Shown here: in pieces, positions 1 to 64,000 of the stretch
Layout: the number at the start of each line of letters is the position of its first letter
How positions within the stretch are numbered: the first letter of the stretch is position 1
From: Eubacteriales bacterium
Lineage (GTDB): Bacteria; Bacillota; Clostridia; Lachnospirales; Lachnospiraceae
DNA: 64,000 nucleotides
Reading direction: 5' to 3'
NCBI GenBank assembly: GCA_050874845.1
Contig: JBNMLM010000001.1
Span: 987 to 64,986, forward strand
Position numbers and translations under genes: made by a program
The notes under the pieces: model-generated
What the model saw: only the letters and a program-made list of their open reading frames with translations
Database searches by the model: none
Told to the model about the DNA's origin: nothing

Positions 1-25
1 ATTTATGAGAGGAGGGTCTTCTATT

Positions 26-1438
26 ATGGCAACTACAAGAATCATGCCGCTTCATGTCGGCAAAGGCCGCACAGAGAGTCGGGCGATCAGTGACATCATC
101 GACTATGTGGCCAATCCAAAGAAAACAGATAACGGCAGGCTCATTACCGGCTATGCGTGTGACAGCCGGACTGCGGATGCAGAGTTCCTTCTGGCAAAGC
201 GTCAATACATTGCTGCTACCGGACGAGTGCGTGGCGCGGATGATGTTATTGCCTATCATGTGCGCCAGTCCTTCCGCCCCGGTGAGATTACCCCGGAAGA
301 AGCAAACCGGCTGGGCGTAGAATTTGCCAAGCGGTTCACCAAGGGCAATCACGCCTTTGTGGTCTGCACCCACATAGACAAATCGCACATCCATAATCAC
401 ATCATCTGGTCATCGGTCAGCTTAGAATATGACCGGAAATTCCGAAACTTTTGGGGCAGCACCAAGGCGGTTCGCCGGTTAAGTGATACAATCTGCATTG
501 AAAACAGACTGTCCATTGTAGAGAATCCGAAACTTCACGGAAAAAGCTATAACAAATGGCTGGGCGATCAGGCAAAGCCCTCTCACCGAGAGCTGCTGCG
601 TGTGGCGATTGACAACGCATTATCACAAAGTCCTGCTGACTTTGAAGAACTGCTGAAATTGTTGCAAGAGTATGGTTGTGAAGTCTCAAAGCGCGGAAAA
701 TCGTATCGACTGAAACTCTCTGGTTGGGAGAAAGCCGCCCGCATGGACAGTCTGGGCGAAGGATATGGATTGGAAGATTTGCGGGCAGTTCTCTCAGGGA
801 AGAAAGCACATACCCCGCGAAAGAAAACCGTCACACAGGCAGAGCCGCCGAAGGTCAATCTGCTGGTGGACATTCAGGCAAAATTGCAGGCTGGAAAAGG
901 TGCTGGCTATGCTCGATGGGCTAAAGTTTTTAATCTGAAACAAATGGCGCAGACCATGAATTACCTGTCAGAGAACAATCTGCTGGAGTATGCGGTTTTG
1001 GATGAAAAGGCTGCGGCTGCCACGGCACATCACAATGATCTTTCGGCGCAGATCAAAGTGGCTGAAAAGCGCATGGCAGAGATCGCTGTCCTGCGTACTC
1101 ACATCGTAAATTATGCCAAGACCCGTGAGGTCTATGTGGCATACCGCAAGGCGGGTTACTCTAAGAAATTCCGGGAAGAACATGAGGAAGAAATTCTGCT
1201 CCACCAGGCTGCTAAGAATGCCTTTGATGAGATGGGAGTCAAGAAGCTTCCCAAGGTCAAAGAGTTGCAGACGGAGTACGCGAAATTGCTGGAAGAAAAG
1301 AAAAAGACCTATGCCGAGTACCGGCGTTCCCGTGAGGAAATGCGGGAGCTTTTAACGGCAAAGGCAAATGTAGATCGAGTGCTGAAAATGGAGGTAGAAC
1401 AGGATGTTGAAAAAGAAAAAGACCACGGCCAGCGGTAA
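26..1438 (+). CDS. Relaxase/mobilisation nuclease (MobA/VirD2-type)
   Basis: N-terminal relaxase domain with histidine triad THIDKSHIHNHIIW and a coiled-coil C-terminus. GGAGGG RBS at 11-16 favours the ATG at 26 over the ATG at 5. Confidence 0.85.
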   Translation: MATTRIMPLHVGKGRTESRAISDIIDYVANPKKTDNGRLITGYACDSRTADAEFLLAKRQYIAATGRVRGADDVIAYHVRQSFRPGEITPEEANRLGVEFAKRFTKGNHAFVVCTHIDKSHIHNHIIWSSVSLEYDRKFRNFWGSTKAVRRLSDTICIENRLSIVENPKLHGKSYNKWLGDQAKPSHRELLRVAIDNALSQSPADFEELLKLLQEYGCEVSKRGKSYRLKLSGWEKAARMDSLGEGYGLEDLRAVLSGKKAHTPRKKTVTQAEPPKVNLLVDIQAKLQAGKGAGYARWAKVFNLKQMAQTMNYLSENNLLEYAVLDEKAAAATAHHNDLSAQIKVAEKRMAEIAVLRTHIVNYAKTREVYVAYRKAGYSKKFREEHEEEILLHQAAKNAFDEMGVKKLPKVKELQTEYAKLLEEKKKTYAEYRRSREEMRELLTAKANVDRVLKMEVEQDVEKEKDHGQR

Positions 1439-1660
1439 GCTGGTCCTGGTCAAAAGCGTTCGCAGAACGCGCAGCCACAGAATGAAATTCTGTGTTCAAA
1501 GGGGCTTGGGGGCGTTGCCCTCAACAAGCAAGCGGAGAGGAAAATCACGGAGGGATTTTCTTCTCTGCGGGCCTGTGTGTATTAACACAGGCATTGCTTG
1601 CCTCTTTTCTCCGAAATTGAAAAGAACCAGTGAGAGAATCGTTAAATTTCACTCACTGGC

Positions 1661-2017
1661 TCAATTCATTTCAAACTTTTCGGACAACTCTGTCAGTTCT
1701 TTCACCGTTTCCTGGGTGTGATGCAGCAGGGTGTCACGCATTTCTGGCGGACAGCTGGAATAAAGCATTTTCATCTGATTGACACCCTCATCCTCCAGAG
1801 AAACATCTGGATTTATAAGTGTATCTAAAGAGATGTGCAGGACCTTTGCCAATGCTCTTAAAATTAAATAAGAAGGATTCATTTTCCCCTTTTCGATATT
1901 GGCGATTTGCTTTACAGAAACATGGCTCAGATCCGCAAGTTCCTGTTGTGTCAGTTCTTTATTCTTTCGGGCTTCCCGCATTTTTTGCCCTAAAGCAGTC
2001 AAATCATCAATCGGCAT
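1661..2017 (-). CDS. XRE-family helix-turn-helix transcriptional regulator
   Basis: N-terminal HTH_3 signature (LTQQELADLSHVSVKQIANIEKGK) and an RBS upstream of the start. Confidence 0.8.
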   Translation of the reverse strand: MPIDDLTALGQKMREARKNKELTQQELADLSHVSVKQIANIEKGKMNPSYLILRALAKVLHISLDTLINPDVSLEDEGVNQMKMLYSSCPPEMRDTLLHHTQETVKELTELSEKFEMN

Positions 2018-2181
2018 AATCGTTCACCTCAATAATATTGTATCGTTCCGGTTTATATGATGGAATGACCTTATTATGCCTGACAAGCTGTACGATTATG
2101 CCGATTATATAAAGCTGCGATTGGTGATAAACTTGTATTGCTCGAGACAAAGAACTATAATGTACTCTGTGGAGGTGCATA

Positions 2182-2370
2182 ATGGATTATATGACACTAA
2201 AAGAGGCCGCCGAAAAATGGGGCGTGACACCTCGTAGAGTAAATTACTATTGCGCTGCTGGGCGTATCCCCGGCGCTGTGAAGATGGCTGGTGTTTGGCT
2301 GATCCCAAAGAACGCAGAAAAGCCGATTGACGGAAGGACAAAACAAGGAAAGGAATTAAAACATGAATAG
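2182..2370 (+). CDS. Small helix-turn-helix DNA-binding protein (MerR/excisionase-like HTH_17 type)
   Basis: LKEAAEKWGVTPRRVNYYCAAGRIPGA motif, GGAGG RBS, and an overlap with the following response regulator gene. Confidence 0.65.
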   Translation: MDYMTLKEAAEKWGVTPRRVNYYCAAGRIPGAVKMAGVWLIPKNAEKPIDGRTKQGKELKHE

Positions 2371-3061
2371 AATATTGCTATTGGAGGATGATGTCAGTCT
2401 AATAGATGGCTTGGTCTACTCTTTGAAAAAGAATGAATTTGATGTTGAAGTTGCCCGTACTGTATGTGAGGCAAAACAATACTTGTCCGAACTCGACAGA
2501 TACGATCTGTTGATTTTGGATGTCACCCTACCAGATGGAACAGGATTTGACATATGCGAAAAAGTAAGAAAAGAAAATCAGCAGATACCTATTATATTCC
2601 TGACTGCATCGGATGAAGAAGTCAGCATAATTCGTGGATTAGATAGCGGTGGGGACGATTATATCACCAAGCCTTTCAAACTGGGGGAATTGTGTTCCCG
2701 CATCCGGGCGCTGTTGCGTCGGGCCGGAGGTTCCAAAAGCGAAAAAAACACTTCTATGGAATGTGGCGACATTACCATTGATCTGTTGGGTAGCCGTGCA
2801 ACCTTAAAGGGAAAAGCATTGGATTTGACAAGCGCCGAATATCGTTTGCTTTGTCTGCTGGTAAGAAACGCAAATCGCGTTGTGACAAGGGACATCATTC
2901 TAAATGAGCTGTGGGATGATACAGGAAATTTTGTTGATGATAATACCCTGTCCGTCTATGTACGGCGGCTTCGTGAAAAAGTGGAAACCAATCCGTCCCA
3001 TCCAGAACACCTTATAACCATTCGTGGGTTCGGCTACCAATGGAAAGAGGTGTCTATATGA
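2363..3061 (+). CDS. OmpR/PhoB-family response regulator (BceR/VanR-like)
   Basis: Receiver domain (LLILDVTLPDG, ...DDYITKPF) plus a C-terminal winged helix (LTSAEYRLL..., TIRGFGYQW). Confidence 0.9.
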   Translation: MNRILLLEDDVSLIDGLVYSLKKNEFDVEVARTVCEAKQYLSELDRYDLLILDVTLPDGTGFDICEKVRKENQQIPIIFLTASDEEVSIIRGLDSGGDDYITKPFKLGELCSRIRALLRRAGGSKSEKNTSMECGDITIDLLGSRATLKGKALDLTSAEYRLLCLLVRNANRVVTRDIILNELWDDTGNFVDDNTLSVYVRRLREKVETNPSHPEHLITIRGFGYQWKEVSI

Positions 3062-4287
3062 GTTTGTACCAAGATAGACAGATTAAAGGGTTCCTGCTAT
3101 TTTTGACTTTGTTTGCTCTGCTGTTTGTAGGTACAGCAACCGTTTTGACTATTTATCAGGTGAACGATGCGGAAGTCCTATGGCTCAAACATGATGAAGC
3201 GGTTTCATCCTCACTTTTGGAACAGGGTGTTCCGAAAGAAGTAGTTGCAGTTGCCTTTACGAACACAGACATCAGTGACGATGGTAGGTCATTATTAGCG
3301 GCTGCGGGTTTGGGAAAACAGTCAGAAAGCAGTATGCGGCCTTATTTCAATCAATTTCAGCGTTCCGCTTTCTGCACCATGCTATGCACTGTGCTATTTT
3401 TTCTCTTTGTGCTTGCCATAGGAATATTTATTTTTTTCTGGAAAAGGAAGCGATTGTATCAACAGGCCGACAAAATATTGCTAAATTACATCAACGGGGA
3501 TTACTCTTGTCATTTACCGCAGAATTATGAGGGGGCTATCTACCAAGTGTTTTCTTCGATAGAACAGCTTGCAACTATGCTCCAATCCAAAAATGAAACA
3601 GAACGTAAAGCAAAAGAGTTTTTGAAAGACACCATATCCGATATATCTCACCAGCTCAAAACGCCTCTGGCAGCCCTCACTATGTATCAGGAGATCATTG
3701 AAAGTGAGCCAGAAAATGCAGAAACGGTCAAACAGTTTGCGGCGAAGATGGGTATTTCTCTAAAGCGTATGGAGCAGTTAATCTTATCCATGTTGAAGAT
3801 AACCCGACTGGATACGGGAAACATCATTTTTGAGAAAAAAAGTTGCCGTGTGTCCGAGCTGATAGCTCATTCAGTCAATGACCTAACCACAAGGGCTAAA
3901 AGCGAAAGCAAGCAGATTCAGATAGATGGCGATGGTGAACAGCAGCTTATTTGTGACATGGAATGGACAGGTGAAGCGATTGGAAACATTGTAAAAAATG
4001 CACTGGATCACACGCAAGCTGGCGGTATTGTCCGTATTACATGGGAGCGCACTCCTGCTATGTTTCGGATTTTTATTTCTGATAATGGTAACGGCATAGT
4101 CCCGGAAGATATTTACCATATCTTTAAACGCTTTTATCGCAGCAGACATTCCCTTGATACACAAGGAATCGGGCTGGGGCTTCCCCTTGCCAAGTCCATT
4201 ATTGAGGGTCAAAACGGTGTTATCTCCGTACAAAGTGAAGTCGGAAAAGGTACGCTGTTTACACTATCTTTCCTTACGGATCTGTAA
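3058..4287 (+). CDS. Sensor histidine kinase with two TM helices flanking a ~70-aa external loop
   Basis: H-box SHQLKTPLAAL, N-box NALDHT, G-boxes DNGNGI and GIGLGLPLA. The ATG at 3058 overlaps the RR stop (ATGA). Confidence 0.9.
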   Translation: MSLYQDRQIKGFLLFLTLFALLFVGTATVLTIYQVNDAEVLWLKHDEAVSSSLLEQGVPKEVVAVAFTNTDISDDGRSLLAAAGLGKQSESSMRPYFNQFQRSAFCTMLCTVLFFLFVLAIGIFIFFWKRKRLYQQADKILLNYINGDYSCHLPQNYEGAIYQVFSSIEQLATMLQSKNETERKAKEFLKDTISDISHQLKTPLAALTMYQEIIESEPENAETVKQFAAKMGISLKRMEQLILSMLKITRLDTGNIIFEKKSCRVSELIAHSVNDLTTRAKSESKQIQIDGDGEQQLICDMEWTGEAIGNIVKNALDHTQAGGIVRITWERTPAMFRIFISDNGNGIVPEDIYHIFKRFYRSRHSLDTQGIGLGLPLAKSIIEGQNGVISVQSEVGKGTLFTLSFLTDL

Positions 4288-4326
4288 GGTCAAATTCACC
4301 TGCTTGTAAGCTGTTTTTGCTATCCT
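4274..4326 (+). promoter_or_regulatory. Tandem BceR-type operator boxes plus a -10-like TATCCT, upstream of the ABC exporter genes
   Basis: TTACG-GATC-TGTAA (4274-4287) and TCACC-TGCT-TGTAA (4296-4309), 22 bp apart. The same architecture recurs at 7437-7489. Confidence 0.6.
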
Positions 4327-4345
4327 TTTGAGAAAGGAGGTACTG

Positions 4346-5047
4346 ATGACTATGGAAATATTGAAAGTACAAGATTTATGTAAAATTTATGGCAAGGGTG
4401 AGGCGAAAGTCGAAGCGTTGAAGAAGGTTTCCTTCTCCCTGGATAAAGGCGAATTTGCTGCCGTTGTGGGTGAATCCGGTTCTGGCAAAAGCACATTACT
4501 GAACTGTATTGGAGCTTTGGATACCCCTACTTCCGGCCACATTTGGATTGATGAACAAGACCTGTTTTCCATGAAAGAGGAACAGCGCACGATTTTCCGC
4601 CGTCGTAATATCGGCTTTATCTTCCAATCCTTTCAGTTGGTTTCCGAGCTGAATGTGGAGCAGAATATCATGTTTCCGCTTCTTTTGGACTATCGCAAAC
4701 CAGACCCGGCAGCAGTAGAAGAAATTTTGGAACTCTTGGGACTTACCGAGCGTCGACATCACCTGCCGAGCCAACTATCCGGCGGACAGCAGCAGCGTGT
4801 TGCCATTGGCCGGGCGTTAATCACAAAGCCCAAACTGATTCTGGCAGATGAACCTACTGGCAATCTGGACAGTAAAAATAGCCAGGATGTCATGGCTTTG
4901 CTTACACAGGCATCCCGCCGCTATCAGCAAACGATTCTGATGATTACCCACAATAAAAATTTGACAGCATCCGTTGATCGGGTGTTCCGAGTATCCGATG
5001 GCGTTTTGACGGATTTGGGAGGAAAAAAGAATGAAGCATTATCTTGA
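4346..5047 (+). CDS. ABC transporter ATP-binding protein (MacB/BceA-like)
   Basis: Walker [10 protein letters not shown], signature [15 protein letters not shown], Walker [19 protein letters not shown] precedes the ATG at 4346. Confidence 0.9.
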
Positions 5048-7391
5048 CCTTGTTCCCATATCTGTAAAGATCCACAGGAAGCAAAGCAGGATGTCCATTT
5101 TCTGCATTGTGCTGGCGGTATTTCTGGTTACTACAATTTTTGGCATGGCAGATATGTTCGTCCGCAGCCAGATTTTGCAGACCCAGCAGGAATATGGAAA
5201 CTGGCATATCGCCATCAAAAATATCAGCAACGAAGAAGCGTCAATTATCGCTTCACGCCCCGATGTTAAAGTATTTTCGCCGTATGGTGTACTTAATTAT
5301 CGTGGAGATTTAGGCTACACTTTAGGAGGAAAAAATGTAGCGATATGCGGTTGTGATAAAAGCTATATAACCGAAATCTGGGCTGGACAACTTGAAGATG
5401 GCGTTTTTCCACAGGCAAGTAATGAAGCGTTGGTGACTGAAAATGTAAAACAGATAATGGGTGTTGCGATTGGCGATTCCATTGCCGTCGAAACTCCTGA
5501 TGGTGATAAACTGAATTTTACCATATCTGGATTTATGAATAATACAGACTCGATCATGAGTGGCGACTCCTACGGCATTATTTTGAACATAGAGGATTAC
5601 TGCGCGATTTATCCGAATGTATCAGACGGGGAGCCGAATGATTACGGCATTATGTTTTTTACTCAATTTGCAAACACAAGAAATATACAAGGGAAAATTG
5701 CAGATTTGAAAGAACAATGCAATTTATCGAATGAACAAATATCTTCCAACAATAATCTGCTTGGCTTGCTTGGACAAAGCCGCGTCCCCTTTTTGTTACA
5801 AGTGTACTTGGCTGCGGCTGTATTGTTTGTATTGGTAATGTTAGCTGGCATTATGATGATTGCAAGCAGCCTAAATAGCAATGTGGCTCAGCGGACAGAG
5901 TTTTTCGGTCTTATGCGCTGTATCGGTGCAACGCCAAAACAGGTTATGCGCCTGGTACGGAAAGAGGCGCTTAGTTGGTGTCGTTTGGCGATCCCTGTGG
6001 GTATTTCCATCGGTGTAGTTGTCATTTGGGTCTTGTGTGCAGTTTTACGCTTCCTTGGCCCAGAATATTTCGAGGCTATGCCAACATTCGGTTTGAGCAT
6101 TCCGAGCATTTTGGCAGGAATCGTTGTGGGATTACTTACGGTTTTGTTAGCTGCTTATTCCCCGGCCAAAAAGGCGGCAAAGGTATCTCCTCTGGCAGCG
6201 GTTTCCGGTAACGCAAATACTTTGAAACCCGCCAGAAATGCCGCCAATACAAAGCTATTTAAGATTGATACTGCACTTGGGATTCATCATGCAAAAGCAA
6301 GCCGAAAAAACTTACTTTTGATGACAAGCTCATTTGCTCTTAGTATTATCCTTTTTTTATCGTTTTCCGTAACGGTCGAGTTTATGCAGCATACATTAAC
6401 GCCGCTTCATCCATGGACAGCAGATTTATCTATCATAAGCCCTGATAATTCTTGCGCCATTGACAAAACATTTTTAGAAGATTTGAAAGAAAATTCTATT
6501 GTGGATTTAGCGTATGGAAGAATGTTTGCCTACGAGGTTCCATCTGTAACAAATGGTATTGAAAAAAAGGTGGATTTGATCTCTTATGAGCAGCATCAAT
6601 TTGATTGGGCGAAAGACTATTTGTTAGAAGGTTCTCTTGAATCTGCACAAAACGATGTGGGAACTGGTTTAATTGTTTATGAGCAACAGAATACTATACA
6701 AATTGGTGATACTGTAACACTGAATATAAGCGGGCAAAAAAAAGAAATTCAAATCGTGGGAACACTATCTGACTGTCCATTTTATAGTGCTGCAGGTGTT
6801 GGAACAATTATCTGTTCAGAGGATACATTTAAGCAAATTACTAGTGAATCAAAGTACACGATTATTGATGTGCAGTTAACCAAAGAAGCAACCGATGAAG
6901 ATGTTTATGCTATCCATCAAATGGTGGATTCCACATTTACTTTCTCCGATGAACGTATGGGAAACAGCAGTACAATGGGAACATATTATTGTTTCTGGCT
7001 GTTCGTTTATGGATTTCTCGTTTTGATTGCATTGATTACAGTTTTTAACATAATAAACAGTATTGCTATGAGCGTCTCCTCAAGATCAAAGCAATATGGT
7101 TCTTTCCGCGCTATTGGGCTTAGTATAGGACAGCTTAGGAAAATGATAGTTGCAGAAGCCTTTACTTATACCATAATCGGCGGTATAGTTGGCACCATTT
7201 TGGGACTGTTAAGCAACAAGGTATTGTTCGAAATGTTGATCAGTTATAAATGGGGTGATACTTGGACAATTCCTTTGAAAGAATTGAGTATTATTCTTCT
7301 GATTGTTGTATTATCTGCGATTGTGGCGGTGTACGGTCCGATTAAGAGAATACACAATATGTCCATTGTTGACACAATCAGCGCACAGTGA
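5031..7391 (+). CDS. ABC transporter permease with two FtsX-type modules and two large external domains
   Basis: An N-terminal TM, a ~230-aa external domain and a TM bundle, then a second external domain and a second TM bundle. The start overlaps the ATPase gene. Confidence 0.85.
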   Translation: MKHYLDLVPISVKIHRKQSRMSIFCIVLAVFLVTTIFGMADMFVRSQILQTQQEYGNWHIAIKNISNEEASIIASRPDVKVFSPYGVLNYRGDLGYTLGGKNVAICGCDKSYITEIWAGQLEDGVFPQASNEALVTENVKQIMGVAIGDSIAVETPDGDKLNFTISGFMNNTDSIMSGDSYGIILNIEDYCAIYPNVSDGEPNDYGIMFFTQFANTRNIQGKIADLKEQCNLSNEQISSNNNLLGLLGQSRVPFLLQVYLAAAVLFVLVMLAGIMMIASSLNSNVAQRTEFFGLMRCIGATPKQVMRLVRKEALSWCRLAIPVGISIGVVVIWVLCAVLRFLGPEYFEAMPTFGLSIPSILAGIVVGLLTVLLAAYSPAKKAAKVSPLAAVSGNANTLKPARNAANTKLFKIDTALGIHHAKASRKNLLLMTSSFALSIILFLSFSVTVEFMQHTLTPLHPWTADLSIISPDNSCAIDKTFLEDLKENSIVDLAYGRMFAYEVPSVTNGIEKKVDLISYEQHQFDWAKDYLLEGSLESAQNDVGTGLIVYEQQNTIQIGDTVTLNISGQKKEIQIVGTLSDCPFYSAAGVGTIICSEDTFKQITSESKYTIIDVQLTKEATDEDVYAIHQMVDSTFTFSDERMGNSSTMGTYYCFWLFVYGFLVLIALITVFNIINSIAMSVSSRSKQYGSFRAIGLSIGQLRKMIVAEAFTYTIIGGIVGTILGLLSNKVLFEMLISYKWGDTWTIPLKELSIILLIVVLSAIVAVYGPIKRIHNMSIVDTISAQ

Positions 7392-7403
7392 TTCTACTTT
7401 TGA

Positions 7404-7433
7404 AGTGGGTGGATTTAGAAGCCACCCGCTTTT
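7404..7433 (+). terminator. Rho-independent terminator after the permease gene
   Basis: A 9-bp stem (AGTGGGTGG/CCACCCGCT) followed by a T-run. Confidence 0.6.
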
Positions 7434-7436
7434 GTC

Positions 7437-7489
7437 TTACAAATCCGTAAGCTGAAATTCACCTGTTTGTAAGCTGGTTTTTTTATAAT
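7437..7489 (+). promoter_or_regulatory. Second tandem BceR-type operator plus consensus TATAAT, upstream of the metallophosphoesterase gene
   Basis: TTACA-AATC-CGTAA (7437-7450), TCACC-TGTT-TGTAA (7459-7472) and TATAAT (7484-7489). Spacing is identical to the 4274 site. Confidence 0.6.
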
Positions 7490-7513
7490 TAAGTTGATGA
7501 AAGAGAGGAAAAA

Positions 7514-8380
7514 ATGAAAAAAATTCTTTCCACCAGAGTATTGGTGAAGATTGGTGTATTAACAACGATACTGCTAGTTTTGATAATCTGTACTGTATGG
7601 GGAAATTCAGCATTGATGGTAAGTACAGTTAATATCTCCAGTGATCGCATACCATCTGCCTTTTCTAATTTTCAGATTGCACAAGTGTCCGACTTGCATA
7701 ATGCTGAATTTGGAGACAGCAATACAGAATTGATAGAATTGCTGTCTGAACACGAACCGGATATTATTGTTATAACTGGAGATTTAATCGATGCTGGACA
7801 TACAGACATTGAGATTGCGTTTGATTTTGTAAAAAAAGCTGTTCAAATAGCTCCTGTCTACTTTGTAACTGGAAACCACGAAGCTAACTTCTCACATTAT
7901 GATCAATTCAAAACAGGGCTTGAAGCGTCTGGCGTAACTGTTCTTGAAGATGAAGCAATACAGTTAGTGCATAACAACGAAATGATTACCCTTATCGGGC
8001 TTTCTGATCCTGACTTTACGATTAAGGGCGATATGTTTAATGAAGTACCAGCCATGGTCAACACAAAATTGAATAGCCTCATTGATGACGAAAACAGTTA
8101 CACTATACTGCTATCACATCGGCCAGAGTTATTTGAAACCTATGTATGCTGTGGTGTTGATTTGGTTTTATGTGGTCATGCACACGGAGGGCAGTTTCGA
8201 TTGCCTTTTATTGGGGGGCTTGTTGCCCCCAATCAAGGGCTGTTTCCTAAATATGATTCCGGTCTTTATACAGACGGAAAGACAAATATGGTTGTTAGCC
8301 GCGGCCTTGGAAATAGTATTATTCCATTCCGATTTAATAATCGTCCAGAGGTTGTATTAGTAGAACTTAACACCGAATAA
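7514..8380 (+). CDS. Membrane-anchored metallophosphoesterase (calcineurin-like, YkuE-type)
   Basis: Motifs SDLHN, GDLID, GNHE and GHAHGG, plus an N-terminal TM helix. Confidence 0.85.
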   Translation: MKKILSTRVLVKIGVLTTILLVLIICTVWGNSALMVSTVNISSDRIPSAFSNFQIAQVSDLHNAEFGDSNTELIELLSEHEPDIIVITGDLIDAGHTDIEIAFDFVKKAVQIAPVYFVTGNHEANFSHYDQFKTGLEASGVTVLEDEAIQLVHNNEMITLIGLSDPDFTIKGDMFNEVPAMVNTKLNSLIDDENSYTILLSHRPELFETYVCCGVDLVLCGHAHGGQFRLPFIGGLVAPNQGLFPKYDSGLYTDGKTNMVVSRGLGNSIIPFRFNNRPEVVLVELNTE

Positions 8381-8470
8381 CGATACTTCAACCGAATATT
8401 GAAATGATCTGCCGCACGACGGCAAAAGAAAAAAAGCCGTCGTAGAGCAGACAATTTGACACGCCCATTT

Positions 8471-8509
8471 GAAACGGCGGCTTTGATTTTCAGAGCCGCC
8501 GTTTCTTTG
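8471..8509 (+). terminator. Rho-independent terminator
   Basis: A 12-bp stem GAAACGGCGGCT/AGCCGCCGTTTC followed by TTT. Confidence 0.6.
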
Positions 8510-8706
8510 CGTCTACACAAACCAATGACGACTTGCAGGGACACGGTAGCCGATTGGAGGGTGATTTACCGTGTCTCGTTTGCTTTTTCAAAGCTCACAT
8601 GATCTACATCAGTTAAAAAAAGCCTTGCCCCTCCTCCGGGCAAGTATAACATTGCATCGGCATTATCGTTCCATGTAATTCAGTATAATAATGGCTGTTC
8701 TTGGCG

Positions 8707-8837
8707 CGCCAGTTTTCCCTCACGGAAATCTGGCGTTTTTTGTTGCCATTTTTTCGGAGATGATCCGGTTGTCTGCCAGTGTCGGTCTCCGCCTCCATTC
8801 GATTCACCCGTCAATCACCCGTGAATCGAAATGGAGG
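8707..8837 (+). promoter_or_regulatory. Structured leader of the sigma-like gene: a terminator-like hairpin followed by an RBS-sequestering hairpin
   Basis: Hairpin plus T6 at 8707-8741. A 16/17-nt inverted repeat (CCTCCATTCGATTCAC at 8792-8807, GTGAATCGAAATGGAGG at 8821-8837) has a 3' arm that contains the GGAGG of the gene starting at 8844. Confidence 0.55.
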
Positions 8838-8843
8838 TACATA

Positions 8844-9257
8844 ATGAAGAAAATTAACCTTCGGGAACTTTATCCTAATGTTTATACAACAGACTTTTTT
8901 GTAGATGTGACAGAGGAAGTAATGGAGACTATTCGAGCAGCTGAACGTGCGGAGACTGCGTATGAGCGAAAGATGTATCGTTATAAAGCACAGTATTCTC
9001 TGGATTGCGAGAATGGCATTGAAAATGCGGTGCTGTTGAAGCCGCAAACACCGGAGATGCTTCTGGAGGAAAAACAGTTTCAGGAGCAGGTCTATGCCGC
9101 TGTGATGAAGCTGCCGGAGAAACAGGCAAAGCGAATTTATGCCCGATACTATCTGGGAATGACGGTAAATGAAATTGCCGAAGTAGAAGGTGTAGACCCA
9201 AGCCGTGTCCGAGACAGTATCCGCCGTGGATTAAAGCAGCTTGTAAAATATTTTTGA
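8844..9257 (+). CDS. Sigma-70 region-4-like small regulator (Tn916 orf7-like class)
   Basis: C-terminal region-4 HTH (YYLGMTVNEIAEVEGVDPSRVRDSIRRGLKQL). GGAGG RBS at 8833-8837. The ORF-track N-terminal extension lacks coding character. Confidence 0.75.
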   Translation: MKKINLRELYPNVYTTDFFVDVTEEVMETIRAAERAETAYERKMYRYKAQYSLDCENGIENAVLLKPQTPEMLLEEKQFQEQVYAAVMKLPEKQAKRIYARYYLGMTVNEIAEVEGVDPSRVRDSIRRGLKQLVKYF

Positions 9258-9794
9258 TAAAATTTCATTTGATGCGCCTGTTTTTTGCCTTTTTTGTCAG
9301 TGTTAATAAGAAGGACAAGTTTTCCTCCTTCATCAGTACATTGACAATCGAATAGACAGCACAACAGGTACATAACCCATGTACGAGCGAATATGAAACG
9401 CCGCGAAGATGGAGCAGTCAGGGAGGTGATGAAAAGACTTCTTCGGAGCGATCTACGATTTCATAAAACGGATTGTGGCAGATTCGGCGCGATGACTGCA
9501 TGGGGGCTTAAAGATACTTCCTCACGGCCCGCCAAAGACTTGGGGGGAACCCTGCGGCACACGATACGAACGATGCTGCGGAGTTATGACAGCCGCGCCA
9601 GCGGAGACCTGTTGTGTTCCCATCGTCAGGGGGCGTGGCAAATGTGACGAAAGCTGAGTTTTATAAATAGGAAGCGTTTGCAGCTTCCTGTTCAAAATCA
9701 GATACCATGCGCTGGCAGTTTCGGCTGCCAGCGTATTCATGTGGCTTTGAACAAATACGATGACAAACTTGACAGATTGGAGGAAATATGCTTT

Positions 9795-10025
9795 ATGGAA
9801 AAACTTATTACACGAAAAGAAGCAGCAGAAATTTTAGGTATCAGCATTGCAACGCTGGACGCGGCCCGTAACAATGGTCTTATTTCTTATGTGCAATATG
9901 TGCAGAATGGCTGTGTGTATTTTACTTCAGCGGGCCTTCAGGAGTATATCGCAAAATGCACCCACAGAGCAAAGCCGGCAGAAAAGAACGCAACTTATCG
10001 TAGACCTCGCAGAGCTGGAGTGTGA
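9795..10025 (+). CDS. Excisionase-like helix-turn-helix protein
   Basis: ITRKEAAEILGISIATLDAARNNG HTH motif, located directly upstream of the integrase. Confidence 0.65.
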   Translation: MEKLITRKEAAEILGISIATLDAARNNGLISYVQYVQNGCVYFTSAGLQEYIAKCTHRAKPAEKNATYRRPRRAGV

Positions 10026-10109
10026 GTCGATCCGTATCCTTGCTGGAAACGGAATGGTCTGATAAAACATAGATACAGCGCTGGAGTATATTTTTAGGAG
10101 GTGGCGGAA

Positions 10110-11330
10110 TTGGCAAAAAGAAAAAGAGCAATTCCACAATACGGTACAGTTACGCTTAACGGCATAGATTATTATAGAACGCGGGTTCAGAACGCAGATG
10201 GAAAACTGGTGGCCCTTTATGCGAGAACACCGGAAGAATTATATGATAAAGAGTTGGGAGCATTAGAGCAGATCGACAACGATACATTCTGTCGGAAATC
10301 CCCGACGGTTGCAGACTACTGTGAAAAATGGCTTTTGATGCAGTCGGTTCATGTGAGGGCAACCACGCTGATAGATTATACCTCAAAGGTCAGACGGCAC
10401 ATTATAAAAGAACTGGGACAGATGCGGATGGCAGATGTGACACTGGATGACATTCAGCTTGCACTTGTTCCTGTTTCCGAGAAGTCCGCTTCGGTATATA
10501 AGTCAGTGGTTATCCTGTATAAATCCATTTTCCGTGCAGCAAAGGAAAGTAAGATTATTGATAACAACCCAACGACTTACCTTACAGCCAAAGGTGGAGG
10601 CGTTCCGCAGAAGGACAAAGCTGCATTGACGGATGAACAGGCCGCCAGACTGCTGGATGCCATTCAGGGACTTCCGCCGTATGTATTTGTCATGTTAGGG
10701 CTGTATGCAGGATTGCGGCGAGAAGAAATTCTTGCCCTAAAATGGGATTCTGTATATCTGGATGTGGATTGCCCTTATTTAACGGTACGCAGGGCATGGC
10801 ACACGGAAAATAACAGACCGGTGATTCTGGATGAGCTGAAAACGAAAGCCGCGCATCGAAATATTCCGTTGCCGGTTTGCCTGGCGGACTGTCTGAAAGA
10901 GACAAAAGCTAATTCACAGTCAGAATATGTGGTGCCGAACCGGGATGGTAATCCGTTGTCCTATACACAGTTCAAGCGGCTCTGGCAGTACATTGTAACC
11001 CGAACAGTCAAGGAGCGTTTCTATTATCGCTACGAGGATGGAAAGCGTGTAAAGCACACGGTTACGCCAGTCCTCGGTGAAAAGGCAGCGCATAACGGCA
11101 AAGTGATTTACAGTTTGGATTTTGAAGTGACACCGCATCAGCTGCGGCATACATACATTACGAATCTGATTCATTCGTCCGTGGACCCGAAAACGGTTCA
11201 ATACCTGGCGGGGCATGAGAGTAGTAAAATTACGATGGATATTTACGCAAAGGTTAAATACAACAGACCGGATGAGCTGGTAAGAACAATGGGTGGTGCA
11301 TTTGCCCAGTGGGATGCAGCACAGGCATAA
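10110..11330 (+). CDS. Tyrosine-type site-specific integrase (copy 1)
   Basis: Catalytic signature GLRREE, HQLRHTY, GH and MDIYAK. A TTG start at 10110 sits 8 nt after AGGAGG and aligns with the N-terminus of copy 2. Confidence 0.9.
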   Translation: MAKRKRAIPQYGTVTLNGIDYYRTRVQNADGKLVALYARTPEELYDKELGALEQIDNDTFCRKSPTVADYCEKWLLMQSVHVRATTLIDYTSKVRRHIIKELGQMRMADVTLDDIQLALVPVSEKSASVYKSVVILYKSIFRAAKESKIIDNNPTTYLTAKGGGVPQKDKAALTDEQAARLLDAIQGLPPYVFVMLGLYAGLRREEILALKWDSVYLDVDCPYLTVRRAWHTENNRPVILDELKTKAAHRNIPLPVCLADCLKETKANSQSEYVVPNRDGNPLSYTQFKRLWQYIVTRTVKERFYYRYEDGKRVKHTVTPVLGEKAAHNGKVIYSLDFEVTPHQLRHTYITNLIHSSVDPKTVQYLAGHESSKITMDIYAKVKYNRPDELVRTMGGAFAQWDAAQA

Positions 11331-11481
11331 CAATTATAAAGAGTAGAAAACGAAGCAGGAGCGAGGCAAGGATGTCTCGCTCTTTGTTTTACATAATCCG
11401 TATCTTTGATTAAGTTGATGCTTTCTGATAAAAAGAAGGTGTGAATGAAAGAACACTCATTATCAGGAAAGGAAGATTTGT

Positions 11482-12723
11482 ATGGCTAAGAAAAAACAAA
11501 GCGTTCCAGAGTACGGAACGGTTACAAGAAAAGGAACACTGTATTACAGAACCAGAATTACAGATGCCGATGGAAAGCAGGTCAGCTTATATGCGACCAC
11601 CTGTGAAGAATTATATGAAAAGCAGTTGGAGGCTCGGAGACAGGTGGATGAGATCATCTTTCACCGAGAGCATCCAACGGTTGCCGAGTATTGTGAGAAA
11701 TGGCTGCTGATGCAGTCAGCAAAGGTGTCTACGGCTACTATAAAAGGATACAGACAGAATATGAAGAATTATGTCATTAGCTCTCTGGGAGATATGTATA
11801 TGGAGGAAGTGACTGCGGATGATATTCGTCTGGCGCTTGTTCCGCTGTCTCAAAAATCGAAAGGACTGTATGATACGGTAAATATGCTGATTAAGTGTGT
11901 GTTTTATTCGGCAGAGCGCAGTCAGCTGATAACCGATAATCCATGTGTGGGAATTTCAGCAAAGGGCGGAAAAGCATCGAAAAAGAAAGATGCCTTAACA
12001 GATCAACAGGTTGCTGTTCTGCTGGATACGGTGAAAGAGCTTCCGCCATATCTTTTTATTATGATTGGTTTGTATTCCGGCTTGCGTCGGGAAGAAATTC
12101 TTGCATTGCAATGGGATTGTGTATTCCTGGATGAATCCACACCATACATTTCCGTGAGACGTGCATGGCGCGCGGAGCATAACAGGCCGGTGATTTCTAC
12201 CGTTCTAAAGACAAAAGCAGCTAAAAGGGACATTCCCATTCCGAAGTGCCTGGTGGACTGCCTGCGGGAAGCAAAAGCCAATTCCGTATCGGAGTATGTG
12301 ATTGCGGACAGTGAGGGACAGCCGCTTTCCTATTCTCAGTTTACGAGAGTTTGGCAGTATGTAGTTGTTCGTTCTGCGAAAGAGAGAACTTACTATAAAT
12401 ATGTGAATGGACAGAGCATCAAATATACTGTCAAGCCGACATTAGGAACAATGCAGAGGAACAATCCCAAGATTCGCTATACCCTGAATTTCGATGTAAC
12501 ACCGCACTTGTTGCGGCATACCTACATCACGAATCTGCTCTATGCGGGCGTTGACCCTAAGACAGTTCAGTACCTGGCAGGGCATGAGAATAGTAAGACA
12601 ACTATGGACATTTACGCGAGGGTCAAGTATAATAAACCAGAGGAACTTTTCGAGGTAGTGAATGATGCTTTGAACCAGGAGAATTTCGATGAAAAATCAC
12701 CGATTTCCATGGTTAAGGAATAG
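11482..12723 (+). CDS. Tyrosine-type site-specific integrase (copy 2, paralog of copy 1)
   Basis: Full-length alignment to copy 1 at roughly 60% identity by eye. The same catalytic residues are present (GLRREE, HLLRHTY, MDIYAR). Confidence 0.9.
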   Translation: MAKKKQSVPEYGTVTRKGTLYYRTRITDADGKQVSLYATTCEELYEKQLEARRQVDEIIFHREHPTVAEYCEKWLLMQSAKVSTATIKGYRQNMKNYVISSLGDMYMEEVTADDIRLALVPLSQKSKGLYDTVNMLIKCVFYSAERSQLITDNPCVGISAKGGKASKKKDALTDQQVAVLLDTVKELPPYLFIMIGLYSGLRREEILALQWDCVFLDESTPYISVRRAWRAEHNRPVISTVLKTKAAKRDIPIPKCLVDCLREAKANSVSEYVIADSEGQPLSYSQFTRVWQYVVVRSAKERTYYKYVNGQSIKYTVKPTLGTMQRNNPKIRYTLNFDVTPHLLRHTYITNLLYAGVDPKTVQYLAGHENSKTTMDIYARVKYNKPEELFEVVNDALNQENFDEKSPISMVKE

Positions 12724-12876
12724 GACAACCGACAACAGAAAATGCGAAAAAGCCCGTAATATCAAGGAAAAACGCACCATAGAGATGTTTAATACGGCTT
12801 AAAGGCAGCTCGTCGTGCTCCACAGTTCTCAAAGAGATAATTTTTGCGTATGCTACAGGCAGCGTAATGATAAAAA

Positions 12877-12917
12877 GAGAGAGTCGATACAAGGTTACTT
12901 GTACGGCTCTCTTTTTT
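12877..12917 (+). terminator. Rho-independent terminator downstream of integrase 2
   Basis: Stem GAGAGTCGATACAAG/CTTGTACGGCTCTC followed by T6. Confidence 0.6.
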
Positions 12918-13073
12918 GTGCTTGTGAGTGTGAAAATAAGAACGTAATTTAATGTTACAGAATGTTATATATTCATTTTAGGATTTTGATTCGTGGGTGG
13001 TTTTAATTACCATTTGACATCAATGCGAAATATAACTATTCTAATTGTATGAATATTATACGGAGGGATAAGT

Positions 13074-13784
13074 ATGACGCAAAGGGAGCAGGTTTATATT
13101 ACAATGGAAAAGAATGGGGGATATGCCACTTTTCAGCAATTAAATAGGTTGGTTGATACATCTGAGTGGGGAACAAAAACGCCTGATGCTACCATTAGAA
13201 AAATTGTTCAACAAAGTGATGATTTTATCAAAATAAAGCCGGGCTTATGGGCACTAAAAAAATATAAAGAAAAAGTATTGCAGCAGTTAGGAGTTGAGCT
13301 TGATAATATTGAATCTGATAAGAGATTTACACATTCTTTTTATCAGGGAATGGTAGTTGAGATAGGAAATAACAAACATTATAATACATATGTTCCGGCA
13401 CAAGATAAGAATAAAAATTTTTTGGAAATGAAGCTGAGTGAAATAGTAACACTGAACTCTATGCCTAATTTTACATACGATACTTTACTTCGCCGCGCAA
13501 GGACAGTGGACGTTGTATGGTTTAATGAACGTCAAATGCCCTGCGGTTTTTATGAGATTGAACATACAACGGACATAAAAAATTCGCTAAGTAAGTTTTA
13601 TGAATTGCAGGATTTCAGAGCAGATTTTGTTATTATTGCAGATGAAAAAAGAAGAGAACAGTTTAACGATATAATGTCTTTCTCAATGTATGAACCGATA
13701 AGAAGGTTTGTAAAATTTGTTTCGTATGATAATTTGGAAAGGCAGTATGCAAAAGAGAAAATTGTGTTGACAGAGTTACTCTAG
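13074..13784 (+). CDS. HARE-HTH-like winged-helix N-domain fused to a candidate PD-(D/E)xK-type nuclease-fold C-domain; function unknown
   Basis: The N-terminus (GGYATFQQL...ATIRKIVQQSDDFIKIKPGLWALKKY) resembles the HARE-HTH/RpoE-delta N-domain. The C-half has VDVVWF...FYEIEHTTD. GGAGGG RBS. The gene is AT-rich. Confidence 0.55.
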   Translation: MTQREQVYITMEKNGGYATFQQLNRLVDTSEWGTKTPDATIRKIVQQSDDFIKIKPGLWALKKYKEKVLQQLGVELDNIESDKRFTHSFYQGMVVEIGNNKHYNTYVPAQDKNKNFLEMKLSEIVTLNSMPNFTYDTLLRRARTVDVVWFNERQMPCGFYEIEHTTDIKNSLSKFYELQDFRADFVIIADEKRREQFNDIMSFSMYEPIRRFVKFVSYDNLERQYAKEKIVLTELL

Positions 13785-13869
13785 TACGGCAGCATATATA
13801 ATTCCAAGAATATTGGCTTTATGTGAGTAAGAGAGTGTGATTTTATGAGGAATAAGGAATATAAATGGT

Positions 13870-13909
13870 AATAATAACCTAGACACAATATTGTGGCTAG
13901 GTTATTATT
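13870..13909. terminator. 20-bp-arm palindrome between convergent genes (bidirectional terminator candidate)
   Basis: AATAATAACCTAGACACAAT / ATTGTGGCTAGGTTATTATT. Confidence 0.5.
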
Positions 13910-13963
13910 CAAGCTCATATAGTATTTTGTGATGCTGTATAATAAAATATATCTAACACCCTA

Positions 13964-14308
13964 TCAAAAATTCCCCCCATTCCATCCCCAGTTAGAAACA
14001 GCCTGATACTTCACATACACATGGTCGGGTGCTATACCAAGGACATCCTTGAAAATATTGCAGATTTCTCCGGTGAGCTTGGAGAAGGCGGCAGGGTTCT
14101 CACTGCCGAATACGCTTACATCGACCATGGCAACAGGTTCGGCGTTGCTTCCTCTGAAATAGAGCTTGTAGTCCGGCTCAAAGCCGACCATGAGCCAGCT
14201 TTCCGACTTGCCGGGAATCAGTTCTATGGCTTTTCCAAAACGTGTTTTGAGTTCTTTCTCCTGCGTATCAGTGATTGAAACGCTGATTTTTGAATTGATA
14301 AATGGCAT
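13964..14308 (-). CDS. MIF/phenylpyruvate-tautomerase-family protein
   Basis: Starts with Met-Pro (catalytic Pro1). The overall pattern MPF...GKS...PD...GS.EP...PD.VYV.Y...GWNG.NF aligns to the MIF family. AAGAGG RBS precedes the ATG at 14308. Confidence 0.75.
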   Translation of the reverse strand: MPFINSKISVSITDTQEKELKTRFGKAIELIPGKSESWLMVGFEPDYKLYFRGSNAEPVAMVDVSVFGSENPAAFSKLTGEICNIFKDVLGIAPDHVYVKYQAVSNWGWNGGNF

Positions 14309-14358
14309 ATTGACCTCTTTTCCGTGCACAGGGCACTATAATTTTATAACAAGATGTT

Positions 14359-14650
14359 GGGGGCAAAACATACTAGCTTAACGTAAGAGTGTATAACGTA
14401 TTATATTTATGCATATCAGCTCCATTGCCCGAAGCAAGATGTTCTAAGAACTCTGATAAAGGTATTGTATACGTTCGCCACCGAAGCAAAGCATACATCC
14501 GTGTATGCATTGCTTCTAAAGCAGCCTCCGTGCTGCTTTTGGCTAGGGACTTAGCAGAGCTCTAAGAACATCTAAGCTTCTCCCCAAAGTCGTGATATGC
14601 ATAAATATAATACGTTATACACGCTAAGTTTATAGAGCATGTTTTGCCCC
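14359..14650 (+). repeat. Nested-palindrome intergenic element, copy 1 (MITE-like or structured RNA)
   Basis: About 90% identical to copies at 20798-21103 (inverted) and 30882-31176. It has terminal, subterminal and internal inverted repeats plus two central hairpins. Confidence 0.85.
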
Positions 14651-14673
14651 AAACATCATAACAAAGAAAATAA

Positions 14674-15522
14674 TTATTTTTGCATTCCACGAAATTCAGT
14701 TGGCGTAATTCCCTCCGATTTCTTGAAAAGTGAACAAAAGTAGCTCAGGTCATTAAAGCCTGTGCTTGACGCAATCTCCTTCAGGGTCATTTCTTTTGAC
14801 GATAGAAGGAGGTTTTTTGCTTTGCTTATGCGGTAGCTGGTTATGTATTCGACAGGCCGCAGGTGATAGGTCTTTTTGAACAGGCGGCATAGGTGCTGTG
14901 GTGACATCTGCGCAATGCCGGCGAGTGTGGTTAGCGGAATGTCGTTTGGATAATGCTCCTCTATATAAGCGATGACCTTGGATAGCTGGGCTGCCTTCGT
15001 ATCATGCGGGTTCGAATTTTCTCTATTATCGCAGATACATTCGGGATATTCAAGCAGAAAGTGGTATAGATGGAGTGCCACTTCATTGTTGTTGAGCAGT
15101 CCACTCTGCTCCGCTGATGTGTAAAGGGTGTTGAAAAGATACATCAGGCGGTCGAATGAGCGGATATAGAACAGCTTGTGCGTTGTGAAGCTGGCAAGCT
15201 GTGGGAGCATATCGCAGCAGGCGCCGGAAAAACGCACCCAGTAGGTCGACCATGGCTCCTTGACGGCGTGGTATTCGTGTGCGACATCAGGCTTTAGCAG
15301 GACGCCCATACCTGCGGTAATGTGGTATTCGTTCCCATCAACGGTGAACAGCCCCTCACCGGCTGCGCAGTAGAGAAACTGGTAGTCTGGCAGACCATTT
15401 GCCCTGATGCAGGGGTGCTGGTTTACCAGTGAACCGATGTGTACGAGGTAAAATGGGTAATCGGGGAGCTTGTTTGTATTTATCAGGAAAAGCATTTTAT
15501 CAGTGACGTCTATATTTTTCAT
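14674..15522 (-). CDS. AraC-family transcriptional regulator (cupin sensor + HTH)
   Basis: C-terminal AraC HTH (LTTLAGIAQMSPQHLCRLFKK..., FNDLSYFCSLFKK). The start is taken at MKNIDV (15522); the longer ORF-track start lies in the divergent promoter region. Confidence 0.85.
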   Translation of the reverse strand: MKNIDVTDKMLFLINTNKLPDYPFYLVHIGSLVNQHPCIRANGLPDYQFLYCAAGEGLFTVDGNEYHITAGMGVLLKPDVAHEYHAVKEPWSTYWVRFSGACCDMLPQLASFTTHKLFYIRSFDRLMYLFNTLYTSAEQSGLLNNNEVALHLYHFLLEYPECICDNRENSNPHDTKAAQLSKVIAYIEEHYPNDIPLTTLAGIAQMSPQHLCRLFKKTYHLRPVEYITSYRISKAKNLLLSSKEMTLKEIASSTGFNDLSYFCSLFKKSEGITPTEFRGMQK

Positions 15523-15760
15523 TATGTTCAAATCCTTATATAACAGCAAAATCCTTAGATTGAAAAAAACGTGATTGCGTATATGATGAAATTGTAGAGC
15601 GGTGACAATATATTTTAATACGCAATCAGAAATTTGGTTGTCTTTATTTAACATGTTATATCAAAAAAACAGCAATTACAAGGGATATGACATAAAAGGT
15701 TATATTTTAGGCGATTATGAAATTCAATATGAGAATTTAGGATATGGAGGGCAAGAAAAT

Positions 15761-18700
15761 ATGAAGCGAAAAATATGCCTGAACGATGGCTGGCAGTTCC
15801 TTGAAAAGGAGTACAGCGAAGAAAATCTACAATGTCCGGATGGGGAGTATGAGCCGGTAAAGCTTCCGCACGATTATCTGATTTACGATGTGAAGAATCT
15901 GTACAGGGACTCTGTCGGCTGGTATAAGAGGTCGCTTAAGTACGTGCCGGATGGGCTTGAGAGAGTGCTCTTTTTTGAGGGTGTCTACATGGATTCGGAG
16001 GTGTTTGTCAACGGCAGGTCGGCAGGCACATGGAAGTACGGCTATTCATCCTTTGAGGTGGATATAACGCCGTATCTTGAGGCGGGCGATAATGAGCTTC
16101 TTGTGAGGGTTGTGCACCGGTCGCCGAACAGCAGATGGTATTCGGGTGCGGGAATATACAGGAGTGTGTATCTGATAGAGCGCGAAAGCACGCACATAGA
16201 GCCATTCGGATTGTACATAACGCCGGTGAAGCGCGTGGCTTCGGATACATGGGATGTAGATGTTGAGGTGGAGATTGCGCAGGGCGCGGATGGGGAGAAG
16301 CCGTTTGACTCTATAAGATATATCATCACGCAGAAGGCCGGAAAGCATGATACACAGAGCAATGTGAAGGATTCTTCATGTATTATATTTAATCAGTTAA
16401 TCGGTGAAAAAAGCAATACATACCGCCATAACTTCGAAATAACAGCACCCCAACTATGGGACATATATTGCGGAAATCTCTATGAACTCAGTGTAGAGCT
16501 TATCAGGGCAGGAGAGGTTTTCGACTATGAGCAGTCGGTGTTTGGTTTCAGGACAATAGAGATAGATTCCGATAAGGGTTTCTTTTTAAACGGAAGACAT
16601 GTGAAGATAAAGGGCTCTTGTGAGCACCACGGCTTTGGCTGCCTGGGAGCGGCGGTCAACAAGTCGGCGGTGAGAAGAAAGCTTGAGGGCTTAAAACGGA
16701 TGGGCGTAAATGCCATAAGGACGGCGCACAATATGCCTTCGGTTGAGTTTATGGAGCTGGCGGATGAGATGGGATTTCTTGTCGACTCAGAGGCATTCGA
16801 CATGTGGGGGCATACAAAGACAACGTATGACTACGGAAGATTTTTTGCGGAGAGTGCGAAGAAGGATGTGGCTAGCTGGATAAGGCGCGACAGGAACCAC
16901 CCAAGTATTATCATGTGGAGTGTCGGGAACGAGATATATGATATGCATGCGGGGGACGAAGGGCTGGCAGAGCTTAGTATGCTGTTGGTGGAGGTTAAAA
17001 AGCATGACCCGCGAAAACACGCTTTCACTACATTTGCCTCCAACTATATGAGGTGGGAAAACACGCAGAAATGTGCCGGTCTGGTCGACGCTGTGGGCTA
17101 CAACTATGGGGAATATCTCTATGAGGAGCACCACGCAAAGCACCCGGACTGGGTGATATACGGAAGCGAGACGTCATCAATGCTTGCGAGCAGGGGAGTG
17201 TATCATTTTCCTATAGAGACAAGTACTTTATGTGATACAGATGAGCAGTGTTCGGCACTTGGTAACTGCAGTGCTGGATGGGGCGCGCACAGCTATACGG
17301 ACAACATAATTGCGGACAGGGACGCCGGGTTCAGTCTTGGACAGTTTATCTGGGCGGGAGTTGATTACTTTGGCGAGCCGACACCGTATCACACGCGCAA
17401 CAGCTATTTCGGGCAGATGGACACGGCAGGGTTTGAGAAGGATTCCTACTATATTTATCAGGCGGAATGGACGTCCTTTAAGGAAAATCCTATGGTTCAT
17501 GTTTTTCCGCACTGGGACTTCAATCCGGGGCAGGTGGTCGATGTGTGCGTGTGCTCCAATGCCCCGGTAGCGGAACTGTTTGTAAACGGAGTGAGCATGG
17601 GAAGAAAAACAATTGACCACGCGCATGGCACGGAGCTTGTGCCGCACTGGAAGGTAACTTATGAAAAGGGATATGTTGAGGCTGTCGCGTATGATGAAGC
17701 CGGAAATGAGCTTGCAAGACAGATGAGACATTCATTTTCCGATGCGGACAGACTTGTAATTGAGGCAGACAGGCGGCAGATGAAAAATCAATATGGTGAG
17801 CTGATTTTTGTAGAGATAGGAGCGTTTGATAAGGACGGTTATACCGTCGATAATGCCAACAACCGCGTTGAGATAAAGGTGACGGGAGCAGGGCGGCTTG
17901 TTGGATTGGACAACGGCGACAGCACGGATTTTGACCAGGTCAAGGCTTCGTCGAGGAGACTTTTTGGCGGAAAGCTGTTGGCAGTCATTGCGCCTGTTGA
18001 AGGTATGGTCGGGAACATAACTGTGACAGCGGAGGCGGAAGGACTTCAGGCGGCTTCAATTGATTTATGCGTTACAGATGATAAAAATATGCGTGACGAA
18101 TACTTAGTGCAGAGTTGTATATGCACAGACAAAAATAATATGGCAGAGGATATGTCCGGAAACAGTTTTCAGCTTTCCGAAGACGCTGAGAAGCGAAATC
18201 ATACCCGCAATGGCGATGGGCTGATGGATTCGGTATATTCAGAAAATGAAATTCCGATAAGAAAGGTCGAGCTTACCGCAGAGACGCTGAACTTAAGCGC
18301 GTGCAAGAGCTCAGTCAAGGTACATTGGAAGCTCTATCCTGAGAATGCCACGTACAGGGATTTGAAATGGAGCATAACCGATACCACAGGAATAGCAATC
18401 AAATCGGCGACGGTCACTCAACAGGGTGAGCCGGATGAAGTTATGATTAAAACGGAGACTGGGAAAGCACCGGATAAAATGGAGGCTGCGGAAGCACAGG
18501 TTAAAATGGAAGCCGGGGCTATGCCTAGCGAGGGCTATGTAACTGTGAGCGTCGCTGGTGACGGAGGCTTTTACCTAAGGTGCGATGCCTACAATGGACG
18601 GACGGCGGCAAGTGTCAAGTCGAGCCTTGAATTTACGGCGGATGGAATCGGTCCGGCATATCTTGACCCTTATGAGCCTGTGAGTGCGGGACTCTGCCTT

Positions 18701-19411
18701 GAAAGACCGCATGGACTGAGCGAGGGCGTTGAGCACGGAGTTAGATTTCTGGGGAAGGAGAGAACAAAAATCAGCTTTGGTGCGATGGATTTCGGCGTGA
18801 ACGGCTCAGAGCAGATACAGATGTACCTCTTTAAGTATTATCCGGGAGCGGTGAAATTCAAAATATATCTTGACGATGACAGTGACAGTATTCTGGACGC
18901 GGAATTTGACGAGAGCGCAGGCTGGCTTGAATTTAAGATGGCGGAATACAGGCTTTCGGAAAGAATAAAGGGAATACATTGTATCAGCATTGAGAGCGAG
19001 GATAATTTCCAGCTCAACAGATTCTCATTTGTGCCTGTGCTTCACGGCTTTGACCGCATAGATGCCGCAGATTATGATGAGATTTTCGGTGACAGCTACA
19101 GGGTGGACGGCACAGCTGTAACCGACATAGGAAACAACGTGTCAATCATCTACAGATGCCTCAATATGGGCGCACAGTCCGCAGATAAAATAAAAATCTG
19201 TGGAAGAACTGCAAATGCTAAGGATTCAATTCAGTTAAAAATAGTCTGTGCCGGAACGGAGCGGACGGAACTGATTGAATTTGAAAAGAGTGAAGCTTCG
19301 GTTGAGAGGGAGTTTGATATTGAGCCTGTCGGAGGGGAGATAACGGTGACATTCCTGTATCTTCCGGGCTGCAATTTCAACCTTGAGTGGTTCAGATTTT
19401 TACAGGAATAA
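15761..19411 (+). CDS. Glycoside hydrolase family 2 (beta-galactosidase-like) with a long C-terminal beta-sandwich/CBM-like extension; no signal peptide
   Basis: GH2 sugar-binding, Ig-like and TIM-barrel signatures (LNDGWQF, RTAHN, WSVGNE, GSE). GGAGG RBS at 15746-15750. Confidence 0.85.
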   Translation: MKRKICLNDGWQFLEKEYSEENLQCPDGEYEPVKLPHDYLIYDVKNLYRDSVGWYKRSLKYVPDGLERVLFFEGVYMDSEVFVNGRSAGTWKYGYSSFEVDITPYLEAGDNELLVRVVHRSPNSRWYSGAGIYRSVYLIERESTHIEPFGLYITPVKRVASDTWDVDVEVEIAQGADGEKPFDSIRYIITQKAGKHDTQSNVKDSSCIIFNQLIGEKSNTYRHNFEITAPQLWDIYCGNLYELSVELIRAGEVFDYEQSVFGFRTIEIDSDKGFFLNGRHVKIKGSCEHHGFGCLGAAVNKSAVRRKLEGLKRMGVNAIRTAHNMPSVEFMELADEMGFLVDSEAFDMWGHTKTTYDYGRFFAESAKKDVASWIRRDRNHPSIIMWSVGNEIYDMHAGDEGLAELSMLLVEVKKHDPRKHAFTTFASNYMRWENTQKCAGLVDAVGYNYGEYLYEEHHAKHPDWVIYGSETSSMLASRGVYHFPIETSTLCDTDEQCSALGNCSAGWGAHSYTDNIIADRDAGFSLGQFIWAGVDYFGEPTPYHTRNSYFGQMDTAGFEKDSYYIYQAEWTSFKENPMVHVFPHWDFNPGQVVDVCVCSNAPVAELFVNGVSMGRKTIDHAHGTELVPHWKVTYEKGYVEAVAYDEAGNELARQMRHSFSDADRLVIEADRRQMKNQYGELIFVEIGAFDKDGYTVDNANNRVEIKVTGAGRLVGLDNGDSTDFDQVKASSRRLFGGKLLAVIAPVEGMVGNITVTAEAEGLQAASIDLCVTDDKNMRDEYLVQSCICTDKNNMAEDMSGNSFQLSEDAEKRNHTRNGDGLMDSVYSENEIPIRKVELTAETLNLSACKSSVKVHWKLYPENATYRDLKWSITDTTGIAIKSATVTQQGEPDEVMIKTETGKAPDKMEAAEAQVKMEAGAMPSEGYVTVSVAGDGGFYLRCDAYNGRTAASVKSSLEFTADGIGPAYLDPYEPVSAGLCLERPHGLSEGVEHGVRFLGKERTKISFGAMDFGVNGSEQIQMYLFKYYPGAVKFKIYLDDDSDSILDAEFDESAGWLEFKMAEYRLSERIKGIHCISIESEDNFQLNRFSFVPVLHGFDRIDAADYDEIFGDSYRVDGTAVTDIGNNVSIIYRCLNMGAQSADKIKICGRTANAKDSIQLKIVCAGTERTELIEFEKSEASVEREFDIEPVGGEITVTFLYLPGCNFNLEWFRFLQE

Positions 19412-19417
19412 AAAACA

Positions 19418-19475
19418 GGTGTCAAAACAGGCTTGAAAATATACATCTTGGTATAAATCATCCTGTTTTGACACC
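19418..19475. terminator. Bidirectional terminator hairpin whose 14-bp arms match the terminal inverted repeat of the ~295-bp element
   Basis: GGTGTCAAAACAGG ... CCTGTTTTGACACC with a 30-nt loop, between the convergent GH2 and ddh genes. Confidence 0.6.
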
Positions 19476-19489
19476 ATAATTTTTAAGTC

Positions 19490-20473
19490 CTACAGAAGAT
19501 GTGCCCTCATATCCTCCGGTGAGAGTGGTGAAAGATCGGCAGGCGCTACATCGAATACGGTCTTACAGCCGCTTATTCCGCGCTTGTTCATGCGGTAAGC
19601 TGCCCTTGCATAAGCGACAAGCACGCATGATGTGAACTCAGGGTTGGAGTCGAGCTTTAAGCTGTACTCAATCACATGGTTGTGCTCACCGTTTAAACCG
19701 GTCTTTCCTGTGCGCAGAACGAAGCCGCCATGAGGAATTCCCGCGTGGTCGCGCTTTAATTCCTCCTCAGAGATAAAATGTACTGTTGTGTCATAGTCTG
19801 AGAAGTAGTTAGGCATTGTCTTGATTGCTGTTTCGATTGCTGCCTTGTCTGCGCCCTCCTCAGCCACAACGAAGCACTCTCTTGTGTGCTTTTCTCTTGT
19901 GGTGAGTTCAGGATTCTTGCAGGCACGAACGGCTTCGAGAGCGGACTCAACAGGGATTGTATACTGCTTTGCATCCTTGACACCAGGTATTCTTCTGATT
20001 GCATCTGAGTGTCCCTGGCTTACGCCCTTGCCCCAGAAGGTGTAGTCATTTCCATCGCGAAGGATTGCGTTGGCATAGAGACGGTTGAGTGAGAACATGC
20101 CCGGATCCCAGCCTACGGATATCATAGCGATATGACTGCTTTCGGTGGCAGCGGCATCAACATTTGCGAAATGCTCAGGAATACGTGCGTGTGTGTCGAA
20201 GCTGTCAACAACATTGAAATATTTTGCATACTCAGGTGTCTGCTTAGGAAGGTCTGTTGCAGAGCCGCCACAGAGCATGAGGACGTCAAGCTTATCCTTC
20301 ATTTCAGGTAGCATGTCCGCTGAATAGACAGGTACATTTGTCGCAGGTGTAACTGTCTCAGGGTTTCTTCTTGTGAAGATTCCTACAAGCTCCATATCAT
20401 CATTCTGTCTTATGGCACACTCAATGCCACGTCCAAGGTTTCCATAACCTAAGATACCTATTCTGATTGTCAT
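19490..20473 (-). CDS. ddh: meso-Diaminopimelate D-dehydrogenase
   Basis: The N-terminus IGILGYGNLGRG...DMELVGIFTRR and overall length match the Ddh family. Confidence 0.85.
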   Translation of the reverse strand: MTIRIGILGYGNLGRGIECAIRQNDDMELVGIFTRRNPETVTPATNVPVYSADMLPEMKDKLDVLMLCGGSATDLPKQTPEYAKYFNVVDSFDTHARIPEHFANVDAAATESSHIAMISVGWDPGMFSLNRLYANAILRDGNDYTFWGKGVSQGHSDAIRRIPGVKDAKQYTIPVESALEAVRACKNPELTTREKHTRECFVVAEEGADKAAIETAIKTMPNYFSDYDTTVHFISEEELKRDHAGIPHGGFVLRTGKTGLNGEHNHVIEYSLKLDSNPEFTSCVLVAYARAAYRMNKRGISGCKTVFDVAPADLSPLSPEDMRAHLL

Positions 20474-20797
20474 ATATTTTCTCCTTGATAATAAAATTAT
20501 GCTGTGGTCTTATATATTTCCACAACCTGTAACCTCAAATTGCTTTAATATTATAACGTATTGATGTCGAAAATGCAATTAAAGTTAGGTTAATCTAACA
20601 AAAAAATCCCGCATACTGCCAAGCAGGGCTGATGTAACCATATAAAATGTACTTTATAGATTTGCTTGGGATTTAGGAAAATTATAAGCTATGTATGTGG
20701 CATATTTAATAGGAGTATGCGTAAGATTTTAATTGTATATTTTGGCGCAATGCAATATAATAATCTATGTATGTATTTTTGTGTGTACGTGAATTGT

Positions 20798-21103
20798 GAG
20801 TTTGGTGTCAAAACATGCCGTGTATACTTGGCTGTGTATAACGTATTATGTTTATGTATATCACGACTTTGGGTAGAAGCTTAGATGTTCTTAGAACTCT
20901 GCTAAATATCTAGCCAAAAGCAGCACGGATGCTGCTTTAGAAGCAATGCATACACGGATGTATGCTTTGCTTCGGTGGCGAACGTATAGAAGACCTTTAT
21001 CAGAGTTCTTAGAACATCTTGCTTCGGACAACGGAGCTGATATACATAAACATAATACGTTATACACTCACAGAATGGATTGGCATGTTTTGACACCAAA
21101 CTC
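20798..21103 (-). repeat. Nested-palindrome intergenic element, copy 2 (inverted relative to copies 1 and 3)
   Basis: Here the terminal IR extends to 22 bp (GAGTTTGGTGTCAAAACATGCC). It lies 40 nt upstream of the GGDEF gene start at 21143. Confidence 0.85.
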
Positions 21104-21142
21104 ATAAGCAAATGAATTGTGATATCAGATTGGAGAACCATT

Positions 21143-22321
21143 ATGTCATGGATTGAGAATATGAGCATAAATATATTTCCGATGGTTCTTGTTATGGTTG
21201 TTTTTGTCAGCAACAGATTCAAGTTTGGAAAGACAATCAGTGCAAGAGTATTCGACCTGATTATTATGTTTGATTTTTTCCTTATGCTTGTAGATATCGT
21301 AGGGATTGCTGCAACTGATGCCATGTTTAGCGGAATGTCTGAGAGTGTGTGGATTATAAATGTTGTCAGAATGATTCTGACTGTGCTGCTTACATGTACT
21401 TGGTTTATATATGTGTGCCTTAAAATATCAATGGATGGCGCGGACAGAAGAGTGTGGGTTGCAGTGTATGCGTCGTTATCGCTGATGGCAATAGTATGTT
21501 TTGTTGTGTTGCTTATACCACATAGTTACCTCGGTGCTTATGGACTTCAGAATGCCGGAAGGGGACTAAGGGTATGCTATCTCGGAATCAGTTATTATGG
21601 TATTACAATGTTCGCGTGCAGTGCGGCAGTAGCATTGTACGGGATTGTGCACGAAAAAGATAATGAGATTCGAAGACTGTGTATATACCTTATGCTGTTT
21701 AGTGTCCTGCCTATTTTTGGAGTGGTTCTTCAGAATATTAATCAGAACTTAAGAACCTCTTCACCGTGCCTTTCGCTGGCGGTTCTGTATGTGTACGTGA
21801 CAATGCAGAACAAGAAGGTCATAACGGACGGACTTACAGGGGTAAATAATAGGCGTGAGCTGGATGCTTACCTTGAGAGAAGGCTGAAGCAGCAGACAGA
21901 CTGGGGAATGCTCCTCATAGATGTGGATGATTTTAAGAAGATAAATGACACAATAGGACATAAAATAGGTGACGAGGCCTTGTGGCATGTCGCTGATATT
22001 CTTCGCACGGAATTCTCGGGGGATGGCTGCTTTGTGGCGAGATACGGAGGAGATGAATTTGTTATATGCGGCGAATGGAAGAACAGGGCTGAGTTAGAGC
22101 AGTGCATGACATCAATTCATAAGAGAGTGGACAGCTTTAATAAGGAAAAGGAAAGGAATTATAAGCTTTCCCTGAGCGTTGGAGCGGCATTGTGGAGCGA
22201 ATGTGCAGACAGTGAAGCTTCTATAATTGAACTCGCCGATAAGAGAATGTATAAGCAGAAACAGATACATAAGGAACGGAGGAACGCCGGTAGTGAGCAA
22301 TATAGTATATATTCAGGCTAA
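21143..22321 (+). CDS. Membrane diguanylate cyclase (multi-TM N-domain + GGDEF)
   Basis: RYGGDEFVI active site and about 6-7 predicted TM helices. GGAGA RBS 7 nt before the ATG at 21143. Confidence 0.85.
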   Translation: MSWIENMSINIFPMVLVMVVFVSNRFKFGKTISARVFDLIIMFDFFLMLVDIVGIAATDAMFSGMSESVWIINVVRMILTVLLTCTWFIYVCLKISMDGADRRVWVAVYASLSLMAIVCFVVLLIPHSYLGAYGLQNAGRGLRVCYLGISYYGITMFACSAAVALYGIVHEKDNEIRRLCIYLMLFSVLPIFGVVLQNINQNLRTSSPCLSLAVLYVYVTMQNKKVITDGLTGVNNRRELDAYLERRLKQQTDWGMLLIDVDDFKKINDTIGHKIGDEALWHVADILRTEFSGDGCFVARYGGDEFVICGEWKNRAELEQCMTSIHKRVDSFNKEKERNYKLSLSVGAALWSECADSEASIIELADKRMYKQKQIHKERRNAGSEQYSIYSG

Positions 22322-23465
22322 CATATTCCCTATAGCAGCGCTGCTCGTGGTTATGAATAATCTTAAGCGCGATATGTCATTTTCATGGAGACGCCATTGC
22401 CTTGAAACTATAATGAAGCTCACGGTGTGTATAATGATATTTAATGTAGTGTGCTGGTGCCTGAACGGAAGGGAGGGGAACTTAGCCAAGGGCATACTGT
22501 GGGTCGGAAATACAGCATATTATGTATTTATGCTGTATATGGCATTTCTATGGTTTCTGTATGTGTATGATAAAGTGACGAACGGAAATGGACAGATGGG
22601 AATATCCATGTTTGTCAAGGCTATTCCACTTGTTATAAGTCTTGTCATATTGGCGGCAGGAGTGGTAAGACCGCTGATATTTTATATAGACGCTGAAAAT
22701 TTATATCAGCGTGGGCCACTTCATATTTTAAGTACGGTTGTTGCGGCAGGGTATATTTTTGTGGCATGTATTCTGGCATTTGTGGGGATGCTTAGGACGC
22801 AGGAACGCGAAGAGAGAAGACAGTATGGATATCTGGTGCTTTTTGGTGTATTCCCTCTGGTTGGTGGTATTGTTCAGATGTTCCTGTATGGTACGGATCT
22901 TCTATGGCCTATGACGAGTGTGGCACTTGTGATGGTGTACATTAATATCCAGCAGCAGAACGTCAGCCGCGACAGCATGACAGGGCTTAATAACAGGCGA
23001 AGGCTTGACCAGTATATAGCTGCGCTTTCCAAAGAACATATTAAGGAGCCGTTATGCTACAGTATAATGGACATTGATTATTTCAAGGAGATTAATGATA
23101 ACTTTGGACATCAGACAGGTGATAAGGTGCTGTGTCTTGTGGCGAATGCACTTAAAAAAGTGTATGGAAATACAAGAAGCTTTATTGCAAGGTATGGCGG
23201 GGACGAATTTGTGATAATATCACGCGGATTTGACAGTGAGCAGGCAGAGCATTATCGCGGAAGGCTTGAGAGGATGATTAAGGATATAGAATGTGAGGAG
23301 TTAGAGAATGGGGGACTGGAGATAAGTATGGGCTGCGCGCATTACGGCGAAGAAGGCTGTAAGCAGGTTCGTGATATGATGGAACTTGCGGATATGCGTA
23401 TGTATGATATAAAAAATGAGCACCATAATAACAACGCTGCTTTAATGTGGCAGAAAAGAGGATAG
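22293..23465 (+). CDS. Membrane diguanylate cyclase, tandem paralog (start codon uncertain)
   Basis: RYGGDEFVI motif and the same TM + GGDEF architecture. A GTG at 22293 follows GGAGG and aligns TM1 (NIFPIAALL) with NIFPMVLVM of the upstream paralog. Confidence 0.75.
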   Translation: MSNIVYIQANIFPIAALLVVMNNLKRDMSFSWRRHCLETIMKLTVCIMIFNVVCWCLNGREGNLAKGILWVGNTAYYVFMLYMAFLWFLYVYDKVTNGNGQMGISMFVKAIPLVISLVILAAGVVRPLIFYIDAENLYQRGPLHILSTVVAAGYIFVACILAFVGMLRTQEREERRQYGYLVLFGVFPLVGGIVQMFLYGTDLLWPMTSVALVMVYINIQQQNVSRDSMTGLNNRRRLDQYIAALSKEHIKEPLCYSIMDIDYFKEINDNFGHQTGDKVLCLVANALKKVYGNTRSFIARYGGDEFVIISRGFDSEQAEHYRGRLERMIKDIECEELENGGLEISMGCAHYGEEGCKQVRDMMELADMRMYDIKNEHHNNNAALMWQKRG

Positions 23466-23467
23466 AA

Positions 23468-25279
23468 ATGGCAGAGGAATTACTTTTCAGAAAAGATGTA
23501 AAGAAGGAACTTACATGGGACTTATCACTTATTTATAAGGATGAGGAGGCTCTTATGGCTGATGCGGCGAGGATGGAGAGCCTTACGGCGCAGCTTGAGA
23601 AAGATTATAAGGGCAGGCTTGACAGTGCGGACAGAATAAATGGCTGTCTTGACAAGCTGCGTGAATTATATGGAATAGCAACGCTGGTCGGAAACTATTG
23701 TGAGCTTGCAACGTCAGTGGATTATTATGATACACATAATATGGAGCTTGCAGGAAGGATGAACCGCAAGATTTCAGAGTGCATGAGTACATTAAGCTTT
23801 ATAGACAGTGAATTATCCACTAAGAGCGATGAACTAATCAACGAAGCTGCACAGGCTTCAAAGGAGAACGCCAATTACTTAAAAGAAGTGCTCAGGGGAA
23901 AGCCATATCTTTTAAGCCCTGAGACGGAGAAGGTGTTAAAGGCTCTGTCACAGACAACAGGAGCACCTTATGAGATATACAATACAGCCAAGCTTGCGGA
24001 TATGAAATTCTCGGATTTTGAGGTTGACGGAAAGAAGTATCCTCTTGGATACTCCCTCTTTGAGGATGATTATGAGTATGATGAGAGAACAGATGTAAGA
24101 AGAGCTGCATTTGCCGCCTTTTCAGCAAAGCTCCGTGACTATGAGAATGTAACTGCGGCAGCCTACAACACGGCTGTGCAGTATGAAAAGACAATGTCCG
24201 ATTTAAGAGGCTTTGACAATGTATTTGACAGCCTGCTTTTTGGACAGCATGTTGATAGTACGCTTTATAACAGACAGATTGACCTCATTATGGATAAGCT
24301 TGCACCGCACATGAGAAAATATGTCAAGCTTCTTGGAAAAGTTCATAAGCTTGATAAGGTTACTTATGCGGATTTGCATCTTCCTGTCGATCCGGAGTAT
24401 TCACCTAAGCTCACAATCGAGGAATCCAAGGACTATGTAACAAAGGGACTTTCCATCCTTGGCGAGGACTATGTGAACATGGTGGAGACAGCCTACAGAG
24501 AACGCTGGTTTGATTTTGCTCAGAATCAGGGAAAATCGACAGGTGGTTTCTGTGCAAGTCCTTACGGAAAGAATTCATTTATACTTCTTAGCTGGAACGG
24601 AAGAATGTCCGATGTGTTTACTATAGCGCATGAGCTTGGACATGCAGGTCATTTTAAGGCATGCAATGCTGCCCAGTCAATTTTTGATACGGATGTGTCC
24701 TCATACTTTGTTGAGAGCCCATCCACTATGAACGAACTGCTGCTTGGACATTATCTGTTAAAGACGAGTGATGATAAGCGTTTCCGCCGCTGGGTACTTT
24801 CTAACATGATTGGAAATACCTATTATCACAACTTTGTAACACATCTTCTTGAGGCGGCATATCAGAGAGAGGTATATCGCAAGGTTGAGGATGGCGCGAG
24901 TGTTCAGGCTGAGACGTTGAGCGCGATAATGAAGGATGTGCTCACTAGGTTCTGGGGTGATGCGGTTGAGCTCACCGATGGAGCAGAGCTCACATGGATG
25001 AGACAGCCTCATTATTATATGGGACTTTATTCATACACCTACAGCGCAGGACTTACGATTGCAACGCAGGTATGTAAGAGAATAGAGAATGAAGGACAGA
25101 CAGCGGTGGATGACTGGAAGAGAGTTCTTAAGGCAGGCGGAACAAAGACTCCTGTTGAGCTTGCAGCCATGGCTGGAATTGACATAACAACAGATGCGCC
25201 TTTGCTTGATACGATTGAGACTATAGGTGCGATGATCGATGAGATATGTGAGCTCACGGATGAGCTTGAGGAGAAGTAG
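23468..25279 (+). CDS. pepF: Oligoendopeptidase F (M3B metallopeptidase)
   Basis: HELGHAGH zinc motif; length and conserved blocks are typical of PepF. Confidence 0.9.
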   Translation: MAEELLFRKDVKKELTWDLSLIYKDEEALMADAARMESLTAQLEKDYKGRLDSADRINGCLDKLRELYGIATLVGNYCELATSVDYYDTHNMELAGRMNRKISECMSTLSFIDSELSTKSDELINEAAQASKENANYLKEVLRGKPYLLSPETEKVLKALSQTTGAPYEIYNTAKLADMKFSDFEVDGKKYPLGYSLFEDDYEYDERTDVRRAAFAAFSAKLRDYENVTAAAYNTAVQYEKTMSDLRGFDNVFDSLLFGQHVDSTLYNRQIDLIMDKLAPHMRKYVKLLGKVHKLDKVTYADLHLPVDPEYSPKLTIEESKDYVTKGLSILGEDYVNMVETAYRERWFDFAQNQGKSTGGFCASPYGKNSFILLSWNGRMSDVFTIAHELGHAGHFKACNAAQSIFDTDVSSYFVESPSTMNELLLGHYLLKTSDDKRFRRWVLSNMIGNTYYHNFVTHLLEAAYQREVYRKVEDGASVQAETLSAIMKDVLTRFWGDAVELTDGAELTWMRQPHYYMGLYSYTYSAGLTIATQVCKRIENEGQTAVDDWKRVLKAGGTKTPVELAAMAGIDITTDAPLLDTIETIGAMIDEICELTDELEEK

Positions 25280-25341
25280 GACGGTGAAATCACGCTACTG
25301 TCCGGATGAATATAATTTAGTTACGAAAGGAGGCGTGCGTT

Positions 25342-25974
25342 GTGGATAAGAAGCAGCTTGCGCTTGATATAATTGAAAGACTGAAAAAAGAATATCCGGA
25401 TGCCGGATGTTCGTTGGAATACAGCGAAGCATGGAAGCTTCTTGTCAGCGTGCGCCTTGCGGCTCAGTGCACCGATGCGAGGGTGAATGTGGTCGTTCAG
25501 GATTTGTATGCACATTACCCGGATGTAAATGCGCTTGCGGATGCTCCGGTTGAGGAGATTGAGAAGCTGGTAAGACCCTGCGGTCTTGGCAACAGCAAGG
25601 CAAGGGATATAAGTGCCTGTATGAGAATGCTGCGCGATAAGTACAATGGTCAGGTTCCGGATGATTTCGACAAGCTCATGGAGCTTCCGGGAGTCGGAAG
25701 AAAGAGCGCGAACCTTATTATGGGCGATGTGTTCGGCAAGCCGGCGATAGTCACCGACACACATTGTATACGTCTGGTAAACCGTATGGGGCTTGTGGAC
25801 GGAATAAAGGAGCCGAAGAAGGTTGAGATGGAGCTGTGGAGGATAATACCTCCTGAGGAGGGCAATGATTTCTGCCACAGGCTTGTAGAGCACGGAAGGG
25901 CGGTGTGCACGGCGCGGACGAAGCCGTACTGCGATAAGTGCTGTCTTAAAGACATTTGTGCGAAAAATATATAA
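25342..25974 (+). CDS. nth: Endonuclease III (DNA glycosylase/AP lyase)
   Basis: HhH-GPD motif LPGVGRKSANLI and a C-terminal 4Fe-4S cysteine cluster CTARTKPYCDKCCLKDIC. GTG start. Confidence 0.9.
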   Translation: MDKKQLALDIIERLKKEYPDAGCSLEYSEAWKLLVSVRLAAQCTDARVNVVVQDLYAHYPDVNALADAPVEEIEKLVRPCGLGNSKARDISACMRMLRDKYNGQVPDDFDKLMELPGVGRKSANLIMGDVFGKPAIVTDTHCIRLVNRMGLVDGIKEPKKVEMELWRIIPPEEGNDFCHRLVEHGRAVCTARTKPYCDKCCLKDICAKNI

Positions 25975-25994
25975 TAGCTTTAAGAGGTGGATAT

Positions 25995-27413
25995 ATGTCA
26001 AGTGTGGAATCGCGCGGCATGCCGGAGCAGAAGCCGCACGCGGGCGGAAAGGATTTCTCAAAAGGAAAAATATGGAGTAATATCATGGTTCAGGCTGTGC
26101 CACTTATACTGGCACAGCTTGTGCAGCTTTTATACAATGTTGTTGATAGAATATATATAGGACACCTTCCGGGGGCAGACAGTCTTGCTCTTACCGGTGT
26201 TGGGCTTGCATTTCCGCTCACAACGCTTATCGCTGCATTCACGAATCTGTTCGGGATGGGCGGCGCGCCACTGTTTTCCATAGAGCGCGGTGCAGGGAAT
26301 GATGAGAAAGCGGAAAAGATACTTGGAAATACCTTTTCAATGCTTTTTGCAAGTTCATTTATAATATTTATCCTGTGCTATGCTTTCAGAAAACCTGTGC
26401 TGTACCTTTTTGGCGCGAGCGATGCCTCGTATGTATATGCGAACGAATATTTAAAAATATATCTTTTGGGCACGACATTCACGATGCTTGCGACAGGACT
26501 CAACGGATTTATAAATGCTCAGGGGTTTCCGCGGACAGGAATGATGACAACGCTCATAGGAGCTGTGCTTAACCTTATTTTAGACCCATTGTTTATTTTT
26601 GTATTTCACATGGGAGTCAGTGGGGCGGCACTTGCAACAATTATAAGTCAGGGCGTATCTGCAGTGTGGGTTCTGAGATTCCTTATAAGCAGAAGAGGAA
26701 GGGCTGCATATCATATAAGGCTGTCCTGCCTTAGACCAGATTTAAAGCTTGTGGGGGATATAACCGCACTCGGAATGGCTGGATTTATCATGCAGGGAAC
26801 GAACTGTCTGGTGCAGGTGGTCTGCAACGCGACGCTCAAGGTGTTTGGCGGAGATTTATATGTCGGGATAATGACGGTCATAAATTCGGTGCGTGAGATA
26901 ATGTCGCTTCCGGTCAGTGGACTTACCAGCGGTTCACAGCCGGTGTTAGGATATAACTACGGAGCGAAAAAATATGACAGGGTGAGAAGTGGAATTAAAT
27001 TCACATCGGCTATTGGAATAGGTTACACAGCACTTGCATGGATTATAGTTCTTCTTATTCCGCAGCAGTTGATGGGAATATTTACAGATGATTCCCAGAC
27101 AATAATATATGGAGCAGAGGCGCTTAAGACATACTTCTTTGGCTTTGTATTCATGTCATTTATGTTTACCGGGCAGTCCACATTTACCGCGCTTGGCTAT
27201 TCAAAGCATGCGATATTCTTTTCACTTTTAAGAAAAGTGATTATTGTAACACCTCTTGCGATAATTTTGCCGCGAATAGGTTTTGGCGTGATGGGGGTAT
27301 TTCTCTCAGAGCCGATATCCAATGTGATTGGAGGACTTGCAAGCTTCTTAACCATGTATTTCACGGTATATAGGAAGCTGAAACCGCAGAATACAGATTT
27401 GCCGGAGAGATAA
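25995..27413 (+). CDS. MATE-family efflux transporter
   Basis: 12-TM profile with a MatE-type N-terminus (QAVPLILAQLVQLLYNVVDRIYIG). AGAGGTGG RBS before the ATG at 25995. Confidence 0.85.
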   Translation: MSSVESRGMPEQKPHAGGKDFSKGKIWSNIMVQAVPLILAQLVQLLYNVVDRIYIGHLPGADSLALTGVGLAFPLTTLIAAFTNLFGMGGAPLFSIERGAGNDEKAEKILGNTFSMLFASSFIIFILCYAFRKPVLYLFGASDASYVYANEYLKIYLLGTTFTMLATGLNGFINAQGFPRTGMMTTLIGAVLNLILDPLFIFVFHMGVSGAALATIISQGVSAVWVLRFLISRRGRAAYHIRLSCLRPDLKLVGDITALGMAGFIMQGTNCLVQVVCNATLKVFGGDLYVGIMTVINSVREIMSLPVSGLTSGSQPVLGYNYGAKKYDRVRSGIKFTSAIGIGYTALAWIIVLLIPQQLMGIFTDDSQTIIYGAEALKTYFFGFVFMSFMFTGQSTFTALGYSKHAIFFSLLRKVIIVTPLAIILPRIGFGVMGVFLSEPISNVIGGLASFLTMYFTVYRKLKPQNTDLPER

Positions 27414-27486
27414 CGGACTAATTGAAAACAGCTGCTTATTTGGAAATTTGAGTTTAGCAATTACCTGAAAGCAGTTTATCAAAAAA

Positions 27487-27527
27487 AGGTGAATGTAGCA
27501 CTGGAAAGTGACCACATTCACCTTTTT
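27487..27527. terminator. Bidirectional terminator between MATE and pyk
   Basis: AGGTGAATGT/ACATTCACCT stem flanked by an A-run and a T-run. Confidence 0.6.
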
Positions 27528-27530
27528 AGG

Positions 27531-28940
27531 TTATTCTACATCCACAACGCGGATCATGTTGGTTGCGCCTGCAATTCTGAGAGGGAAACCTGCAACAATG
27601 ACAACGCGGTTGCCGGATTTGATGACACCGGCGGCCTTGCACTTACTGATTACCTCATTGATAAGAGCTTCGCCATCCTCCTGCTCTGTGATAAGAACAG
27701 GTGTAACTCCCCACATGAGAGACGTCTCACGGCACACGCGCTCGTTGGTTGAGCAGCCGATAATATCTATGTTAGGACGGAAACCGGACACCTTGCGGAT
27801 TGTGCTTCCGCTTAAGGAAACCGGAATAATAGCATCAGCATTGATTATGCTTGCGATAGAACATGCAGCACATGCGATTGAGGAGGCTAAGTTACTTCCG
27901 TTGTATGTTATCTCGAATTTACCGGTAGTTGTAGTCTTTTCAATCTCACGGCAGATTCTGCTCATAGTCTTAACTGCTTCTACAGGGTAGTCGCCGGCAG
28001 CACTCTCACCTGAGAGCATTACAGCTGATGTCTGGTCAAAGATTGCGTTCGCAACATCATTGACCTCTGCACGGGTAGGACGAGGATTATGAGTCATGCT
28101 CTCAAGCATCTGGGTTGCTACGATTACGAACTTACCGGACTTAAGGCACTTGTGTATCATATCCTTCTGTACAACAGGAACCTTTTCAAAAGGAATTTCA
28201 ACACCCATATCGCCTCTTGCTACCATAATTCCGTCTGCGGCATCGATAATTGCGTCGAGATTCTCAACACCTTCCTGACTCTCAATCTTGGCAATGAGCT
28301 TGGAGGTATTGTTATGCTCCTTCTGAAGTCTGCGGACCTCAAGAACATCCTCTGCGCAACGGACGAAACTGAGTGCGAAGAAGTCAAATCCGGTCTTCAT
28401 GGCAAATTCTAAATCCTTCCTGTCAACATCGCTGAGGAATGGAAGTGATAAATGAACACCCGGAACATTGATAGCCTTGCGGTCTGATATTACGCCGCCA
28501 TTGATGACACGGCATACAATATCTGTATCATCAATCTTTTCAACCTTGAGTTCAATAAGACCATCATTTACAAGTATGCTTGTACCTATCTGAACATCAT
28601 TGATAAGATTTTTATATGAAATTGAACCTATAGTATTATTTCCAAGAATTTCTTTTGTGGTGAGTGTAAATAAGTCACCATCGTTAACGGTCACCTTGCC
28701 ACCTTCAAAGAGACGGAAACGAATCTCCGGACCTTTTGAATCGAAGAGAGTAGCTACCGGAAGCTTAAGCTCATCACGAACCTTCACAACGCGGTTATAT
28801 CTGCCTAAGTGTTCCTCATAGCTTCCGTGTGAAAAGTTAAAACGTGCAACATTCATGCCGTTTTCCATCATTTTTCTGAGAGTCTCCTCATTATCACATG
28901 CCGGACCCATGGTACACACTAATCTTGTCTTCTTTAACAT
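27531..28940 (-). CDS. pyk: Pyruvate kinase
   Basis: MLKKTRLVCTMGPA, NFSHG and MVARGDMGVEIP motifs. GGAGG lies 11 nt upstream of the ATG at 28940. Confidence 0.92.
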   Translation of the reverse strand: MLKKTRLVCTMGPACDNEETLRKMMENGMNVARFNFSHGSYEEHLGRYNRVVKVRDELKLPVATLFDSKGPEIRFRLFEGGKVTVNDGDLFTLTTKEILGNNTIGSISYKNLINDVQIGTSILVNDGLIELKVEKIDDTDIVCRVINGGVISDRKAINVPGVHLSLPFLSDVDRKDLEFAMKTGFDFFALSFVRCAEDVLEVRRLQKEHNNTSKLIAKIESQEGVENLDAIIDAADGIMVARGDMGVEIPFEKVPVVQKDMIHKCLKSGKFVIVATQMLESMTHNPRPTRAEVNDVANAIFDQTSAVMLSGESAAGDYPVEAVKTMSRICREIEKTTTTGKFEITYNGSNLASSIACAACSIASIINADAIIPVSLSGSTIRKVSGFRPNIDIIGCSTNERVCRETSLMWGVTPVLITEQEDGEALINEVISKCKAAGVIKSGNRVVIVAGFPLRIAGATNMIRVVDVE

Positions 28941-29031
28941 TAAAAATAAATCCTCCTTATTAAACTGTCTCAATTATTATAACATAACCAATACTAAAAT
29001 GAAAGCGCTTTCACGCTTCTTTACTTTATCT

Positions 29032-30696
29032 TTACCTTACTGCCTCGTGGTTTATTTTTTTCATAGCGAATTTCTCACTGTACATCATCTTGTCCGCACG
29101 TCTTAGCGTATCTCCGATATCATAGTCCTCATCTGCGTTGTACATTTCGTAGCCACATGCAATATGAAGAGGAAAGCTGTCCGGATGTGCGGCATTATAA
29201 TCTGCGAGCAGCTTATTAAAGCTTTTGATACAGTCACGGCACTTAGCAATAGATATGCCATGTAACAGCGCACAGAATTCATCACCTCCCATTCTGTAAC
29301 AGTCACCGAAACTGCCGAAGGCTTTTTTAATCAGACCGGCACTCTCGACAATATATGAGTCACCATGGTCATGTCCGAAGTTGTCATTGCACTGCTTGAG
29401 GTTGTTAAGGTCAAACATGACAATTATATGTCCATCGGGCTTGAACTTGCTGTGCCCGATATATTTTGCATAGGCAGTTCTGTTAAAAAGTCCTGTGAGC
29501 TGATCGTGGTAAGCCATTTCCTCAAAGGCTTTTGCCTGACTTCCGATCTCCATAAGTGCCTTGGCTTCTTTGAGTGAGGTCATTCCAAGTGCAAGTATAT
29601 AGAATAAAAGACATGTGATTCCAAGGAATGACGGAAAGGCTCCATTTGTCAGGTAGTAGGCAACGATATCGACTAACAGTCCCACAAGGCATGCAAATGA
29701 ACATATAAATGAAAGCTTTATTTTAGGGTTCCATCCGTAACAGGTTACTTCTCTGTAAAACATAATGAACACTACCGGGATGTTAGAGAGCATCACGGCA
29801 TGGATAAGCCAGAGATTATCACGCATATCTGTTTTTGCACTTATCTGCAGCACTACAATTAGGATAAACACTATAATGTTAAATATACAAGGCACATTCC
29901 AGAGAAAGCTGTCTTTTTCCGTAAATGAGTTTCTCAAAAAACTTATAAAGGGAATACTCATCATCAACAGGCAGAAGTAGGAGGTGTACGATATCAATAC
30001 GGGGTTTTTTATAATTGCAGCCGTATAGTCAAGATCCATAAACTTCCATACACCGATGAGGATAGAAAAGAACCCTATCATAATCAGACTCTTATCAACA
30101 TGCCTGTTTCTTAAGTTCACAAGTGTGAAAAATATGAAGAATAAACCCGCAAGCACCGCGATGAAACATGTGAAATATATGATAATGTTAGGCGCCAGAA
30201 GGTGCTCATATATCTTGAATTGTGAACCAAGATAAAAAATAGGATGGGTGTTAACCATGCTTTTATAAAGCGGTGTCAGGACAATTCTAACTGTCTTTCC
30301 TACATCAGCGGGGCGAACAGGAATCACACACCAGTTAGAACCGGTGGTTTTTATAAATGAACTGTCATCCGGTGAGAGCGAATATATAAGCTCAGAGTCC
30401 ATATATACTTCGACTTTTTCATGTTTTATATAAAAGACAAGGTTAGAGCTGTTAGCCGGAAGAGCCGGCAGCGACAGCGTCAGCTCATTATACATCTTTA
30501 AAGGGGCATTATCGTCAGCTATTGTCTTGAATGTATCTGTTGTAATGATGCGGTATGAATCGGTAGGTCTGGTCGCAAATATGTTTATATGAAAATTTGA
30601 GCCGATATATGTGAGCATGCATACCAGAGCAAGGAGACAAGTAGCGTAAGCAGTGTATATGATATATTTTATTTTTTCATTATTTTTTTCCTTCAA
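29032..30696 (-). CDS. Diguanylate cyclase with an N-terminal external domain + 7TM (7TMR-DISM-like) + GGDEF
   Basis: RMGGDEFCA active site and 7 TM helices after a ~170-aa external domain. TTG start after GGAGG. Confidence 0.8.
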   Translation of the reverse strand: MKEKNNEKIKYIIYTAYATCLLALVCMLTYIGSNFHINIFATRPTDSYRIITTDTFKTIADDNAPLKMYNELTLSLPALPANSSNLVFYIKHEKVEVYMDSELIYSLSPDDSSFIKTTGSNWCVIPVRPADVGKTVRIVLTPLYKSMVNTHPIFYLGSQFKIYEHLLAPNIIIYFTCFIAVLAGLFFIFFTLVNLRNRHVDKSLIMIGFFSILIGVWKFMDLDYTAAIIKNPVLISYTSYFCLLMMSIPFISFLRNSFTEKDSFLWNVPCIFNIIVFILIVVLQISAKTDMRDNLWLIHAVMLSNIPVVFIMFYREVTCYGWNPKIKLSFICSFACLVGLLVDIVAYYLTNGAFPSFLGITCLLFYILALGMTSLKEAKALMEIGSQAKAFEEMAYHDQLTGLFNRTAYAKYIGHSKFKPDGHIIVMFDLNNLKQCNDNFGHDHGDSYIVESAGLIKKAFGSFGDCYRMGGDEFCALLHGISIAKCRDCIKSFNKLLADYNAAHPDSFPLHIACGYEMYNADEDYDIGDTLRRADKMMYSEKFAMKKINHEAVR

Positions 30697-30881
30697 TGAA
30701 ACCTCCTATGGATATATTTCTTATCGTCTGCTATTGGCAAAGTTAATGAAAATCACCGGCTGAGCCTTAGCGTACCTTGATTTAAACATACAAAATAATT
30801 ATATCATTGAATAGGCAGAAATAAAATATACTTTTTATACGTGGGCGGTTTTCGGGTTATATATTGGCATTACATGATGTG

Positions 30882-31176
30882 GGGGTCAAAACATGCCAAT
30901 TTAATGTACAAGTGTATAACGTATTATATTTATACATATCAGCTCCATTGTCCGAAGCAAGATGTTCTAAGAACTCTGATAAAGGTATTCTATACGTCCG
31001 CCACCGAAGCAAAGCATACATCCGTGTATGCATTGCTTCTAAAGCAGCATCCGTGCTGCTTTTGGCTAGGTATATAACAGAGTTCTAAGAACATCTAAGC
31101 TTCTGACAAAAGTCGTGATATGCATAAATATAATACGTTATACACAGCTAGGTATATATAGCATGTTTTGACACCC
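30882..31176 (+). repeat. Nested-palindrome intergenic element, copy 3
   Basis: Same architecture as copies 1 and 2. It lies in the divergent region between the GGDEF gene (start 30696) and the ABC ATPase (start 31288). Confidence 0.85.
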
Positions 31177-31190
31177 GAATCTTAACACGC

Positions 31191-31256
31191 AATTGTGAAA
31201 CGCAGTGTACTAGCAAAAGTGCACAACTGTTTATTGGCGAATCGCGTTTCACAATT
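31191..31256 (+). promoter_or_regulatory. Conserved 5'-region motif X: a perfect 13-bp inverted repeat enclosing a 40-nt core, shared with 57047-57153
   Basis: AATTGTGAAACGC ... GCGTTTCACAATT. The core GTGCACAACTGTTTATTGGCGAAT matches GGCACAACTGTTTACCGGAGAAT at 57118-57140 (part of the ~55-nt stretch about 75% alike). Confidence 0.5.
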
Positions 31257-31287
31257 ACTTAGCAAAATAATAGAAAAGAGGGATAAG

Positions 31288-31989
31288 ATGGCATTTGTTG
31301 AGTGCAGGCATGTGAAGAAAACGTATCAGATGGGCGAAGTGACTATTACGGCGCTTCAGGATGTGAATTTTGAGATTGAGAAGGGTGAGTTCTGTGTCAT
31401 TGTCGGGGCTTCGGGAGCAGGAAAGACCACCATTCTGAATATTATGGGCGGTATGGATACGCTGACTGAGGGGGAGGTAATACTTGACGGAAACAGAATA
31501 TCAGACTACAAGCCTAAGCAGCTTACAACCTACAGAAGATATGATATTGGTTTTGTGTTCCAGTTCTATAATCTTGTGCAGAATCTCACTGCGTTGGAGA
31601 ATGTCGAGCTGGCTTCGCAGATATGCAGGGAGCCTATTGACGCTATGACGGTGTTGAAGCAGGTGGGTCTGGAAAACAGGGCGGCTAACTTCCCGGCGCA
31701 GCTTTCGGGCGGAGAACAGCAGAGAGTGGCGATTGCGAGAGCACTTGCAAAGAATCCTAAGCTGTTACTCTGTGATGAACCGACGGGAGCTTTGGACTAT
31801 GCCACAGGTAAGCAGGTTCTTAAGCTCTTGCAGGACACCTGCAGGAGGGATGGCAAGACAGTGGTTGTCATCACGCACAACAGCGCGCTCACCGCGATGG
31901 CGGACAGGGTGATAACCGTCAAGAACGGAACAGTCACGTCCATGGTTAAGAATGAGCACATTGTTCCTGTGGAGGATATTGAGTGGTAA
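31288..31989 (+). CDS. ABC transporter ATP-binding protein (MacB/LolD-like)
   Basis: Walker [10 protein letters not shown], signature [15 protein letters not shown], Walker B LLLCDEPT. Confidence 0.9.
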
Positions 31990-32005
31990 GGAGGGGGTAT
32001 ACGAT

Positions 32006-34777
32006 ATGAAATCAGCGATGAAAAAGACATCCCTCCGTGAGATAAAGCATAGTCTGGGGAGGTATCTTGCTATATTTTCGATAGTTGCTCTGGGCGTTAT
32101 CATGTTCGCCGGACTTAAGGTGTGCAGGGAGGACATGGTTGCCACGGCGGATAAATATTTTTCCGATACGGCATTATATGATTTCAGGGCGCTGTCAACG
32201 CTGGGCTTTGATATGGATGACGCGGCGGCGTTAACAGAGGTCGATGGCGTAAAGTACGCGCAGGGCGGCATAAATCAGGCTGTGCTGCAAAAGCTTGAGG
32301 ACGGAAGGGAATGTGTGAGTACCACATATTCGCTGTTGGACAACATCAATGTGCCTGAGCTTATTGAGGGCAGATTTCCGGAAAATGACAGGGAATGTAT
32401 AGTCGACAGCAAGTACTATGGAAGCGAATATATAGGGAAAGAATTTATCATATCCGATAGCAATACCGACGATGTGAAGGACGCCTTTAAGTACAGCTCA
32501 TACACGATTGTGGGACGCGTGCAGTCACCTCTGTATCTCAACTTCGAGCGCGGAACAGCTTCGGTCGGCAACGGAAGTGTGTCGAGCTTCGCATATTTTC
32601 TGAGGGATGCGTATACGGCGGAGTATGACAACGAGATATACATAAAGATGGATTCCGATGCGGTAATCTATTCGGATGAGTATGATTCATACATTGATTC
32701 ACACACCGATGTGCTCAAGGCTTTCGTGCAGGCAATCGCGGATAAGAGGTATGACAGGCTCTACAGTGAAGCTGCCGACAAGATAGCTGACGCAAAAAAT
32801 GAGCTTGAAGATGAACTTGCGAAGGCACGTAAGGAGCTGGATGATGCCTACACGAAGCTTCAGGAATCCGAAAAGGAGCTTGGTGAGAAGCAGAATGAGG
32901 TGGACGCGGCACGTCAGGCACTTGAGCTTGCCGGAATGAATACGGAGGGCATGTTTGATGATGCGCAGGCACAGCTTGATGAGGCGCACAGGCAGCTTGA
33001 GGACGGCTATGCAGAGTACGCCGATGGGGTTAAGGAGCTTGAGGCTAAGAATGCTGATGCACAGGCAGAGATTGACGATGCGCAGAGTAAGTTTGACGAG
33101 TTGAAGAAGCCGACGGTGTATCTGCTTGACAGGAATACCAATGTAGGCTATGCAAGCTTCGATAATGATAGCAATATAGTCAATCAGGTTGCGGCGGTAT
33201 TCCCGATATTCTTTTTTGCCGTTGCGGCGCTTGTGTGCATGACAACCATGACGCGAATGGTCGAGGATGAGAGGACACAGATAGGAGTGCTTAAGGCTCT
33301 TGGCTATAGCGAGGGCGCGGTGATGGCGAAGTATCTGTTCTATTCAGGTTCGGCGGCGGTGGGAGGCTCAGTATTCGGATATGTGGTCGGCAACCTGTTG
33401 TTCCCGAAGGTAATCTGGATTGGTTACGGAATGTTGTATGACTTTGCAGAGCTCACATACGTGTGGGATGTGAGGATAGGAATAATATCGATTGCGGCGG
33501 CGGTGCTCTGTTCAATGGGAGCGACATATTTTTCATGTGCGGCACAGTTTCACAGCTCACCTGCCACGCTGATACGCCCTAAGGCGCCTAAAAGCGGAAA
33601 GAGGATTCTGTTGGAGCGGGTAGGGTTTATATGGAAGAGATTGAGCTTTTTAAGAAAAGTGTCCGTGAGGAATGTTTTTAGGTACAAAAAGCGTTTCATT
33701 ATGATGATAATGGGAATTGGCGGCTGCAGCGCGCTTGTTGTCACTGCTCTGGGGCTTAAGGATTCCTTCAGCGATATTGTAAGTGCACAGTATCGTGAGA
33801 TAGCTGTATACGATATGACAGTTACCTTGGGGGAGGCTGCGGATGGGGCTGAAAGGCAGAAGCTCGGAAGTGAATTTGAGGAGTATTTTGACAGCTATGC
33901 CTTCCTTAATTCTTCGACGATGGATATTGAGAGCGACAGCAATAAGAAGTCCTCTAATATCATAATTCCTGAGAATGAGGAAGCTTTTAAAGAGCAGTAC
34001 AATTTCTTAAGCTACAAGGGCGGGGATGCGCTCACATACCCTGCGCAGGGCGAGGTGATACTCACAAGGAGACTTGCAAAGCTGCTTGGAGTGAAAAAAG
34101 GCGATACGCTGACAATCACGGATGATGATTTCAATGCCATGACGGTCACAGTTGCCGCTGTGTGCAAGAACTATGTGTTCAATTATGCTTTTATCTCCAA
34201 GGAGACTTATATATCGGCTGTGGGGCATGAGCCGGAGTACAGGACAGTGTATGCTTCACTGAAGGACGGAAGGGACGCCCATCAGACGGTGGCAGACCTG
34301 CTGTCCGCGGATGATGTGAGTTCGGCGAGCGTCAATGCGGACACGGAGAGCCAGTTTAACAATATGATATCGAGCATAAATTATGTTGTGCTGCTTGTAA
34401 TCGTGCTTGCCGCGGCGCTTGCATTCGTTGTGCTGTACAACCTCACGAACATAAACATCACCGAAAGAATAAGGGAGATCGCGACCATCAAGGTGCTTGG
34501 CTTTTATTCGTGGGAGACAGCCTCGTATGTGTTCAGGGAGAACTTTATCTTAACCGGAATAGGAGCGCTGTTAGGACTTGGGCTTGGAAAGCTTTTGCAC
34601 ATGTTCATCATGGAATGTATCAATATTGAGGCGGTATACTTTGAGAGCAGGATAACACTCACGAGCTATATATTAAGTGTTGTGCTCACGTTTGTATTTG
34701 CCATAGTTGTAAATCTGTTTATGTATTTTAAACTCAACAAAATCAATATGGCAGAGTCACTTAAATCGGTCGAGTAA
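32006..34777 (+). CDS. FtsX-family ABC permease with two modules and a long coiled-coil external insert
   Basis: Two FtsX 4-TM bundles and a heptad-rich segment (AKNELEDELAKARKELDDAYTKLQESEKELGEKQNEVDAARQ). AGGAGG RBS. Confidence 0.85.
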   Translation: MKSAMKKTSLREIKHSLGRYLAIFSIVALGVIMFAGLKVCREDMVATADKYFSDTALYDFRALSTLGFDMDDAAALTEVDGVKYAQGGINQAVLQKLEDGRECVSTTYSLLDNINVPELIEGRFPENDRECIVDSKYYGSEYIGKEFIISDSNTDDVKDAFKYSSYTIVGRVQSPLYLNFERGTASVGNGSVSSFAYFLRDAYTAEYDNEIYIKMDSDAVIYSDEYDSYIDSHTDVLKAFVQAIADKRYDRLYSEAADKIADAKNELEDELAKARKELDDAYTKLQESEKELGEKQNEVDAARQALELAGMNTEGMFDDAQAQLDEAHRQLEDGYAEYADGVKELEAKNADAQAEIDDAQSKFDELKKPTVYLLDRNTNVGYASFDNDSNIVNQVAAVFPIFFFAVAALVCMTTMTRMVEDERTQIGVLKALGYSEGAVMAKYLFYSGSAAVGGSVFGYVVGNLLFPKVIWIGYGMLYDFAELTYVWDVRIGIISIAAAVLCSMGATYFSCAAQFHSSPATLIRPKAPKSGKRILLERVGFIWKRLSFLRKVSVRNVFRYKKRFIMMIMGIGGCSALVVTALGLKDSFSDIVSAQYREIAVYDMTVTLGEAADGAERQKLGSEFEEYFDSYAFLNSSTMDIESDSNKKSSNIIIPENEEAFKEQYNFLSYKGGDALTYPAQGEVILTRRLAKLLGVKKGDTLTITDDDFNAMTVTVAAVCKNYVFNYAFISKETYISAVGHEPEYRTVYASLKDGRDAHQTVADLLSADDVSSASVNADTESQFNNMISSINYVVLLVIVLAAALAFVVLYNLTNINITERIREIATIKVLGFYSWETASYVFRENFILTGIGALLGLGLGKLLHMFIMECINIEAVYFESRITLTSYILSVVLTFVFAIVVNLFMYFKLNKINMAESLKSVE

Positions 34778-34811
34778 AAAAACAGAGAAGCTATTCAGCT
34801 TCTCTGTTTTT
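34776..34811. terminator. Bidirectional terminator shared by the convergent permease and helicase ORFs
   Basis: A-run, stem ACAGAGAAGC/GCTTCTCTGT, then a T-run. The last codons and the stop of the minus-strand ORF lie inside the stem-loop. Confidence 0.7.
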
Positions 34812-37800
34812 GCTTCTTATCCAGTCATATTTCTTAATCAGTTCTTCGTCCGTGCTTCCGGTGAAGAAGTAGTAGTCAAAATACTGCGCTTCATCTAGGG
34901 CGATGAAGGCTCCGTAGGTCGGTATGCTGTTAAATAGCACCGTGAAGTCATGGCTTATCGCCAGACCGTAGCCTTTATCGGATATGACACATGGAGCTTT
35001 CAGCTTGCTTTTTCCGAACGAGATATATCTTGCAACGCGGTTGAGCGGAAGCTGGTCGCGGTTGCTTGCACCGAAGGCGTAGAGCTTCTGGGCGCTGTCG
35101 AAGTCGAAAAAGCATATGCTTCTGTTTTTGGTTGTCTCTAGGATATGTCCCGGCTGCTTTTCATTTAAGAGTACGTTTTTATCCTTGTCGCAGAAGCTTA
35201 TAAGTCCATTCTTTTTATCAATGCGAAGGTAGAGCGCTGAGGTGGCGAGCAGAACCGTGTCGGGAGTGTCCTTGAACTTCCATTTATCGGTGGTCTTTCT
35301 GTTCTCAATGCATTTCGCCTCGGGTATCTGAGCTCCTGCTCTGTGATAGCTGACACGTATCATTGAAGAAGCATAAGGGGTGAGCGTGAGCGTTGCATTG
35401 ATACTGTCTAGGATGAGGCTGTTACCCTCACGTCTTACTGCTCTGAACGGATATGCGGCCATGCGGTTCGGATTCTGCTTAAGCACATCCATCTTCGGCA
35501 CAGAGCCGAAGGAGTATTCCGACATGCACATAATCTTGTTGCTGTAGTCGACAGCCTTGCTCGGAGCTGCGGGAGGTGCGGTATATGGCATGGCAGGATA
35601 TGGTGATGCTTTTCTGGCTGCCGGAGCTTTATATTTTCCCGAAAGGTCTGTCATTTGGGACGCCGGGATGGTTCGCTTTGCGTCCGGTGTGACAGGGCTT
35701 GTTCTGGCTGTTGAATCATCAGCCTGTTCATCTTCTCCGGAAACGGCTGTGGCAGGCTGGATGGAGCTGAACGTCACTGTCTTTCGCACCCTGTTAGGCT
35801 GCATGTTCTCCGCGTCAAACACAGCATTTCTTACCGAATCGGGGATTGGCTCTGCAATCAATGGCGTGAGTGTTCCGGTGTGGTAGACGGCAAGCTCATG
35901 GAGCGCACGGGTTGCCGCTACATAGAGGAGCTTTACATTGGCGTCACACGCCGGGTATGCGTCAATGTCCGGATTCATAAGTATGCAGCAGTCGAATTCC
36001 AGTCCCTTGGTGTAGGTGATTGGAAGAACCATTGTCCCGGTATCAAATTCCATCGCGTCAAAGTCATTGACCTGAGTGTATTTTGCAAGCTCTTCGGCGG
36101 CTGCCCTTGAGGTATCAATATCAGGGCAGATTATCGCTATCGTCTCATAGCCGGCTTCCTTCCACGCATTTATTTTGGCGGCGGTATTTCTGATAAGCTC
36201 ATCGTTATCCGCAAAAGCCGCTATCTCCACGTCCTTGCCATGTCTTATAATAGGCTCGACAGGATAGATTGAGAAAGTACCGTGTCTTAAGATATCCGTT
36301 GCAAAGTGGGATATCTCAACAGTGTTGCGGTAGCTCTTACGCAGGAGATTGAAGCTGTCATATTCCCCGGTGAGGAAGTTGGCGGTGAGCTCAGTCCAGT
36401 CATTCAGTCCGTGTTCATAGTGAATATTCTGTGCAACGTCACCCATTATCGTGTAGGTACAGCCGCGCATGCAGTAGTGCAGGCTCATATATGCCATCAT
36501 TCCGAAGTCCTGTGCCTCATCTATGACAACATGGTGTGCCTCCTCAATAGGGTCATTTTCCTTGGTACGCTTGTAGATGTAGGCTAGGGCGGCGAGGTCG
36601 TATAAATCAGGAGACTTAGCGTCATAAGGGAACACGGTGCCGTATTTCTTCTCCTGAGATTTCAGAAAATCGGAGTATATGTCGTATGTGGAGTATTTCC
36701 ACTTCTTAGGTCCGAAGTACTGACGGTAGAAGCGCGTGAGTGCCTTCTTTTCTTCAGGTGAGTACTGGATTTCCTTTCCCATGAGTTCGTTCTCAAGGCG
36801 CGATAGTATGCGGTTGTTGAGGTGTTCTATCTTAAGCTGTGTCGATAGCTGCGGGTTCTCATTAAGGAACGCCATGATGGACTGCGATGTGAGCAGGGTG
36901 ACACACACGTCATGTTCGAGAAGCACATTCTCATTAGATTTGAGGATGACATCCCTTGTGTCGATGACATTTCTCTCAAAACTATTACAGAACGCCTCAA
37001 GCTCACGAAACCATGTGAGTGTTCCGCGCTTTAAGGAGGCAGGGTACACTGCGGACGGCATGACAAGCGGCGCAATATTCTGTGTAGCTCTGTCCCAGTC
37101 CTCATACAGAAGTCTCACAAAAAGCTCCTCCATCGTCATCTGGCGCACACCGTTTACGTCCAAATCGGGCAGGACGCTGGTAATGTAATTGAGGAGAATC
37201 TTGTTGCTTCCGACAATGTAAAAATCTGCCGGCTTAAAGTCCTTCTCATAGTTGTACAGGATATATGATATCCTGTGCATGGCGACAGTTGTCTTTCCGG
37301 AACCGGCAGCTCCCTGGACTATTATACTTTTGTAAGGGGACTGTCTTATAATATTATTCTGTTCCTTCTGGATTGTCGCAATAATCTCACCGAGAACAGC
37401 CTTCTTGTTCTGGGAGAGGTATCTGTTTAGAAGCTCATCGTTTGCGACAACGTCGCTGTCAAAAAAGGAAAGCAGGGTATCATCCTTAATTTCGTAGGTT
37501 CTCTTTTTCTTAAGGTCAATCACAAAATCACCTTCTCTTGGAACAGAGTAGGTGACTTCTCCGATGTGGCTTTCGTAGTATGAATTGGCGATAGGGGCAC
37601 GCCAATCGATGACCTCAAGGTGGGTTACATCGCGGGATATGCCGACCTTGCCTATATAGATGGTGTCATTGCTCTTGTGCTTATCATCGACAAAATCGAT
37701 TCTTCCGAAGAAAGGCTTCTGTCTTGCCTTTTCGGCTCGGGAGGCTTCATGCTGCGCACGCTCATACATTACCTGTATGTTGTCAATCATTGACAGAGCT

Positions 37801-37955
37801 TCGACATCCTTGGCGCCGTAGGTCTCAAGAAGAGTGTAGAGTTCATCAGACAGAGCTTTCTCTTCTTTTCTGTATTTTTCCAGATTTTCCTTGGTAAGAG
37901 CCAGCACTGCTGCAAAGTGACTTTGCTCAAAATTATTGTCATCGGGTTTAAACAT
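34791..37955 (-). CDS. helD: HelD-like SF1 helicase (RNAP-associated helicase IV class) fused in frame to a Pro/Ala-rich linker and a GH31 N-terminal beta-sandwich-like fragment
   Basis: The N-terminal HelD arm (FFGRIDF...VIDWRAPIANSYY), Walker A GAAGSGKTT and VVIDEAQD. The C-terminal 210 aa align block by block to the N-domain of GH31 enzymes. AAGGAG RBS before the ATG at 37955. Confidence 0.8.
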   Translation of the reverse strand: MFKPDDNNFEQSHFAAVLALTKENLEKYRKEEKALSDELYTLLETYGAKDVEALSMIDNIQVMYERAQHEASRAEKARQKPFFGRIDFVDDKHKSNDTIYIGKVGISRDVTHLEVIDWRAPIANSYYESHIGEVTYSVPREGDFVIDLKKKRTYEIKDDTLLSFFDSDVVANDELLNRYLSQNKKAVLGEIIATIQKEQNNIIRQSPYKSIIVQGAAGSGKTTVAMHRISYILYNYEKDFKPADFYIVGSNKILLNYITSVLPDLDVNGVRQMTMEELFVRLLYEDWDRATQNIAPLVMPSAVYPASLKRGTLTWFRELEAFCNSFERNVIDTRDVILKSNENVLLEHDVCVTLLTSQSIMAFLNENPQLSTQLKIEHLNNRILSRLENELMGKEIQYSPEEKKALTRFYRQYFGPKKWKYSTYDIYSDFLKSQEKKYGTVFPYDAKSPDLYDLAALAYIYKRTKENDPIEEAHHVVIDEAQDFGMMAYMSLHYCMRGCTYTIMGDVAQNIHYEHGLNDWTELTANFLTGEYDSFNLLRKSYRNTVEISHFATDILRHGTFSIYPVEPIIRHGKDVEIAAFADNDELIRNTAAKINAWKEAGYETIAIICPDIDTSRAAAEELAKYTQVNDFDAMEFDTGTMVLPITYTKGLEFDCCILMNPDIDAYPACDANVKLLYVAATRALHELAVYHTGTLTPLIAEPIPDSVRNAVFDAENMQPNRVRKTVTFSSIQPATAVSGEDEQADDSTARTSPVTPDAKRTIPASQMTDLSGKYKAPAARKASPYPAMPYTAPPAAPSKAVDYSNKIMCMSEYSFGSVPKMDVLKQNPNRMAAYPFRAVRREGNSLILDSINATLTLTPYASSMIRVSYHRAGAQIPEAKCIENRKTTDKWKFKDTPDTVLLATSALYLRIDKKNGLISFCDKDKNVLLNEKQPGHILETTKNRSICFFDFDSAQKLYAFGASNRDQLPLNRVARYISFGKSKLKAPCVISDKGYGLAISHDFTVLFNSIPTYGAFIALDEAQYFDYYFFTGSTDEELIKKYDWIRSKNREAE

Positions 37956-38091
37956 GGTAAACTCCTTGTCTTTATACATACTGCCGTAAAATACAACGTG
38001 TTGGGAAGGAGTACTTCCCAACACATATATTACTTTATCATTTTAGATGAATATTTTCAAGGCATTTGCAGGAACAGTATTGACAAAACAA

Positions 38092-39021
38092 TTAAAATTC
38101 AGAGGATGAATCTTCATAGAACAGTTTCACCACGATATTCTGGCTGAAATCTCCGAATGAGGCGCCGAACAACGTGAAGCCGCCGCAGTTAGGTGTATCT
38201 GCCGGAACGGATATGGTGAAATTGATTATCGAGTCATAGTTAAGTGCAAGGTCATTGATGGTTACTGATGACAGCTTGGCGGTTCCGTCCATAAATGTAC
38301 CGGAATGATTGATAACTAATGTTTTTAACAGACCGTACTGGTTGAGCCCGTCCGGCCACCAGTTAGGGCACAGCATACCACGTCTGTTGCCGAAGTCACC
38401 GGGGCTTATCCATTTCCCGAGAGCTTTCCCATTGATGTCAAAATAGATATCACTTGGATAATTGTCATTGTGCTCAGGACACTCAGAGCTTATCTCAAAG
38501 GAAATCTGTATTTCGGACAGGGTCTGGCCGAGCTTTAAACGGTTGGGAAGATTATATGTCACATAACCATATCCGACCCATAATATATCAGCCTTAAAAC
38601 GCTCAGGATATGAAAAAACCTTGGGATTATCGAGGTCGCCGATAAGGTTTCCGGAGGTGGACAGACCACAGGTAGGATGAACATCGTAACTGATATAGTG
38701 TCCTATATCTATCTCATCGGTATAGCATTTGATAGAACCGGCATTTGGAACCATGTCTATGATAAGTCGTTCATAGCGTGGACGTACTATTTTCATAATA
38801 CCCCTCTTACCGGAGGTCACCTGAACGGAGACAAGACCGGCAGCCTCAAGCTTGCCGACATGCATAGATATAGCACTGTTGGTAAGACCAAGAGTTTCCG
38901 CAAGGTCATTCATGCTCAGATGATCATTTTGATAGATAAGTTTCATAATCTGAAGTCTCATAGGGGTGCTGAGTGCCTTAAAGACTTCTTCGGCTTCGTT
39001 TAGTGATTTAATATAGTACAT
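38092..39021 (-). CDS. ArsR-family HTH regulator with a ~210-aa uncharacterised C-terminal domain
   Basis: N-terminal ArsR wHTH (FKALSTPMRLQIMKLIY...MNDLAETLGLTNSAISMHVGKLEAAGLV), divergent from the GH51 gene. Confidence 0.8.
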   Translation of the reverse strand: MYYIKSLNEAEEVFKALSTPMRLQIMKLIYQNDHLSMNDLAETLGLTNSAISMHVGKLEAAGLVSVQVTSGKRGIMKIVRPRYERLIIDMVPNAGSIKCYTDEIDIGHYISYDVHPTCGLSTSGNLIGDLDNPKVFSYPERFKADILWVGYGYVTYNLPNRLKLGQTLSEIQISFEISSECPEHNDNYPSDIYFDINGKALGKWISPGDFGNRRGMLCPNWWPDGLNQYGLLKTLVINHSGTFMDGTAKLSSVTINDLALNYDSIINFTISVPADTPNCGGFTLFGASFGDFSQNIVVKLFYEDSSSEF

Positions 39022-39135
39022 ATCAGCAGGTCTCCTTAGGTTGGTAATTATGCATGGTTTGATTTATAAAGTGAAATGTTTAATTTTTCTTTTAAGTATA
39101 AAATGTTTAAAAGAAATAGTCAATAAGAAAATACA

Positions 39136-39154
39136 TTTGTGCAAAATGCACAAA
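39136..39154. promoter_or_regulatory. Palindromic operator candidate in the ArsR-like/GH51 divergent region
   Basis: TTTGTGCA-AAA-TGCACAAA, with 8-bp perfect arms. Confidence 0.45.
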
Positions 39155-39367
39155 AAATGAGCAAATCTTTCTCTATCGGATTAAGCAATTAAGTATTGAA
39201 TTATACAATAAAAAGAGCTATGTTTATATTAACATTTCACCGAAAATAGAATAGGTTAAGCAAAAAGTGAAATATAAACTACGAAATCGTTTTAAGACTT
39301 GTTCTGTTTTACTGAAAAATAAAATTTATGTAAATTTAATAAAAAAATTTAAAAAGGAGGACGAAAA

Positions 39368-40873
39368 ATGAGCAAGTTGTACATAAACCCTAAGAACAAA
39401 AAGGGTCATATCAATCCGGAGATTCAGGGACATTTTTCGGAGCATTTGGGAAGATGTATTTACGAGGGAATTTTTGTCGGAAAGGATTCTTCCATTCCTA
39501 ATGTGAACGGAATGAGAACAGACGTTGTGGAGGCATTAAAGGACATACAGATTCCTGTTCTCAGATGGCCGGGCGGCTGCTTTGCAGACGAGTACCACTG
39601 GAAGGACGGCATAGGACCTGTTGAGGGCAGAAAGAAGATGATAAACACCCACTGGGGCGGTGTTGTAGAGGACAACAGCTTCGGAACACATGAGTTCATG
39701 GAGCTTTGCAGACAGCTTGGCTGTAAGACATACGTCAACGGCAATGTCGGAAGCGGAACGGTTCAGGAGATGAGCGAATGGGTTGAGTACATGACCTTTG
39801 AGGGTGTATCGCCAATGAGTGATTTGAGAAAGAGGAACGGTTCTGAGAAGCCTTGGACAGTCGACTACTTTGGAGTAGGAAATGAGAACTGGGGCTGCGG
39901 CGGAAACATGACACCTGAGTATTACGGAAATCTCTATAGAAGATACCAGACTTATGTAAGAAACTATCATCCGGATAAGCCTATCTTCAAGGTTGCATGC
40001 GGAGCGAATGTTGACGATTACAACTGGACAGACAAGGTGATGGATACCTGCTTTAAGGCACCGGAGTTCCTTCACGGCTTTATGGATGGCATATCACTTC
40101 ATTACTATACACATCCGGGTGGATGGGATCACAAGGGAAGCGCAACGGATTTCGATGATAAGATGTGGTATCAGACACTTAATAAGACACTCTATATGGA
40201 TGAGCTTATAAAGAATCACGAAGCAATCATGAACAAGTATGACAAGCAGCACAAGGTTGGCATGATTGTGGATGAGTGGGGAACATGGTTCGACTGTGAG
40301 CCGGGAACCAATCCGGGATTCTTGTATCAGCAGAATACAATAAGAGATGCACTCGTTGCAGGAATCAACTTAAACATCTTCAACAAGCACTGTGACAGAG
40401 TTAAGATGGCGAACATTGCACAGATGGTAAATGTTCTTCAGGCAGTTCTCCTCACAGAGGGAGACAAGATGATAAAGACTCCTACATATCATGTATTCTA
40501 TATGTATAAGCACCATCAGGATGCCGAGCTTTTAGACAGCTTCGTTGAGACAGAGCAGATAGGTCTTGAGGAGCAGAACATGGTACCTAACCTTACAGAG
40601 TCGGTATCACTCGGCAAGGACGGAAAGATTCATATTACAATGACCAATCTTTCCATAGACAAGGACTACGAGATTGACGGCTGTGTAGCTGATACCGAGA
40701 TTGCTTCTGCAAGCGGCGAGATTGTCGGAGGAGAGATTCACCTTCACAATACATTCGATAAGCCTGAGGAGGTAACTGTAAGACCATTTAATGATATAGA
40801 GGTAAACGGCAACAGAATTAAGTTCTCAATTCCGGCAAGCAGTGTACTTCATCTGGAATTGAACATCAGATAA
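39368..40873 (+). CDS. abfA: Alpha-L-arabinofuranosidase, GH51
   Basis: GH51 blocks [29 protein letters not shown] (acid/base Glu) and IVDEWGTW (nucleophile Glu). About 500 aa with no signal peptide. Confidence 0.9.
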
Positions 40874-40889
40874 GCGTAGGAGTGTTTAT

Positions 40890-43865
40890 ATGATTCGAAA
40901 AGGTATTAAGAGAATCACATCACTTGCACTTATTACTTCCATGATAGCCTGCACATTCCCATACGCGTCCGTGCCTGTATATGCACAGACGCAGATGGCT
41001 GAGCAGCCTGTGGCAGTTGTGACAACAACTCAGGACGCAGCGCAGGAGAGCAGACTTACAACCAATTATTCCACGGTGAGCAAGGGCTATAAGGAAGCGG
41101 TATATACAGGTGATGATATTGTCTATAAGATAAGCGAGGCTGTCGCTAAGGCGGACAGAACCTTTCTTACCAATGATAATTATGAATATGTTAATGACGT
41201 ACTTGCTGTGAAGGCAGGTGACACCGTGACACTCACTATTGATGTTCCGGTATCCGGAAGATATGTTATGAGCTTCGATTATCTTTCCTACGATGAGTCG
41301 ATTCTTCCTGTTGAGATGGGAATGAAGATAGACGGAAGCTATCCTTTTTATGAAGCAAGAAGCATGAAGTTCGAGACGACATGGGTTTCGGATGGAGTGG
41401 ATGTCGACAGATACGGCAACGAGATAGTCTCTCTTCCTGATAAGCTTATCAGATGGGAACACAAGGAGGTAATGGATGCCAGCTACAGGTATTCAGACCC
41501 ATTGCTGGTTGAGCTTACAGCGGGCGTTCACGAGCTTGAACTGAATATTCAGGAGGGAACGCTTCTTCTTGGAAATATAAGTCTTGAGGCTCCGAGCGGT
41601 GTCGCTGAGTATGCAGGTTCAACAAAGGCTGAGGGCAACGCGCTCATAACAATAGAGGCTGAGGACTTCTATCAGAGGAATGATTCATCAATCCATGCGA
41701 TAGGTGAGTACGGTTCAAGCCTTTCACCATTGTCTACAACAACCACGGTTCTCAATATCATTGATGAGGATTCCTTCAATGAGGCAGGACAGACGGTAAG
41801 CTATAAGTTCCATGTGGACAATGCGGGCTATTATTACATAGGAATGAACTACCGCCAGTCTGAGAAAAATGATTTTCCTGTCTTTGTCGACTGGAAAATA
41901 GACGGTGAGATTCCTAACAGCGCATTTAAGTCATATCAGGTTGAGGCGGCTAACAAGTTCAAGACGGTCACGCTCACAGATGACAATGCTGATAAGCTTA
42001 GCGTATACCTTGAACCGGGTGACCACACAATCTCACTTACGATAAGCGCAGACAATCTCAGATATGCGCTTGAAGCTGTAGATGAGATTATGAGCGGAAT
42101 AAGCGACCTGTCACTTGAGGTAACCAAGGTCGCCGGAACCAACAAGGATAAGTACAGGGACCTTAAGCTCACAAGATATATTCCGGATGTTCAGGACAGA
42201 CTGCTTGGATGGGTTGATGAGCTCTACAGTCTTGCAGAGCAGGCACAGCCTTATGTCAACGCTAAGAGCCCGGATAAGGTGGCAGCGTTCTCATATCTGC
42301 TTATAGCAGCCAATCAGCTTAAGAGCCTTGCAGAGAAACCGAATGAGCTGGTCTACAGAGTTGATGAGCTGTCGACGAGCGTCAATTCAATAAATACACA
42401 GATTGCGAATTTCGTGGATCTTATAAATGATAATGACCTTTCGATTGACAGAATCTACATATATCAGGAGGGAGCCAAGCTCCCTAAGGGACAGAATATT
42501 TTCCAGTCGATAGGCACATCATTAAAGAGATTCGGCTATTCGTTCATGGGACAGTCGTACTCAGCGAGCAACACCGATGAGTCACACATACAGGTGTGGG
42601 TGAACAGACCGAGAACCTACGTTGAGATCATGCAGAAGATGATTGACGAGAAGTTCACGCCGGAGACCGGAATAGAGGTTGATTTATCAATCATGACGGA
42701 TGCACAGAAGCTTATCCTTTCCAATGCTTCAGGTGATACCCCGGACATAGCGACCGGAATCAACTATTCAATACCGTTTGACCTTGCGATAAGAGGTTCG
42801 CTTGTTGATTTATCGAAGTTTGATAATTACAAGGAAGTGTTCGGAAGATACAGCGAGGGACTTTTAGTTCCGTCCGTTGTGGGTGACGGACTTTACTCAC
42901 TGCCTGAGACGATGAATTTCTATGTAATGTTTTACAGGACAGACATTTTAAGCAAGTTAGGACTTTCGGTTCCAAACACGATGGATGAACTCATTGCGAT
43001 GCTGCCTGATCTGCAGATGAGGGGACTCAATGTGTACTATCCGACAGCGGCTATGCTTGTGATGAGAAACTTCCATGGAACAACACCGATTATTTATCAG
43101 ATGGACGGAGCACTCTATGGTGACACTGCACTTGACATATTGGTTGACAGTGAAGCCACGGTTGAAGGTTTTACGGAGCTTACAGAGTTATTCACACTTT
43201 ATGACCTTCCTGTTGATGTACCTAACTTCTACCAGCACTTCAGAAACGGAGATTTGCCTATAGGAATAGCTGATTTCAATTCATACAACCTGATACTTAA
43301 TGCCGCACCTGAGATTGCAAACTCATGGAGCATTGCACTTGTGCCGGGTATTGAGGATGAGGAGACCGGTGAAGTGAAGAGGTATATGTCCGGAGGTGCC
43401 GAGAGTACTGTAATGTTCTCATCGGATGATGAGAGAGAGCAGAAGGCATGGCAGTTCATGGAGTGGTGGTCAAGGGCAGATATTCAGGCAGAATTCGGAC
43501 AGCGGCTTCAGATTCTGTACGGAGACGAGTATATATGGCCTACAGCCAACCTTGAAGCGTTCGAGATGCTTCCTTATCCGACATCGGATAAAGATGTAAT
43601 ACTCACACAGGCTCAGTACATCTTAGAGACACCAAGACTTCTTGGAAGCTACATGATGGAGCGAGAGCTGAGCAACGCATTCAATGATGTGGTAGTAAAC
43701 GGTGATACGGTTCGTTCAAGAATTGATGAGGTAGCCAAGACAGTATTAAGAGAGACAGAGAGAAAGCTTGAAGAATTCGGCTATATCGATTCGGACGGAA
43801 ATGTGCTTAAGGAGTACGAAGTACCTTCCGTTGAAAAGGTGCTTGAGATTCTTAACAGAGAATAA
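40890..43865 (+). CDS. Giant (991 aa) extracellular solute-binding lipoprotein: N-terminal CBM-like beta-sandwich repeats + helical region + C-terminal family-1 SBP domain
   Basis: Signal/lipobox (SMIAC), CBM6/35-like segments (ITIEAEDFYQRND...) and a C-terminal SBP_bac_1-like region. It is followed by two CUT1 permeases. Confidence 0.75.
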   Translation: MIRKGIKRITSLALITSMIACTFPYASVPVYAQTQMAEQPVAVVTTTQDAAQESRLTTNYSTVSKGYKEAVYTGDDIVYKISEAVAKADRTFLTNDNYEYVNDVLAVKAGDTVTLTIDVPVSGRYVMSFDYLSYDESILPVEMGMKIDGSYPFYEARSMKFETTWVSDGVDVDRYGNEIVSLPDKLIRWEHKEVMDASYRYSDPLLVELTAGVHELELNIQEGTLLLGNISLEAPSGVAEYAGSTKAEGNALITIEAEDFYQRNDSSIHAIGEYGSSLSPLSTTTTVLNIIDEDSFNEAGQTVSYKFHVDNAGYYYIGMNYRQSEKNDFPVFVDWKIDGEIPNSAFKSYQVEAANKFKTVTLTDDNADKLSVYLEPGDHTISLTISADNLRYALEAVDEIMSGISDLSLEVTKVAGTNKDKYRDLKLTRYIPDVQDRLLGWVDELYSLAEQAQPYVNAKSPDKVAAFSYLLIAANQLKSLAEKPNELVYRVDELSTSVNSINTQIANFVDLINDNDLSIDRIYIYQEGAKLPKGQNIFQSIGTSLKRFGYSFMGQSYSASNTDESHIQVWVNRPRTYVEIMQKMIDEKFTPETGIEVDLSIMTDAQKLILSNASGDTPDIATGINYSIPFDLAIRGSLVDLSKFDNYKEVFGRYSEGLLVPSVVGDGLYSLPETMNFYVMFYRTDILSKLGLSVPNTMDELIAMLPDLQMRGLNVYYPTAAMLVMRNFHGTTPIIYQMDGALYGDTALDILVDSEATVEGFTELTELFTLYDLPVDVPNFYQHFRNGDLPIGIADFNSYNLILNAAPEIANSWSIALVPGIEDEETGEVKRYMSGGAESTVMFSSDDEREQKAWQFMEWWSRADIQAEFGQRLQILYGDEYIWPTANLEAFEMLPYPTSDKDVILTQAQYILETPRLLGSYMMERELSNAFNDVVVNGDTVRSRIDEVAKTVLRETERKLEEFGYIDSDGNVLKEYEVPSVEKVLEILNRE

Positions 43866-43877
43866 GGAAATAATAGT

Positions 43878-44804
43878 ATGGCTAATAAAACTAAAATTGC
43901 AAAGAAATCAAAAATAGGAAAGAAGTCGATAAGCAACAAGGCAGGATATGCATTTGTATTTCCTTATGCGGCGGTGTTTACGGTATTCATACTTGCTCCT
44001 GTTATAATGGCTGTTATTCTTTCCTTCACTAATTTTAATGCCATCCAGAAACCTAAATTTGTCGGTTTCCTAAATTACATCAATCTTATAACAAGTGATG
44101 ATGTATTTATGAAGTATGTTATTCCGAATACAGTCAAATATGCGCTTATTGTAGGTGTTGGTGGTTATGTCCTTGCCTTCTTGTTAGCCTTCGGACTTGC
44201 CAACCTGCCAAAGATACCTAGAACAATATTTGCACTTATCCTGTATTCGCCGAGCATGACAACGGGTGTTGCGATGGCAGTGCTCTGGAAGATAATGTTC
44301 ACCGGCGACCAGACCGGATATCTTAACAGCTGGCTGATGGAGATAGGAATTATAAATGAACCTATAATATGGCTCGTAAATACCAATTACCTGCTGCCGA
44401 TTGTTATTATCATAGGTTTGTGGAGCAGCATGGGAGTCGGATTCCTGTCCATACTTGCCGGTCTTTTAAATGTCGATGAAGCGCTGTATGAAGCAGCGGC
44501 AATCGACGGTGTTAAGAACAGATTTCAGGAAATGTTATATGTAACGATACCAAGCATGAAGCCACAGATGCTTTTCGCAGCGGTAATGCAGATTGTTGGA
44601 GCTTTCCAGAATGGTACAATTGCAACATTGCTTGCGGGAAATCCTACACCGGGATATTCGGCACAGCTTATTGTAAACCATGTTGAGGATTACGGATTTA
44701 TCCGATACGAGATGGGCTATGCGGCGGCAGTATCGGTTGTACTTCTTCTCATAGTACAGATATTCTCAGTGGTGGCAAACAGATTGTTCGGTGAACGTGA
44801 TTAG
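43878..44804 (+). CDS. CUT1 sugar ABC permease (MalF/LplB-like)
   Basis: 6-TM BPD-transporter fold with an EAA loop ([21 protein letters not shown]). Confidence 0.9.
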
Positions 44805-44821
44805 GAAGGGAGGAAAAGATT

Positions 44822-45700
44822 ATGGCGGCTTATAGTGGTCACAAGATGAACCCTGATAAGTTTGAAAAGGGTCAGATAAAAATATACCTTTTGGTTCTGC
44901 CGATGGTATTGCTTTGTGGATTGCCTATTGTATTTATTATATTCCATGCGTTTAAACCTATGGAAGAGCTGTTCGCATTCCCGCCTAAGTTTATAACAAC
45001 ACATCCGACACTTGATAATTTTTCCAAGCTTATAAAGGCGTCGAGGACGGGAAGCAATCCTCTCAGCAAGTATGTGTTCAACAGCATACTTGTGACGGTG
45101 GCGGTAGTTGCAGGCTCGCTTTTATTCTCAACAATGGCGGCTTACGCATTGTCGAAGATGAAGTTCAAGGGAGCCAAAACCATGATGAACATTAACCAGA
45201 TAGCGCTCATGTTCGTATCCTGCGCGGTTATGATTCCGAGGTATCTGGTTGTAAACAAGCTTCACATGATTGATACATATTGGGCAGAGATTCTTCCTCT
45301 TATAGCACTTCCGGTTGGTCTGTTTCTTATAAAACAGTTCGTTGACCAGGTTCCGGATTCGCTCATAGAGGCGGCATATATGGATGGAGCGTCTGAGTGG
45401 ACAATATACAGAAAGGTAGTAATTCCGCTCACCAAGCCGGCGATTGCGACGGCTGCGATTCTTGTATTCCAGCAGGTATGGGCTAATCTTGAGACATCCA
45501 ATTATTACATCAATAATGATTCTCTCAAGAACCTTGCATTTTATATGAATACACTTACCAGTGCCTCTACAAGCAACACCGTAGCAGGACAGGGTATGGC
45601 GGCAGCGGCTTCACTCATTATGTTCCTGCCGAACCTCATTTTGTTCTGTATTTTACAGAATAACGTAATGAACACAATGGCACATTCAGGAATCAAGTAA
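44822..45700 (+). CDS. CUT1 sugar ABC permease (MalG/LplC-like)
   Basis: EAA loop EAAYMDGASEWTIYRKVVIPL. Confidence 0.9.
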   Translation: MAAYSGHKMNPDKFEKGQIKIYLLVLPMVLLCGLPIVFIIFHAFKPMEELFAFPPKFITTHPTLDNFSKLIKASRTGSNPLSKYVFNSILVTVAVVAGSLLFSTMAAYALSKMKFKGAKTMMNINQIALMFVSCAVMIPRYLVVNKLHMIDTYWAEILPLIALPVGLFLIKQFVDQVPDSLIEAAYMDGASEWTIYRKVVIPLTKPAIATAAILVFQQVWANLETSNYYINNDSLKNLAFYMNTLTSASTSNTVAGQGMAAAASLIMFLPNLILFCILQNNVMNTMAHSGIK

Positions 45701-45712
45701 CTTAAGAGAGGT

Positions 45713-47776
45713 ATGAACGTGAATAAAAAGTATATTAAAAAAATCATAGCTTTTGCCGTACCTCTGCTTCTTGCCTGTGTGATTCTGGTATCCTCAACAC
45801 TTGAAACGTATGCGGATGCGCCGTACAAGACGTACACTGTTGACGGATATGGAAGCATGACCGAGACACAGACAGCGTATCTCCCTTTTAAGACAATAAC
45901 AAAAATCGGGGAGGAGACGCTTGTAAATCCTACTGATTTCACACTGCTTGAGGACGGTTATATGTATGTTCTTGACAGCGGTAACAAGAGGGTTGTTGTA
46001 TCCGACGCGGATAATGAGCTGGTGATGACCTTCGGAGAAGGAATTTTACAGGGACCGCGAGGAATATATGTAACACCTGAGCACATCACCTACATCGCTG
46101 ACAGAGATGCTAAGAGCGTATTCGTGTTCGACGGCGACGGAGAACTTGTAAATACATACACCAAGCCGACAGCGGCGATGTACGGGGAGACACTTGATTT
46201 CCTCCCGCTCAAAATTGTGGTGAACAGTTCAGGTGTAATGTATGTGATATGTGAGTCAAACACCAACGGTATGGTTGAGATAAGCCCTGTTGATGGAGGA
46301 ACCTTCTTAGGATATTTCGGTACCAACGCAACCAAGGCTAATCTATTGACGATTCTCTGGAGAGCGGTTCTCACGGACGCACAGAGAGCGAAGATGCAGT
46401 CTAACATACCTGCAACTCCGGACAATATGGCGATAGATGAGAAGGGTGTTATATACACAATAACAAGAGGTGAACACAATGACACCTTAAAGAGGCTCAA
46501 CATCGCAGGTGTCAACATGATCGAGACCAGCGAATATCCGGATGTTCCGGCAGCAGTTGCAGTTGGAAATCATGATAACACATTCGTTGCGACACAGACG
46601 GGTTTCATCTATGAGTATAACAACGAAGGCGATCTACTCTTCATATTCGGCGGAAGCGATGACGGAAAACAGAGAATCGGTCTTTCAACGAAGGTTGAAG
46701 CTATTCAAGTGGGAACGGATGATAAGCTCTATGTGCTTGATTCGGATAAGGCACAGATTCAGGTGTATGAACCGACAGAGTTTACCAAGTATCTGCATGA
46801 AGCACTTTACCTGTTCTCCAAGGGACGTTATGAGGAGAGCAAGGAGCCTCTTGGCAAGGTGCTTGAGATGAATAATCTCTTTACCTACGCTAATATGGCG
46901 ATGGGTAAGGCTCTCTACAAGGAAGGTGACTATGAGGGAGCATTAAAGTATGCCAGACTTTCAAAGGACATGGAGAACTACTCAGATTCTTTCTGGGAGA
47001 TAAGAAATGTATGGCTCAAGCACAATCTCACAGCGGTGGTGCTTATACTGATTGGCATATTTGCTGCATTGAAGATACTTAAGCTGCTTGATAGGAAGAA
47101 GGGAATATTCAATGCTCCGAGAAAAGCACTTAAGAAGCTTGGAGATAAGAAGCTCATAAGAGAATTAAAGTATGTGTTTACCTTTATGAGACACCCTATA
47201 GACGGCTGTTATGGAATAAGATTTGAGAATAAGGTTTCCATTGCAAGTACGAATATACTGCTTGTCATTATGATGGTATTCTACATAATCAACAGATATT
47301 TTTGCGGCTTCCTTACCAAGACAGTGCGTGAGGGCAGCTACGATATCTTATCAGATATCGGAATGATACTTGTGGCACTCGTACTCGTTGTAAGCTGTAA
47401 TTACCTTATGTGTACGATCAATGAGGGCGAGGGTAAGTTCAGACACATATACAGTTCACTGGTATACAGCTTCGGACCTTATGCAGTGCTGACGCCGATT
47501 ATATTCCTTTTGTCACATGTGGTGACCAACAACGAAATATTCTTCGTGCAGTTCGGAAGCCTGTGCATGACAGTATGGATAATTGTACTGATTTTCATTT
47601 CCATAAGAGAGATTAACAATTATACGGTCAAGGAGACATTCAAGATTATATTCCTTACAATATTTACTATTTTGATTGTTTGTCTACTCATATTCATTAT
47701 CTATGTATTATGGTCGCAGGTATTCGACTTCATACAGTCGATTGCAGGAGAGGTGGTGTATCGAATTGGCTCATAA
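45713..47776 (+). CDS. Secreted NHL-type beta-propeller + TPR + C-terminal Yip1-like multi-TM membrane protein; function unknown
   Basis: Signal peptide, repeated blades (VLDSGNKRVVV, IADRDAKSVFVFD, VLDSDKAQIQVYE), TPR-like KALYKEGDYEGALKYA, then 5 TM helices. Confidence 0.65.
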   Translation: MNVNKKYIKKIIAFAVPLLLACVILVSSTLETYADAPYKTYTVDGYGSMTETQTAYLPFKTITKIGEETLVNPTDFTLLEDGYMYVLDSGNKRVVVSDADNELVMTFGEGILQGPRGIYVTPEHITYIADRDAKSVFVFDGDGELVNTYTKPTAAMYGETLDFLPLKIVVNSSGVMYVICESNTNGMVEISPVDGGTFLGYFGTNATKANLLTILWRAVLTDAQRAKMQSNIPATPDNMAIDEKGVIYTITRGEHNDTLKRLNIAGVNMIETSEYPDVPAAVAVGNHDNTFVATQTGFIYEYNNEGDLLFIFGGSDDGKQRIGLSTKVEAIQVGTDDKLYVLDSDKAQIQVYEPTEFTKYLHEALYLFSKGRYEESKEPLGKVLEMNNLFTYANMAMGKALYKEGDYEGALKYARLSKDMENYSDSFWEIRNVWLKHNLTAVVLILIGIFAALKILKLLDRKKGIFNAPRKALKKLGDKKLIRELKYVFTFMRHPIDGCYGIRFENKVSIASTNILLVIMMVFYIINRYFCGFLTKTVREGSYDILSDIGMILVALVLVVSCNYLMCTINEGEGKFRHIYSSLVYSFGPYAVLTPIIFLLSHVVTNNEIFFVQFGSLCMTVWIIVLIFISIREINNYTVKETFKIIFLTIFTILIVCLLIFIIYVLWSQVFDFIQSIAGEVVYRIGS

Positions 47777-49958
47777 AAGAACGGCAAAAAGAATAATTTC
47801 CCTTCTGTTGGCGTTTATGGTAGCGTTCGGTGCAGCCGGCCTTAGCGGAAAGGGCGTGCAGGTACAGGCAGCACAAAAGACGATAAACGGCTGCAGGTAC
47901 CTCACCGAGAATACGGATTACAGGCTGTATGTCAACGAGGAAGACCTGTCACTTGTGATAGAGGATAAAAAAAGTGGTTCGTACATGACATCGGCTATTG
48001 AATATGACGATGGAAAGAACAATGCGACATGGCAGGGAGCCATGAGGTCTGCTGTTGTCATAACAATGATAAGCGGAAGCGATGACTCCAAGCAGGCAGA
48101 CTTAATCAATGACAATGTTACAAAGACGGTAAGCTACACGGATAACGGATTTACCGCCAAGCTCTACTGGACAACATACCAGTTCGGACTGACACTTGAG
48201 GTTACACTCACAGATGACGGGCTTATTGCGAGAATTCCGGATGAATCGATAGTTGAAGATGGAGAAAAGTATTTTATAGGAACAATTTCCATCTACCCAT
48301 ACATGGGTAACTCCTATCTTGATGACAAGGATGGTTACATGCTTGTGCCGGACGGCAACGGAGCGTTAATCTACCTTGATGATAAGGAAGGAAGATTTAA
48401 GAGCGGTTTTTCCAAGATGATTTATGGCGGTGATGTCGGATTCGATGAATCCAATGTCCAGACACTTTTAAATGATAAGTACAACACAATAAAGGATTCC
48501 GAGGAGATTATTGCACCTGTATTCGGAATAGCACATGTGGATGATAATATTGCTTATCTTGGAATTGTCGAGGAAGGTGAGGCGCGAGCTTCGATCGAAT
48601 GTATTCCGAATGGTGCGAGTGTGGATTATAACAGAGCTTATGCCAAGTTCATACTCAGAAAGACCTACACACAGCCTACGAGCAATAATTCCACAGCAGG
48701 TTCACTTCATGTATATGAGAGTGAGAGAAGCCATTCTAACCTTGCTGTGAGATACGTGTTCCTTTCCGATGACAACGCCAACTACACAGGTATGGCGGCA
48801 GCCTACAGAGAGTATCTTCTTAGGTCTGAAGGCCTTACACAGAATGAGAGCAGTTTCAGAACGCGTGTGGACTTCTTAGGAACTGAGCGCGAGTCCTTCC
48901 TTCTTGGAACATCATCGGTGGTTATGACAACTGTCGATGACATATACGAGATATATGATGAGCTTGAGAGTGAAGGCGTAAGCGATTTACTTACAGTCTA
49001 TAAGGGCTGGCAGAAGAAGGGGCTTAATAGTGTCCCGATCACAAGCTATAAGGCTGATTCGAAAATCGGAGGAACAAGTAAGCTCACCAAGCTTATAAAG
49101 GATGCGGGTGAGAAAAATATCCAGATGTATCTGTATAACGATGCACTGAGAATAAACCCGGATGAAAAGAATGCCACCTTCAATGTCGTAAAGCAGATTA
49201 ACAAGAGAAGGTTTGAGGAAACGACCTACAAGACGGTGTACAGCACGATGAATTATCTCACACCTGCAAGAACATTGAGTCTCCTCAATTCCTTTATCGG
49301 CAAATATGTCAAGAGCGGGGTCGGCAATCTGGCGCTTGCAGGTATCTCAAACACGTTGTTCTCCTACACGTACAGTGGTGACACCTACACAAGGTACGAT
49401 ACACAGAAGGTGTATGAGGATATCGTGACAGAGGCGGCACAGAAGACCAAGCTTGTGCTTGAACAGCCGTTTGCATACCTGTGGTCTGAGACGGATGCCT
49501 TCCTTGATATGCCGTTGTACACATCAAGTTATATATTTGAGGATGAGAGCATTCCGTTCTTAAGTATAGTATTAAAGGGTGTGATGCCTATGTATTCGGA
49601 GTATGTGAACTTTGAGGCGAACAAGCAGGAATTCTTCTTAAAGCTTGTTGAGACAGGAGTTTATCCTTCCTTCTACATAACAAAGGAAAGCTCAGCAAAG
49701 CTTCTGTACACCAATTCAAGCGATATATACAGCTCAGAATATTCCACCTACAAGGACACGATAGTGGAGTATTATAAGGAGCTTAAGGCACTGCACGAAA
49801 AAATAGCGGACTCAACAGTGACAAAGCATGAGATTGTCGACAACGACATAAGAATTGTGACTTATTCTAATGGGGTTACAGTCTACATCAATTATGGTGC
49901 GGATGCCGTGAGCGTGGATGGCGTGACTATAGAATCAATGTCGTATGAGGTCAGGTGA
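47766..49958 (+). CDS. Large secreted/anchored protein of unknown function (possibly the DUF5696 class; from memory only)
   Basis: An N-terminal signal-anchor (RIISLLLAFMVAFGAAG) and ~730 aa with no motif I can assign. A TTG at 47766 overlaps the upstream stop. Confidence 0.55.
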   Translation: MAHKRTAKRIISLLLAFMVAFGAAGLSGKGVQVQAAQKTINGCRYLTENTDYRLYVNEEDLSLVIEDKKSGSYMTSAIEYDDGKNNATWQGAMRSAVVITMISGSDDSKQADLINDNVTKTVSYTDNGFTAKLYWTTYQFGLTLEVTLTDDGLIARIPDESIVEDGEKYFIGTISIYPYMGNSYLDDKDGYMLVPDGNGALIYLDDKEGRFKSGFSKMIYGGDVGFDESNVQTLLNDKYNTIKDSEEIIAPVFGIAHVDDNIAYLGIVEEGEARASIECIPNGASVDYNRAYAKFILRKTYTQPTSNNSTAGSLHVYESERSHSNLAVRYVFLSDDNANYTGMAAAYREYLLRSEGLTQNESSFRTRVDFLGTERESFLLGTSSVVMTTVDDIYEIYDELESEGVSDLLTVYKGWQKKGLNSVPITSYKADSKIGGTSKLTKLIKDAGEKNIQMYLYNDALRINPDEKNATFNVVKQINKRRFEETTYKTVYSTMNYLTPARTLSLLNSFIGKYVKSGVGNLALAGISNTLFSYTYSGDTYTRYDTQKVYEDIVTEAAQKTKLVLEQPFAYLWSETDAFLDMPLYTSSYIFEDESIPFLSIVLKGVMPMYSEYVNFEANKQEFFLKLVETGVYPSFYITKESSAKLLYTNSSDIYSSEYSTYKDTIVEYYKELKALHEKIADSTVTKHEIVDNDIRIVTYSNGVTVYINYGADAVSVDGVTIESMSYEVR

Positions 49959-49962
49959 GCGT

Positions 49963-51009
49963 ATGGGGAAAACGAAAAATAAGAAAATAAAAATTAAACA
50001 GGGACGTCTTGAGGCAAGGGAAGCAAGGATGGGATATCTGTTCCTGCTTCCATGGTTGATAGGAGTTGTTGTATTCCTGTTATTCCCGCTGGGACAGTCA
50101 TTCTACTACATGTGGTTTAACATAAGAATCACACCGCTTGCCACTAAGTTTACTTGGGTCGGAACCGGAAATTTTACTCAGATATGGCTTGAAAATCCTG
50201 AGTTTCCAAAGCAGCTTGTGACATATATCTGGCAGACGATAGTGGAGGTTCCGGTAATAGTTGTATTCGCACTTATCATCGCGATGATGTTAAACGGCAA
50301 GATAAAATGTAAGGCTTTTTTCAGACTTATATTCTTCCTTCCGGTTATCATCGTGAGTGGTCCGGTTATGAACATGCTGGTGAGTGAGGGAGCTTCAACA
50401 ATACCTTCAATGAACACACAGGTTGTTGTAAATGCGATAAGCACGTTCCTTCCGACATCGGTTGCTGAGTCGATTGGAGAAATTTTCTCCAACATGATTA
50501 TGATACTCTGGTATTCAGGAGTTCAGATACTTATATTCCTCTCAGCATTGCAGAAGGTTGACCCTTCACTCTATGAGGCTGCTAAGATGGACGGTGGTTC
50601 AGGCTGGGAGTGCTTCTGGAAAATAACACTTCCTACCATAAAGAACTTTATTCTTTTAAATGCAGTGTACACAGTAATCTTCCTCTCGGGAAACGAACAG
50701 AACCAGCTCATCACAATGATAGAGTCGGCGATGTTCTCAGGAACCAAGGAGAAGGGCTACGGATATGCCTCAGCGATGGCATGGATGTACTCAATCGTAG
50801 TAACACTCATTGTACTTCTCTTCTTCTTACTGCTTGGTAATAAGAAGGATGTATACGACAGAATGGTGAAGAAGAGAAAGAGACAGCTAAAGAAAGACGA
50901 ACGCATGCACAGGAGAATTGAGAGGAGGGGAAGAAGAAATGTCAAGAAGCTCGAAAAAGGCATTAAGCACGGCAGATACAAGACGTATGACGGCAGCGGA
51001 GATTATTAA
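49963..51009 (+). CDS. CUT1 sugar ABC permease (MalF-like) with a basic C-terminal tail
   Basis: EAA loop EAAKMDGGSGWECFWKITLP and a Lys/Arg-rich C-terminus. Confidence 0.85.
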   Translation: MGKTKNKKIKIKQGRLEAREARMGYLFLLPWLIGVVVFLLFPLGQSFYYMWFNIRITPLATKFTWVGTGNFTQIWLENPEFPKQLVTYIWQTIVEVPVIVVFALIIAMMLNGKIKCKAFFRLIFFLPVIIVSGPVMNMLVSEGASTIPSMNTQVVVNAISTFLPTSVAESIGEIFSNMIMILWYSGVQILIFLSALQKVDPSLYEAAKMDGGSGWECFWKITLPTIKNFILLNAVYTVIFLSGNEQNQLITMIESAMFSGTKEKGYGYASAMAWMYSIVVTLIVLLFFLLLGNKKDVYDRMVKKRKRQLKKDERMHRRIERRGRRNVKKLEKGIKHGRYKTYDGSGDY

Positions 51010-51946
51010 GAAGAAGTTTACGAAGGAAAAGATTCACAGATTTATCTTCGGTACGCGTGAAAAGCAGGGCGTTGGAAAACAGCTTGTCGTATATGCGCTT
51101 CTTATATGTATAGGCTTCGTGTATCTGTACCCTGTATTGTACATGATAAGCACCAGCTTTATGAGCAGGAATGACCTTCTTGATACCTCGGTCAAGTGGC
51201 TTCCTTCCAAGCTGTATCTTCAGAATTTTATAGATGCGGCAAAGGCGATGGATTATTTTTCATCATTTGAGAAGGGTATCCTGATAGCCGGTCTTCCTAC
51301 ACTGTGCAATGTTGTTATATGTATGATGGTCGGATATGGTTTTGCAAGATATGAGTTCAAGGGTAAGAAAATATTGATGGGCATACTCATATTTTCCTAT
51401 ATTCTTCCAAGACAGATAACCATGATTCCTACTTATGTTCTTTACACAAAGATGGGGATTCAGGGTACACTGTGGGCGTTTATCCTTCCGGCACTGTTCG
51501 GAAACGGATTGAACTCACCTATATTTATTTTAATCTTCTATCAGTTCTTTAAGCAGATACCTAAGGTGCTGATGGAGGCAGCCTCTATTGACGGAGCAGG
51601 ACATTTCAAAGCATTCTTTAAGATTGCAGTTCCATCCGCAATACCGGCTATTGTGACGGTTGTTCTGTTCTCCTTTGTATGGTACTGGAATGAGTCATAC
51701 CTCACTGAGCTGTATGTACAGGGACTTGCGGCAAAGAGCAATTGGACGAATCTTGTGGTTCAGTTAAAGCAGTTCGACACTGCCTTCCAGACAAGGGCAA
51801 GTGTCGGAGACACTGCTACAAGCCTCAATGAGTCCGTCCGAATGGCAGCTACCACACTGAGTATCCTGCCGCTTCTTATCATGTACCTTGTACTTCAGAA
51901 GCAGTTCGTTGAAAGTATTGACCGTTCGGGAATTACCGGAGAATAG
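50939..51946 (+). CDS. CUT1 sugar ABC permease (MalG-like)
   Basis: EAA loop EAASIDGAGHFKAFFKIAVP. Overlaps the upstream permease gene. Confidence 0.85.
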   Translation: MSRSSKKALSTADTRRMTAAEIIKKKFTKEKIHRFIFGTREKQGVGKQLVVYALLICIGFVYLYPVLYMISTSFMSRNDLLDTSVKWLPSKLYLQNFIDAAKAMDYFSSFEKGILIAGLPTLCNVVICMMVGYGFARYEFKGKKILMGILIFSYILPRQITMIPTYVLYTKMGIQGTLWAFILPALFGNGLNSPIFILIFYQFFKQIPKVLMEAASIDGAGHFKAFFKIAVPSAIPAIVTVVLFSFVWYWNESYLTELYVQGLAAKSNWTNLVVQLKQFDTAFQTRASVGDTATSLNESVRMAATTLSILPLLIMYLVLQKQFVESIDRSGITGE

Positions 51947-52028
51947 TATTTAGTCCGGCATATCCGGACTACAAAAGCAATTCAATATTTATATGCCGCC
52001 CGGAAGCGGCGGCAGAATGGAGGATTCT

Positions 52029-53549
52029 ATGAAAAAAAGGTTAGTTGCTGCACTTATGGCATCGGTTATGACAGTAGGTGCACTGACAGGCTGTGCTGCT
52101 AAGAAGGACACAAATGGTTCAGCAGTGAGCGGAGAGGTTGACGAGAACGGTGTGACTAAGGATGATATCACCCTTACATACTGGCATTACGAAGATGAGA
52201 CTACAATCAATCTTCTGGCAGAGGCATTTATGAAAAAGTATCCTAATATCAAGGTAGAGTGTAAGCAGATATCGGATATGAGCACAGACCTTTCTGCCGC
52301 AGCCAACAGCGGAACCTTCCCTGATGTATTCTCAGGAACAGATTCCGACACAGCACTTGCAAACGAGTATTGGCTTGACATCACGGATTATGTTGAAAAT
52401 GACCCTGATATGGCTAACATGATGAGTACAATCAAGGATTACGGAATCGGAAAGTTCGATACAAGCAGATGGTTCGGCCTTCCTACATGGTATCAGCCAA
52501 GTGCTATATTCATTGACAGAAACGTAATCAGCAAATTAAATCTTGAGATGCCTAGAACAGACTGGACATGGGATGAGATGCTCCAGCTTATAAAGGACGC
52601 AACAGTTGATGACAGATCAGGCATGAAGTATTACGGACTTGGTTATTATAACAGACTTGATTCACTCTACGGAATTGCAGCCTGCTCAACAGCGGAGAGA
52701 GCAATCAAGGGTGAGTTCGGATTCGACGGAACAGATTTCGACCTTCAGTACTGGGCAATAGGTGAGCAGCAGTTCTCAGACCTCAAGCTTGCAGGTTATG
52801 TTGCACCACAGCAGAACACACAGGCTATGGAAGACTGGTCCGGAGACTGGGGCGCATGGTTCGGTGCCACAGGACATGTAGCAGTATTCTCAGAAGGCTT
52901 CTGGACATACCAGAATCTCTGGGGAACAGAAGGATATCAGGATACTTATGGACTTGATATCGTTCCTTATGTAACACCTAACGTAGTAGATGAGAAGATG
53001 CACAATGTAATTGCAAATATGTACATCGGTGGTGTATCAACATCATGTAAGCACCCTTATGAGGCATACCTCCTCCTTAAGTTCATGGGTATCGGAACAG
53101 ACGGCTGGAATGCACGTATGGATATCTATGAGGATACATCAATCACAAATGCTTCCGGAACACCACTTAAGAACTCCAACATGCCTGTTCCTATGACACT
53201 TGATCAGGGTGTATGGGCAAGATATAAGGCACTCTTCCCACAGGATGAGGATCACAAGGCATACTGGGATGACTACTTTGCTTCAATCACAAGACCTGTT
53301 CCTTACGGCTGGTACAGTATTGCAGGCTACTGGAACTTCTGTGACCAGTACTTCAACAAGATTGGTATCCATGACCTTGTAGACAACGGTACAGCTAAGG
53401 CTGCCGATTACACAGACGAGGCAACAGAGCAGGCTAACTACTACCACGCTGAGGCAATGCTTTCATACTTCGGACCTACAGGCTACAATGTATTGTCTGA
53501 TGAGGAGATTGCGCAGTACGAGGCAGTGACAAGTGCATTCGGAAAGTAA
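52029..53549 (+). CDS. Extracellular solute-binding lipoprotein (family 1, sugar)
   Basis: Lipobox LTGC, SBP_bac_1-type sequence and a GGAGG RBS. Confidence 0.85.
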   Translation: MKKRLVAALMASVMTVGALTGCAAKKDTNGSAVSGEVDENGVTKDDITLTYWHYEDETTINLLAEAFMKKYPNIKVECKQISDMSTDLSAAANSGTFPDVFSGTDSDTALANEYWLDITDYVENDPDMANMMSTIKDYGIGKFDTSRWFGLPTWYQPSAIFIDRNVISKLNLEMPRTDWTWDEMLQLIKDATVDDRSGMKYYGLGYYNRLDSLYGIAACSTAERAIKGEFGFDGTDFDLQYWAIGEQQFSDLKLAGYVAPQQNTQAMEDWSGDWGAWFGATGHVAVFSEGFWTYQNLWGTEGYQDTYGLDIVPYVTPNVVDEKMHNVIANMYIGGVSTSCKHPYEAYLLLKFMGIGTDGWNARMDIYEDTSITNASGTPLKNSNMPVPMTLDQGVWARYKALFPQDEDHKAYWDDYFASITRPVPYGWYSIAGYWNFCDQYFNKIGIHDLVDNGTAKAADYTDEATEQANYYHAEAMLSYFGPTGYNVLSDEEIAQYEAVTSAFGK

Positions 53550-53583
53550 TGATTTACAAGTATAATTATGGAGGTATTTTTAT

Positions 53584-55968
53584 ATGAGGAATAAGAAGTT
53601 TTTAAGCGTTATGTTATGCGGTACAATGGCAGCTACAATGCTTGCCGGATGTCAGAAGCAGGCTGGTTCGGATTCGACATCACAGCCGGACAGCTCTTCA
53701 CAGGAGTCAAGCGTACAGGAATCATCATCACAGCAGACAGTTAAGGCCGGTGAGATTCCACAGGATTACAAGTATTATTATTCATTTGATGCAGCGGACA
53801 ACAAGACTGATATCCAGCCTACTGCACAGACTATCGGCGGAGACCCTATCCTCAGTGCGGCAGACAAGGATGTTGTATATATTCCGGGTGTAAAGGGTGA
53901 TGCCGTATATACAGACGGTATAACAGGCTACAAGCTCACAGATGTAAATGGAGTTGGTGACAACTACACAATCTCATTCTGGCTCTATGCTACAAGACTT
54001 TCCAATTACATGCCGACAGTCCAGTTCGGACCGGATGTTCACGGAGATGCTACAGGCGGACAGCATTACACCAACATTACAAGAGCAGAGTGGTCGGGTG
54101 AGGGAACATTCCCATGTATATGGTCTTATGATCAGCTCGATAATGCACTCTGGCCGGCATGGTCGGATGCCGCAACAGGTGAGCCTATGAAGCAGTGGGT
54201 ACAGATTGCACTTGTTGTTGATTCTAACAATTTATCAGCAGACGGAACACTTATTGCTTCTAAGCTTTACATCAACGGACAGGAGTGGATTACCAAGGAT
54301 TCAGACGGAAATGTTGTTCCTGCCTATGTAACAAAGAACTGTATGCAGGCTTCTGATAACTTCGATTTCTTACTTGGTGTAAACTATTGGGATTCAGTAT
54401 TCAAGGGAGCTTTTGATGAGCTCTATATCTATGATTACGCTCTTAACGCTGAGCAGGTTGCAGCCCTCTATGCGGACGGAAATCCTAATGCAGAGTTCGT
54501 TGAGCCGGAGAGAGTTATAAATGTGGCTAAGGATGACAGCGCTATCGCTTCCATCGGTGCATTAGATTTCTCAAAGGCAGATGATGTATATTCAGAGCCG
54601 ATTGACATTGCCGATGGCCAGACAATGCAGATTAAGTTAAAGCATTGGTCAGACGGTAAGGACGCTAAGAACAACTACTACTTCGTATTCAAGGATGCAG
54701 ACGGAAATGAAGTTGCAAGAGTAAATGCCGATATGACAGGTACAGCAGACGGCAAGGATATAGCAGACAGCTGCTTTACATGGTCATGGGGCAACTGGAA
54801 TACATGGGAGCAGTCGGTAATGGTTGAGGCTGATGTAACCGCTACAATCACTTATGCGGACGGCACGGTTACAGTTGATGTTGACAATGTAGATTACAAC
54901 AAGACATCCAACACAGCAAAGGCTGAATTCCCTGTAACAGGAGAAATTGCTTCAATTGAGATTGGAACACAGTCAAGCTACACAGATATCCTTTCAATCA
55001 AGGATAAGACAGTTAAGGCAGAGGGCGTTATCGTAGGTAATACAGACTGCACAACACCTTTCTGGAGTGCATTCTCAGATGTATTTACAATTCCTGAGGG
55101 TGAGTCGGTTACAAAGACATTCAAGAACTACACAGACGGTGTAAACAACTGGGATAACTTTATTGTAGTACTTCAGACAACACCGGAAGGCCACAGCGCA
55201 GATGACGCTGAGGGATATGCAGAGTACGCAGTACTCCGTGCAGATAACTTCGGCTGGGGCGATGGCTACGAGACTGCAACTGCCGAGTGTGATTGGAACT
55301 GGGATACCTTCACATCCGATATTGACGGAGCAGAGGTTGAGGTTACTATAACCAACAATGGAGCAACAGCAGATGTTGTAGCTGTAGTTACAACAGTAGA
55401 CGGAACAGTATATACACAGAAGTACACAGGTATCACAACAGGCGGAGACTTAAATGCATGCTTCACATGTGAGGCTTCATATCTCTCATTCACTGCACCT
55501 ATAGTAGGAAGCACAGACTGCACAACACCTTTCTGGAGCGCATTCTCAGATATCTGGAGCGTTGAAAAGGGTGCTACTGTTACAAAGAGCTTCACTAACT
55601 ACACAGATGGAGTAAACAACTGGGATAACTTCATTGTAGTACTTCAGACAACACCGGAAGGCCACAGCGCAGCAGACGCAGACGGCTATGCAGAGTACGC
55701 AGTACTCCGTGCAGATAACTTCGGCTGGGGCGATGGCTATGACGCTGCAACAGTTGAGTGTGACTGGAACTGGGATACCTTCACAAGTGATATAGACGGA
55801 GCAAGGGTTGATGTATCTGTCACCAACAATGGTGATACAGCAGATGTTGTAGCTGTAGTTACAACAGTAGACGGAACAGTATATACACAGAAGTATACAG
55901 GTATCACAACAGGAGGAGACCTTAACTTCTGCCTTACATGCGAGGCAGCTTACCTTGTAATGGAGTAA
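53584..55968 (+). CDS. Surface lipoprotein with a LamG/concanavalin-like domain and three copies of a ~155-aa repeat (putative glycan-binding)
   Basis: Lipobox LAGC, a Ser/Gln-rich linker and a LamG-like block (YTISFWLYA...FDELYIYDYALN). There is one divergent repeat plus two near-identical ones. Confidence 0.7.
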   Translation: MRNKKFLSVMLCGTMAATMLAGCQKQAGSDSTSQPDSSSQESSVQESSSQQTVKAGEIPQDYKYYYSFDAADNKTDIQPTAQTIGGDPILSAADKDVVYIPGVKGDAVYTDGITGYKLTDVNGVGDNYTISFWLYATRLSNYMPTVQFGPDVHGDATGGQHYTNITRAEWSGEGTFPCIWSYDQLDNALWPAWSDAATGEPMKQWVQIALVVDSNNLSADGTLIASKLYINGQEWITKDSDGNVVPAYVTKNCMQASDNFDFLLGVNYWDSVFKGAFDELYIYDYALNAEQVAALYADGNPNAEFVEPERVINVAKDDSAIASIGALDFSKADDVYSEPIDIADGQTMQIKLKHWSDGKDAKNNYYFVFKDADGNEVARVNADMTGTADGKDIADSCFTWSWGNWNTWEQSVMVEADVTATITYADGTVTVDVDNVDYNKTSNTAKAEFPVTGEIASIEIGTQSSYTDILSIKDKTVKAEGVIVGNTDCTTPFWSAFSDVFTIPEGESVTKTFKNYTDGVNNWDNFIVVLQTTPEGHSADDAEGYAEYAVLRADNFGWGDGYETATAECDWNWDTFTSDIDGAEVEVTITNNGATADVVAVVTTVDGTVYTQKYTGITTGGDLNACFTCEASYLSFTAPIVGSTDCTTPFWSAFSDIWSVEKGATVTKSFTNYTDGVNNWDNFIVVLQTTPEGHSAADADGYAEYAVLRADNFGWGDGYDAATVECDWNWDTFTSDIDGARVDVSVTNNGDTADVVAVVTTVDGTVYTQKYTGITTGGDLNFCLTCEAAYLVME
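55030..55965 (+). repeat. Tandem in-frame 471-bp duplication inside the lipoprotein gene
   Basis: 55030-55500 and 55501-55965 are roughly 90% identical at the nucleotide level. Both encode GxTDCTTPFWSAFSD...VVAVVTTVDGTVYTQKYTGITTGGDLN. Confidence 0.9.
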
Positions 55969-55994
55969 GGCAAAGCTAATAAAAAGCAGACTAT

Positions 55995-56030
55995 CCCCGG
56001 GATGTGGCAATGGGGCATCCCGGGGAGTTT
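55995..56030 (+). terminator. Rho-independent terminator
   Basis: CCCCGGGATG/CATCCCGGGG stem followed by a T-run. Confidence 0.7.
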
Positions 56031-56057
56031 TAAATTAAGTATGAGAGAGGATACGGT

Positions 56058-57038
56058 ATGGAAGAGAGACCTAGAAACGGAAAAATTACTGATTTTAATA
56101 AACCATTTATAGAGCAGAGAGCGGATCCCTTTGTCACGCGCGCGGAGGATGGAAAGTATTATTTTACTGCTTCCGTACCTGCGTATGACAAGATTGTGCT
56201 CAGATGTTCGGACACACTTTCAGGGCTAAAGGATGCCGAGGAGAAGGTCATCTGGACAAAGCATGAGTCAGGTGAGATGAGCAAGCATGTCTGGGCGCCT
56301 GAGCTTCATTATCTGTTTGGAAAGTGGTACATATATTTTGCCGCTTCAATGGCAGAGGATATCTGGAGATTAAGACCATATATCCTTGAGTGTCAGGGAC
56401 CGGATCCTATGAAGGACGAGTGGATTGAAAAGGGGAAAATCCAGAGAAGCGATGATGATATATATTCGTTTGATGCGTTTTCGCTTGACGCTACAATACT
56501 TGAAAATAAAGGAGAATACTACTATATCTGGGCTGAGAAGGTCAGCGTAGGCATTCAGATATCTAACATATATATTGCAAAAATGGAATCTGCGACCAAG
56601 CTTGCCACAGCGCAGGTGCTTCTCACTACTCCCGATTATGACTGGGAGCGCGTGGATATATGGGTAAATGAGGGACCTGCCGCCATACGCCATGACGGAA
56701 AGATATTCCTCACCTACTCTGCGAGTGCGACAGGCGAGTGCTACTGCGTGGGTATGCTCTCAATCGATGAAAACGCGGATCTGCTTGACCCGCGTGCATG
56801 GAAGAAGGAGAGACACCCGGTACTGTGCTCCGACAGGGAGAAGGGAATCTACGGACCGGGACACAACAGCTTCACCAAGGCGGAGGACGGAAGGGACGTG
56901 TGTGTATACCATGCGCGCACCTATCTTGAGATTGTCGGCGACCCGCTGTATGACCCTAACAGACATACCATGCTCATGGAAGTGAAGTGGGATGCGGACG
57001 GTAAGCCTGTGTTTAGGTACGAGAATAATATCCATTAA
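56058..57038 (+). CDS. GH43 glycoside hydrolase (exo-arabinofuranosidase/arabinanase-like), cytoplasmic
   Basis: GH43 five-bladed propeller blocks ADPFV, VWAPELH and NEGPA. No signal peptide. Confidence 0.85.
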   Translation: MEERPRNGKITDFNKPFIEQRADPFVTRAEDGKYYFTASVPAYDKIVLRCSDTLSGLKDAEEKVIWTKHESGEMSKHVWAPELHYLFGKWYIYFAASMAEDIWRLRPYILECQGPDPMKDEWIEKGKIQRSDDDIYSFDAFSLDATILENKGEYYYIWAEKVSVGIQISNIYIAKMESATKLATAQVLLTTPDYDWERVDIWVNEGPAAIRHDGKIFLTYSASATGECYCVGMLSIDENADLLDPRAWKKERHPVLCSDREKGIYGPGHNSFTKAEDGRDVCVYHARTYLEIVGDPLYDPNRHTMLMEVKWDADGKPVFRYENNIH

Positions 57039-57046
57039 AAAAGCAA

Positions 57047-57153
57047 ATTGCGAAAATTAGTTTGCTATGCGAATTATTACGGGTTTCAAAGGTTGCAGAA
57101 GTGCACTGGTAAAATGGCACAACTGTTTACCGGAGAATTTACGTTTCGCAATT
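57047..57153 (+). promoter_or_regulatory. Conserved 5'-region motif Y (homolog of motif X at 31191-31256)
   Basis: A 10-bp IR AATTGCGAAA/TTTCGCAATT and the core GTGCACTGGTAAAATGGCACAACTGTTTACCGGAGAAT. It ends 35 nt before the ATG at 57188. Confidence 0.5.
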
Positions 57154-57187
57154 ATATAAATTTGATAATAATTCAGGAGGTGAAGGC

Positions 57188-59164
57188 ATGAGAAGAGGTT
57201 CGGGCAGATTGGTTCGGTGTGTTCTATTGCCGCTCATGGTGGCGGGGCTGATTGCCGGATGTGCCGGAAATAAGGATAAATCCGCTGATGGTGAAAATGG
57301 AACATCGTCAGGAGGGACAGGAGTTGTGTGCTCTAAGACGGAGAATGACATCACAGTGGAGCTGTCGACGGATAAGGAGGAATATAAAGCCGGAGAGGAT
57401 ATCAAGTACACCCTTACCGTGAAAAATGACAGGGACGGATATACGGTGAGCAGGGTGTATGCGACATCGAGCAATGACGATAAGCTTGCCCAGGCGGAGG
57501 CTCCTTCATTCAACGGTGCGATAAAGTATGGCGAGAGCAGCTCCTACGAGGGCGTATTATCTGAGGCTTCCAAGGTTGAGAATCCTGCCGAGGTTACCAA
57601 GGAGAGGATAAGCGGCTCTGTTGAGACTGTAACTTTAAGACCTTATGTCTATGTAAAATATGGTGGTGAGGAGGTTACCGTAAGGTACATTGTGGATGTC
57701 ATTATGTTTCAGAATCATGTCGAATTTTCAAAGGATGAGTTAAAGTCAATAAAGACTGTAAGCTGCCATGACCCTTCCATAATAGTCGGCGAGGATAAGG
57801 AAGGAAAGAAGTGCTACTACATTTTCGGTTCGCACAGGGCATGGGCAAAATCGTATGATCTTGAGAACTGGGAGAGCTTCACCAACAATCTTTCAACCAA
57901 CTACAGGGAGATATTAAAGGAGCCGGCAGCGTGGTCGGCACATGGAAGTGACAACTATCAGGTCGACGGATATATGTGGGCACCTGATGTTGTGTACAAC
58001 GATAAGCTTGGCAAGTGGTGCATGTACCTTTCGGTTGACGGAGACAAGTGGTATTCCTCAATCGTCCTCCTCACAGCGGACACACTTGAGGGAGACTGGG
58101 AGTATCAGGGCATAGTAGTGTACTCAGGCTTCTATAATGAGGAATACTACGATGAGACGGATGTCGCAAAGGTGACCGGTGAAACCGAGCTTGCGGACAG
58201 ATACAAGAGAACATGGGGAGACTATTACCCTAATAATATTGATGCCTGCGTTTTCTACGATGACGACGGAAATCTCTGGATGAGCTACGGCTCATGGAGC
58301 GGCGGAATCTTTATGCTTGAGCTTGACGAGGAGACAGGCTTCAGGGATTACAGTGTAACATACGAGGATGGCATTCATTCCGACCCTTACTTTGGCAAAA
58401 AGATTGCCGGAGGAAAATATGTGACCGGTGAGGCCTCATATATCCAGAAGATAGGCGATTACTACTGGCTGTTCATGTCCTACGGTGAGCTTGTCGCAAA
58501 GGGCGGCTACAATGTGAGAGTGTACAGAAGCAAGACACCTGATGGCGAGTATCTTGATGAGAACGGCAGAAATCCGTTCTACGATACCTACATACTCAAT
58601 ACAAACGATTCAGCCGGAATCAGACTTTTCGGCGGCTACAAGTGGAGAAGCTTCTCACAGGGACAGGTTGCGCAGGGACACAACAGTGCCTTTGTCGATG
58701 ATGACGGAAGGGCATATATAGTATTCCACACCAGAACAACCAGCGGAAACGAAGGCCACTATGTTAAGGTGCACCAGCTCTTTTTGAACAAGAACGGATG
58801 GCTGGTGGCTGCACCATATCAGACCGCAGGAGAGAAGCTTGATGAGAACGGTTTTTCAGCAGACGAGATTGCGGGCAAGTATGACGTGATTCTCCATGAG
58901 CTTGACATCGACTACAAGAATTTAGGTCTGAACACGCCACAGACAATAACACTTGGCGCTGATGGAACGGTCACAGGTGCATTCATCGGAACATGGAGCT
59001 GCGACAATGGCACAGCCTACATCGACCTTACACTTGACGGAGAGACCTACAGTGGTGTAATTTTAAAGATGGATATAGAGGGCACGAATGTGGAGACGAT
59101 CGTGTTCACAGCGCTTGGCAGCACGAACCAGCTCACGCTGTGGGGAAGCAAGGCGGTTGATTAA
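57188..59164 (+). CDS. GH43 lipoprotein (endo-arabinanase-like) with N-terminal Ig-like and C-terminal beta-sandwich domains
   Basis: Lipobox IAGC and GH43 blocks CHDPSII, MWAPDVVY and GHNSAF. Confidence 0.85.
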   Translation: MRRGSGRLVRCVLLPLMVAGLIAGCAGNKDKSADGENGTSSGGTGVVCSKTENDITVELSTDKEEYKAGEDIKYTLTVKNDRDGYTVSRVYATSSNDDKLAQAEAPSFNGAIKYGESSSYEGVLSEASKVENPAEVTKERISGSVETVTLRPYVYVKYGGEEVTVRYIVDVIMFQNHVEFSKDELKSIKTVSCHDPSIIVGEDKEGKKCYYIFGSHRAWAKSYDLENWESFTNNLSTNYREILKEPAAWSAHGSDNYQVDGYMWAPDVVYNDKLGKWCMYLSVDGDKWYSSIVLLTADTLEGDWEYQGIVVYSGFYNEEYYDETDVAKVTGETELADRYKRTWGDYYPNNIDACVFYDDDGNLWMSYGSWSGGIFMLELDEETGFRDYSVTYEDGIHSDPYFGKKIAGGKYVTGEASYIQKIGDYYWLFMSYGELVAKGGYNVRVYRSKTPDGEYLDENGRNPFYDTYILNTNDSAGIRLFGGYKWRSFSQGQVAQGHNSAFVDDDGRAYIVFHTRTTSGNEGHYVKVHQLFLNKNGWLVAAPYQTAGEKLDENGFSADEIAGKYDVILHELDIDYKNLGLNTPQTITLGADGTVTGAFIGTWSCDNGTAYIDLTLDGETYSGVILKMDIEGTNVETIVFTALGSTNQLTLWGSKAVD

Positions 59165-59210
59165 AGCTAAGCTGATAGAATATGAACTGAAATGAGGTTA
59201 AGGACAGGAC

Positions 59211-59534
59211 ATGGAAAAAGACTTATCAAAGATGTACAAGGATAAAAAGCAGGAGAGCGTGAACAACCTTAAGGATATCAGCGCAGAGTACCCGCAAAAG
59301 CCGTTCACGGCTCAGGATGTGGTCATGGATGTAATTATGCTGTTCGTGACCACGGCGCTTGCGTTTGGCTGGATGCTCATAATGCTTCTTATATTCAGCT
59401 TTGTGACCCTGTCCTACGTTCATATTGAGATCGGCACAATGCTTATCATATCCACGGTGTTCGCGGCGGTTATCTTCGTGGTGTATATCGTGAAGAAGGG
59501 GCTTAAGTATAGGAAGCTGATGGGGATAAAGTGA
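59211..59534 (+). CDS. Small membrane protein (2-3 TM), unknown function
   Basis: Hydrophobic core (VIMLFVTTALAFGWMLIMLLIF..., MLIISTVFAAVIFVVYIV). There is no homology I can name. Confidence 0.45.
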   Translation: MEKDLSKMYKDKKQESVNNLKDISAEYPQKPFTAQDVVMDVIMLFVTTALAFGWMLIMLLIFSFVTLSYVHIEIGTMLIISTVFAAVIFVVYIVKKGLKYRKLMGIK

Positions 59535-59564
59535 GTAAATAATTTTATTTTTTGATGTTCATAG

Positions 59565-59606
59565 AAGGCATTTCGACAATTAAAGCTTGTCGAAATGCCT
59601 TTTTTG
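59565..59606 (+). terminator. Rho-independent terminator
   Basis: A 14-bp stem AAGGCATTTCGACA/TGTCGAAATGCCTT followed by T5. Confidence 0.75.
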
Positions 59607-59660
59607 ATACTTTACACGCCGTTACACCTATTTTACAAAGAAAATACGCTTTGCAGATAG

Positions 59661-60068
59661 TCTGTTGCAGGGGAAAACGGTAAGGTTATTCCGGCTCACT
59701 TGTATCCTTATGCGGAATATGATAAGATGAGCGCAAGTTTGATGAATCAGGATGCTTCATGGGAGTACATGAAGTTTATGACTTCACTTGATGAAACTGT
59801 TGAGGCAAGTATCGTGACAGGTTATCTGGCTACCAGAAAGAGTGCCATGGATGATGCTAAGATGGTGGCATGGTATGAGAAGTATCCACAGTACAAGGTT
59901 GCGCTTGACCAGCTTGAGGTAGCCTCAGGACGACCTAATAATCCGGGCTATGTGGAGTTTCAGGTTGAGCTGACCAACGCCATGGCAGAGATGATGGTAA
60001 ATGATGCGGATGTCGATTCTACATTAAAAGAATTAGAAGCGAAAGGAAATGAATTGTTAAATGAGTAA
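59661..60068 (+). pseudogene. 5'-truncated remnant of a UgpB-like ABC solute-binding protein gene (C-terminal ~120-135 aa only)
   Basis: ASWEYMKFMTSLDETVEASIVTGYLATRKSA...LKELEAKGNELL aligns to the C-terminal third of UgpB-type SBPs. There is no signal peptide, N-domain or RBS, and the frame opens right after a stop at 59658-59660. Confidence 0.7.
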
Positions 60069-60876
60069 GGTTAAAATTATGGCGCACAGAGGTGCCTCAC
60101 ATCACGCCCCGGAGAACACCGCGGCAGCCTTTAAAAAGGCGTATGATTTCAATGTCGACGGTATTGAGACTGATTTACAGCTTACAAAGGATGGAGAGAT
60201 TGTTATTCATCACAACTATTATATCGATGACACCTCAGATGGCAGAGGTGCAATCCTCACAAAGACCTTGGAGGAGCTTAAGCAGTATGACTTTGGCAAT
60301 GGGGAGAAGATATTGACCCTGTCGGAGCTTCTGCCGATATTAGATGGAATGGACATAATCAATCTTGAGTTGAAGTCCCCGCTTGACAAGGAGGCTGATT
60401 ATGTCGGGAAGGTGCTGGATATCGTATCTAAGAGCGGCATGGAGGACAAAATAATATATTCTTCATTTGACGAGAGACTGCTTGGCGAAATGAAGAAAAG
60501 AAATCCTAAGTGCAGGGTCGGACTGCTCACCTCCTATGAGAAAACACAGCCATTCCAGAGAGAATTTGCAGCATATTTTGCCAGCAGGTATCCTGTTTGT
60601 GACTTGGCAGGCCTTTTAAATGACGCAGGAAAGAGCCGGTCCCTTACAGAGCTTGTGGACAGTCTTGAATATGTCCCGGACTATCTCCATCCTGATTACA
60701 AGAGTGTGCTTGAGAATCCTGCCCTTGTAGCCAAGATGCACGAGAGAGGTATCGGTGTCAATCCTTACACCTGCGACAAGCCGGATGACATGAGAAGGCT
60801 TGTGGAAGCAGGGTGCGATGGTATTATCACCAACAGACCTGATGTGGCAATGGAACTTACTCAGAAAAGAGGATAA
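60061..60876 (+). CDS. Glycerophosphodiester phosphodiesterase
   Basis: GDPD motifs AHRGAS..APENT, E.D and IHHN. Confidence 0.85.
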   Translation: MSKVKIMAHRGASHHAPENTAAAFKKAYDFNVDGIETDLQLTKDGEIVIHHNYYIDDTSDGRGAILTKTLEELKQYDFGNGEKILTLSELLPILDGMDIINLELKSPLDKEADYVGKVLDIVSKSGMEDKIIYSSFDERLLGEMKKRNPKCRVGLLTSYEKTQPFQREFAAYFASRYPVCDLAGLLNDAGKSRSLTELVDSLEYVPDYLHPDYKSVLENPALVAKMHERGIGVNPYTCDKPDDMRRLVEAGCDGIITNRPDVAMELTQKRG

Positions 60877-60878
60877 AA

Positions 60879-61682
60879 ATGGCTTTTTTAAATGTAGACT
60901 GTTTTTCACAGGTGCTCAGCATGAGCGTGAATATGAGCGTGATTCTGCCCCAGAGACTTGATATACCTAATTCGGTGAACGGAGGAAGCTTTACTCCTCC
61001 GTACCCGGTTCTCTATCTTCTGCATGGCTATAATGGGGATCACACTGTCTGGGCAAGAAGGACGTCCGTGGAGCGATATGCCGCCGATAAAGGAATTGCC
61101 ATTGTAATGCCTGCGGCGCATTTAAGCTTCTATGCGGATATGAAGCTGGGCTTCAAATACTGGACATTTATCTCACAGGAGCTGCCTAAGATATGCCATG
61201 ACCTGTTCCCGCAGCTTAGCGAAGCCCCGGAAAAGACATTTGCAGCAGGCTTGTCAATGGGAGGCTATGGCGCTTTCAAGCTGGGTCTTGCTTTGCCTGA
61301 AAGCTTCAGGGCAGTGGCTTCACTGTCCGGAGCAGTGGATGTTGCGGCACTTATGGACAGGATGAAAAATCAGAATCCGGAAGGCTTAAGCGGCTTTGAG
61401 TATATCTACGGCGATTCACCTATTGCCGGCTCCGACAACGACCTTTTTGCGCTTGCCGACAGGGCAAAGGTGGAGGGAAAGAAGCTGCCGAAGCTGTACC
61501 AGTGGTGCGGAAAACAGGATTTCCTGTATGAGGATAATATAAGACTTCGCGATTATCTGCAAAAAATGGGGGCAGACATCACTTATGAGGAAGCCGATGG
61601 CGACCACCAGTGGAAATACTGGGACAGCGGCATTGAGAGAGTTCTTGGCTGGATACAGGGGATACTTGAGGGGGATAAGTGA
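60879..61682 (+). CDS. Esterase-D/tributyrin-esterase-family serine hydrolase
   Basis: Nucleophile elbow GLSMGGYGA and a C-terminal DGDHQW. Confidence 0.8.
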   Translation: MAFLNVDCFSQVLSMSVNMSVILPQRLDIPNSVNGGSFTPPYPVLYLLHGYNGDHTVWARRTSVERYAADKGIAIVMPAAHLSFYADMKLGFKYWTFISQELPKICHDLFPQLSEAPEKTFAAGLSMGGYGAFKLGLALPESFRAVASLSGAVDVAALMDRMKNQNPEGLSGFEYIYGDSPIAGSDNDLFALADRAKVEGKKLPKLYQWCGKQDFLYEDNIRLRDYLQKMGADITYEEADGDHQWKYWDSGIERVLGWIQGILEGDK

Positions 61683-61718
61683 CAGATTTGCAATAAGATA
61701 ATAGGATAGGTTATTAGG

Positions 61719-61770
61719 AAGGTGTATATACAGAGGATGATTGATGTTTTGGAATCTGTATATACACCTT
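61719..61770. terminator. Bidirectional terminator between the esterase and methyltransferase genes
   Basis: A 15-bp stem AAGGTGTATATACAG/CTGTATATACACCTT. Confidence 0.65.
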
Positions 61771-61835
61771 AAATTGTGTAATCAATTATGGTGCGTTTGA
61801 TTATGATGTAACAAATATGGTACATTCGTATTCCT

Positions 61836-63986
61836 TTAATCTATCGCACTTTTAATTATGGCTATCTCAGTATCGTTAAGTCCGAATAAATTCATTATAA
61901 TTCTATCAAGCTCCTCATAAGCTTCCTCAGCCTCCGGAATACTCAGACCGGCAATCAATTTATCTGTAATGCTTATAACTCTGTTGTAGATGTCATCATC
62001 CGCCGGCGGAATAGGGATGCTTTCAATATGTGTCCGCAGCACTTTTATTGAATTAAATTCCTTTTTATAAATAAACTGCGCAACCCTTGAATTGAGAATT
62101 GCAAGCACATATTTGATTGGAACTGCCGGTATCCTTGGAATGACAATGTTGCAGCTGTTAAGCGAAAGGGTCTGCCCGTCATCGTATGCGAATATGAGCC
62201 GGCTGCTGATAAAACGGTAGAGCAGCTTTTCAGGGGCGCGGTACATCTGTAATGGTGCGACCTGCTGAAAACATTCCGACTTGAAGGTGATGTAACTACC
62301 GGATGGATTTATGTGGTAGCTGCTTATGTCTGAGCCCTTTAAAACCATCTCATTTGAGGCCGTTTTTGTGTCGGAAATGTATTTTTTGTTATCCCCGGTG
62401 ACAATTCCAAGTGCAAAATCAGCGTTTCCACGAAGAAATGCTGTGTTTTTTGTGCCTTTTATTTTTCGGAGAATATTAAATTGTTCATCCGTTGTGGTGA
62501 AACTAAAACATTCGGGTGTTATGTCGCGTTCGGTTCTAATTGTAAATTCGTTTCCATCAGCGTTTACGGTCATGCCGTAGGTTGTAAGCCTTGAGTGTGT
62601 AAATTCCATGTCTAAAATTATGCACGGGCATTGCACTCCGTCAAACACATTCCCGAGGAAATCGAGATGTCTGATTGAGGCGGTCCGCAATATAACCTTG
62701 CGGATTTCGGTATGTGCCTTGACATTGAGCAGTGCTTCCGGAAGGACAAAGGCAAGATGACCGCCATCCGCAAGCTGTGTAAGTGCCTGCTCAATAAAAA
62801 CATCATAGGATTCTATATTTCTGCCGGAAGCTGATCTGAATAACTTCCTAAGCTCCTTTTTTTCTTCATCCGAAAAATCACAGCCCCAAGGGGGATTTCC
62901 TATTATGTAATTAAATTTATTGGTATTATCGCCATCATATCCTATAAGATAATCTGATTGGGTGATATGTTGGCGTATGGTTGGTACGTTCGCGTCGAAT
63001 CGGAGCGCCATATTAAGCCGGGTTATCTTTACACTGATTTCATCTAAATCATTGCCGTATATTGAACTGAACTGGACATCGTTGGGCAACTGCAAAAGAA
63101 AGCTGCCGGTTCCGCATGCAGGGTCAAGGACACGGTCATTCGGCTTGAGGTCAAGCCTGCCGATAAGCCTTTTCACAATTGTGGTAGGTGTGTAATATGA
63201 GCCGGCGGTCTTTCTGTTCCCGATATTTTTGCAGGAAATATAGAGAAGCCCAAGTATGTCCTCAGCTTTTTCATAAATGTATTGAAAATTGAAGAGCCGG
63301 GGGTGGGCGTGGCAAAATGCGGTTATTTCTGAGGCTGTTATTCCGGCTTCCGTTATCATTACTTCTACTAGGGATGGTGTATTATCCAGTGGAGTTGTGT
63401 TGCTGCTGGTTGAAGCTATATTATTATTCATTGAGCCAGCGTTGTTGTGCGCTGCCTCATACAGTAGCAGCTCATTTATAAGCTCGTCATACTCCCCAAA
63501 AGACAATTTCTGTTGCAGAAATAGCAGCAAAAGGTTCTCATTTTCTCTGAAATGAAGCCCGTTTTTATCGGCAAAAAGGTGCAGGGCACAGTCCGCGATA
63601 AGGAGTCTGATTGTTGAGGACTTCAATTCAATATCATTTTCAGATATCACAGCCAGCAATTCCCGTAGAATCGGGAGGTTGCGGCTCTGCTCTGAGACAT
63701 AGGAGCTGTAAAGTGCATTGCCGGAAACAAATTTCTTGTTTCTTCTGCTTTTCAGTGCAGTATTTTCACCCGATTGAAGTTCTCTTTTTAATTGCTCCAT
63801 ATATTCTGCAGAAAAATAGGGTGTATTTTTCTCAAAATACTGAGGAGTTATTTTTCCGAGCTTAATCCAATTTCTGCCGGTGGCGGGTGAGATGGAAAGA
63901 TTGGTGCAGAGGGCTTTTAATGAAATAGGGGTGTGGCAGTTGTTGTTGTGTCCGGATTGAGGCATGTCCTTGCGGTGTTGTGTCAT
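61836..63986 (-). CDS. N6-adenine DNA methyltransferase (gamma class, Eco57I/TaqI-like) with an N-terminal HTH and a TaqI_C-like target-recognition domain
   Basis: Motif I LDPACGTGSFLL, motif IV IIGNPPWG, a C-terminal TRD (GIVTGDNKKY, LAILNS) and an N-terminal HTH (LCTNLSISPATGRNWIKLG). Confidence 0.85.
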   Translation of the reverse strand: MTQHRKDMPQSGHNNNCHTPISLKALCTNLSISPATGRNWIKLGKITPQYFEKNTPYFSAEYMEQLKRELQSGENTALKSRRNKKFVSGNALYSSYVSEQSRNLPILRELLAVISENDIELKSSTIRLLIADCALHLFADKNGLHFRENENLLLLFLQQKLSFGEYDELINELLLYEAAHNNAGSMNNNIASTSSNTTPLDNTPSLVEVMITEAGITASEITAFCHAHPRLFNFQYIYEKAEDILGLLYISCKNIGNRKTAGSYYTPTTIVKRLIGRLDLKPNDRVLDPACGTGSFLLQLPNDVQFSSIYGNDLDEISVKITRLNMALRFDANVPTIRQHITQSDYLIGYDGDNTNKFNYIIGNPPWGCDFSDEEKKELRKLFRSASGRNIESYDVFIEQALTQLADGGHLAFVLPEALLNVKAHTEIRKVILRTASIRHLDFLGNVFDGVQCPCIILDMEFTHSRLTTYGMTVNADGNEFTIRTERDITPECFSFTTTDEQFNILRKIKGTKNTAFLRGNADFALGIVTGDNKKYISDTKTASNEMVLKGSDISSYHINPSGSYITFKSECFQQVAPLQMYRAPEKLLYRFISSRLIFAYDDGQTLSLNSCNIVIPRIPAVPIKYVLAILNSRVAQFIYKKEFNSIKVLRTHIESIPIPPADDDIYNRVISITDKLIAGLSIPEAEEAYEELDRIIMNLFGLNDTEIAIIKSAID

Positions 63987-64000
63987 AGGTTCGGAAGGTG

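Follow-up and report, generated by a model that had tools for sequence, protein, structure and literature searches.

The window analysed here, a stretch of 64,000 nucleotides from a Lachnospiraceae genome, carries three copies of a palindromic sequence, and the question it raises is what this sequence is and how it came to be repeated. The original prediction described a family of ~295-bp nested palindromes that could not be assigned to a known repeat or RNA family and that resembled ERIC, Correia and RUP elements. Our reading, to which we attach a probability of about 0.72, is that the copies are members of the TwoAYGGAY RNA family and that this motif is carried as cargo in the centre of a non-autonomous transposable element (MITE) of ~305 bp.

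The repeat search evidences the copies in pairs: 14337-14622 and 30860-31145 form a direct repeat (90%), 20804-21105 and 30874-31175 are 90% complementary over 302 nt, and 14387-14622 and 20834-21069 are 94% complementary over 236 nt, the three-copy alignment having a mean column identity of 88%. The predicted family of three full copies is indeed real, its members being about 90% alike and 305-306 bp long when bounded by their terminal repeats (14353-14657, 20798-21103 and 30876-31181), a little wider than first drawn. All three lie strictly between genes, as had been stated, copy 1 being flanked by an AraC-family and an MIF-like gene, copy 2 by a diaminopimelate dehydrogenase and a GGDEF gene, and copy 3 by genes for a GGDEF protein and an ABC ATPase. 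They have no coding capacity, the overlapping open reading frames (72, 140, 78 and 74 aa) being mechanical calls only that cross the repeats, in agreement with the earlier view that no credible ORF exists. The four layers described for each copy, namely a terminal inverted repeat (TIR), a 30-bp subterminal inverted repeat (IR), a ~25-bp internal IR and two central hairpins with ATCCGT/ACGGAT loops, are all present, the TIR reaching 20 bp. The features are the following:

14353..14657, minus: copy 1, whole element, 305 bp, RNA sense on the minus strand, ends defined by the TIRs; hairpin of -149.5 kcal/mol, z = -14.9
14346..14352, no strand: copy 1, left target-site duplication, ATAACAA, a perfect 7/7 direct repeat with 14658-14664
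14658..14664, no strand: copy 1, right target-site duplication, ATAACAA
14638..14657, minus: copy 1, TIR, 5' on the RNA strand, GATGTTTGGGGCAAAACATG
14353..14372, minus: copy 1, TIR, 3' arm
14592..14621, minus: copy 1, subterminal 30-bp IR, 5' arm, TGTATAACGTATTATATTTATGCATATCAC, nearly invariant in 24 aligned copies
14390..14420, minus: copy 1, subterminal IR, 3' arm
14424..14587, minus: copy 1, TwoAYGGAY core (P1 and two hairpins), RF01731, 102.9 bits, model 1-168 of 168
14518..14539, minus: copy 1, hairpin 1, loop ACGGAG
14483..14516, minus: copy 1, hairpin 2, AUACACGGAUGU, CsrA consensus match 11/12
20798..21103, plus: copy 2, whole element, 306 bp, RNA sense on the plus strand, no recognisable target-site duplication
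20798..20817, plus: copy 2, TIR, 5' arm, GAGTTTGGTGTCAAAACATG
21084..21103, plus: copy 2, TIR, 3' arm
20835..20864, plus: copy 2, subterminal IR, 5' arm
21036..21066, plus: copy 2, subterminal IR, 3' arm
20869..21032, plus: copy 2, TwoAYGGAY core, RF01731, 115.1 bits, E = 6e-20
20917..20938, plus: copy 2, hairpin 1, loop ACGGAU
20940..20973, plus: copy 2, hairpin 2, AUACACGGAUGU
30876..31181, minus: copy 3, whole element, 306 bp, RNA sense on the minus strand, no target-site duplication
31162..31181, minus: copy 3, TIR, 5' arm, GATTCGGGTGTCAAAACATG
30876..30895, minus: copy 3, TIR, 3' arm, reverse complement GATGTGGGGGTCAAAACATG
31115..31144, minus: copy 3, subterminal IR, 5' arm
30913..30943, minus: copy 3, subterminal IR, 3' arm
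30947..31110, minus: copy 3, TwoAYGGAY core, RF01731, 113.1 bits, E = 1.7e-19
31041..31062, minus: copy 3, hairpin 1, loop ACGGAU
31006..31039, minus: copy 3, hairpin 2, AUACACGGAUGU, CsrA consensus match 11/12
19417..19478, no strand: possible fourth, degenerate 'mini' relic, hairpin GGTGTCAAAACAGG ... CCTGTTTTGACACC, TIR-like match with 4 mismatches, tentative; between convergent GH2 and diaminopimelate dehydrogenase genes

The identity of the centre is given by cmscan, in which the central 164 nt of all three copies match the Rfam family RF01731, TwoAYGGAY, at 103-115 bits and over the full model (positions 1-168 of 168; E = 3e-17 to 6e-20), the gathering score being 43 bits; for copy 1, a scan in E-value mode for other Rfam families returned RF01731 only. 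The claim that the family cannot be assigned thus does not hold, since an Rfam match is the very finding on which the original prediction had made that claim depend. Related genomes contain 11 more full copies (93-126 bits), and within the 144 kb scanned no TwoAYGGAY match lies outside the arms of the element. The AYGGAY loops are the ATCCGT/ACGGAT loops read on the opposite strand: over 24 copies hairpin 1 has the loop ACGGAU, ACGGAG, AUGGAU or AUGGAG and hairpin 2 the loop A-N-GGA-Y, GGA being invariant in both, and the two hairpins are closed by P1, a 23-pair helix (columns 79-104 with 210-235) in which 98.2% of the cells are paired. The motif was described by Weinberg et al. (2010, Genome Biol 11:R31), who note a P1 that is 'often very large', and a 2025 preprint calls it 'relatively unexplored'. 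It has been in Rfam since 2010 as an orphan family. In the part of the Weinberg alignment that comprises Psychromonas and marine sequences the arms of our element are absent; no description of TwoAYGGAY as a mobile element was found in the papers retrieved that mention the motif, and a literature search for the TIR sequence found nothing. The RNA motif is therefore a known one, and its packaging in a mobile element appears to be undescribed.

The evidence for mobility comes from the ends of the element, their flanks and the number of copies. The 20-bp TIR GATKYKGGKGTCAAAACATG, which can be written as GATKYKGGKGT-CAAAACATG, is found at both ends of 54 elements, and the anatomy from outside to inside is a 7-8-bp duplication, the TIR, a variable spacer of ~16 nt, the almost invariant 30-bp subterminal IR, P1 and the two A-Y-G-G-A-Y hairpins. 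Perfect direct repeats of 7 or 8 bp flank the element at 12 of 40 non-redundant sites (nine of 7 bp and three of 8 bp), the rate in the mismatched-pair control being 0.32% (P about 6e-21), and six more sites are one mismatch short of a perfect duplication (five 6/7 and one 7/8). Within the window, copy 1 has a duplication, also present at its orthologous locus L135, and copies 2 and 3 have none that is recognisable, the two TIRs of copy 3 being from different subfamilies. The subterminal-IR pattern occurs at at least 92 loci, which among the matches listed belong to only about 8 assemblies, the carriers among these being Lachnospiraceae/'Eubacterium', uncultured Clostridia/Clostridiales and Firmicutes bacterium CAG:882; CAUCXT01 and UBA10756, two related gut MAGs, account for at least 19 and at least 34 of the loci respectively, and many are at contig ends. 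The copies are dispersed over unrelated intergenic sites, in both orientations.

One orthologous intergenic site carries a full element in L046 and L047 (with a gap of Ns inside the latter copy), a 'mini' form in L016 and no element in L034, a more distant ortholog whose junction is too diverged to align precisely. The comparison of occupied with empty sites proposed at the outset thus yields one orthologous site without the element, but no nucleotide-precise empty site with a single target copy was recovered among the orthologous loci compared. As to copy 1, the single close relative retrieved also has the element at this site, exact protein look-ups with its flanking genes found no strain-level empty site on record, and homologues of these genes led to one occupied and two non-syntenic sites. 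The copy number and the duplications, both of which had been suggested as checks, the TIRs, the deletion derivatives described below and the one site that lacks the element bear out the suspected resemblance to MITEs.

The window, about 1 Mb of retrieved loci, a metagenome scan excluding the MITE itself and a viral scan yielded neither a transposase partner nor an autonomous element bearing these TIRs, which weighs against the present reading. TIR pairs up to 6 kb apart gave a sole 2.1-kb candidate (L033, 5448-7599), which was rejected as it encodes a glycoside hydrolase-like protein and not a transposase. In the metagenome scan, TIRs not followed by the subterminal repeat were deletion derivatives, truncated ends and chance matches only; repeated segments of 0.6-3.5 kb among the loci were orthologous regions only; and a tblastn search for the IS6 (IS1216) transposase in the sampled loci gave no match. 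A plasmid origin was discarded, as neither the element nor its end had a BLAST match in PLSDB. Matches in phage collections are restricted to faecal virome scaffolds labelled 'UNVERIFIED Bacteriophage sp.', whose flanks share 97-99.5% identity with MAG chromosome contigs; these scaffolds are thus carried-over bacterial DNA, and a phage origin was equally rejected. IMG/VR contributed two MITE ends and two chance matches.

Two kinds of derivatives accompany the full element, a 'short' form of ~165-190 bp without the AYGGAY hairpins and a 'mini' form of ~45-70 bp with the TIR hairpin only. These are found at 15 of the 40 sites, where the hairpins are gone and yet the element persists, in some cases with intact target-site duplications. 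The junction of the short form is an 11-bp repeat, GTTCTTAGAAC, present in both P1 arms; the full copy L066 and the short copy L001 have adjoining flanks that are 99.5% identical, and the metagenomes hold more microhomology deletion variants. A nested insertion, with the core as a separate mobile unit making an 11-bp duplication, was rejected in favour of deletion, because GTTCTTAGAAC is an intrinsic near-palindrome of P1, other microhomology junctions are many and TwoAYGGAY never occurs outside the arms. The interior can also be inverted in situ, as seen at two orthologous sites: between L009 and L018, and between copy 3 and L038, it is reverse-complemented while the members of each pair agree in their flanks and in the idiosyncratic bases at the very ends of the TIRs, the breakpoints lying within the CAAAACATG part of the TIR. 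In the case of copy 3, the ortholog with the opposite interior is that of UBA10756. The crossover in L066 lies at another level of the palindrome, which is what homologous recombination between the arms would produce.

We have then considered what the hairpins might do as RNA. It had been proposed that the two loops are protein-recognition sites, possibly for a hairpin-binding transposase; recognition of a DNA hairpin by such an enzyme is not what the data favour, and among proteins the best candidate is CsrA, on the basis of predicted sites. That TwoAYGGAY could be a CsrA sponge has been published (PMC4333381), and in SELEX CsrA has the consensus RUACARGGAUGU, whose GGA lies in a hairpin loop (PMC4347634). 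Hairpin 2 matches this consensus at 12 of 12 positions in half of the copies (12/24) and at 11 of 12 in the three window copies, hairpin 1 has the loop A-CGGA-U, and the two GGA loops are 29 nt apart. Flagellin genes are present in the hosts, and on L126, a related metagenome contig that bears an element, a CsrA-family gene (PF02599, 54.6 bits, threshold 27) lies directly upstream of a flagellin gene, in whose leader A-CGGA-U forms a hairpin loop and the Shine-Dalgarno site includes AUGGAG; a CsrA-family gene is also beside a flagellin gene on the element-bearing metagenome contig L123. CsrA was not found in the 64-kb window nor in the sampled UBA10756 fragments. Judged from these sequences, the loops would be predicted to bind CsrA.

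The course of events that we propose is one in which a DDE-type transposase acting in trans would bind the ends and insert the element in AT-rich intergenic DNA via a 7-8-bp staggered cut. Inserted copies would persist long, as suggested by copies 2 and 3, which occupy the same positions in another species (for copy 2, in Eubacterium sp. UBA10756 contig DNFT01000041). Arm-to-arm recombination would flip the interior, and deletions between microhomologies or direct repeats would reduce the palindrome to the short and mini forms. Sense transcription of a copy would yield a ~300-nt hairpin displaying two GGA loops that may mimic the CsrA sites of the host flagellin leader, so that the copies could act as a sink for CsrA or place transcripts next to them under its control. 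We infer this RNA-level role as a tentative possibility. The fuller proposal of a mobile CsrA decoy, in which the MITE would have captured or evolved a mimic of the flagellin-leader operator, its dozens of copies would titrate CsrA or control neighbours and the interior flip would switch between a GGA-displaying and an inert strand, is unlikely; if true, it would provide the orphan TwoAYGGAY family with a function and Firmicutes with their first CsrB-like antagonist RNA, and a transposable one.

Of the alternatives, the one that survives best is that the element is a purely selfish DNA palindrome, a MITE whose TwoAYGGAY has no RNA-level function and whose GGA loops are incidental, its conservation stemming from recent common descent, gene conversion and needs at the DNA level such as binding of transposase or host factors or cruciform formation. 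Each copy folds as a single long hairpin (on one strand, -149.5 and -164.2 kcal/mol) with z-scores of about -15 to -16 against dinucleotide shuffles, none of 100 folding as well, and the sense strand folds ~12 kcal/mol better than the antisense one. Pairing is found in 97.9% of the pair cells, and changes on both sides are seen at 25 of 102 pairs, a value reached by none of 500 shuffles; compensatory changes in hairpin 1 (5 of 8 pairs) speak for the RNA, as do the invariant GGA, the exact match of hairpin 2 to a 12-nt protein-binding consensus in half of the copies, the flagellin leader with the same loop, and the standing of TwoAYGGAY as an Rfam-curated family with covariation support that spans gamma-proteobacteria and Clostridia. 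G-U pairs (29) do not significantly outnumber A-C (21) in the outer stems, so that these stems look like DNA palindromes and not like strand-selected RNA stems; the G-U excess is limited to the inner region (22 versus 2, 16 of these from one pair). A selfish palindrome is also favoured by the random orientation and in situ flips, by the persistence of hairpin-less forms, by a simple scan for promoters inside the element, which gave nothing convincing, and by L008 and L032, which differ by a multi-nucleotide variant present in other copies, a sign that gene conversion may be partly behind the conservation among copies. On balance we consider a purely selfish palindrome to be unlikely.

It is quite improbable that the copies are a family of chromosomal sRNA genes that serve as a CsrA sponge in the manner of CsrB and that spread by ordinary duplication or recombination, the outer palindromes being an extended P1 or a terminator. 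The very large P1 reported by Weinberg et al., the published sponge hypothesis and the positions of copies 2 and 3 conserved between species would suit such genes, whereas perfect duplications exactly outside 20-bp TIRs, the scatter of copies over unrelated sites in both orientations and short and mini derivatives that retain the termini would not, and neither a promoter nor a terminator signature was found in the element.

A site-specific invertible switch, in which the IRs would be recombinase sites and the flip would alter a neighbouring gene such as GGDEF, is a very poor candidate in spite of the two orthologous sites with an inverted interior, of breakpoints within the TIR and of the GGDEF genes that lie just downstream of two window copies out of three. 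In near-identical metagenome samples a given site always has the same orientation, no promoter inside the element and no recombinase gene nearby were found, and the depth of the L066 crossover fits recombination between arms. The gene downstream of the element is on the same strand in 10 of 24 cases, which looks random, the gene calls being crude; accordingly, cis-regulation of the GGDEF genes that follow copies 2 and 3 was rejected, given the random orientation of the 24 copies and the opposite orientation of copy 3 in the sister species. Lastly, a REP/BIME-like or IS200/IS605-type element mobilised by a Y1 (HUH) transposase through recognition of DNA hairpins, as the original prediction had envisaged (Y1/RAYT) and as shared-loop hairpins in palindromic intergenic repeats might suggest, can practically be set aside, since target-site duplications are made, which HUH/Y1 elements are not known to do, the ends are long TIRs instead of subterminal hairpins beside a cleavage tetranucleotide, no REP-type short palindrome with a conserved tetranucleotide is present and neither the window nor the loci examined showed a Y1 gene.

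The reading of the element as a MITE with TwoAYGGAY as cargo, in gut Lachnospiraceae, changes the interpretation of this RNA family, as copy number and conservation would then partly reflect mobility and not host selection alone. The published CsrA-sponge idea becomes directly testable in a clade with flagellin, csrA and a leader with the same loop, where sense, antisense, short and mini variants occur naturally by the dozen and are usable as controls. In practical terms, these repeats break MAG assemblies and inflate 'RNA family' counts in metagenome association studies.

Among known systems, the bacterial MITEs Correia/NEMIS (Neisseria), ERIC/IRU (enterobacteria), RUP (Streptococcus pneumoniae) and bcr1 (Bacillus cereus group) are non-coding elements of 100-400 bp with TIRs and a target-site duplication, many intergenic copies and deletion variants, which fold whole as a hairpin once transcribed. 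Our element is alike in all these respects and differs in its sequence, in its 7-8-bp duplication, in its three nested repeat layers, in having as its centre an RNA motif conserved across phyla and in that no parent IS was found. The IS6 family (IS1216/IS257/IS26) makes an 8-bp duplication and transposes through cointegrates; duplication lengths are similar, and the verified IS1216 end GGTTCTGTTGCAAAGTTTT and a variant end of the element, GGTTCGGGTGTCAAAACATG, agree at about 12 of 18 positions when one gap is allowed, a weak similarity that could be due to chance. REPs, by comparison, are 20-40 nt long, with a conserved 5' tetranucleotide, a link to a Y1 gene and no target-site duplication, and the element shares with REP/BIME and RAYT systems the palindromic intergenic repeats and none of these features.

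At the RNA level, the sRNAs CsrB, CsrC and RsmX/Y/Z sequester CsrA/RsmA, and the Bacillus subtilis hag leader is a two-site CsrA operator. The element likewise presents GGA in hairpin loops, at predicted sites 29 nt apart, and the flagellin leader of its host combines an A-CGGA-U loop with a GGA at the Shine-Dalgarno site; unlike the sRNAs, it offers only two putative sites per molecule, showed no promoter or terminator of its own and exists as dozens of mobile copies. With TwoAYGGAY as known so far the element shares the two AYGGAY-loop hairpins, the long P1, the occurrence in Clostridia and the human gut and the multiple copies, to which it adds two layers of inverted repeats outside the Rfam model and the target-site duplications that flank them.

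When the whole window was scanned against Rfam 15, exactly three matches exceeded the threshold, one per copy of the repeat and all to RF01731 (TwoAYGGAY), scoring 102.9–115.1 bits against a gathering score of 43 and spanning the full model (1-168) in every copy. The core is an ordinary member of this known family, and the original prediction, which had held that the repeat fits no known RNA family, falls on its own terms: the loops read as ATCCGT/ACGGAT are the eponymous AYGGAY loops on the opposite strand, and what had been listed as a ~25-bp internal inverted repeat is the model's P1 stem. The description of TwoAYGGAY by Weinberg et al. 2010 drew on sequences from gamma-proteobacteria, Clostridiales and human-gut metagenomes; they considered it 'probably an RNA, not cis-regulatory', with a P1 that 'is often very large' (PMC2864571). 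Gardner and Eldai (2015) proposed a CsrA-binding sRNA (PMC4333381), and a 2025 preprint still terms it relatively unexplored. Beyond the Rfam model we observed two more inverted-repeat layers around the core: a subterminal repeat of 30 bp that hardly varies, TGTATAACGTATTATATTTATGCATATCAC, and a 20-bp terminal inverted repeat (TIR), GATKYKGGKGT-CAAAACATG. We read these outer layers as DNA-level transposon ends, and put at roughly 0.7 the probability that the TwoAYGGAY core lies inside a MITE-like transposon.

A repeat search and a three-way alignment (mean column identity 88%) confirm the description of three intergenic copies in the window, about 90% alike.

Copies of the element in the window, with ends set by the terminal repeats
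14353-14657, RNA on the minus strand: copy 1, intergenic, AraC-family regulator gene and MIF-like gene as neighbours
20798-21103, RNA on the plus strand: copy 2, intergenic, diaminopimelate dehydrogenase gene and GGDEF gene as neighbours
30876-31181, RNA on the minus strand: copy 3, intergenic, GGDEF gene and ABC ATPase gene as neighbours

The search pairs them as a direct repeat (14337-14622 vs 30860-31145, 90%) and as inverted pairs of 302 nt (20804-21105 vs 30874-31175, 90%) and 236 nt (14387-14622 vs 20834-21069, 94%). A single long hairpin is predicted per copy (−149.5 and −164.2 kcal/mol, z about −15 to −16 vs shuffles), none of the shuffles folding as stably, and in both copies tested the sense strand folds more stably than the antisense strand, by ~12 kcal/mol. 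Exactly between the convergent GH2 and diaminopimelate dehydrogenase genes (stops at 19411 and 19490, respectively) lies a further hairpin, GGTGTCAAAACAGG...CCTGTTTTGACACC (19417-19478), which has its TIR core in common with the family and may be a degenerate relic of the 'mini' form (the TIR hairpin only), now serving as a bidirectional terminator. Two other repeats were noted in the window: a 300-nt direct repeat (55029-55328 and 55500-55799, 86% identity, 471 nt apart) within one 794-aa ORF (53584-55968), presumably an internal protein-domain repeat, and adjacent same-strand ORFs of 409 and 413 aa (10101-11330 and 11482-12723), likely tandem paralogues, having in common a 155-nt stretch of 72% identity (10610-10764 and 11979-12133).

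Insertion was analyzed at 40 non-redundant sites, with element ends set by the TIR and 7 or 8 flanking bases compared. Perfect direct repeats flank 12 of the 40 (nine of 7 bp, three of 8 bp) and six further sites differ at a single base (five 6/7, one 7/8), against 0.32% perfect repeats in mismatched flank pairs (P about 6e-21). A and T dominate the duplicated sequences (TTATTAT, ATTAAAT, ATGGTAT and similar). ATAACAA flanks copy 1 on both sides, and in the sole close relative retrieved (AraC 96% identical) this site is occupied with the same duplication; at copies 2 and 3 the same comparison of flanking bases found no duplication, which fits their age. At one orthologous intergenic site, two of the loci fetched from other genomes hold the full element (L046 and L047, the latter with an assembly gap, a run of Ns, within the copy), L016 holds only the outermost TIR hairpin with the identical duplication, and the more distant L034 holds no element; no nucleotide-precise empty site was recovered among the orthologous sites compared. 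The MITE-like resemblance originally proposed is borne out in size, TIRs, target-site duplication and copy number.

The subterminal repeat, sought in one genome per GTDB species, gave at least 92 loci in about eight assemblies among the matches listed (Eubacterium sp. UBA10756, an uncultured Eubacterium MAG, two Hadza Lachnospiraceae MAGs, UMGS754, UMGS782, Firmicutes bacterium CAG:882 and a Clostridia MAG), with at least 19 and at least 34 in two of these MAGs. Since many matches lie at contig ends, the repeat breaks assemblies, and the family is a major cause of such breaks in this clade; in the fragmented UBA10756 MAG a large share of contigs start or stop inside it (loci L006-L097). Window positions 20886-30978 align at 87-94% with UBA10756 contig DNFT01000041, which starts within copy 2 and stops within copy 3. 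Judged by this alignment the window is a close relative of UBA10756, and the common positions indicate that both copies were inserted before the two species split. A Mexican faecal virome includes scaffolds labelled 'UNVERIFIED Bacteriophage sp.' (L001-L005; GenBank MT837401, MT839276, MT836394, MT837682, MT836195) that also carry elements. Their flanks match chromosomal contigs of a Eubacterium MAG (L066, L097) at 97-99.5% identity, and the scaffolds appear to be bacterial DNA present in the virome sample, not genomes of phages.

Short forms of ~165-190 bp keep both outer layers and lack the two hairpins, their junction falling within an 11-bp sequence, GTTCTTAGAAC, found in both P1 arms. The change from full to short is recent here, as the full copy of L066 and the short copy of L001 adjoin flanks 99.5% identical. 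Metagenome contigs carry forms of 97 nt and 68 nt as well as asymmetric ones of 180 nt, joined at other microhomologies; this spectrum favours deletions within an unstable palindrome over a nested insertion of the core. Two orthologous comparisons evidence inversion.

Inverted orthologous pairs
L009 3204-3509 vs L018 4057-4361: two orthologous loci
Window 30876-31181 vs L038 2143-2286: copy 3 and its UBA10756 counterpart

In both, the whole interior, including the spacers, is reverse-complemented between flanks that stay unchanged, as do the outermost, idiosyncratic bases of the TIR; by this pattern the inversion is an arm-to-arm 'flip-flop' of the long palindrome. The spacers of L066 do not agree with its core, implying that a crossover took place further inside the arms. 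A given site keeps a single orientation throughout several near-identical metagenome samples, and we accordingly take flipping to be an evolutionary event and not rapid phase variation. Small copy-specific duplications also occur (TATACAC repeated in the right subterminal arm of L094, 185-495; extra ACAC in hairpin 2 of L037, 7426-7735).

In an alignment of 24 full copies pairing is kept in 97.9% of pair cells, GGA is invariant in both loops, and two-sided changes affect 25 of 102 pairs, a value reached in 0 of 500 shuffles and far above slid controls; in hairpin 1 covariation involves five of the eight pairs. Pointing away from RNA-level selection, G-U (29) is not significantly more frequent than A-C (21) in the outer stems, orientation relative to adjacent genes looks random (24 copies, crude gene calls), and a simple promoter scan found no promoter inside the element. 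Our reading of the sequences is that signs of structural constraint are confined to the core. Orthologous copies are ~97-99% alike vs 92-96% for their flanks, and one pair differs by a multi-nucleotide variant common to other copies, which suggests gene conversion. Genes for GGDEF diguanylate cyclases (21119-22321, 29032-30696) lie directly downstream of two of the three window copies, positions also kept in UBA10756; we treat this adjacency as coincidence, given the random orientation and the inversion of copy 3 in the sister species. Control of GGDEF genes by CsrA/Rsm is known in proteobacteria (PMC6849547).

SELEX gave RUACARGGAUGU as the CsrA consensus, its GGA displayed in the loop of a hairpin (PMC4347634). 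Hairpin 2, AUACA-N-GGAUGU, matches this consensus at 12/12 positions in 12 of 24 copies and at 11/12 in the three window copies, and the two GGA motifs are spaced by 29 nt. Carriers are flagellated, judging from flagellin genes in L076 (UBA10756), L123 and L126. In the last two a CsrA-family gene (L126 12596-12871, L123 about 5500-5730; 91 aa, lysine-rich C-terminal tail; PF02599, 54.6 bits vs cutoff 27) lies directly upstream of flagellin; just upstream of it in L126, on the opposite strand, is a putative 198-aa tyrosine-recombinase-like ORF (11910-12506). For the flagellin leader there, folding predicts a stem of 10 bp capped by an A-CGGA-U loop; AUGGAG comes next, at the ribosome-binding site, and these hexamers are those of the element's loops. 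The Bacillus subtilis hag leader is known for this arrangement, and together these features make the idea of a decoy concrete. CsrA binding by the element is a candidate interaction that we regard as possible but rather doubtful.

An autonomous element was found neither in the window or ~1 Mb of loci, nor in IMG/VR, nor in a metagenome scan built to skip the MITE, and our literature search found no description of TwoAYGGAY as transposon cargo. The TwoAYGGAY members of Psychromonas ingrahamii (TwoAYGGAY.sto, supplement of PMC2864571) are also multi-copy, and the conserved sequence that they have in common extends far past the motif and takes in a second repeat downstream, GUAACACGCCGUCAGGGCGGAAGACCAACAA; in gamma-proteobacteria too, the family may thus be repeat-borne. 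The element lacks the defining features of REP/RAYT and IS200/IS605. A variant end, GGTTCGGGTGTCAAAACATG, is weakly similar to the end of IS1216 from the IS6 family, GGTTCTGTTGCAAAGTTTT (verified in plasmid pTEF1), and IS6 elements make 8-bp duplications; given the weak similarity and the fact that no IS6 transposase was seen in the sampled loci, this likeness is only a lead. As DNA the element works like the Correia, ERIC and RUP-type MITEs, and as RNA it may act as a decoy of the CsrB type.

Follow-up and report, generated by a model that had tools for sequence, protein, structure and literature searches.

Correia elements of Neisseria, ERIC/IRU sequences of enterobacteria, and RUP/BOX elements of pneumococcus are small intergenic repeats that are dispersed in their hosts, have terminal inverted repeats, show target duplications, and fold as a long hairpin when transcribed. 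REPINs are hairpin repeats as well, and Bertels and Rainey are said to have found in 2011 that mutations in one REPIN arm are matched in the other arm, which would imply selection for a single-stranded hairpin. Target duplications of 7–8 bp together with terminal inverted repeats are typical of the double-strand, DDE-type insertion of IS elements and not of the ssDNA (HUH) pathway. Invertons, such as the invertible promoters of Bacteroides and the flagellar and cmr switches of C. difficile, are single-locus switches.

The structured RNA that is closest to the locus described here is TwoAYGGAY (Rfam RF01731). Its closing helix P1 was described as 'often very large' in the supplement of the original report, where the alignment already contained at least five copies from a single Psychromonas genome, with flanks that are alike beyond the motif (Weinberg et al. 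2010, PMC2864571). Gardner and Eldai (2015, PMC4333381) predicted that TwoAYGGAY binds CsrA via its two GGA loops, and judged its 'external stem' to be 'not well conserved'. Literature from 2025 describes this RNA as still 'relatively unexplored'.

We analyzed a stretch of 64,000 nucleotides from a Eubacteriales bacterium of the Lachnospiraceae (hereafter, the window). Repeat finding revealed a unit of ~306 bp in three copies, all of them intergenic, at 14353–14657 (copy 1), 20798–21103 (copy 2), and 30876–31181 (copy 3). Comparison of the repeats placed copy 2 in the orientation opposite to that of copies 1 and 3. In each copy, the central 164 nt match RF01731 over its full length (model positions 1–168), with scores of 115.1, 113.1, and 102.9 bits (gathering threshold, 43 bits). 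The TwoAYGGAY sense strand is the + strand in copy 2 and the − strand in copies 1 and 3. The boundaries of copy 2 are exact (GAG at 20798 and CTC at 21103), and its predicted RNA fold reaches −161.3 kcal/mol (z = −20.3). Its core (20869–21032, + strand, 115.1 bits) consists of a long P1 and two hairpins with ACGGAU loops at 20925–20930 and 20954–20959; other copies have the loop variants CAUGGAU and CAAGGAU. Each unit carries GGA in two hairpin loops of the type CACGGAUG. No other Rfam family matched across 20700–21200 with E up to 1.

Because the Rfam model stops at 20869 and 21032, the two outer stems of copy 2 lie outside it. The inner of these is a 30-bp subterminal helix, whose 5′ arm (20834–20863, + strand) and 3′ arm (21038–21067, + strand) are 100% complementary. 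It is separated from the ends by two non-palindromic linkers on the + strand that form an internal loop, one highly variable (5′ linker, 20820–20833, π 0.28) and the other variable (3′ linker, 21068–21081, π 0.23). The outer, terminal stem is formed by the terminal inverted repeats at 20798–20819 (5′, + strand) and 21082–21103 (3′, + strand), the latter with CATGTTTTG at 21084–21092. In the 5′ repeat, the outer ~11 nt vary and the inner CAAAACATG (20809–20817) is conserved. Repeat finding gave outer arms of 20794–20819 and 21082–21107, with 96% complementarity. Together, the 27–30-bp helix and the terminal stem add ~57 base pairs beyond the Rfam model, which under-describes the structure of the element.

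A core pattern run against genomes returned seven more full-length copies (Lachnospiraceae, Eubacterium, Clostridia) and five more distant TwoAYGGAY members, and 14 further RF01731 matches were found in related loci. A second pattern returned 102 stretches of human-gut metagenomes, and BLAST of the collected loci (numbered with the prefix L) gave about 116–120 copies, 85 of them distinct. The element is thus small (~306 bp), non-coding, multi-copy, and dispersed, with three copies in 64 kb of the window and 120 copies with 47 distinct flank pairs in the collected loci. For the analysis of base pairing, we aligned 61 full-length copies in sense orientation, drawn from both genomes and gut metagenomes (alignment A2); these copies share descent, and some of the metagenome contigs are mosaic and could be assembly chimeras. 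All TwoAYGGAY members form a hairpin that reaches 60–100 nt past both ends of the Rfam model, even the distant ones, which have unrelated outer sequences. The specific core pattern had no match in viral contigs, where all 12 matches of a general two-loop pattern were due to chance; ~25 of the 40 matches of this general pattern in genome contigs were also chance matches. The annotated plasmid collection contained no match to the element, and the phage collection only eight, all in unannotated human faecal-virome fragments labelled 'Bacteriophage sp.' (including MT837682.1 and MT836195.1); these may be phage-borne copies or co-purified bacterial DNA. As a separate observation, the roe-deer Lachnospiraceae MAG locus L013 carries divergent TwoAYGGAY units head to head, at 1251–1418 (−) and 1622–1789 (+). 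The two units differ in their self-complementary arms of ~80 nt, and the outer pairs that can be aligned include 10 double changes.

The explanation that we consider probable is that these copies represent a dispersed MITE-like element of human-gut Lachnospiraceae, with an invertible extended TwoAYGGAY hairpin whose subterminal helix is under selection on the sense strand. The first-pass annotation had pointed to two mirrored changes in the subterminal arms between copies 1 and 2, and these are indeed present, as the copy 2 arms read ...TATTATGTTTATGTATATCA and the copy 1 arms (14389–14418 and 14593–14622) read ...TATTATATTTATGCATATCA. One A-T pair became G-C and one C-G pair became T-A, each change being matched in the partner arm; the probability that two partner-arm changes match in position and base by chance is ~2.5e-4. 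The same stem of copy 3 has a single mismatch, which is A·C on the + strand and hence G·U on the TwoAYGGAY strand. Pairing of this helix was retained when the comparison was extended to the 61 copies of A2, where its 27 pairs were 99.4% paired and 11 of them were changed on both sides, compared with 1.9 ± 0.8 in shuffles (0 of 500 shuffles were as high). When the partners were slid against each other, no more than two pairs were changed on both sides. The double changes are spread over lineages (L040, L111, L093, L152, copy 2, and a group termed type B below).

This spread bears on the alternative that there is no pairing constraint at all, and that the arms match through recent common descent and because both are binding sites of one protein (e.g., a transposase). 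The high sequence conservation of the 30-bp arms agrees with such an account, but at least 10 separate lineages have different double changes, at 11 different pairs of the helix. Moreover, a binding site in dsDNA predicts neither an excess of G·U over A·C nor the restriction of intermediates to wobble pairs on one strand, and the distant TwoAYGGAY subfamilies have arms that are unrelated in sequence yet self-complementary. We therefore regard descent without a pairing constraint as most improbable for this helix.

Selection for pairing on the sense strand is further indicated by the uncompensated states. On this strand, the subterminal stem, P1, and core together contained 36 G·U cells vs 8 A·C cells; counted as events by our own count, the same states amounted to 18–27 G·U vs 8 A·C. 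Rare transitions in the unpaired columns had the opposite bias, with 10 of the G·U-making and 21 of the A·C-making kind. The difference between paired and unpaired columns gave Fisher p values of 0.006 to 0.0003. On the conservative count (18 vs 8), the strand bias itself was modest (p = 0.04), and the 9 G·U vs 4 A·C events of the 30-bp stem alone were not significant. A comparison of substitutions in paired and unpaired positions, as suggested in the first-pass annotation, showed a depletion of transversions in paired positions, with transitions to transversions of 30:17 in paired and 31:52 in unpaired positions (p = 0.003). For 53 of 60 copies, the sense strand of the outer arms alone gave the better fold (mean difference, 5.3 kcal/mol), and the diversity of the stems (π 0.02–0.05) was far below that of the linkers (π 0.23–0.28). 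At the polymorphic pairs 57/264, 63/258, and 64/257, the intermediates were G·U on the sense strand, although some of these may be recombinants. Other G·U states persisted, namely U·G at 68/253 in four loci, G·U at 11/309 in 16 copies, and G·U at 38/282 in 10 copies. Since these states are common to copies at many loci, one arm is not copied anew from the other whenever the element transposes.

The persistence of these wobble pairs is also a difficulty for a mechanism in which DNA copying, by quasipalindrome template switching or gene conversion, keeps the arms complementary without any selection for pairing. Recombination between the inverted ends clearly occurs (see below), three of the ~13 double changes are transversion pairs (e.g., A-U to U-A) that templating would easily explain, and the terminal repeat has an inner motif with almost no variation and full complementarity. 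However, copying should have removed the G·U states at 68/253, 11/309, and 38/282, which are unchanged across many independent loci, and it predicts neither the strand bias nor the depletion of transversions. It also does not account for the linkers and inter-helix junctions, which are non-complementary in all copies, and the inversion breakpoints map to the terminal repeat, so that crossover does not take place in the 30-bp arms. Maintenance by copying is thus improbable in our view, and obligatory arm-to-arm templating is disfavoured. The first-pass annotation had left two options, selected pairing (of RNA or of an ssDNA/cruciform structure) or templating of one arm by the other, and had recognised neither the TwoAYGGAY core nor the transposon ends and the inversion in place; for the subterminal stem, the double changes, the G·U bias, and the depletion of transversions favour selection for pairing, on a single strand that is most likely RNA. 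The sequence conservation of the 30-bp stem (π 0.04) exceeds what pairing alone would need, which hints at an additional, sequence-specific reader of this stem.

The terminal stem behaved differently from the subterminal helix. Here, the first-pass annotation was correct about copy 1 (GGGGCAAAACAT / ATGTTTTGCCCC) and copy 2 (GGTGTCAAAACATG / CATGTTTTGACACC), but not about copy 3, to which it had assigned the arms of copy 2. The terminal arms of copy 3 are unlike each other, with GGGGGTCAAAACATG on the + strand in one arm, while the other arm pairs as GGGTGTC. In A2, seven pairs of the terminal stem were changed on both sides, vs 5.6 in shuffles, and 74 of 500 shuffles were as high. Its diversity was high (π 0.23), and its covariation was essentially dimorphic, between type A (GATGTTGGGGTC...) and type B (GATTCGGGTGTC...). 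Common descent without a pairing constraint fits this stem, and its matched differences, which do not require selection for pairing, are mainly inherited differences of two subfamilies. The outer part of the terminal repeat had no strand bias, and its G·U turns into A·C once the interior is flipped.

The arms of the terminal stem constitute the terminal inverted repeats of a small, non-autonomous MITE-like transposon. The repeats are ~22 bp long and have the form GAT...CAAAACATG / CATGTTTTG...ATC. Direct repeats flush with these ends were exact over 7 bp in 12 and over 8 bp in 5 of the 47 flank pairs; with up to one mismatch, target duplications of 7–8 bp were found at 24 of the 47 loci, compared with about 3 (2.3 + 0.5) when the flanks were permuted. 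The insertion targets are AT-rich. In the window, copy 1 (− strand) is bordered by an exact duplication of a 7-bp target (ATAACAA on the + strand), and copies 2 and 3 have no duplication. The IS256 family, which has ends starting with GA and duplications of 8–9 bp, may be a lead. No pair of terminal repeats 1–3 kb apart, as expected for an autonomous partner, was found in ~1.1 Mb of collected loci. Empty sites were likewise not found among the collected loci, all of which were chosen for carrying the element; L134 and L154 lack the element at the position of copy 1, yet their upstream flank also differs. An origin as a retron, a CRISPR array, or an IS200/IS605 end was rejected, as there is no recurring gene, target duplications are present, and the hairpin is single.

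In three orthologues of copy 2 (L107 7374–7757, L134 12696–12986, and L059 1243–1533), a 55-bp deletion corresponding to window positions 21071–21125 has removed the 3′ terminal arm. The orphan 5′ terminal arm of these strains has 3 changes in 22 nt, vs 5 in ~250 nt elsewhere in the element, and a strain that retains both terminal arms at this locus has no change in its 5′ terminal arm. The 30-bp stem stays perfect in all three deletion strains. Other deletion derivatives lack the TwoAYGGAY core. Units of ~190 bp (L082 7369–7556, L094 1270–1456, L053 850–1036, and L106 14262–14448) arose by deletion between GTTCTTAGAAC repeats of P1, and units of 55–85 bp (L091 8741–8796, L048 5712–5791, and L150 6618–6703) contain little beyond the terminal repeats. 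Several of the deletion derivatives have target duplications of 7–8 bp. In the flanks of L070, L097, L104, and L153, one element is nested in another, with the target ATATAAT, inside a sequence resembling the 30-bp arm of a core-less host copy. The window also contains a short hairpin (19409–19485, strand not assigned) with arms CAGGTGTCAAAACAGG that resemble the terminal repeat, a possible repeat-only relative. It lies between convergent GH2 and diaminopimelate dehydrogenase genes and occupies the same place in L107, L134, and L154. This hairpin may be a derivative reduced to the repeats, with a present role as a terminator.

The ~262-bp interior of the element was found in both orientations at 8 of the 37 flank clusters with multiple members, or about 5 of 19 orthologous loci. 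At the locus of copy 3, L155 and L156 carry the element with an exact ATGTAAT duplication and in the orientation opposite to that in the window and in L084 (compare L084 3292–3594 with L155 7761–8067). Further mixed-orientation loci are L085/L088/L091 vs L100/L118, L016 vs L062/L082/L131/L116, L046 vs L087/L090/L147/L151, and L117 vs L152; their flanks and target duplication are unchanged between the two states. At the cleanest locus (L085/L088/L091 vs L100/L118), the interiors differ by 3 of 261 nt after flipping, and the flanks by 0–6 per 200 nt. At the inverted loci, the two terminal repeats are unlike each other in their outer ~12 nt, and these outer parts remain with the flanks, while everything from the linker inward is flipped. 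This places the crossover inside the conserved CAAAACATG / CATGTTTTG motif. Independent reinsertion was rejected as the cause of the opposite orientations because it would shift the ends too. Ambiguity of De Bruijn graphs or k-mers was also rejected, since the exact repeat at the breakpoints is only ~10 nt, the outer variants follow the flanks, and each state is represented by several independent assemblies. Inversion in place explains why the outer terminal stem has no strand bias (pair 11/309 is G·U or A·C depending on the state).

Copy 3 (− strand) is chimeric and lies at a rearrangement junction. Collinearity of the window with a 98.3%-identical strain (L155, L156) stops within the element, at 30982, which marks the element as a breakpoint of rearrangement. 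On the far side, the window has an ABC transporter, and L155 has HTH/SdpI-like genes. A 39-nt motif, AGTGYACTRG.AAAA.GCACAACTGTTTA..GG.GAAT, was observed twice in the window (31190–31256 and 57100–57138) and has no Rfam match; at 31190, it is framed by a 13-bp inverted repeat (AATTGTGAAACGC / GCGTTTCACAATT) upstream of an ABC transporter gene. The window also has direct repeats at 55029–55328 and 55500–55799 (300 nt, 86% identical, 471 nt apart) and at 10610–10764 and 11979–12133 (155 nt, 72%), which are probably repeated domains or neighbouring paralogous genes.

The genes around the element do not recur, as no associated gene was common to the surroundings of the 120 copies. Copy 1 is located between an AraC-family gene and a MIF-like ORF. 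Copy 2 lies ~40 nt upstream of a GGDEF gene (21143–22321, +) and copy 3 upstream of a GGDEF diguanylate cyclase gene (29032–30696, −), both co-oriented with the gene; this adjacency may be due to chance, because the region has three GGDEF genes (the third at 22227–23465, +). A promoter scan found no sigma-70-like promoter in or beside copy 2. Between co-directional genes, the element was in sense orientation in 16 and in antisense orientation in 15 cases. This random orientation is explained by inversion in place, and it implies that read-through would yield the antisense strand in half of the cases. As there is no preference of orientation relative to the neighbouring genes, we abandoned a simple cis-regulatory interpretation.

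The lack of a recognizable promoter at copy 2 and the random orientation relative to genes would also suit a strand-specific ssDNA hairpin or cruciform that serves as a substrate for transposition or inversion, as proposed for REPINs and the ends of IS200/IS605. Pairing would then be under selection because of mobility and not because of an RNA function. The element does move and invert, several loci have core-less derivatives with retained arms and target duplications, and G·T is tolerated in DNA hairpins and is the least disruptive mismatch in ssDNA. However, the 7–8-bp duplications and terminal inverted repeats point to double-strand, DDE-type insertion and not to the HUH pathway. Wobbles are tolerated on the strand whose core is scored as a structured RNA, with loops that are asymmetric and conserved, and the inversion breakpoints map to the terminal repeat rather than to the 30-bp stem. 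We consider an ssDNA substrate rather unlikely, and return to the MITE-like element with an RNA-like subterminal helix.

Under this preferred explanation, the element is a non-autonomous transposon of ~306 bp with terminal inverted repeats of ~22 bp, whose insertion duplicates 7–8 bp of an AT-rich target. Its ~262-bp interior is an extended TwoAYGGAY unit, in which the core is closed by P1 and then by a further helix of 27–30 bp, and the hairpins of the core present CAYGGAUG loops of the CsrA-site type. Purifying selection would keep the subterminal helix paired on the TwoAYGGAY sense strand, most likely in a transcript, and changes in this helix would proceed via G·U wobble intermediates to full compensation. 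The terminal stem is a feature of the DNA level, comprising the transposon ends and the inversion site, and the interior can invert by recombination inside the CAAAACATG motif of the terminal repeats. The family identity, architecture, covariation, strand bias, target duplications, and inversion in place are observed here, and from them we infer transcription, processing of the 30-bp duplex by an RNase III-type enzyme, binding of CsrA, and the enzymes that move and flip the element, with processing and CsrA binding suggested by general knowledge of long dsRNA and CsrA sites.

A more speculative extension, to which we assign a low probability, is that TwoAYGGAY RNAs are not ordinary sRNA genes of their hosts but the payload of mobile invertons, hairpin transposons that would spread in Lachnospiraceae genomes and flip their interior at the conserved CAAAACATG repeat. 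Flips would then switch between co-transcription of the sense strand, a long hairpin with two CsrA-type GGA loops, and of the antisense strand with the neighbouring gene, and the element would act as a dispersed phase-variable post-transcriptional switch, e.g., upstream of c-di-GMP cyclase genes. Apart from this extension, our analysis shows TwoAYGGAY of gut Clostridia as a transposed, invertible unit with ~57 extra base pairs, in which the inner helix evolves in an RNA-like manner and the outer stem behaves as the transposon ends. For an RNA class that has been an orphan since 2010, this now gives testable statements about the strand that is made, the action of RNase III and CsrA, the transposase or recombinase involved, and the effect of flipping on neighbouring genes. 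In practical terms, the element is a rearrangement breakpoint between close strains and can give rise to contig ends or chimeras in gut metagenome assemblies.

The kinds of elements that meet here are already known: the TwoAYGGAY family, MITEs, hairpin repeats with compensatory evolution, and invertons. In the open-access literature searched, we found no precedent for their combination, in which an orphan structured RNA is carried by a transposed, in-place inverting element with DNA-level ends and an RNA-like inner helix. The element shares with the TwoAYGGAY motif the two AYGGAY loops, the long closing P1, the occurrence in human gut Clostridia, and multiple copies per genome. It adds the outer helices, terminal inverted repeats, target duplications, and inversion in place, none of which appear in the TwoAYGGAY literature examined. 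Like Correia, ERIC/IRU, and RUP/BOX elements, it is small, non-coding, dispersed, and intergenic, with terminal inverted repeats, target duplications, and a long hairpin, but it is larger, has an asymmetric conserved RNA centre with loops resembling protein sites, inverts, and has no sequence similarity to them. With REPINs, it shares the character of a hairpin repeat with arm-matched mutations, whereas REPINs are shorter, depend on a RAYT gene, and do not have target duplications. Membership in the REPIN/REP-RAYT group was rejected, given the 7–8-bp duplications and the unit of ~306 bp.

As in invertons, a segment between short inverted repeats occurs in both orientations at a given locus, with breakpoints inside the repeats, and some copies are located directly upstream of c-di-GMP genes. 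In contrast to invertons, the element is a transposed multi-copy family, known here by its opposite orientations between assemblies, and no promoter was found in copy 2. A last comparison concerns the CsrA-binding sRNAs of the CsrB/RsmZ type. The SELEX consensus of CsrA is RUACARGGAUGU, and the element has two hairpin loops with GGA and a AUACACGGAUGU sequence that resembles this consensus; unlike these sRNAs, however, the element presents just two candidate sites per unit, and does so on a mobile repeat.

Follow-up and report, generated by a model that had tools for sequence, protein, structure and literature searches.

A HelD-like protein of Lachnospiraceae carries a conserved beta-sandwich of the GH31 N-terminal type at its C-terminus

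The window analysed here is a stretch of 64,000 nucleotides from a genome of the Lachnospiraceae (contig JBNMLM010000001.1). On its reverse strand lies a HelD-like gene within a reading frame listed from 38024 down to 34791 (Table 1). A first-pass annotation had described it as an ORF of 1054 aa running in frame from a HelD-like part into the N-domain of a GH31 enzyme, and both the frame and the start codon agree with that description. The true start is the ATG at 37955, with the sequence AAGGAG before it. The GTG at 38024 was considered as an alternative start and ruled out: homologues begin with MF(K/Q/Y)P(D/T)D, the AAGGAG stands before the ATG, and the putative 23-codon extension contains a hairpin. 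The helD leader also appears to hold a pair of candidate promoters, one sense and one antisense. The analysis confirmed that the protein consists of three parts, namely a class I HelD-like core, a low-complexity linker, and a C-terminal GH31-type beta-sandwich (hereafter the C-domain). Its cluster at 90% identity contains 977 sequences; those of them that were read are 1028–1054 aa long, mostly 1052 or 1054.

Table 1. Features of the HelD-like gene and its terminator (window coordinates).
Feature	Coordinates	Strand	Details or basis
HelD-like gene with C-terminal GH31-N-type domain, complete, 1054 aa	34791..37955	-	ATG 37955-37953, stop TAG 34793-34791
Ribosome-binding site AAGGAG	37962..37967	-	6 nt upstream of ATG 37955; seen in the sequence itself
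HelD core, residues 1 to ~708	35832..37955	-	Alignment to B. subtilis HelD, Pfam, motifs
Low-complexity, Ala/Ser/Pro/Thr-rich linker, ~residues 709-805	35541..35831	-	Composition, variable length
C-terminal domain, ~residues 806-1054, GH31 N-terminal-type beta-sandwich and short connecting helix	34794..35540	-	Profiles, fold, alignment
Bidirectional intrinsic-terminator hairpin, 15 bp	34778..34811	.	Common to helD and the convergent FtsX/MacB-type permease gene (stop 34777)

HelD, a factor characterised in recent years, recycles RNA polymerase and guards it against rifampicin. To our knowledge, structural and mechanistic work on HelD has all been carried out on Bacillus and mycobacterial proteins, which are without the C-terminal tail described here. 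The core of the window protein aligns with B. subtilis HelD (6wvk_H) over residues 50–299 and 534–764 of 774 (E 7.7e-71), the first stretch taking in the N-terminal domain and 1A, the second 2A; the match to M. smegmatis HelD has an E-value of 1.4e-28. Between the aligned blocks, about 180 residues (281–464), where B. subtilis HelD has its clamp-opening arm, gave no alignment to 6wvk_H. Pfam places UvrD-helicase, AAA_19, UvrD_C, and UvrD_C_2 above their cut-offs, the 2A domain being of the UvrD_C type, and the translation contains the Walker A (GAAGSGKT) and Walker B (VVIDEAQD) motifs of an SF1 ATPase. The best NCBIfam match is HelD_BACSU (E 3.9e-98); with 329.3 bits it stays below the equivalog cut-off of 419 bits, so the protein is a homologue but not an "equivalog" by the NCBI criterion. 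The N-terminal secondary-channel-arm region, read from the translation, carries the DWRAP motif of class I HelD within LEVIDWRAPIANSYYE; DWRAP is the motif that defines HelD (PMC8655204). On these sequence grounds, what had been called a helicase is better read as HelD, the RNA-polymerase recycling ATPase.

B. subtilis HelD terminates about 10 residues past window residue 702. In the window protein, the helicase part ends near ...LAVYHTGTLTPLIAE, and the linker then begins. The Pro/Ala/Ser-rich linker of the first-pass annotation is thus present, though the length of about 80 aa given there is too short: by composition (A 15%, S 12%, P 11%, T 8%), it spans about 100–110 residues. Both its length and its sequence vary, with 43–156 aa in 14 relatives. 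Its dN/dS is 0.21, against 0.03–0.07 in the flanking domains, and its pLDDT was below 50 in a first AlphaFold model built from five close sequences.

The kinship of the C-domain with the N-terminal beta-sandwich of GH31 enzymes, first recognised from the translation alone, is confirmed by five independent tests. First, the Pfam family Gal_mutarotas_2 (PF13802) matches the C-domain with an E-value of 1.6e-5, at 25.7 bits and slightly below the 27-bit cut-off. Second, a C-domain profile run against PDB sequences matched only GH31 enzymes, at their N-termini (best 5jou, E 4.6e-4). Third, the profile run against 1.84 billion representatives matched full GH31 enzymes in their N-domain (E 1e-13 to 1e-10), and the TIM barrels of these enzymes were checked by Pfam (PF01055, E 1e-55 to 1e-93). 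Fourth, a model of the C-domain was searched with Foldseek against the PDB. The AlphaFold model used was built from a 14-sequence alignment (pLDDT 87.9, pTM 0.88); the earlier one, from only five close sequences, had a pLDDT of 56.6 and was set aside. All of the top 50 matches were GH31 enzymes, with E-values down to 2.4e-11 and TM-scores of 0.65–0.74 over about 240 columns, and E. coli YicI (1we5, 1xsi) was among them. Identity to these GH31 structures is only about 15–19%. Fifth, a multiple alignment showed the C-domain to be collinear with GH31 N-termini.

This multiple alignment also agrees with the earlier observation that the similarity stops at the boundary of the GH31 barrel. HelD-type proteins end at a helix of the form DYYF..G....Y..L, whereas GH31 enzymes go on with (t)GkA.mlPkWafG, where the barrel starts, and true GH31 matches extend 536–728 residues further. 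The ORF in the window stops at the helix preceding barrel strand 1, and Pfam found no catalytic barrel (PF01055) in the protein, which cannot therefore be a GH31 glycosidase. The C-domain was shown to be a complete, non-catalytic beta-sandwich of the GH31 N-terminal type. The residues invariant across HelD-type C-domains (IDK.xG, LL.E, YG, and DYYF) are also conserved in GH31 and thus look structural; no new functional motif was found in the alignment of HelD-type C-domains with GH31.

The gene terminates within a structured region. As previously noted, the last codons lie in the stem of a bidirectional terminator: the right arm of the hairpin encodes KNREA, and the stop codon of helD falls where the loop meets the left arm. 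The folding energies on the two strands are -20.2 and -21.9 kcal/mol (z -5.3 and -6.2). Two of the related loci (L008 and L010) show compensatory base-pair changes in the hairpin that are synonymous in the coding arm.

The distribution of this architecture was followed through 38 confirmed loci in species-representative genomes, found by a search seeded with an alignment of closer relatives. They are mostly from Lachnospiraceae, and 35 of the 38 are of the HelD type. Cultured carriers include Kineothrix alysoides KNHs209 (NZ_JPNB01000001.1, about 482089–485172; L024, 3640–6723) and Lachnospiraceae bacterium G11 (L040). Each of the 33 HelD-type loci not cut by a contig end reads as one uninterrupted frame (33/33) of 1016–1084 aa, with the domain match ending 0–22 aa from the stop codon, and a strict Walker A pattern (G[AVS]AGSGKT) occurs at about 220–250 in 27 of them. 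At 50% identity, at least 14 clusters carry the fusion: 14 long representatives (971–1232 aa) match at their extreme C-terminus, and all nine that were scanned have the UvrD-type domain order. The best 120 homologues of the helicase part, 96–56% identical to it, are likewise all long, most of them about 1015–1160 aa.

These data bear directly on the reading given at first pass, namely that this genome recently lost the 3' portion of a GH31 gene and the stop codon of helD through a deletion, leaving a functionless fragment in frame. Homology that ends precisely between N-domain and barrel, an ORF that terminates in the terminator of the neighbouring gene, and the proximity of glycan-utilisation genes would all suit such a remnant. 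However, the same fusion recurs in all complete loci, in the 50% clusters, and in the 120 nearest homologues, and nowhere among the complete loci or these homologues does a separate helD lie next to an intact GH31 gene, the arrangement that a comparison of orthologous loci had been proposed to look for. Nor is there any sign of relaxed selection, as the dN/dS of the C-domain is 0.034 (helicase 0.068) in comparison with L001 and 0.06 in comparison with L006. The C-domain is under purifying selection as strong as that on the helicase. A word-based search found no GH31 relative, which together with the low identity to GH31 structures indicates that the capture was ancient. Of the three split loci, all on metagenome contigs, L003 has a scaffold N-gap, L004 shifts frame where the linker begins, and L007 has one in-frame TAG at a Tyr codon of the domain. 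The deletion reading is refuted on the very ground that the first-pass annotation had named, a full-length fusion shared by many genomes and held under purifying selection, and a recent remnant is extremely improbable. The domain may occasionally be lost in strains, as in the two metagenome contigs with the TAG (L007) and the frameshift (L004).

An equally improbable explanation is that an assembly error or frameshift in the linker region merged an adjacent helD and a small beta-sandwich gene. It can invoke public gene calls, which include free-standing "proteins" of 266 aa (P0001, 19 members) that start at a Met at the end of the linker. However, the frame is continuous for 1079 aa on the longest contig with such a call (L001), while a second locus (L002) begins at a contig end and that of L003 contains a run of N. 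In the latter, a close relative, the sequence just upstream of the internal ATG showed no resemblance to a Shine-Dalgarno site. The members read from the 977-sequence cluster are of full length, and independent assemblies across the family have continuous frames. Each apparently free-standing protein or split locus that was checked could be explained by a contig end, an N-gap, a frameshift, a TAG, or an incomplete gene call where the frame itself is continuous. The indels and assembly faults of metagenome contigs are located at the linker or adjoining it, and gene callers and scaffolders often break this HelD gene in or beside its low-complexity stretch.

The architecture is almost certainly real and selected, and it was shown to be old and maintained by purifying selection. 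It may well have been born by fusion or deletion in a distant ancestor, since some C-domains of the clade are no more than about 20% identical. Very probably, to judge from its sequence and distribution, the gene is a genuine conserved variant of class I HelD that is typical of Lachnospiraceae. An ORF resembling a "gene fusion scar" can thus be a bona fide architecture.

What the C-domain does is approached here through its charge. The C-domain of the window protein has a pI of 9.1, and the median across 33 species is 8.97 (range 7.5–9.5). The helicase body has a pI of about 5.3, and for GH31 N-domains the value is below 7 in 10 of 11. In the alignment with GH31, conserved Lys or Arg residues were gained in six columns and conserved Asp or Glu residues lost in four columns of the shared N-domain, and the acidic residues of the GH31 motifs GLG..EEG and YG.lfDn have disappeared. 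This basic charge is only suggestive, as a hint of a contact with RNA polymerase or nucleic acid.

The first-pass annotation had offered, as its alternative, a genuine helicase with a recruited sugar-binding-like domain. The genuine recruited domain is borne out by conservation and selection; the sugar-binding part is not. A ligand-sensing C-domain would have retained binding of a carbohydrate or another small ligand and would make the activity or localisation of HelD depend on sugar or glycan status. By its fold, the C-domain falls in the galactose-mutarotase-like supersandwich class, named "glycoside hydrolase-type carbohydrate-binding" in Pfam, and its carriers are glycan-degrading gut Lachnospiraceae. 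However, the main role of the GH31 N-domain is to buttress the barrel, and it is not known as an autonomous sugar binder. The loss of the conserved acidic motif residues also speaks against ligand sensing, and the positive charge that the domain has consistently gained points in another direction.

Genomic context does not help this reading either. The window locus lies near glycan-utilisation genes, encoding a GH51-type arabinofuranosidase and a sugar-binding protein, but no conserved carbohydrate-gene neighbourhood exists across divergent loci. When 188 flanking ORFs from 33 loci were clustered, no conserved specific neighbour was found. The largest flanking "family" was a mixture of GGDEF, histidine-kinase, and PAS signalling proteins linked through common domains, and synteny with the FtsX, HTH, and arabinofuranosidase genes is limited to close relatives. 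An operon link to carbohydrate use was rejected on these grounds, and ligand sensing as a whole appears quite unlikely.

Alternatively, the beta-sandwich could play a structural part without any external ligand, by mediating dimerisation of HelD or by docking on its torso for auto-regulation. GH31 N-domains take part in the oligomer interfaces of YicI-type hexamers, and an acidic helicase body with a basic domain would suit an intramolecular contact. The B. subtilis RNAP-delta-HelD complex also forms dimers (PMC7749165). By contrast, a long, variable, and disordered linker favours a tether of wide reach over fixed docking, and oligomerisation or docking seems rather unlikely.

Our preferred guess is that the C-domain provides a third contact, either with nucleic acid or with an acidic surface on RNA polymerase or on a partner. 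In this scenario, an ancestor would have acquired the 5' portion of a GH31 gene, severed exactly where the N-domain meets the barrel. The captured domain would then have been remodelled, turning basic and losing the acidic residues of the two motifs, and would now be a non-catalytic binding module, tethered to the end of HelD. That it tethers HelD to a polyanion or to RNA polymerase is a tentative proposal drawn from composition and alignment. The broader idea, that a glycosidase N-domain was recast as an accessory domain giving HelD a tethered contact with DNA, RNA, or a surface or subunit of RNA polymerase, is possible to the same modest degree. If true, the extra contact would alter the recognition or recycling of stalled polymerases, in manner or in place, in a dominant gut group, and a domain of a carbohydrate enzyme would have been clearly re-used in transcription. 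In a more exotic version, the domain would make recycling answer to a sugar-derived ligand. Any contact of the domain with polymerase, nucleic acid, or ligand would be a new element in the HelD mechanism.

The architecture appears unannotated and undescribed. NCBI labels two named relatives "AAA family ATPase", whole-protein Pfam searches of the relatives did not report the C-domain, and the Pfam score is sub-threshold in most members, with only 4 of 14 isolated C-domains reaching an E-value of 0.01 or below. The HelD phylogeny paper does not mention the C-terminal domain under the terms searched (PMC8655204), and the word "mutarotase" is absent from the HelD literature retrieved. Searches for HelD with a C-terminal extension, "mutarotase", or "Gal_mutarotas_2" returned nothing, which, given incomplete coverage, is an absence of evidence only. 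A large clade from the abundant gut Lachnospiraceae has an extra, strongly conserved HelD domain that is invisible to standard annotation.

Three known systems offer themselves for comparison. With class I HelD of B. subtilis (YvgS/HelD; PDB 6WVK, 6ZCA), the window protein has in common the N-terminal KPYFGRIDF...DWRAPIA..YYE, the SF1 Walker A and B motifs, and a 2A domain with LLYVAATRALHEL. It differs in about 350 extra residues past the end of B. subtilis HelD, comprising the linker and the GH31-N-type domain, and in a middle region, where the clamp-opening arm is expected, that is too divergent to align. With GH31 enzymes (E. coli YicI 1WE5/1XSI, K. aerogenes YicI 8T7Z, FjDex31A 6JR6; PF13802), the C-domain shares the N-terminal beta-sandwich fold and the collinear motifs L+I.P....+RV.F, l.+.+DK.tGa+sF.d..g..LL.E, ..P.+.S.kGYG+, and DYYF..G.....+..Y. 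However, the protein has neither the (beta/alpha)8 barrel nor the catalytic Asp residues or C-terminal domains of GH31, the domain is placed at the C-terminus of an ATPase, it is basic whereas GH31 N-domains are acidic, and it is missing an insertion found in many of them. The third system is the RNA-polymerase-binding Tudor-like domain of PcrA/UvrD, attached C-terminally through a flexible linker and the known precedent for the contact proposed here. Fold and size are unrelated (a supersandwich of about 250 aa versus a Tudor domain of about 70 aa) and there is no homology. The analogy is a functional one only and lies in the layout, in which an SF1 motor that works on transcription complexes is joined through a disordered linker to a small all-beta domain at its C-terminal end.

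The HelD-like gene (helD) lies in an open frame that runs from 38024 to 34791 on the minus strand and comprises 1077 codons when counted from a GTG. The start codon actually used by helD is ATG 37955, with AAGGAG 6 nt upstream. Homologous proteins start with MF(K/Q/Y)P(D/T)D, and among 15 members listed from its 90%-identity cluster (977 member sequences), eight are 1054 aa long, six 1052 aa and one 1028 aa. Together, this ribosome-binding motif, the homologous N-termini and the cluster lengths indicate a product of 1054 aa, the length given in the first-pass annotation.

Residues 1 to ~708 are classified as HelD, more precisely as a class I type homologue by motif and alignment, with the best NCBIfam model, HelD_BACSU (E 3.9e-98), scoring 329 bits, under its 419-bit equivalog cut-off. 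The translation carries Walker A (GAAGSGKT), Walker B (VIDEAQD) and DWRAP, the motif that defines HelD according to a HelD phylogeny paper (PMC8655204). Among PDB sequences, the top match is B. subtilis HelD (6wvk_H, E 7.7e-71), with its residues 50–299 and 534–764 of 774 aligned, followed by M. smegmatis HelD (E 1.4e-28). Window residue 702 aligns ~10 residues before the end of B. subtilis HelD, so the last ~350 residues of the window protein are extra.

This extra part begins with a low-complexity linker (residues ~709–805; A 15%, S 12%, P 11%, T 8%), which is predicted to be disordered (pLDDT < 50) and varies from 43 to 156 disordered residues among relatives. Homology links the last ~250 residues (the C-domain) to the beta-sandwich at the N-terminus of glycoside hydrolase family 31 (GH31) enzymes. 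Pfam PF13802 (Gal_mutarotas_2) scores 25.7 bits on it (E 1.6e-5), with a cut-off of 27, and the whole domain is missed by Pfam in most members. A profile built from five C-domain sequences matched solely GH31 N-termini in the PDB sequence set. Run with HMMER against the full set of 1.84 billion representatives, it reached complete GH31 enzymes (E 1e-13 to 1e-10), always within their N-terminal 30–280 residues; their identity was confirmed by the TIM barrel, C-domain and DUF5110 found by Pfam. The AlphaFold model, computed from a 14-sequence alignment of diverse family members, is confident and all-beta with a C-terminal helix (pLDDT 87.9, pTM 0.88), and GH31 accounts for all 50 top Foldseek matches in the PDB, E. 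coli YicI among them (E down to 2.4e-11, query TM 0.65–0.74, ~235–250 columns). When 14 HelD-type domains and eight GH31 N-termini are aligned with MAFFT, the two groups stay collinear between the first strands and 'DYYF..G....+..Y..L'. Every HelD-type protein ends within a few residues of this DYYF helix, past which the GH31 enzymes run on into '(t)GkA.mlPkWafGy.qS', the first barrel strand. The C-domain is thus an entire GH31 N-domain that ends precisely on the domain boundary, which bears out both the similarity to YicI and the place where it had been said to stop. None of the catalytic machinery of GH31 is found in the C-domain; a test for the barrel that defines the family showed it to be absent, so the window protein is not a GH31 enzyme.

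From this truncated similarity, the first-pass annotation had favored a deletion fusing helD to the remnant of a GH31 gene, the alternative being a genuine helicase with a recruited sugar-binding-like domain. The comparative evidence is one-sided. When one genome per GTDB species was scanned with a sequence pattern, 38 loci were confirmed; three are true GH31 genes from Acidobacteriota and Verrucomicrobiota (536–728 codons beyond the match), and two are interrupted by contig ends. Each of the other 33 has a single uninterrupted frame of 1016–1084 codons with the match 0–22 codons from the stop, and 27 of them carry a strict Walker A (G[AVS]AGSGKT) at ~220–250. Their hosts are Lachnospiraceae or unclassified Clostridia ('Eubacterium sp.', Blautia, Lacrimispora, Acetatifactor), and cultured isolates among the carriers include Kineothrix alysoides KNHs209 and Lachnospiraceae bacterium G11. 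At least 14 representatives from 50%-identity clustering (971–1232 aa) match the C-domain profile at their extreme C-terminus; HelD N-terminal motifs open all 14, and the domain order is of UvrD type in all nine scanned. When the helicase part alone was searched, the best 120 homologues (96% to 56% identity) were all long, mostly ~1015–1160 aa, the shorter ones being cut by contig ends or gene calls. Within the clade, identity to the window protein is 42–62% for the helicase part and 20–44% for the C-domain, so the fusion is old. There is no recent GH31 donor either, and a word-based search found no GH31 protein with even short words common to the C-domain. Against L001, a public locus at 92% amino acid identity, the Nei-Gojobori dN/dS is 0.034 in the C-domain, 0.068 in the helicase part and 0.21 in the linker; against a further relative, L006, the C-domain gives 0.06. 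The deletion scar is refuted by these complete loci and low dN/dS values, and a domain recruited onto a genuine helicase is supported by a full-length fusion kept across genomes under purifying selection.

Public data also contain 'split' versions, which are artefacts or one-off lesions. In L003 a scaffold gap of Ns falls at the linker end (~3140–3150), the L002 sequence starts at a contig end, the linker start of L004 carries a frameshift (~338), and L007 has one in-frame TAG (6674–6676) where relatives have Tyr TAC or TAT. In L001, a 266-aa 'gene' (8001–8801) was called on only part of a frame that runs unbroken for 1079 codons. Breaks of the kinds seen in L001, L003, L004 and L007 generate spurious 'stand-alone' C-domain proteins in databases. 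Disruption of helD within or beside the low-complexity linker is frequent in public metagenome assemblies and gene calls.

At its 3' end, helD converges on an FtsX/MacB-type permease gene, and its stop codon does fall, as first annotated, within the terminator hairpin of this neighbour: the right arm encodes K-N-R-E-A, and the TAG sits at the boundary of loop and left arm. Predicted folding energies are -20.2 kcal/mol on the gene strand (z -5.3) and -21.9 on the other (z -6.2). The closest species-level relatives preserve the hairpin by compensatory changes, which turn two A-U pairs into G-C in L010 and L001, and one U-A pair into C-G in L008; they are synonymous on the coding arm (AGA GAA GCT to AGG GAG GCC), so constraint acts on the hairpin as well as on the protein end. 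The hairpin is confined to the close lineage (window, L008, L010/L001). The comparison of gene ends covered L012, L013, L014, L016 and L006; relatives with a C-domain ~82% identical have no such hairpin predicted, and their convergent helD and ftsX-like genes lie a few to ~15 nt apart. A stop codon within a shared terminator is ordinary and no sign of damage.

Features of the helD region
Feature	Coordinates	Strand	Remarks
HelD-like gene (helD)	34791-37955	-	
Hairpin	34778-34811	both	15 bp, 4-nt loop, A-run and T-run on flanks
FtsX/MacB-type permease, 941 aa	31952-34777	+	weak DUF4407 and FPP matches in insertion
Antisense promoter-like site	37936-37963	+	TTGTCA, 16 nt, TAAACT, with TG; overlaps helD start codon
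Terminator-like leader hairpin	38026-37996		13 bp
Sense promoter-like site	38060-38032	-	TTGAAA, 17 nt, TAAAGT, with TG
309-aa protein	38092-39021	-	ArsR/MarR-type winged-helix domain, residues ~17-74 only
GH51-type alpha-L-arabinofuranosidase gene	39368-40873		adjoins 991-aa SBP gene
991-aa protein	40890-43865	+	SBP_bac_1/8 solute-binding domain, residues ~579-871 only

In the neighbourhood of helD, a long coiled-coil-like insertion (residues ~252–425) in the permease separates the first transmembrane region from the MacB periplasmic core domain. The winged-helix gene lies directly upstream on the same strand, a synteny seen in close relatives only, and the ~230 C-terminal residues of its product have no Pfam match, nor do the first ~570 residues of the 991-aa protein after its signal-like N-terminus. 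The helD leader holds a sense promoter-like site immediately followed by a terminator-like hairpin, and a convergent antisense promoter-like site. This pair resembles the convergent PhelD/Panti-helD promoters to which helD of B. subtilis owes its rifampicin inducibility (PMC12802891). However, each site matches only 9/12 consensus positions, and 12 such sites occur in the region for 6.2 expected. The arrangement is kept only in the near-identical relatives L008 and L010, and is absent in L009 and L013. No conserved neighbourhood was found in the flanks of helD loci as a functional hint.

The HelD plus GH31-N architecture is real, widespread and apparently undescribed, class I HelD itself being already known. 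A HelD review (PMC10719064) mentions no C-terminal extension, additional domain or fusion, and the phylogeny paper (PMC8655204), searched for such terms, mentions no C-terminal extension or glycosidase-like domain. The term 'mutarotase' was not found in the HelD literature searched, nor was a paper pairing 'Gal_mutarotas_2' with a helicase, and NCBI names both named relatives looked up 'AAA family ATPase'. The architecture is a clear-cut case in which a transcription factor of abundant gut bacteria has co-opted a domain, and it can be tested directly in cultured carriers.

After its HelD core, the protein has a flexible tether and then a beta-sandwich that is folded, under selection and non-catalytic. 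Judging from the families involved, the core would work in the manner of class I HelD, with the N-terminal arm entering the RNAP secondary channel, a second arm opening the clamp, and ATP-dependent cycling releasing nucleic acids, a mechanism based on published B. subtilis structures (PDB 6WVK and 6ZCA). For the C-domain, electrostatics is the sole positive clue. Across 33 species its median pI is 8.97 (range 7.5–9.5, net charge ~+5), that of the helicase body being ~5.3, and in 10 of 11 GH31 N-domains the pI is under 7. Compared with GH31, conserved K/R is gained in six alignment columns, and GH31-conserved acidic residues are lost in four shared N-domain columns, including the GLG..EEG and YG.lfDn motifs. 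Combined with the disordered linker, this charge shift tentatively suggests a tethered module that may bind a polyanion or acidic protein surface (DNA, RNA or part of RNAP). A role in oligomerisation or intramolecular docking seems improbable, and sensing of a ligand or sugar by the domain is quite unlikely. Residues invariant in HelD-type domains are also conserved in GH31 and hence look structural. For the tethered binding module, an analogy, and only that, is offered by PcrA and UvrD, which bind RNAP through a C-terminal Tudor domain tethered by a linker, a layout that the window HelD resembles.
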